From assembly GCA_002269645.1 (NCBI GenBank), contig NIVC01004994.1, positions 1-27,653 of the forward strand: a stretch of 27,653 nt of DNA, in the 5' to 3' direction. The position numbers and the translations under genes were made by a program. Within the stretch, counting starts at the first letter, position 1, and every line of letters starts with the position of its first letter. Below are positions 1-27,653 of this stretch, piece after piece. Under the pieces are notes generated by a model that searched no databases, was not told the origin of the DNA, and worked only from the letters and a program-made list of their open reading frames with translations. This DNA comes from Macrostomum lignano. Taxonomy: Eukaryota.

Positions 1-180
1 CTTGGATTTTAAAGTGTTGAATTATATAAGTGCAAAATTTGATGTTACAAAACGACGAGAGCTAGCCTAGAGGTGAACAAACTGAACTGCTAAATGCAGC
101 GACGATGGTTCGAATTTTCATAGAGTATAATTTTTTAATTAAAGCTTTTCAACGTCAGGAAAACTAAAAGACTTTTAAAA

Positions 181-1200
181 AGAAGCGTCATGTAAAAATC
201 ATAGAAGCGTCATATAAAAAATCATAGTAGCGTCATATAAAAATCATAGATGCGTCATTTAAAAAATCATAGATGCGTCATTTAAACAATCATAGAAGCG
301 TCATGTAAAATATCATAGAAGCGTCATGTAAACCATCATAGAAGCGTCATGTAAAAAATCATAGAAGCGTCATGTAAACAATCATAGAAGCGTCATGTAA
401 ACAATCATAGATGCGTCATTTAAAAAATCATAGATGCGTCATTTAAACAATCATAGAAGCGTCATGTAAAATATCATAGAAGCGTCATGTAAAAATCATA
501 GAAGCGTCATGTAAAAAATCATAGAAGCGTCATGTAAACAATCATAGAAGCGTCATGTAAACAATCATAGAAGCGTCATGTAAAAAATCATAGAAGCGTC
601 ATGTAAAAAATCATAGAAGCGTCATGTAAACAATCATAGAAGCGTCATGTAAACAATCATAGAAGCGTCATGTAAACAATCATAGAAGCGTCATGTAAAA
701 AATCATAGAAGCGTCATGTAAACAATCATAGAAGCGTCATGTAAACAATCATAGAAGCGTTATTTAAAAATCATAGGAGCGTCATGTAAAAATCATAGAA
801 GCGTCATGTAAACAATCATAGAAGCGTCATGTAAACAATCATAGAAGCGTCATGTAAACAATCATAGAAGCGTCATGTAAAAAATCATAGAAGCGTCATG
901 TAAACAATCATAGAAGCGTCATGTAAACAATCATAGAAGCGTCATGTAAACAATCATGGAAGCGTCATGTAAACAATCATAGAAGCGTCATGTAAAAAAT
1001 CATAGAAGCGTCATGTAAAAAATCATAGAAGCGTCATGTAAAAAATCATAGAAGCGTTATGTAAACAATCATAGAAGCGTCATGTAAACAATCATAGAAG
1101 CGTCATGTAAACAATCATAGAAGCGTCATGTAAACAATCATAGAAGCGTCATGTAAACAATGATAGAAGCGTCATGAAAAAATCATAGAAGCCTCATTTA
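181..1200 (+). repeat. Tandem minisatellite, 22-23 bp unit (consensus AATCATAGAAGCGTCATGTAAAC/A), roughly 45 copies
   Basis: Unit read directly, repeated head-to-tail. Variants include gatgcg/gaagcg, catttaaa/catgtaaa and aaac/aaaa. It decays into related AAGAAGCGTCATGT motifs after about 1200. Confidence 0.97.
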
Positions 1201-2101
1201 AAAACTAATGAAAGTGTCATTTAAAAAATTAAGAAGCATCATGGTACAATAAAAGAAGCGTCATGTCAGACATGAAGGGTGTCATGTAAAAATTAAATGC
1301 AGCTATAATGCTGTGCTGGGGAGAAAAACTGAGACGTAAAGGCTCTCAGAGAATAACTGAGATTACGGGGGGGGGTTCTGAGATGTCAAAGCAAAAGTCA
1401 GAAGCTACTTCAAAGTTCATGTACTTTACTCAATTTTTTATTGCATTCTTTGTTGGCTCGCCACGGGGGGGGCGCTGATAGAAGAAAAGTCATGTAAAAA
1501 ATAAAAGTAGCACTATGTATACATAAAAGAAAAGTCATGTCGAAGTTAAAAGATTCATTTGGGAATTGCTACGATGTCAAAGCTTGGAGGAATCGTTATA
1601 GTGCTGTGATTCTTAAAGAAGGAATCACTAAAATGTCAAGGCTTAGGGGAGAAGAATTGCTGAGATTTCAAGGCTTTAGGTTGGGTTAAAGTTAGGTTTA
1701 GGTCAGGTGTGGGTTGAGGGTTATATTTTTATCGGGTTTCAAGGTTAACAGAATAACAGGGGATTTTTTAGATTTCAAGGTTTATGGGGGCCATCGCTGA
1801 CATGTCAAGGCTTACAGGGGGAATAGCTGAGATGTCAAGGCTCACGGGGGTATAAATGAGATTTCAAGGCTAAAGTCAGAAGCTACATGTAGTTTATTGA
1901 AAACTTTTTATTACATTATTTGATGCCTCCTCAGGGGAGGATCGCTGATAAAAAAAGCGTAATGTAAAAAATAAAAGAAGCTTCATGTCGAAGTTAAGAG
2001 ATTCATTTGGGAATCCCTACGATGTCGAGGCTTGCAGGGAATCGCTATAATGCTGTAGTGCTATAATGACTCTTAGAGAGAATTACTGAAATTTCAATGC
2101 T

Positions 2102-2168
2102 TTAGGGTTAGGTTAGGGTTAGGGTTAGGGTTAGGGTTAGGGTTAGGGTAGGCTAGGGTTAGGGTTAG
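2102..2168 (+). repeat. Interstitial telomeric-type (TTAGGG)n tract
   Basis: About 11 TTAGGG units, a few imperfect. A degenerate counterpart lies at about 1676-1723 in the preceding ~480-bp unit. Confidence 0.9.
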
Positions 2169-2544
2169 AAGGTTGACAGATATTTTTAGATTTCCAAGGC
2201 TTATTGGGGGCATTGCTGAGATGTCAAGGGGGGAAGTTGATATGTTAAAGCTTGTGGGGGGGAATTACTGACATGTCAAGGCTTACAAGGTTTGACAGGA
2301 GATTTTTTAAGATTTCAAGGATATATGTAGCTTATTAAAAAAATGTGTATTGCATTTTTTGGCTCCCCAACGGGGGGCGTAGATTGCTAGTATAAACTGT
2401 GACAAAAAACTGAAAAGTATTTGGCACCTAGACCACCGCTTGAGACCTTGGATCTATTCCTGATTTCACAGGCAACGTGAAGCTTTTTAATTGAAGGTTA
2501 GAACCAGAGTGTTTACATAACTTCTCATCGCCAAACACAAACAG

Positions 2545-3427
2545 ATACCAATGGAGCCTTCAGCACAAGAACTCACCCTCGAGCGGGCCCTTCGCGACGC
2601 ATTCGCCAAAGTGGCTGGTGCCGACCTGGAGGTTGATGCTTATGAGCTGCGCGATATTCTCAACATTGCCTTCATGAAAGGTTAGTGGACTGGATGTCGA
2701 TAGACGCATTACTCTAAAAGAAACAAAAATCATTAAGTTTTTGTTATGATTAAACCAGAGTTCAAATTCGACGGCTTCTGCCTCGAGACCTGCCGCTCGA
2801 TGGTGGCTATGATGGACGCCGACCAGTCAGGGAAGCTGGGCTTCCAGGAGTTCAAGACGCTATGGAGCAGCCTGCGACTGTGGAAGACTGCTTTCAAAAA
2901 GTTTGACGAGGACAAGTCTGGTAATTTCAACAGCTACGAGTTGCGGCAGGCCTTGAAAACAGTCGGTGAGTGCTCACAGCAACTTCGCTTTAGTAATTTT
3001 TTTATGGAAGTTTGTCCCATAAAATATTTTCCCGCATTTTATCCACACAAAATTATAATTATCGGCACGGGACCGTGGGATAAGCACTTCTATTTTTTTA
3101 TAGTGACATAATTGAGGAAACTATCTCAATCTGCACTCCAAGGCTACCGAGTAAGCAACAAGATTTTCAACTGCCTGGTGATGCGTTACGCGAATCGCCA
3201 GGGCGTCATCGAGTTTGACGACTTCATCGTCTGCTGCGTACGACTGAAAACGGTCTTTGAGACGTTCAGCGCTCAGGAGAAGACAGCGGATGGCGTTAGC
3301 GCCCTGTTCTCTAAAGACAAGGTGAGAGAAAAGACGCTTTCTCAGGGAAACTTGCTTTCTTAATGCGCTTGTAAAAACTACAAATAACTTTAAATTGCAG
3401 TTTCTAAGCGCAGCGGCTTACGTTTGA
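2545..3427 (+). CDS. Calpain (classical large subunit), 3' exons encoding the penta-EF-hand domain; upstream catalytic exons not seen in this window
   Basis: Phase-compatible GT-AG exons 2545-2680, 2759-2965, 3143-3321 and 3401-3427. They translate as ...RDAFAKVAGADLEVDAYELRDILN...FCLETCRSMVAMMDADQSGKLGFQEFKTLW...FDEDKSGNFNSYELRQAL...IEFDDFIVCCVRLKTVFETF...FLSAAAYV*. AATAAA at 3572-3577. Confidence 0.9.
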
Positions 3428-5420
3428 TCAAAGCTCGATGATATCCATTGAATCTGAAGCTTCAATCAACTTCGAGATGCACATAATTATTTTCTTCGCC
3501 ACCTTTTTATTGCCAATTGACAAATTTGACATAGACAGCTGGTCTAGCTTATGTATCTATTAAAACATTTTAATAAACTAGTCTATTGAGCTCTTTGCAG
3601 AAAATTTTACATCCTCCTTGTTTCGTTTTCATTAAAAGTTTTATCACCCTGTGTCAGGTAGAAAACCTGTATTTACATAACCGTAGGCTCAAGGACCACT
3701 AGGAACACTTCGTTCTAGTCTAGTAGTCCTTGCTTTAGGCTTCAAGTACCAAAATATCTTTATCATGTTATCATGTAAGAAATGGCTTTTCATTCTGGTC
3801 CTGCTTACTAATATTTCTTTGTAAATTAAAAATTGCTCCTGCAGAATTATTGACGCCTCGACGACAGAATACACTATTCGCGTAAAACATTAAAAATGTT
3901 CGTATAACTGACATACTGTTCGTAAATAAATATTATTTGATTTTCGAAAGTTATTATTTTCTCTGTAAATGTACTTATTTAATGGATTTGTCCATAGAGA
4001 TTCTAACAAAAGTGCCTCAATTTAGTTATAACAGATTCAGTGTAGAGTGTAACTTTCATGATGGCATGTCAACTATACCTCTTACGTCTGGATGACACCG
4101 ATTGAACACATGACTTAAAAAAATTGTAGCACATGCTAAAATTAAATTCAAAATTTATCAAAATATCATATCATCCTATTGCGTAGGATAGCTAAAACGT
4201 GGTAATGGGTTCGTCACATTAGCTAAGTCTAAAGGGTTGTGCTAAAAAGATGGACCAGGGATTGGTAGTGCAATTCGACCTTGTTGGGGCCAACTCTCCA
4301 GGCAAGTCGGGTCCACTGTAGCTTGCTGAACACCCTGTGTAGGTTCATGCCTGTGTACATGTACTTATCTGTCAGCGTGTGGGCTCAATGGTTAGCGAAA
4401 TGAGCAAAACTACACCATTTCAACTTCGGATTCGTCTAAAGTGAGTTCAAATTCGTCAGAGTATGCAAAACAAAGGGAAAAGAACTAAAATGTCTATGGT
4501 AAAATTTTGTTAGTGATTTTGAATTCGTCTAAGTGAGTGGAATTCTTCAGTGCAGCAGGAGCATACTGTTCACAGTTAAAGCACAACAGCAACAGACCAA
4601 ACAGAACAGGAAAACAGGCGTTTAAAATCTCAACATGTCCTATTGCAGGTCTTTGTAATAATCTGGCCTCTTTTGTCACGTCACTATTCCAATCTCTATG
4701 AAGTCGTCGTATATCCCGACTGACTGAATGCGTTGTCACAGTGAAGATCAACCCTACCCTCTTCAACATATTTCTTGATGATGTCATTGCCAGTTGTCTT
4801 TTGGATATCCAGTTAAATCGCGAGTTGTCTGCTGGAAACATCGCACGAGTCTACCATGGGCATTCATTCTCTTCCGCTTGAGCGCTATATAGTTTTGCAT
4901 ACACTGACGAATTTGAACTCACTTTACTTGTCTCCTCACTGGCTGGGGAGTGGAATGGATTATCAATACATTCGACCTATAGCTCAGAAAGTGGAATCAA
5001 AGGTTATTTTCGAAAATTTCTCGAGAAATAATATATATTTTACAGGTGCTTCTAAATCTGCAGTGAAATTTTAAAGCTTTATGCAAGTCACGCTATCGAT
5101 TGGGAGATTCTGTAAAAAACTTCTACCGGAAACTGCAAGACAAAGCTGCAAAGGAAATGTTGGGAAAGAGACAATTTCTTTACAAAACCAAAGCACGAAA
5201 GGCGTTGTATCAGTGAAACTTGTATTTATTCAAGGCAAGCAGATTGGATTGACTTTGCGGAAACGAAGGCGGCGTTAAACCTGTTAGTCCCGTTAGCGTG
5301 GTTGGGTGAAAGCTTTTTCGTTGAAACAAAAGCGGCGGAAAAGTGTGGGGCAGAATATTTGACAGCCAGTGCATCTCTCACTTCTCTCCTGTCGCGCAAG
5401 TTAGCGATGCGGTAGCGACT

Positions 5421-5430
5421 GTGACGTCAC
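5421..5430. promoter_or_regulatory. CRE-like palindrome GTGACGTCAC, candidate upstream element of the 6082 gene
   Basis: Perfect 10-bp palindrome containing TGACGTCA in a locally GC-richer stretch. CCAAT boxes lie near 5920 and 5987. Function is not demonstrable from sequence. Confidence 0.25.
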
Positions 5431-6081
5431 GGAGTGAGGCAAGCCTGCTGGCCAGGATATGCTGAAACACTGGGGACAAATTGCACGAGAAATATTTTAA
5501 GTCTATCTTGTTAAGTAAGTAGTGACTTAGCTACAACTTTGTGTGTAGTCTGATGGTTGAATTTATGACGTATAAAAACTGTAACGTGCTGACGTGTTTG
5601 CAGGCCGTAAACTGCTTGTAATTTGCAAGGAACTTCAGGCGAGATTCAAAATTCAGAGTTTGTACGTTCGTCAGTTCTATGCGACCTCCGTTGAGAGCAA
5701 AGGCGAAAAATTATAAAGTTTAAAGTTATGATCGACGAGATTAATAAGTTCATTTCCCATTCATTTTTTATCAGATGGCGTGAGTGCATCGACATAACCG
5801 TAGCTTATGTCTTGCACTCGGCGATTCAATATGAAGCCTTTGTATACTTAGTGCGCTTAAACTTCTGTCCTAAAGCTGACAAATCTTGATTGTTTCATCT
5901 TTCTCGATCTGCAGCTTAGCCAATCAGGACTTGCCGGTTGCCAAACTAAACATTTGCTTTCTTAGCTATAAGAAACTCCTGGCTTGATTGGCGAGGTGAA
6001 ATACACCGGCAATTCTGGTTCAATCTCATAAACGTTGTAGTGATATAGTTGAAAGTTTTTGAATAAGCAAGAGCGGCACAA

Positions 6082-9000
6082 ATGATGTCAAGTGCTGTTA
6101 TTTATTACCTACTGTGGTGGCTGGCTCACTACTGTGGTTCCCAAGTCTGCCTTGGCTACCGGTGGGACTACGTCAAAATCCCCGACTTCAAAGGCACAGA
6201 GTACATCTTCCGCTACCCGATTTCCGATGCCGACCCGCCGACGTTCAACAGGTCCCTGCCGTACGCTACTTTCGCCTCCGACTGCTTGGCCCTGAAGGAG
6301 AACAACCACAGCATATTCGCTCCTCTCAACGACACTCGAGCCGTCGACGCATTCAACAGTCTGATTACCGAAAAGTGAGCCTTTGCTGATTAAATTCTTG
6401 CAAAACCTTTCAACAGTTACATCTTCTGAACTATGAGTCCAAATGAAAGAGTGCTCGCTTAAACATTCCGCAACAAAAATTTCAGCGTTACACTCAGTCT
6501 CATCGTAGACGGCAAAGACCTGTGCACTAATTGGACCTATCAGCCTTATTTTTACACAGGAGGAGACCCGGTGCCCCTTGCCTGGAACATGTTCGGTCCA
6601 TCCTTCACCCCGCCAGCTGGGCAGTGGGACAATTCCTCTGTCGACGCGAAGTTTAACCTGATAGCCTTAAACCGATTCGAGAATAAGTTTCTGTACACAG
6701 CTGTGGACACAAGCGTCGAGTTGTATCCAGTCTGCGAGTATTTCCCTCAGCGTGAGTCGCATTCTGTTAAAAAATTCAATACTTGACACCTTCTAGCACT
6801 TTTATATAAGCAAGCTACTATCTTCAGGTAATGGCTCTGCAGAACCTTACATTGCCTGCAGTCCAGCAAGCCTGGTTGCTAGCTTGGACGGAGGACCGCT
6901 GGTGAATCAGAGCTTCTGCGTCCACTCCACCAAGCTAAAGTTTAAAGACGAGTACCTGCAAGATGCCTACGAGCTGTTCTGCGAAGCCGGCAATGGCCGT
7001 CCCGCGCAAGCGGAGAGCTTAGAGAAACGAGATAAATTATGGTTTGTTTACACTGTTAGAGAAAGTTTAGGAAGTTTTTGGAAAATTTTCCCCATTCTTT
7101 GTGATATCTAAGCTCGACTGTTGAATCTTTGTGCGTAGTCTTGAAATGTATATAAATCCTTATGCGAGCTAGCATAGCATACGGTAGTATAGTCTAATAT
7201 AGTACCATATGATAGTATCTCTGCATCCTTGCAAAGACACAAGACCAGACCCAAAGACTTGAGATCTTTACAAAGACCCCAAAACCAGCCCTCGATAATC
7301 CATCAACTTACTGCTAGCTAAAACTAGCTAAAACGCCTCATTGTGACTCCTCACCGTGTACCCATTGCATTCGGGATTAGGAAATTTCTGAATGATTCAA
7401 TCATTCCGGGAACCTATGTGTTAAACGGAGGCCACCTGATGCTTGCGCTCATGTTCGACACCGGCATGACCAACTGGAGACGTCAGTCCTTCTGCCTTCC
7501 CGGGATCCCCTGCCGGTCTAGTCTCAGCAAAGAGATCCTTAGCCAAGACAAGAGCAAGGGACTTGTCGTGAGATACATCTGGAAAGACTCGTTGCCCAAG
7601 GCGGTTAAGAGAAGCAATTACCACTCCAACGAGGGTGTACTCTGTACAGGTAAGCATCTTTGATTGGAAGCACTTCTCTGTAAAGAAATTTTCACATCTT
7701 TTTCCAAAGCCATCTTTCTATTGCTGGAAGGTTTACATATAGTGAGCGTTACAACGAATAACAAAAACAAACGCTAGTAAAATACATTCAAAGTGCCTCG
7801 CCCACGGGAAGAGAAGAGAGAAGTGAGGAGATAGAACAGCTACGCCAACCTTGAGCGGGCGGGATTGCCATTGTGAAGTTATAAGGACCCGAGGGCCGGA
7901 TTAGAGAGGCCTCGTGGGCTGGAGTTTGCCGACCCCTGCTTTATAACTTTGAAAGGCATTTGCATTATGAACTTCATCATAAATATTCCTTTTGTTGCCC
8001 CTCCCAACGTCACCAGTGTAAAACCAATTTCCAAGGAACGTTGTTCGAACTGCATAGTTACGTGCCGATACGCTTACTGGGAGCATTAGGATGGACAACG
8101 TCTTCTGATACTTAATCTACTGACCCCTTGCTACGTGTAATCCAAAATATACTAACATCCCCAAAGTAGGAAACAAAAATGTCACTCCAGCTTATTTTGG
8201 GTCATCTGAGTTCTGAAGCATTATCCAATCGGTTCAGATCCTCAAAAACTACCATGAGCAAGGGGAGACGAATTTATTGTTTCCAATAAAAATGTACTTT
8301 ATGGGTATTTATTCTGAAATAGACAAACTTACTCTAGAGCTTTAAATTAAACTTATGAGCAAGTTAACTTACAATTAATTTCCACTTCAGCCATGACCTG
8401 CCCCAGTCCGCACACTGACAATCAGCTGACGGAGAGGCATCTCGTCTGCGCCTCCTGGAACAGTTCGCTCTCCGCTGCGGAGCTGCAGCTGAAGAAGCTG
8501 CCGTTTCACCAGATTGAATACACTTGCGCTCCGAACTTTGTGTTCGCTGGTTCTGAAAAAAACGGCAGCAGCATTGTGAGGCGATGCACCCAGGTACAGG
8601 TTCAGCTCGATTAAGCTGAGAATAACTCTAATTCACGTATGTTAAATTAATGACAAACAACCCTAAATGTTTAAAACAGACATAATGGAATCTCCTTAAA
8701 TTAACTTTGCAAAAATCTTTGAAATTTTTCTTACATCCATATTCGTAATTATTGATATATCAAAATAGTAACTCAAGTGACTCAATAATTCCGCCGCTCA
8801 GGACGCCGTGTGGGATATTGAAATGCCCCAATGCGTCTCGCTGCCGTGCACCCAGATGCCCGTCTACCCGAATGACACCGCAACTATCACCAGCTTCACC
8901 ACAAAGGGCGTCACATACAACTACACTGACAGCCAGCTGCTGACGCACCTCTTATCGAACGGAACATTCCGACCCGGGGACGAAATCCACATCTCCTGTG

Positions 9001-10866
9001 AATCCGGTCTCACAGGCTCCAGCCAGACCGCCTCCTGCATGCCTGGCGGCAGCTGGAGCCCCGTCACCATGGACTGCAGCCCCGGATACTGCGGCGGCGT
9101 CTCCGTCCCTCCGACCGTGGCCAACGCGCAGGCCAACGCCACCCTCGGAAACACCTCCTGGGAGGGCGCCAGCCTCGCCTTCACCTGCAACACAAACTAC
9201 AGCGTCGGCGGTCTGCCCAACGGATCTGTCAGCTTCGTCATCAGCTGCATCAACAGCAGCTGGACCTCGTTCACCCACCTGAACTGCCGACCGACCGCCT
9301 GCTCGAGTCTGCCGCCGGGACTGGGAAACTCCAGCCTGTACAGCTCGCTGAACCTCGAGCAGGAGCTGCAGACGGGTCTGCCGGCTTCCGGAGTGCAGGT
9401 CGACGACAGCCTCAGCTACGAGTGCCGGCCCGGCTTCGTTCGGACGACGCAGAACCGGCGGTTGAGCATCTTCTGCAGGCTGGGAGACCGCTGGGAGCCG
9501 GACGTTCCCGGTCCGTGCGAGCTGCTCAACTGCTCACAGCCGGATGCCGTCGTGCTGCAGCCTCAGGCCGCTCGCATGACCGTCATCAATGCATCGTTCA
9601 ACTTTGCTAACAGCTCGCACCTGCCCTACACAAGTTTGGTGCGGCTGAGCTGCGAGGAGCCGTACTTTGCCATGCCGGGCAGCAGCGAGCTGGCCGTGTG
9701 CGGACTGTCAGACGGAGATCCGCCTGCGGCAGTGTGGCGCAGCGTCGGCTCAAATGTGGCCTTCAGCTGCCGCAGTAAGCAGCTTGTCATCATTGCTTCT
9801 AATCCGAAACTTGGAGTGGTGGCTTGCAAAAGAATGCACACCAATCTGGGAAACCTCGTTCTAGATACCGGTATACAATTTTTTTATTGAACTGCCGTCT
9901 TTTTCAATAGCAAGCCATCTTCTAATCTTTTTTAGAGCACTGCAACAACAGTCTCTTAGCGCAGCTGGTGGGATTCGGACTGGTCGACTTCGCCACCAGC
10001 TCCTACACGGATCCCGACCGAGTGGCCAACGTCACCTGCCTTTCGAGCGCATTCGCTCCGCTGGCGGCGAACTTCAGTCTACAGAGCGACTCGCAGTTCC
10101 TCCTACAGGCGGTCTGCACCGCCGGTGACTGGACGGTGCTCAACCAGCTGCTGCTGCCGACATCGGAGACTCTGTGCCAGCCCAAGCCCTGTCTGTTGCC
10201 TACCAACCTGACTCGATCTACAGCCGTGCCCAGCAACAACTTGGGAAACGTGACTACGGGAGACGGTCAGGTGTACCTGCCAGTGAACAGCACCGTGGAA
10301 GTGAGGTGCTGGCCCAACAGCCGGTTTGTAGATGCGTACGCGAGCTCACGGATGGCGGCATGCGAAAAAGGTTTTTAAAATCATAAATCGTATATGTTTA
10401 CAGGAAGATTATATATAAAATTATGTTTACCACTGAAATTCCCTCAGGCTTTTCCTGGATAAAAAAGACCTCAAACTTTGTTTATAAAAACATTTTGCAT
10501 AGAAATTGTTTGTTTACAGCGAGATGACTGCGTAACATAGTGACAGTCTGAAGTGCAGCTATGGGAGCCACCAATTTAATTTTTTCAATCCAGGCCCTCA
10601 GTGGACTGCCGGCGCATCCATGGACTGCCAGCCGGTCACCTGTTCAGAAGACCACTTCGGTCCCGGAATCGATCCCAGCGTGCTGGCCGGTCCTCTGAAC
10701 GCCTCCACATTGGCAGTGGCTGCAGCCGGTCCGTTTCTCGTCGGAGACCAGGTGGCCTTCGTGTGCCGGGAGAATGTGTCTTCTGGCTCAGTTATTTTCA
10801 GCTGTCTGTCTGAACAGAACTTCACAGCGGCTTGGCGACCGGACAAAGCGCAGCCCTACTGTCCAG
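6082..10866 (+). CDS. Secreted or cell-surface mosaic glycoprotein: signal peptide, two divergent C-type-lectin-like regions, multiple Sushi/CCP repeats; 3' end unresolved
   Basis: Inferred exons: 6082-6374, 6486-6751, 6828 to about 7040 (donor uncertain), about 7328-7649, 8391-8593, 8802-9774, 9936-10370 and 10594-10866. All junctions except exon 3/4 are GT-AG and phase-compatible. Hydrophobic N-terminus; CTL-like QDAYELFCEAGNGRPAQAESLE and YPVCEY; repeated C..C..W..C Sushi patterns (ISCESG...SCMPGGSWSPVTMDC; YECRPGF...FCRLGDRWEPDVPGPC); many NxS/T sites. Confidence 0.8.
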
Positions 10867-12640
10867 GTAAATTTTTTGTCTTTTCTGTTTTTGTCATTCT
10901 TGTCAGCTGTACTTTTAGATAAAACTGGGATGGTACATTTATGGTAGTTGAGAAGGAGAAGAAATCGAGGTAAGTGTTTTTAACTGTAAGTCGATTTAAT
11001 ATTTTCATGATGATGTTGGTTTTCTGCTCTTGACATGACAGTTACACTTTGTACGCGTAGTTTTGAATAGAGGTATTACGGATGTATCAATATTATTGGA
11101 GTTAATATTTTAAATATAACAGGCCACTGTTACAAAATGCAACGATGATTTCACTTTGCAAAAATTGAATCCTGATTGTAAAATAATGAGACACGGCTTT
11201 GCTCATCATGAGTAGTCTTTTGCCTTATAATCGATTCATAGCAACTTAAAAAACATGCAGTCGATAGGTCATAAAAATGATACCAGCGTCACACAGACTT
11301 GGGCGAGAACATTGACAGCATCGTCGACTTGTCTGCGACGCCAGAATCAGCGAGCAGGCAGCTGACGAAGCGCCAAATACGCGCCTGCCATCGCTGGTAG
11401 GGCGCCTGCCGCCTCAGCAGAAGCACCTTCTGCGCAGGCGGTGAGCAGTGAGGCTGGGCACGGATGAAGTGGCCTGCCAGCTGTAGTCACCAACGGCGCA
11501 ACAAGTCAAGGGACCAGGCCTGTTTGTCAAGTGCCGCATTGGTGAGTCGCTCGTCGCCAGTCTTGAAGGCGTCGTGCAGCTGGTCCAGCGTGAGTTGCGT
11601 CAGCATGTTGTTCGAGCGTATGTGCAATATGCACATGTAAACTTAGAGATTTATGTAAGTAGTTGTACATATAAGATAAAAATGCTACAATTAGGGATGA
11701 GATGAAATGCAAATTTCAGAGGATTACAAAGGTACGGAAGATTGAAAAAGAATAAAATTACACTACGCTGGATAATCATGAATGTTTAGTGTAATTTCAA
11801 TAAATTAACCAATCACTTACTTGAATTTTCAAAAGCTTAATCTTGGGTGGGGGCAGCTGCAGAATTTCATGTAAATCCCGGTAAAGTGGCTCGCTTAGCA
11901 AGTAAAATAAAGAGAAAGCCAAAAATTAACATGTAGGTTGTTACGACGCGTTTCGCACACCAAGGTGCACCACACCGTCAGACATATTGTTTGAAACGAG
12001 AGAAAGTTGTGAATAAAGCGAATTTATAAATTATTTGACAATGTAACTAATGTAGCTAGTGAGTAAATGTTTCGTATGTAGCTACAAAGAAATTGGAGGT
12101 TGATAGGGAAGGGCGAAGACCAATGAGCAGAAAACAAACTGTAATTGAATGTGCACTGGTACGAGCTAAAATCTTTTTGCTGCTTTCATTTTCTGTTTCA
12201 GATATGGTAGCTTCACAAACATGTGCAAACCCTCCAGGGGCAAATATTAACTCCACAAGAAACATTTGATATCCAAAATCTTTGCTTTTCTGCTGCAAAT
12301 CAATGAAAAAGAGCACCATAAATTAACGAAAGTAAAATTAGCAGTACGCTAGCAAGCATTGTGGGAAGTCCTGCAGACAATGGCTTGAGAATAGGCAGTG
12401 CGTTCTGGTTTTCTGAATAAAATACAGTAAATACAGTGCACAGTACAATGTACGTGCATATGAACGATAATGTTCTTCCAGCGTCTCTGAATACGAGGCA
12501 CTACCTTGAGCACCGCGGAAAATAGTAGTGATGTGTGCAGGTCGCATTTGTAGGAACTAATTTTGATGTAGGACCCGATAGAAATCGTTTTAAATAATAC
12601 TGATACAATGTATATTTTAGACTGTACGTCGTAACTCTGC

Positions 12641-13191
12641 GGGTCCATGAGATTTGCCCGCCGAGATTTGCCCGCCGAGAATTGCCCGCTGAGATTTGCC
12701 CCGCCGAGTTTTTTTCCCGCAGAGGTTTGCTTTTTTCCTGCAGCGCATTTGGCAGCTACGAGCGTAGATTCTGTCTGCGCTGCCCCCACCCCTCCCAAAA
12801 AATATGTATTTAATACGAGCTATGCAGTTACTATCAAAACGTTTTGATCGGGAATACATGTACCTCTTTATTAAAAGCATTAAAAGCTTTAGTAAGCATT
12901 GGGGAGGCAATGCAGACAAAATCTGCCGCGTGGCCAAATGCGCTGCAGGAAAAAAGCATTGCGGGCGAACCTCGGCGGGAAATTCTCGGCGGGAAATTCT
13001 CGGCGGGCAATTCTCGGCGGGCAATTCTCGGCGGGAAATTCTCGGCGGGCAATTCTCGGCGGGCAATTCTCGGCGGGCAATTCTCGGCGGGCAATTCTCG
13101 GCGGGCAATTCTCGGCGGGCAATTCTCGGCGGGCAATTCTCGGCGGGCAATTCTCGGCGGGCAATTCTCGGCGGGCAATTCTCATGCTCCC
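12641..13191. mobile_element. Foldback/MITE-like non-autonomous DNA element with long inverted arms containing a 14-bp minisatellite
   Basis: Left end GGGTCCATGAGATTTGCCCGCC is the reverse complement (3 mismatches) of right end GGCGGGCAATTCTCATGCTCCC. Internal TTTTTTCCTGCAGCGCATTTGGC has its exact reverse complement near 12934. The centre is AT-rich. No target-site duplication seen. Confidence 0.75.
12972..13183 (+). repeat. Tandem 14-bp minisatellite (TCGGCGGGCAATTC), about 15 copies
   Basis: Read directly. It explains the 14-aa periodic pseudo-ORFs (AGNSRRAILGGQFS) in all frames. Confidence 0.97.
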
Positions 13192-14559
13192 AATTAGTTT
13201 CGCAAATGTGATAAGGTAGTACTTTTCATACTCATGCTTTCTGTTTGGGTACTACCGAGAGGTACTACCGAATAAAATCACTATATACTAGCTAAATAAA
13301 GACTTTATTGTACATGGTTTTTACTCGTATAACAATCGGCCTCCCAAATAATAACAAATCAAGAAATTTACAATAAAAAATGTCTGCAACGATTCCTGTC
13401 AACGTTGGCCAAATAAACGTCGATACAAATCCATGCGGATTATCGGACCAGGGCTGCTGTTGGTGAGTTACAATTCATCGTTTAGGGTTACAATATGCCA
13501 GAAGGGTCACATCAGTCATGAATTTATATCAATCATGGCATTAGCTCGTACATCAGCCAAGAGGTCATATCAGTCAGTTTCAAGTTTGTCATGGCGTCAA
13601 ATCAGTCGGTACATCACATCAGTGATAGATCACAGCATGGGTGGATCCGATCAGTGGTAGATAAAATCAGTGGTGGGTCATATAATTCATGAGATCATAT
13701 TATTGATTTATGAGTTAGAAAGTCAAGCAGAATCAGAAGGTCAAGCAGATGACACCAGCTTCTAATTTCTGTTTGACCCATATAAAACCTCTAACTAACC
13801 TGCTTTTTCCTTATATTTGCTTAACAGCTGTGTTATCCTGCGTCAACCAGGGTCGGGTCCGAAATCGGGAATTCCTGATGCTCAAGGTCGGCAAGTGGCA
13901 ACTACACTCGACAAAGTCCATCTGCAACTGAAGGCAATTGAAGTTATCTTCGATTGAAATTGATATTATGAATCAAGTGCAGAGGACGCACTTTTTTTTC
14001 CAAATCTCACGCTCGTACATGGATTCCAAACTTGTTAGCCTACTATCAGCAGGCTATGGGTATTTTTCTTTTTATATGTAATTTTCCCAGAATTCATTCT
14101 ACTTGTAGTCATTATACGCTCCTAACATAGGCGCGGTTTTTGCTACTTTTAGGGTCATAAATCATGGCTTGTGAGCATGCCTGACAGCCACCTGCGCCTT
14201 ACTTTTAGTGTTGAGGCTGGCGCCAGATGGTCTGTGGGGATGCGGGCGGTTGGCTTTTTTCTCACCACCATTTTTGACAGGCTATCAGATTTATGAGGTC
14301 AGGGCCTATTGTTATTGTTCACTCAAGCGTTTGACAGCTCTGACAGCTTTACCCCTTTTTTACCCCTAAAAGTACTTTGGGATTAGCGATTAGCGATTTT
14401 TCTTAACCATCTTCACTTTCAACTCAATAAGACCTTTCTAATGCATATTTTTTCATTAATTTTTTTGTAATTCCTACGCGAAAGGTCATAAATCATTATG
14501 TAGCGATTTTGAGTGATTTATGGTGACACCTGGCGTATTTTTATGGCCCCGAGGGAACT

Positions 14560-15550
14560 GATAGGATCCTTTGGTCATGTGAGTTTGAGTGGCAACAAGC
14601 TCAGCCAATCAGAAAATTCGACGTCAGTTATAACAAATCGGCTCAGCCAATCAGCGTCGAGGTGTTCCATTTTAACAAATTGCGGTACAGTTGGCGGCTA
14701 TTTAAACCGGCGTTTTTGGTCCGCACTGTTCTACCCCCTTTGGGCTCCCGGGACTCGACCCCCTTTACGTTGGCGGCTCCCATTCCGGAGTCACGACCGT
14801 CGTCTCTTGATCCCCGGATTTCGACAACCCCCCCTCATCATCAAGGATGTCTCCCTCAGTCGATTGCTTCAAACATCGAGTTTAAGAACATCACCTGCTA
14901 GCTATCTGCAGCGATTGTGACAGCATCATCCCGGGCCTACAGCTGCGAAGCACTAAGCCGATTCGGTCACTGTGGATTACCTGGTCTCCGGCTGTTGAGT
15001 TTCTGATTGGTTGGGCGAGAGGCTACCTAGACTTGCTCGATTAGGTGATTCCTTATCTGTCCCCTATTTCAGTAGCTAGATTAGGCGCACACTTTTGCTC
15101 ATTTTGTTCAATAGTGCTGTTATTGGGGCAGAAATCATTCAATAATACTGTTAGTAGTCTCATTACTCCGATTCAATCTGACGTGTGCAGTGATTCAGCG
15201 AGAAGGTTAAATCTGGTAGTTGTTTTTATCAGTTTTATTTCTTTGTTCGCCGATGGCTCAGATGAGAAGCTAGGCTAGTAGCTAGGCGCCGGTCGCAGTG
15301 GACCAATGGCAAGGCAGCTCTCAGTCGATCCATTTGTCAAATCAGATAGCGAAATTGTCAATAGTGCAAGATCGGCGCTAGAGATGTACTCTGTGCACTC
15401 TAAATTCGCCAAGGGGCTCGGGTAGTGAATCATGCGATCTCTAAAGTTCGAGTTAGTCTATCATCAGCGCTACGAGAGGCTGGTTAGCACGTTGAAGGCC
15501 AAAAGTACAATTCTTCGTATTTAGCAATGTAATAGTGCATGTAGCTACCC
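14560..15550 (+). repeat. Old dispersed repeat copy of unknown class with CCAAT/TATA-like motifs
   Basis: 14960-15400 aligns by eye (roughly 70%) with 18545-18681 joined to 27310-27600. CCAAT boxes near 14604 and 14646, and CTATTTAAA near 14698. Boundaries are approximate. Confidence 0.55.
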
Positions 15551-15553
15551 CAT

Positions 15554-15882
15554 AGGCTCGCCACCGCAAGAATCCCCTGCACAAGTCCCCTCTGTCCCTG
15601 CATGGCCAATGCGATCAAGTCCCAGCAGTGTCCCTTATCATCGGCTATGACTTCGATATTGACAGCAAAAAGACACTAGTTGGCAGGTAAGTGCAAAGCC
15701 CCTTCTAGTCGGAAGCCCGATTTCGAAAGTTCCGGTTTGGTGAGCCAGGGCGCACGGGCTGGTGGCAGCGGGGTGGTTAGTCTGCGGATTAGCTGACCTC
15801 TACCTTCAAAATTCTCCCTGCTTGTCTCTCGCTGTCCCTCTCTTAGCTATAGGACCTAGACTGCTCGCCACACGATCAAGCT
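15554..15882 (+). repeat. ~330-bp repeat, left copy of an inverted pair with 17833-18160
   Basis: Its reverse complement aligns over the full length with 17833-18160 (roughly 85% by eye), e.g. GATCGCATTGGCCATGCAGGGACAGAG and CACCAAACCGGA. Confidence 0.9.
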
Positions 15883-16519
15883 GTGTCGAAGTGCTGAAAT
15901 TTCGACTCGATGATGCAAAACTGGGTATTACGATAAAAAATAGATTGTTGGTTGTCACTTTTTTCGTTTTGTCTGGTGTGCAGCTCTTTAAAGGCATGAA
16001 TATATAGTCTTATTTTAGACGTATTTAGTCTATGAGCTTCATATTAGTAGTATAGTGCAGTCAGAAGCGACTTTATATTCAAGTACGAGTAGGCTATCTG
16101 AAATACAATAATATTATTCCTTTTCAAAGCAAGCCTGTTATCGAAAATATTTCGAAAAGCCAGTTTGCCTAGCGAGTAGGACTCAGATTTGAGCATCTGA
16201 TTAGGAATCTCCCGACATTGAATCACCTTCATTGAGAATCTAGAATTTTCAATCCAATGCAGATTGTATCCGGGTTATCAGAAAACGATCAGCTTTGAGA
16301 AAATTTCGGAATCATCCAATTCTATTGGGTTACCTGCCACTTGGGTTACGATCTACCTGCAGAAAAGTAAGCTCATGATTCCTAGCAACAGGCAATAACA
16401 GTTGTTAAACAAACGCTTGGGTGATATTTTCGATAAAAGCAGAAGCTCTCTTTCCAGAAGCGCTTTCCAACCCTGATCGCAATTTCACATTCAAAGTACG
16501 ATTGTTTCTAAACTGCACA

Positions 16520-17249
16520 ATGAAACTCTTCGTTCAATTCAATCTGTTGCTAATATTTGCGCTAGCTCAATCGAAGGGGAGTGATTTAACCCAGCTATTC
16601 CACCTGATCCACGGATATCTGTGCATCAATGACGAGTTTATCGAGATTGCTTTCAGTAGTCGCTCGGAAATTGGTTGCGCTTTCGAATGCTACAACAACG
16701 AGCGTTGTCAGGCTTTCAGCTTGGCTGACGGTCCGTGCCAGCAAGTCGGTGAAGAACTGCAGCTGCACAAGGAGAGGTCAGGTGATGCTGAAGCAGCAGC
16801 CGGGACTCCGGCCGGGCACACTATGTCCGTCTGGCTACGTCGACGACCTGTGCGGGGTGAAGTACAAGCTGCACTCTGACGAACAGGACTACTGGTGGCC
16901 AAGCAGGCAGAGATGCGAGTCAGAGAGCGGTCTGGTGATCATGGCCGACGTGATGGACGCGGCTGAGATGGACCACGTTGATAAGATCTATGACAACCAG
17001 AGTTCAAGTGCAAATTTCTGGCTCGGTGGCTACCAACCGGCTGGCAGTCAGGAGAAGCGAGGCGGCTGGTACTGGGTCGGCTGCAACATCACTGTTGACG
17101 ACAGTCTGTGGAATGCTCGAGAGCCTGACAACTACGGCCCAGTCGGCGAGAATGTCATCGGACGAGCCAGGCATTCCAGGCTGTCAGACTTCTGGGAGTC
17201 CGTGAATAAGTTTAATGTGTTATGCGAGTGCCTCTCACCATTCGAATGA
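16520..17249 (+). CDS. Secreted PAN/apple + C-type lectin protein, apparently intronless, with one frame break (sequencing error or pseudogene)
   Basis: ATG at 16520 gives the signal peptide MKLFVQFNLLLIFALA and a PAN-like SRSEIGCAFECYNNERCQAFSLADGPC. A different frame carries the CTL domain (CPSGY...QRCESE...FWLGG...WYW...WNAREPDN...VLCEC) to TGA at 17249. AATAAA at 17680. Confidence 0.75.
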
Positions 17250-17832
17250 GCTGGTGGGCATTGACCGCACACGATTATATAAAAAACAGCTTTTTTGTTC
17301 GATAAATGTTTTGTTTCTATTATATTTTAAATGGAGCCCGCCTGTTTTTAAACCTAACTCTGAGTTTTGGCGACCTTTAGCTATAAAACTTTGCTGTGAA
17401 ATTTTGTACTTTTATGTTTGAACGGGGTTCAGCCCGTGACGCACTTCGTTTTTCGATACTAGCGGCTCAAAAGATTACCAAGGATATTTTTTTAAAGTTT
17501 GTTATAGTACGAATGTTTTTTTACTATTTTATTGTATTTTCACTGGTTATTTTTGACGTTTAAACATGTATGTGTTTGTTTTGTTTTTTGTTTTTATTTG
17601 TGTTTTTGCTGAACTAAATTACCCTTTTATTTCCCTCAGCTAAATGTATACTATGTACTTTCTATAACTGTCACTTATCAATAAAGCAGCCTCTCGTTAA
17701 TTTAATTTTTACGTTTAATAGCAAGTTGATGGGCTCGGCCTTTTTAAGCCTGTAGCTTCGGGCCTCAGAACTCAGAAATGAATCACTGAGAGCTCTGGCC
17801 TCTCACTCCTGTCAGATGGTCAGCCCCGTGGT

Positions 17833-18160
17833 AGCTAGATTGTGGGCGAGCAGCAAGGTCCTATAGCTAGGAGAAGACAGCGAGAGACAAGCAGGGAGAA
17901 TTTGAAAGGTAGAAATTAGCTAACCCACGGATTAACCAACTTGCTGCCACCAGTCCGTGCGCCCCGGCTCACCAAACCGGAGCTATCGAAATCGGACTTC
18001 CGACTAGAGGAGTACTGCACTTACCTGCCATCTAGTGTCTTTTAGCTGTCTAAATCTCGAAGTCATAGCCGAATAGAAGGGACGCGGCTGGGACTAAGAT
18101 CGCATTGGCCATGCAGGGACAGAGAGGACTTCTGCAGGGGGTTCTTGCGCTGGCGAGCCT
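17833..18160 (-). repeat. ~330-bp repeat, right (inverted) copy of 15554-15882
   Basis: Direct alignment to the reverse complement of the left copy. Confidence 0.9.
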
Positions 18161-18681
18161 CTGTACACTACTAAATGTACTATTTCAACACCAAATTCAC
18201 AGAAGTACATGCAGTATAAGTATAGCTAGATGAGTCAGCGGAATGGGCAGAATTGCGTTGGGATGATGTCGCAGAAGATGTTGCGCCAGTATATGCCACA
18301 GCCATCTTGAAAAATAAATGGGGTGCCAGCACTGCCTACATGTGTTGGGACTTTTCTGGGCTGACGGGACTACAGTACATGTATCCTGGTCTCCGCATAT
18401 GTACTACAGTGTACATGTAAGTACATGTGGTAGGGTAACATCTACATGTACGTGTGCACTTTGTAGATCGTACAGAGTACAGCATTCAGCACGGGTGTTA
18501 TTGCACGGCTGCAAGTGCTTGGGTTGCACAACTGCACTAATTTAGCTAGCTATGAGCCTTGGCTACCGGCAGATAGGTCCTCTGATTGGTTTGGTGAGAG
18601 GCTCTCTTGACCTGCTTAACTGGGTGCACCCTTTGTCTGACCCCTTCCTAGGTAGTCTGATAGGATTTGCACTTTTGCTTA

Positions 18682-19516
18682 TGTCATGAATGTGTTATGA
18701 CAATGTGCTCTTTGCTTAGTTGCTGCACCGGGCCAGTGGGCCGTCCTCTCCCCCTCCCCCCTCCTTAGATATTTTCTGACTCACTCACCTGCACTTCTGC
18801 GCGTGCGTACCCCTCCCCTCCCTGCCTAGACCTTTTCTGTTGAGTCAACCCCCCATGCTCTGCGTGCGACCCCCCCCCCTGTGCGACCCCGCCCCATTAT
18901 TTTGTTAGCTTTGCTGCCCCGCCCCTGTTTGTGATTGGCTGCCAGTCCCAGTCTGCCGTGCTGCGCCCCGGCGATTGGCTGGTACAGCTCATGCGTTGCC
19001 TTGGCTGATGTCTAAGCCCCCTTTTCTGCCTTTATCCCGCGCCCTCAACCCCCAGTTTGCTGCCTATTTATTCGGCCCCCTTGAGACCCCATTCTCGTCG
19101 TCGTCGTGGCTCCTCGGCGATTGTGCCAGCGTTGGTTGCTGAATTGCTATTCCTCGCAGAATTGCTAGACAAATATATAAGTAAAGAATATCGAGATCAC
19201 CACTGCTCTGACGGCGCTGTTTCTTGTACGACTGAAATCGCGGCTGGTAAGCCTTCCAATTTGCACGTCATTTGGGTCTGCATCTGTACTAGGCACCTTA
19301 GAGGGATTAAGTGCGTCGTACGCCGGTCCCACCCCAAGCAGCTCTGCGTCGTACGCGAGTCTGTAGGCTGTCGTGCGTCGTACGCTCGAGCAGCCTAGTC
19401 CCGACGGACACCGCGTCGTACGCGTGTCAGTGGAGGACCGCAGCCAGGGTCAGTACACGAACCCGGGTCTGGGAAAGGGGCACGAAAGGACCGAGCCCTT
19501 GAGCCCCATCATCACA
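18682..19516 (+). repeat. 5' LTR (835 bp)
   Basis: TGTCATG...CATCACA. It differs from the 3' LTR by one substitution and five single-base indels in C runs. Confidence 0.97.
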
Positions 19517-19519
19517 AAT

Positions 19520-19536
19520 TGGCATCCTTGGTGGGA
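19520..19536 (+). other. Primer-binding site TGGCATCCTTGGTGGGA
   Basis: Starts with TGG 3 nt after the LTR. Its complement reads as a tRNA 3' end (T-stem CCCAC, 7-nt acceptor strand, discriminator G, CCA). tRNA identity is uncertain (Arg- or Asn-like). Confidence 0.85.
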
Positions 19537-19624
19537 CCCTGCGCTGTGGAAGACTAAGCAAGGAACAAAGCTCGAGGCGCGGAATATTGTGAGAAATTAA
19601 GGTTAGAAACTGTGACGCCGTGGT

Positions 19625-20680
19625 ATGGATGCTGGAGGTGCTGCTGGAGGTGCTGCTGGAGGTGCGGCTGGGGGTGCGGCTGGAGGTGCTGCTGGAGGTG
19701 CTGCTGGAGCCTTTGGTGTTAATGATCTGGTCGCCGCTTTGACTGCCCAGATTCAGCAGAACATGCAGCAAGCGGGGGCTCTCAGGATTCAGAGGCCGGT
19801 GAAGTATGCTCCAGGAATGAATTTCGTGAAGTGGTTGAGGCTCTTCGTAGCTTATTGCGATGCCATGCAGATTCCGATGCAGAATCGGCGCGCTCAGTTG
19901 CTCAGCAATCTAGACTTCAGCACATTCCAAGTTGTCGACAACATGAACCTTGGGGACGACTTGCAGTTCGAAGAATTTACCCAGGCCTTGAGGGATAGGT
20001 TCACTATGCACCGTACCGTCGTCGACTACCGCACAGAACTGAGCAATAGAGAGCAGAGCGAGAAGGAGTCGGTAGAAGATTTCTCTGAAGCTGTGATTGA
20101 GTTGGTCGCAAACGCCTTTCCTGATGCGCCTGCCGATGTGCGCGATGATCTTGCGAAAGAGCGATTTATGCGAGGCGTCCGTGCGGGGGTGGCTGTGCGG
20201 GAGCGATTGTACATGAGCCAGCCGGAGACCTTAGCAGACGCGATGCGTCTAGTGCATCAGCTGGAAGCGGCGGTTAGGGCAAGTCACGGTCCACCAGGTC
20301 AGGGATCAAAAAGAGCTACCGTCTGTGCTGTCACAGCTGAGACTAGAAATGAGGCTTCCGAAAGCAGTGAGGTCGAGATGCTTCGAAAACAGCTTGCGGC
20401 CATGGAGATGCGAATGAAAGAGATGGAGGAGCGGAGGTCTGGAGAAGCGGAAGAGCCGACCCCGGCGAGTCGGAAGGCTGTGCAGTGTTTTTCGTGTCGA
20501 GAGTGGGGCCATATCTCATCAAAGTGTCCCAAGAAAACCAGCCAGACAAGTGGAAACGGGAAATCGCCAGTACGATGTCACAAGTGCAACGGTGAAGGCC
20601 ACCTATCCTTCAAGTGTCCGAAGTCGGGAAACGGGCCGAGGGGACCGACCGGGGAGAGTCGGGACCCTGCCAGGAAGTGA
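19625..20680 (+). CDS. gag: Gag polyprotein (351 aa)
   Basis: Retrotransposon-gag-like core (FVKWLRLF...QSEKESVEDF...KERFMRG) and two CX2CX4HX4C knuckles (CFSCREWGHISSKC, CHKCNGEGHLSFKC). Confidence 0.95.
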   Translation: MDAGGAAGGAAGGAAGGAAGGAAGGAAGAFGVNDLVAALTAQIQQNMQQAGALRIQRPVKYAPGMNFVKWLRLFVAYCDAMQIPMQNRRAQLLSNLDFSTFQVVDNMNLGDDLQFEEFTQALRDRFTMHRTVVDYRTELSNREQSEKESVEDFSEAVIELVANAFPDAPADVRDDLAKERFMRGVRAGVAVRERLYMSQPETLADAMRLVHQLEAAVRASHGPPGQGSKRATVCAVTAETRNEASESSEVEMLRKQLAAMEMRMKEMEERRSGEAEEPTPASRKAVQCFSCREWGHISSKCPKKTSQTSGNGKSPVRCHKCNGEGHLSFKCPKSGNGPRGPTGESRDPARK

Positions 20681-23600
20681 AGTCTCCCAGGGGCGAGGAA
20701 CCGGTGTTGCTCACTAACTCTGTAAATAAATCCAAGTGCGTCTCTGGTGATGGGAATTCAAAGAGCAACCTGGTTCATGAGGCGTGTTCGTCGGTATCAA
20801 CGGAGCCTCTGACAGTTTTTATTTCCGGTGCGGTTTCCGGCAAGCCAGTGGCTCTGCTGTTAGACAGTGGTGCGAGTGTGTCAGTGCTGAGCTGTGATGT
20901 TTTCCTGAGGCTGCCGCAAGAGGTGAGGGAGAGACTGACTGCAATGGACGGTTCCCTTTCAACGGCCAATGGAGGTGCGATGAGGATGAGAGGCTGCATT
21001 GTGCTGGACGTGGAGATTGGCGGCGAGCGGTGGTCAGCGAATTTCTTCGTAGTGGACGGATTGCGTTATGATGTCATTCTCGGGTCCGAATTTTTCAAAC
21101 AGCATCGTTGCGTCATCAACTATTCGGAGTTTGTCTTTCGAGTGGGCGATGTTAGAGTTCCGATACGGCAGAAAGGCGAGCTGCCCGTGGTGTGTCGAAT
21201 CAAAGCCGAGACAACGGTATTTCTGGAACCGGCGCAAGAAGTGGTCATGCCAGCCAGGGTAGAGAAAAAGGGCGCAAGAAACTGCGGATCGGTCGGCATA
21301 ACGGAAGAAAAGCCGGTGAAGGCCGCTGAGAAGGATTTGGCGATGGCTCGAGCTCTGGTAGCGCCCGGTGTGGATGGACGGCTGCCGATGAGATTGCTGA
21401 ATACGTCCAGTTGTAGGAAGAGGGTCAAGAAAGGAGAGACGATTGGCTGGTTTATTCCTTTGGAACCGAACGGAGGTATCAACGTGGTGCGCTTGGACGA
21501 CGACGTAGAGGCCAAGAATGAAGCGGAGGCATGGGACCCGATCGAAGAATTCCGCGAGTGGGGTTCATGTGGCCTGTCGGAGGAGGAGGAAGCCGACTTC
21601 AGGGAGCTGATTTCCCAACATCGGGCTGTCTTTGCTAAGGACTCCAAGGATCTCGGCTGTACGACGGTGATGAAGCACGAGATCGACACTGGAGATGCCA
21701 GGCCTGTGAAAGAAGCGGCGAGGCGGATTCCCCCGTACCTGCGGCAGGAAGTGGACAAGGAGTTGGATGACTTGCTGGAAGCTGGGAGAATCAGCGAGGT
21801 TCAGTCCCCATGGTGCTCTCCGGTGGTGTGCGTGAAAAAGAAGGACGGTTCCCTGAGGTTCTGTTGTGACTACCGGAAACTGAATGAAGTGACCAAGAAG
21901 GATGCAGTGCCGTTGCCCAGGACAGATGACCTGTTGGAGAGCCTAGGCGATGCCAAGATTTTTTCGACCATGGACATGCAGTCGGGATACTGGCAGATGG
22001 CGGTGGAACCCAGCGACAGACTGAAGACGGCCTTTGGCGTTTCACACCGGGTACAGCAGTACGCCTGGAACGTTATGCCATTTGGATTGACAAATGCACC
22101 GGCTTCATTCAGCCGGCTAATGAATGTGGTGTTGGGGAAGTTGTGCTGGAAGACGTGTTTGGTGTATCTGGACGACCTGCTAGTGTGGTCAAGAACGGTG
22201 GAGGAGCACCTGGAACGGTTGCAAACGGTTTTTCGACGGTTGCGAGCAGCGAACATCAAACTGAAGCCGAAGAAGTGCGCATTCCTGCTGAAGTCAGTGA
22301 CCTTCCTGGGACACGTAGTGTCAGCTGATGGGATCGCCACGAGTCCAGAAAAGATTGCCGAAATTCGTGACTGGCCAACTCCGAAGAATGTGAAGGAAGT
22401 AAGGTCATTCCTGGGACTGTGCGGGTATTACCGGCAATTCATCGCAGATTTTTCCCGCATTGCTGAGCCGATGCTGCGACGGACCCGACATGATTGCCCG
22501 TGGAGCTGGGATGAGGAGTGTCAAGCCGCATTCGAGGCCCTGAAGGAAAGGTTGCAGGGATCTGAGGTCATGGCGTTTCCAAACTTTGCGGAGGACGCTG
22601 GAGAATTCGTTTTAGACACAGACGGTAGCACAAAAGAAGGAATTGGCGCTGTGCTTTCGCAGGTGCAGAAAGATGGGAGTGAGAAGGTAATAGCTTACGG
22701 AAGCAGGACGTTGTCGCGAGAAGAACGGAATTACTGCACGACACGAGTCGAGTTGCTGGCCGTGGTGTTTTTCGTACAGAAGTTTCGTTATTACCTGATG
22801 GGGCGAGAGTTTCTAGTGCGCACCGATCACAGCAGCTTGAAGTGGCTGCATTCGCTGCGGGACGTAGAAGGACAACTGGCCAGATGGCTGGAACTCTTGG
22901 CTCCGTACAGGTATCGCATCGAACATCGTCCGGGAGTGAAACATCAACACGCGGACGCTCTCTCCAGGAAGCCACGTCGGCGCCATCAAGGAAGCGAGAG
23001 TTGTCCTGGATGTGCACAAGAGCAGATCGGCGTGAACGCGTTGGGATTGCAGAAGTGGACCTCGGAGGAGATCAGAGAGAGCCAGAAGATGGACAGCGAC
23101 ATTCGTCAGGCGATGGAGCTGCTGGCTCACGGCGACGGAGAGATAACCGAAGAGCATTTGCGGCGCATATCACCGACGGCAAGGAGGATTGTCGAAAGAC
23201 GTCGTGACCTTGAGGTGTCGGACAGTGAGGTGTTGCTGTGTCATACGGTCAGTAGACGTCAGCCCAAGTGGTGTTGCCACGGAATATGCTGAGAGCGGTG
23301 CTGGAAGAAGCTCATGGTGGACGGAGTGGAGGGCACGTTGGGATTTTCAAGACCAAGGAGAAGGTGCGGCAATCGTTTTGGAGGCCGGGACTTGGCCGCG
23401 AGGTCGAAGAGCACGTAAAAGCCTGTTTGGACTGCACCAAGGCCAAAGCTGGCAAGAAACCAATTGCACCGATGGAGCCGATTCCGAGTTCAAGCCCATT
23501 CGATATCGTGATGACAGACGTCATCGGGCCGTTGCCACGGAGCAAGAAAGGAAACTTCTACATCCTCACGGTGCAAGATGCGTTCTCAAAGTGGCCTGAC

Positions 23601-24820
23601 GCTTATGCCATCCGGAACCAGAAGGCGGCAACGATCGCAAGGGTGCTATTCGAACGCTGGATTGCCAATCACGGGTGCCCCCGGGTACTTCACTCAGACC
23701 AAGGAAGGAACTTTGAGTCGGGGATCGTCAGGAAGCTGTGCGAGCTGTTGGGTGTGAAGAAGACCAGGACGAGCGCCTACCACCCGAGTGGCAACGGACA
23801 GGTGGAACGATTTAACGGGTTCCTGAAGAACAGTTTGCGCACGTATCTGGTACAGAAGGGTCAGAACGCCTGGGAGGAGTACCTGCCAAGTGCCTTGATG
23901 GCTTATCGATCGACGGTCCAGGCGTCCACCGGTTACACGCCCTACTACATGCTGCATGGTCAGGAGATGCCGCTGGGATTCGAACCAGAGGACCTTAGGC
24001 GAAAGACGGACAGCTATCCCTTGTTTGTGCAAGAGATTCAGCAGAACCTGCTTCATGCCCATGAACACGTTCGAGAAGGGCGCGAGACGGTTCAGCGACG
24101 CCAGAAAATGAACTACGATCGGAAAGTGAAGGGCAAGGCGATTCAGAGGGCGACTCTGTCTTGCTGTACTATCCGTGCTTGGAGATGGGAGAGAAAAGCA
24201 AATTCCATATCAACTGGCGCGGCCCAGTGAAGGTCCTGGAGAAGCTGTCAGATGCGTTGTATCGAGTGCAGGATCCGACACAGCCGCAGAAGACCAAGGT
24301 GGTGCACTTCAACAATCTCCGGCCGGTTCAGGTTCAGACGGAGGCGGCAGACGATCAAGAGACAGGAGAGGAAATTGGGAGGGCCAGTTCGGGAAAAACC
24401 AGGCCGCGACGTGGTAATTCCGCTGCTGGACGAAGCCGAAGGCAGAGAGTGCAACGGGGCGAGACCCAGAGGTGGACCGCAGCGCGAGGGCCGCAGGACC
24501 AGGAATCCGAGCAGGAAGATGAAGAGTTTGAAGATCTTCAGCTGCGGTTTCAAGATCCAAGAGATCACGCTCCACCGGACACCCGAAATCTGGCCGAAGA
24601 CTGTGAGCCCGGACCTGAGCGTCGAGAAGCAGACGATGACGAAGAAGAGCACGACGATGAGGCGCGGTACGACGAGGAGCAGGACGAAGAGGATGAGGCA
24701 GAGCCGAACGACGCCAACGTACCCGAGCAGGAAGTGAGGACGGCACAGGAGGAAGCAGGGCGACCAAGACGTCTGCGGCGACCGCCAGATCGGTTTGGGG
24801 TCCCGGTGTACCACTACTGA
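20614..24820 (+). CDS. pol: Pol polyprotein (protease, RT, RNase H, integrase), with two single-base frame breaks at about 23264 and 24146
   Basis: LLDSGAS protease; LRFCCDYRKLN and VYLDD RT; LDTDGS and TDHSSLKW RNase H; HHCC, D..D-35-E (MTDVIG, HSDQG, QVERFN) and a GPY/F-like WRGPVKV integrase. An acidic tail ends RRLRRPPDRF...HY*. Confidence 0.95.
20626..20668 (+). promoter_or_regulatory. Programmed -1 ribosomal frameshift signal (G GGA AAC plus downstream stem-loop)
   Basis: The heptamer is in gag frame within the gag/pol overlap, and pol is in the -1 frame. After a 6-nt spacer comes the stem AGGG-GA-CCGAC / GTCGG-GA-CCCT. Confidence 0.85.
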
Positions 24821-24918
24821 AGAAGGGTCCGGTGTCGGCGCTTGGATAGCCAAGGGGGAAGGGAGGTACATGTCGTGCGTGTCTCATTGCTCATCGGAGT
24901 TAGGCCGGACTGTTACAG

Positions 24919-25557
24919 ATGGCGGACCTCTACGAGTGTCTTGGAGTGCAGCTGTGGGCGTCTGCGGCACAGATTCGGAAAGCGTTCTACGGTCGAGCAC
25001 GCGAACTGCACCCTGACAAGAGCGCAACAGAGGAGACGCGGAAGAGATTCCAGGAGTGCGAAGAGGCGTACCGAATACTGTCGTGTCCGTTCCTTAGAAA
25101 GCTGTACGATATCTTTGGAAATGCTGTTCGTGACCGGGATGAGATGCTTCGGCTCGCAGAAGGGATGTTAGAGGATGAAGACATGCCCGACGATCTCCGA
25201 GAAGAGATAGAAAGACTACAAGAGAGCGACCGATTAGCTGAGGAGGCGTACGAGAGAGAACAGGCGAGGAGGGATGAGGAGCACGTCAAGATGGAGGCAA
25301 GTGAGGAGGCCTCAGACGATGAGCAGGACGAAGAGATGAACGAGGCGAGTGAGACACTGCCGGAGGAGTACGAGGTCGAGAAGGTCTTAGGAGTACGAGT
25401 CACGGAGCGAGGAGCGGAGTATCTGCTGCAGTGGGCCGGTGTAGAGGAGCTTGAGACGTCATGGGAAGCGGAGGAAGATTGTGCCGGATGTAGAAACCTG
25501 ATTGAAGAATACCTGCAGAGAGCGTACCGGCTTCAGACAGACCGTGCCGACCAGTGA
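24919..25557 (+). CDS. Additional ORF (ORF3): J-domain (DnaJ) + acidic linker + chromodomain, 212 aa as read
   Basis: N-terminus MADLYECLGV...IRKAFYGRARELHPDK...RFQECEEAYRILSCPFLRKLYD is a complete J-domain with HPD. C-terminus EYEVEKVLGVR...EYLLQWAG...TSWEAEEDC...LIEEY is a chromodomain. Confidence 0.9.
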   Translation: MADLYECLGVQLWASAAQIRKAFYGRARELHPDKSATEETRKRFQECEEAYRILSCPFLRKLYDIFGNAVRDRDEMLRLAEGMLEDEDMPDDLREEIERLQESDRLAEEAYEREQARRDEEHVKMEASEEASDDEQDEEMNEASETLPEEYEVEKVLGVRVTERGAEYLLQWAGVEELETSWEAEEDCAGCRNLIEEYLQRAYRLQTDRADQ

Positions 25558-25903
25558 CCGTCGCGGAACTGGAGAACGTAGGACCCAGTCGGAAGAAACT
25601 GCACCAGGCAATGCGAAGGGCGACCCGTGGGGCATCTTTGAGGTGCTGCTAGCCCTGAAGGGGAAGTGCGCCACTGCCTCGGTGGATTTCAAGGAATTCG
25701 GTCCGGAGTTGATGCTGCAGATCCTGGGCTACTTGGAGCGAGACGGTCGCAAGTATCCGGGGCACGGAGTTCGTCGGTGGAGTCGCCAAGCGTGTCAAGC
25801 TGTCTACATGTCGGTGATGGTGGTGTTCCCGCTGTTCGACCTGCGACGCCAGGGTTTGGTCCTGGGTGCCCTCCGTAGGCTGTGGGATTCGTGCTCTGAC
25901 TGA
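25554..25903 (+). CDS. Probable C-terminal continuation of ORF3 (unrecognised, likely helical domain), or a separate small ORF
   Basis: Protein-like frames VTVAELENVGPSRKKLHQAMRR and GDPWGIFEVLLALKGK...LGALRRLWDSCSD* join ORF3 if one base is restored in each of two short homopolymers. Confidence 0.5.
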
Positions 25904-26464
25904 GGCTATGTCTTCCTAGGGACTTTGGGGCTAGGGACTTTGCAGTGCAGACCCAGGGACAGCGGAGCGGAGATGGACCGGCCTTAGCGGGTGCTGACGG
26001 AGCGACACGGCTGTGCAGCAACCGCAGGACTCGACGACCAGCGCAGAGCGACCAGAGCAACCGGCGACAGTAGCGACAGGGAGACGAGGCACCAGAGCGA
26101 CGGCCGTACTCGGCGGGATGCAGGGAAGCAGTGCTAGTATTACTTGTGAGGGTAAATGTTTGACGGTTTCATTTTTTTGTTTTTTGTTAACATTTAGCGT
26201 TTTTTTTGAACTTCAGCGTTTTTGTTAAAGTGAGTTTTTCCCAAAATTTGCGTTTGCTTCCCAATGATGCGTACTCACTATCCTATGTTTGAAGGTTTCT
26301 TCGTCATTTTTAAACGGTATAATCACTGCGGTTTTGTTTTTTGTTCGAACTAGTTGCCATGCGAGTCCAAAATATTTTTCAAATGCGGTTTGTTCCTCTG
26401 TTCAATTTTTTTGTTATAGTAGCATCATTTCAATATTCGACTTTTCGAACTCGAACTTTTGTCT

Positions 26465-26475
26465 AGGGGAGGGAG
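26465..26475 (+). other. Polypurine tract AGGGGAGGGAG
   Basis: All-purine run abutting the TG of the 3' LTR, preceded by a T-rich stretch. Confidence 0.9.
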
Positions 26476-27305
26476 TGTCATGAATGTGTTATGACAATGT
26501 GCTCTTTGCTTAGTTGCTGCACCGGGCCAGTGGGCCGTCCTCTCCCCTCCCCCTCCTTAGATATTTTCTGACTCACTCACCTGCACTTCTGCGCGTGCGT
26601 ACCCCTCCCCTCCCTGCCTAGACCTTTTCTGTTGAGTCAACCCCCCATGCTCTGCGTGCGACCCCCCCCCTGTGCGACCCCGCCCCATTATTTTGTTAGC
26701 TTTGCTGCCCCGCCCCTGTTTGTGATTGGCTGCCAGTCCCAGTCTGCCGTGCTGCGCCCCGGCGATTGGCTGGTACAGCTCATGCGTTGCCTTGGCTGAT
26801 GTCTAAGCCCCCTTTTCTGCCTTTATCCGCGCCCTCAACCCCCAGTTTGCTGCCTATTTATTCGGCCCCCTTGAGACCCCATTCTCGTCGTCTTCGTGGC
26901 TCCTCGGCGATTGTGCCAGCGTTGGTTGCTGAATTGCTATTCCTCGCAGAATTGCTAGACAAATATATAAGTAAAGAATATCGAGATCACCACTGCTCTG
27001 ACGGCGCTGTTTCTTGTACGACTGAAATCGCGGCTGGTAAGCCTTCCAATTTGCACGTCATTTGGGTCTGCATCTGTACTAGGCACCTTAGAGGGATTAA
27101 GTGCGTCGTACGCCGGTCCCACCCCAAGCAGCTCTGCGTCGTACGCGAGTCTGTAGGCTGTCGTGCGTCGTACGCTCGAGCAGCCTAGTCCGACGGACAC
27201 CGCGTCGTACGCGTGTCAGTGGAGGACCGCAGCCAGGGTCAGTACACGAACCCGGGTCTGGGAAAGGGGCACGAAAGGACCGAGCCCTTGAGCCCCATCA
27301 TCACA
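26476..27305 (+). repeat. 3' LTR (830 bp)
   Basis: Near-identical direct repeat of 18682-19516, followed by the CTTA duplication. Confidence 0.97.
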
Positions 27306-27653
27306 CTTACTTCTTTTTGTGTGCCAATCTCGAGGCAGAAGTGTCAGTTAATATTAAAATTAGCCATTTGCTCTAACTCAATCTAAAGTGTTTAGGATTG
27401 CGGATTAAGTGAGAAAGTTTAATCTGAGTTAAAGACTTGGCGTTTCATTCTTTTTCGCAATGCCAGCTGAGATGAGCGGCTAAATCTAGAGGCAGAGGTC
27501 ACGGTGGACCGGAAGTGACACAGTTCCCAGTCAATCAGACAATCTAAGAAATCATTATGTTAAGCATGCAAATTAAGAGCCAGACTGGCGCTTCGGCGCG
27601 GTCACAGGCAGTTAAGCGGCTAAGTAAGTTAAACATTTAGTCTAAAGATCTCC

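Follow-up and report, generated by a model that had tools for sequence, protein, structure and literature searches.

A J-domain gene carried behind pol by LTR retrotransposons of the flatworm Macrostomum lignano, a candidate adaptor for host Hsp70

INTRODUCTION

J-domains bearing an HPD motif activate Hsp70 on clients that are held by their other domains, and the T antigen of polyomaviruses has a J-domain. The gene described here, ORF3 of a Macrostomum lignano LTR retrotransposon, resembles the T antigen and other viral J-proteins in that a parasite J-domain is joined to targeting modules and could aim host Hsp70; nothing is held in common beyond the J-domain, and the analogy is one of how the proteins may work. 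The viral J-domain matches listed in our searches came from giant viruses, phages, and a baculovirus, with no retroelement among them.

LTR elements with captured ORF3s other than env are already known (PMC5408684). Those of bdelloid rotifers (GDSL esterase and DEDDy exonuclease) are, like the flatworm gene, captured cellular domains in a separate third ORF after pol; they are likewise family specific and modular, typically come from spliced messages, and have an unproven function (PMC5408684). They differ in being enzymes with intact catalytic residues, whereas flatworm ORF3 is a predicted Hsp70 co-chaperone joined to an unnamed domain, and in showing no significant departure from neutrality within a genome, whereas flatworm ORF3 is under purifying selection (PMC5408684). 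That paper contains no mention of DnaJ.

Chromoviruses are LTR elements that, like the present one, encode an HP1-like chromodomain (PMC3605345). Their chromodomain is the C terminus of integrase, whereas that of the flatworm element is inside a separate ORF, between the J-domain and a domain that we call X (PMC3605345); the reverse transcriptase (RT) of the flatworm element appears closest, among classified families in the 150 best matches, to a Gmr1/Osvaldo family. The planarian giant gypsy elements Burro and GYPSM1 likewise come from flatworms and carry a heavy load of regulatory domains of host origin (PMC6431247), but these are BIR, BCL2-like, MATH, ankyrin, and env domains placed in a giant polyprotein or an upstream ORF, and PMC6431247 mentions neither DnaJ, chaperones, chromodomains, nor TatD.

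Chromatin precedents for a J-protein come from plants, i.e., SUVH1/3-DNAJ1/2, a mark reader with J-proteins in anti-silencing (PMC6711733), MBD5/6-SILENZIO-HSP70, a mark reader with a J-protein on silenced chromatin (PMC8616336), and PKL-JDP (bioRxiv 10.64898/2026.09.14.751395). In these systems, a mark reader coupled to a J-domain alters transcription of marked loci, which is the likeness to ORF3; they are host encoded and mostly consist of two proteins, whereas the flatworm protein is a single transposon-carried polypeptide of an animal. VANC21 of VANDAL21, also a plant example, is, like ORF3, a transposon accessory protein, with anti-silencing demonstrated for VANC21 and suggested here for ORF3 (PMC8616336). 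It differs in belonging to a DNA transposon, in targeting DNA methylation, and in having no J-domain (PMC8616336). The ORF3 family is apparently undescribed: outside Repbase, Dfam, and GyDB, searches of the full-text literature, judged mostly from their listings, turned up no paper on an LTR element whose ORF carries a J-domain or a TatD domain.

RESULTS AND DISCUSSION

Structure and classification of the element

We analyzed a 27,653-nt stretch of the M. lignano genome (contig NIVC01004994.1; here, the window). It contains a Ty3/gypsy LTR retrotransposon of 8.6 kb on the plus strand (18682 to 27305), and all of the element features described below lie on that strand. The 5′ LTR (18682 to 19516; 835 nt) and the 3′ LTR (26476 to 27305; 830 nt) have TG...CA ends and are one mismatch and five gap columns apart, with a 4-nt target-site duplication directly before the former and directly after the latter. 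A primer-binding site that begins with TGG (19520 to 19536) lies just 3′ of the 5′ LTR, and a polypurine tract (26465 to 26475) adjoins the 3′ LTR. The gag frame (19625 to 20680; 351 aa) has a weak Retrotrans_gag/PNMA match and two zinc knuckles. The pol frame (20682 to 24820), which has an approximate start and overlaps the end of gag, encodes protease, RT, RNase H, and integrase (H2C2, rve, and p58 C-terminal) followed by an acidic tail, so that the Pfam domain order is gag-PR-RT-RNaseH-IN; this copy of pol is broken near 23260 and 24150. ORF3 (24919 to 25557; 212 aa) starts 98 nt past the pol stop and upstream of the 3′ LTR. The original prediction, made by a model from the letters of the window, had placed an ORF behind pol and ahead of the 3′ LTR in a gypsy element that it called young, and both its coordinates and the youth of the element hold.

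The window integrase ends in p58_C, the acidic tail, and a stop, and the Pfam Chromo match in the window is confined to ORF3. The element is no chromovirus, as the C terminus of its integrase carries no chromodomain. RTs of ORF3 carriers are 59 to 66% identical to the window RT, and loci of id38, a Gmr1/Osvaldo family in the usage of PMC12801592, are 57% identical; id38 would thus be the nearest classified RT among the 150 best matches. The integrase tree has no resolution at its base. No loci of the Mag family id115 were among these 150 matches. Lineages B and C (L031 and L032; see below) have one common primer-binding site just after the 5′ LTR, which we take to be the tRNA-Lys type of Osvaldo; that of the window element differs.

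Domains of the window ORF3

ORF3 begins with a J-domain (24919 to 25110) that matches Pfam DnaJ over residues 3 to 64 (E = 1.4e-16; 60.7 bits; cutoff, 27.8), has its HPD at residues 31 to 33, and adopts a modeled J fold with Z scores of up to 11.9 against solved J-domains. A four-helix J-domain combined with HPD is thus present in ORF3 and is lacking in family F, described below. A helical extension common to the element ORF3s (25111 to 25220) leads into an acidic linker (25221 to 25362) of low confidence in the model, with Asp and Glu making up 44% of residues 71 to 150. The chromodomain (25369 to 25521) matches Pfam Chromo over residues 151 to 201 (E = 4.2e-13; 49.4 bits; cutoff, 25.1). The complete HPD-bearing J-domain, the strongly acidic linker, and a GC content as high as that of pol (0.558 for ORF3; 0.546 for pol) had all been called correctly, and both Pfam assignments score above their cutoffs.

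The HP1-like character of the chromodomain stood in part. Among solved structures, Swi6 and HP1/CBX proteins match it best, but its cage positions are Y/W/V versus Y/W/Y in HP1 (PMC3605345 for the definition of the three-aromatic cage), so that two of three aromatics are kept. The cage is Y/W/V in lineage A, to which the window element belongs, Y/W/L in the database protein P0002, and complete (F/W/F) in A2. With V or L in place of the third aromatic, methyl-lysine reading is doubtful in the window family and in P0002. The database protein P0001 of M. lignano is identical to the window ORF3 over residues 1 to 207; it has no Pfam match to a chromoshadow domain, and its C-terminal domain is predicted to be all-helical. 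Its predicted domains set ORF3 outside the HP1 family. Neither DnaJ_C nor a zinc-finger family was matched by Pfam in the 328-aa form of ORF3, which by domain composition is not a class A or B Hsp40. No transmembrane anchor was found (best 19-residue hydropathy, 1.04 to 1.49 in seven of seven ORF3s), env families were absent from Pfam scans of the ORF3s, and by these predictions the gene is not env. UniProt and NCBI label the protein as hypothetical or J-domain containing and nothing more.

Frame breaks, the long form, and copy number

The original prediction had described an intact ORF. The frame of the window copy, however, breaks near 25540 and again near 25610, and 17 of 30 fetched loci read through to 326 to 328 aa, adding a C-terminal domain of ~110 aa, domain X (25570 to 25903), which is out of frame in the window and in frame in those 17 loci. 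The frame break had kept domain X out of sight of the original prediction. A second contig with the 3′ flank of the window (L157/L005) carries the long ORF3, and contigs from all four public runs inspected (three guessed to be RNA, one unlabelled) disagree with the window at the break sites of both ORF3 and pol; an assembly error is thus the most likely source of the short 212-aa form.

An integrase tail upstream and an LTR downstream flank ORF3 in 28 of the 30 loci. The LTR end was matched exactly in 10 of 21 copies checked, yielding eight distinct flanks. Since the M. lignano assembly is redundant (PMC12801592), locus counts exceed the true copy number. ORF3 is a multicopy gene within LTR elements and is not limited to the window copy.

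Distribution across element lineages

A gene with J and X follows pol in seven lineages (A, B, C, D, E, F, and G/H/I), and the integrases of the other lineages are 46 to 55% identical to that of the window. The intact ORF3s have a common architecture in which a J-domain, marked by a distinctive motif in helix IV, is followed by the helical extension, the acidic linker, and X. The core unit is, to judge from these predicted architectures, J plus X rather than J plus chromodomain. The original prediction had taken the J-chromodomain fusion for the unit; that fusion is confined to A, A2, and P0002, and the chromodomain is a lineage-specific insert that six of seven lineages lack, whereas J plus X recurs behind pol in all seven.

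In the genome, the lineage B ORF3 has 20 near-full matches, of which 19 are stop-free, and lineage C has 20 matches to X at 99 to 100%. HPD is invariant in eight of eight aligned ORF3s and retained in six of seven lineages. The exception is family F, in which the J-domain scores below the Pfam cutoff and HPD is lost, yet 11 full-length stop-free copies occur among 53 matches, which suggests that recruitment of Hsp70 is dispensable in some cases.

The ORF3s of F and G/H/I end in a TatD-like domain rather than a chromodomain. Pfam TatD_DNase scored 36.7 bits in H (cutoff, 27) and 23.1 bits, under the cutoff, in F. Relative to YjjV and a second TatD protein, two His residues are replaced by Arg, the E-x-D motif is replaced, and one Glu is kept. 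The replaced residues are presumably metal ligands, and the add-on is predicted to be catalytically dead.

The distribution of the chromodomain bears on the idea that ORF3 is a trans-acting integration tether, in which X binds integrase and the chromodomain directs insertion toward marked chromatin, i.e., a split version of the chromovirus arrangement. The window integrase has no chromodomain of its own, and chromodomains of chromovirus integrases have been linked to targeting (PMC3605345), both of which suit a tether. We consider it distinctly improbable nonetheless: six of seven lineages have no chromodomain, retention of the J-domain would be left without a reason, and the first four bases past the 3′ LTR vary among the eight distinct insertions.

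Two proteins from other samples, P0090 and P0047, found in an HMMER scan (best 150 of 15,313 matches), have J plus X without add-ons and join D in the J tree. Protein searches returned ORF3 relatives only from M. lignano, plus P0002. No ORF3 was found in viral contigs, and no relatives of P0047 were found in metagenome contigs; P0090 matched 48 loci in the latter through a generic J-domain only, none past residue 73. P0105 (263 aa) has a J-domain and a chromodomain but no X and was judged unrelated; its J-domain is ordinary and its chromodomain has a full cage, and it could be an independent fusion or a gene-calling join.

Two apparent alternative ORF3s proved to be nested insertions. The frame in L086 (1398 to 3500) is an RT, and that in L085 (1026 to 2684) looks like a LINE endonuclease, which is our assignment of its motif. 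In relatives of lineages A and B, these LINE-type frames directly follow pol. Two rearranged loci were also noted. In L035 (1664 to 4960; P0199), a deleted element has RT/RNase H running in frame into the J-X gene as a 1,099-codon frame. In L034 (2211 to 8897), a 3.35-kb tandem duplication (99.6%) of RT-IN-J gives rise to an odd J-IN-J database protein (P0005).

Domain X

Domain X, the sole part found in every intact ORF3, was modeled as a five-helix bundle (pLDDT, 86.7; pTM, 0.79) and has a conserved basic Gly/Arg loop. No Pfam family was common to more than 1 of 11 members. Foldseek (E = 0.001; PDB and viral models) gave no match, and an Atlas search gave no usable match. The best structural match (VIA) had a Z score of 8.5 and an rmsd of 3.5 over 104 aligned residues; the matches were weak, scattered, helical bundles. 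X did not resemble the DnaJ-X domain of P0123, and a DNAJC9-type protein did not resemble ORF3 beyond the J-domain. From the model, X is an unnamed, well-folding domain to seek in other genomes.

The ubiquity of X raises the question of whether X alone carries the selected function, e.g., by inhibiting a host restriction factor or acting as its decoy, with the J-domain, chromodomain, and TatD-like domain as helpers that are gained and lost. The other parts do degenerate here and there: family F has no HPD, the TatD-like domain has no metal ligands, and the cage is incomplete in A. The J-domain, however, is the best-conserved part in most pairs, and its HPD survives in six of seven lineages, and we regard X acting alone as rather improbable.

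Origin and selection

In a tree of 68 columns, 13 element J-domains formed one clade relative to 20 host J-domain loci (support, 99/97). The result depends on the sampling and on those 68 columns, since A and E had fallen outside the main group in an earlier tree with non-host outgroups. We surveyed host J-domains and chromodomains by eye among the best 150 candidates of 336 and of 291, respectively. No host locus had both domains together among the 150 DnaJ and 98 Chromo matches, and in the non-element contigs with both, more than 200 kb lay between the two, among the matches listed. A recent capture of a host gene of the same architecture, which the original prediction had named as a competing explanation, accordingly has no candidate source among the matches listed. 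No chromodomain donor stood out either. Identity over 14 other host loci was 16 to 36%, and a 26-locus chromodomain family was rejected as the donor, being an integrase-chromodomain gene with 26% identity.

The dN/dS of ORF3 was 0.055 to 0.435 in 18 of 18 measurable comparisons, and 5 more were saturated with pN < pS (Nei-Gojobori on single in-frame pieces; some of the 23 rows depend on one another, and a few span frame breaks). Integrase, as a control, gave 0.18 to 0.94 in 8 measurable comparisons of 11. Between A and A2, pN/pS was below 1 in every domain, including the chromodomain (0.49). The J-domain was the best-conserved part in most pairs (dN/dS of 0.10 over residues 1 to 86 in B/B2; 0.06 to 0.09 in H/I). 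ORF3 thus departs from neutrality and is under purifying selection. The single J clade and the low dN/dS show ORF3 to be an old, selected accessory gene that was captured long ago. The original prediction of an element-encoded accessory gene is borne out by its multiple copies, its position inside LTR elements, and this selection.

The same data bear on whether ORF3 might be a captured host mRNA that is passively carried and has no role. Passive carriage would suit the loss or excision of ORF3 in L089, L090, L091, and L150. We nevertheless consider it very improbable. The selection data, with dN/dS below 0.45 in every measurable comparison, largely refute it; in addition, the element J-domains form a clade apart from host J-domains, the frames stay open across lineages with saturated synonymous sites, and no host J-plus-chromodomain locus was among the matches listed.

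A J-domain was also seen in a long open frame of up to 1,449 codons at five loci, two of them on one contig (L148, also C575, C1744, and C1901). That of L148 groups with host J-domains, and the frame could belong to another mobile element with a J-domain.

Expression

A candidate splice acceptor (24900 to 24918) ends in a CAG that adjoins the ORF3 ATG. YAG adjoins the ATG at five of nine ORF3 starts (A, B, B2, D, and D2; three independent lineages), against a background of 15 in 413 ATGs of the same elements. At the other starts, the motif is AAG in A2, and an AG lies 1 to 16 nt upstream in C, E, and F. This acceptor motif suggests that ORF3, like env in other elements, is probably expressed through splicing to a subgenomic RNA. 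ORF3s generally come from spliced messages, according to PMC5408684. No splice joint was seen in contigs of the four public runs that span the whole stretch; contigs are unreliable for splicing, and this absence counts neither for nor against a spliced message.

Some LTR elements of M. lignano exploit the heat shock response (PMC12801592). The window element contains no heat shock elements, either canonical or with one mismatch, and we found no link to the heat induction in PMC12801592; its heat-induced family id38 has no ORF3. The text of PMC12801592 mentions neither ORFs nor chaperones. Row 695 of its supplement 2 is a J-domain-only transcript that is mildly raised by heat (log2FC, 1.2) and has a Pfam score of 65.2; the lineage B ORF3 scores 65.3.

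Exchange and loss of ORF3

The integrase tree (100/100) and the X tree (96/97) agree in placing family F with G/H/I. Between close relatives, ORF3 and pol tell different histories. B and B2 are 92% identical in integrase and 69% identical in ORF3 (nucleotides), and A and A2 are 94% identical in RT/pol, 68 to 74% in J, and 86 to 90% from late X onward. This disagreement suggests that ORF3 cassettes have been swapped between related elements.

Integrase trees gave no resolved clade of ORF3 carriers. The id38 clade is separate, has no ORF3, and comprises many full-length copies. The ORF3-less loci L089, L090, and L150 are nested among carriers, and L091 keeps the TatD tail alone. J, X, and the chromodomain were absent from 10 candidate noncarrier loci beyond one 24-residue match (E = 0.006). 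On this distribution, ORF3 is dispensable in cis.

Exchange and loss weigh against a reading in which ORF3 serves the element itself as a chaperone adaptor, bringing Hsp70 to its Gag particles, RT complex, or postintegration intasome for assembly or dismantling, with the chromodomain merely placing it on the chromatin that the intasome reaches. A core of J plus X with no chromatin reader in most lineages would fit such a role; the basic Gly/Arg loop of X could bind nucleic acid, and J-domain proteins occur widely among other viruses, e.g., giant viruses, phages, and a baculovirus. If ORF3 partnered Gag or integrase, it would be expected to follow their history, yet it is exchanged or diverges independently of pol, and close relatives without ORF3 exist, including the id38 clade. 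We consider a role in the element's own machinery unlikely, if worth keeping in view.

Proposed function

Our preferred reading, to which we give somewhat less than an even chance, keeps the anti-silencing role that the original prediction had put forward among others: as an adaptor, ORF3 would direct host Hsp70 to a silencing complex of the host that sits on the chromatin or RNA of the element. The J-domain, with its intact HPD, would recruit and activate host Hsp70. X, which alone is never missing from an intact ORF3, would hold the client. The optional modules, the chromodomain in A and the dead TatD-like barrel in F to I, would aim ORF3 at chromatin or nucleic acid; their presence is observed, and binding by them is supposed. 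ORF3 would then loosen or dismantle the silencing complex, and it would act in trans, so that elements without ORF3 could ride along.

A host silencing complex is a likelier target than the particle or intasome of the element itself for three reasons: ORF3 moves without regard to pol, relatives that have lost it could be complemented in trans, and both add-ons are chromatin or nucleic acid folds. We also counted in favor of conflict with the host that ORF3 diverges far more than the adjoining pol in close relatives and has no membrane segment. Against the silencing-complex reading, the chromodomain is absent from six of seven lineages, its cage is incomplete in the window family, HPD is lost in F, and the integrase trees show no resolved carrier clade. 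The fast exchange of ORF3 could reflect recombination rather than conflict. The host J-protein precedents, taken as analogies, run both ways, toward silencing and toward anti-silencing, which weakens the comparison. More tentatively, and with less confidence than in the adaptor role itself, we suggest a modular counter-defence in which the captured J-domain recruits Hsp70, X grips the silencing complex, interchangeable heads re-aim the protein, and cassettes are traded by recombination.

To our knowledge, transposon-encoded silencing suppressors are rare and almost unknown in animals. If the counter-defence reading is true, ORF3 would stand as the first anti-silencing factor that a transposon encodes and a chaperone powers. 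The gene would tie Hsp70 biology to the transposon-host conflict from the side of the parasite. A J-domain accessory gene selected across at least seven element lineages is a concrete, small, soluble protein, and the ORF3s supply their own controls, with and without HPD, with a complete and an incomplete cage, and with and without an add-on. M. lignano has transgenesis and LTR reporters (PMC12801592). A further consequence is that many annotated "DnaJ genes" of its genome are retrotransposon cargo.

Other features of the window and genome

An integrase with a C-terminal chromodomain was found at L115 (1849 to 3009), with RT absent nearby and 26 matching loci; we take this gene to be Polinton-like. 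Within the window, long inverted repeats (15551 to 18163; 87 to 92%; several arms) surround ~2.3 kb that contain a PAN-like ORF (16520 to 16879) and an overlapping lectin-like ORF (16629 to 17249; no Pfam match). The unit is possibly a DNA transposon carrying a piece of a host gene. A MITE-like unit (4437 to 4926) has 35-nt inverted repeats that are 97% complementary with 420 nt between them. Tandem arrays of a 23-nt unit (102 to 1108) and of a 14-nt unit plus an inverted partner array (12630 to 13225) are also present, as are host exons of an EF-hand protein and a Sushi-repeat protein (2746 to 3111 and 8823 to 10922).
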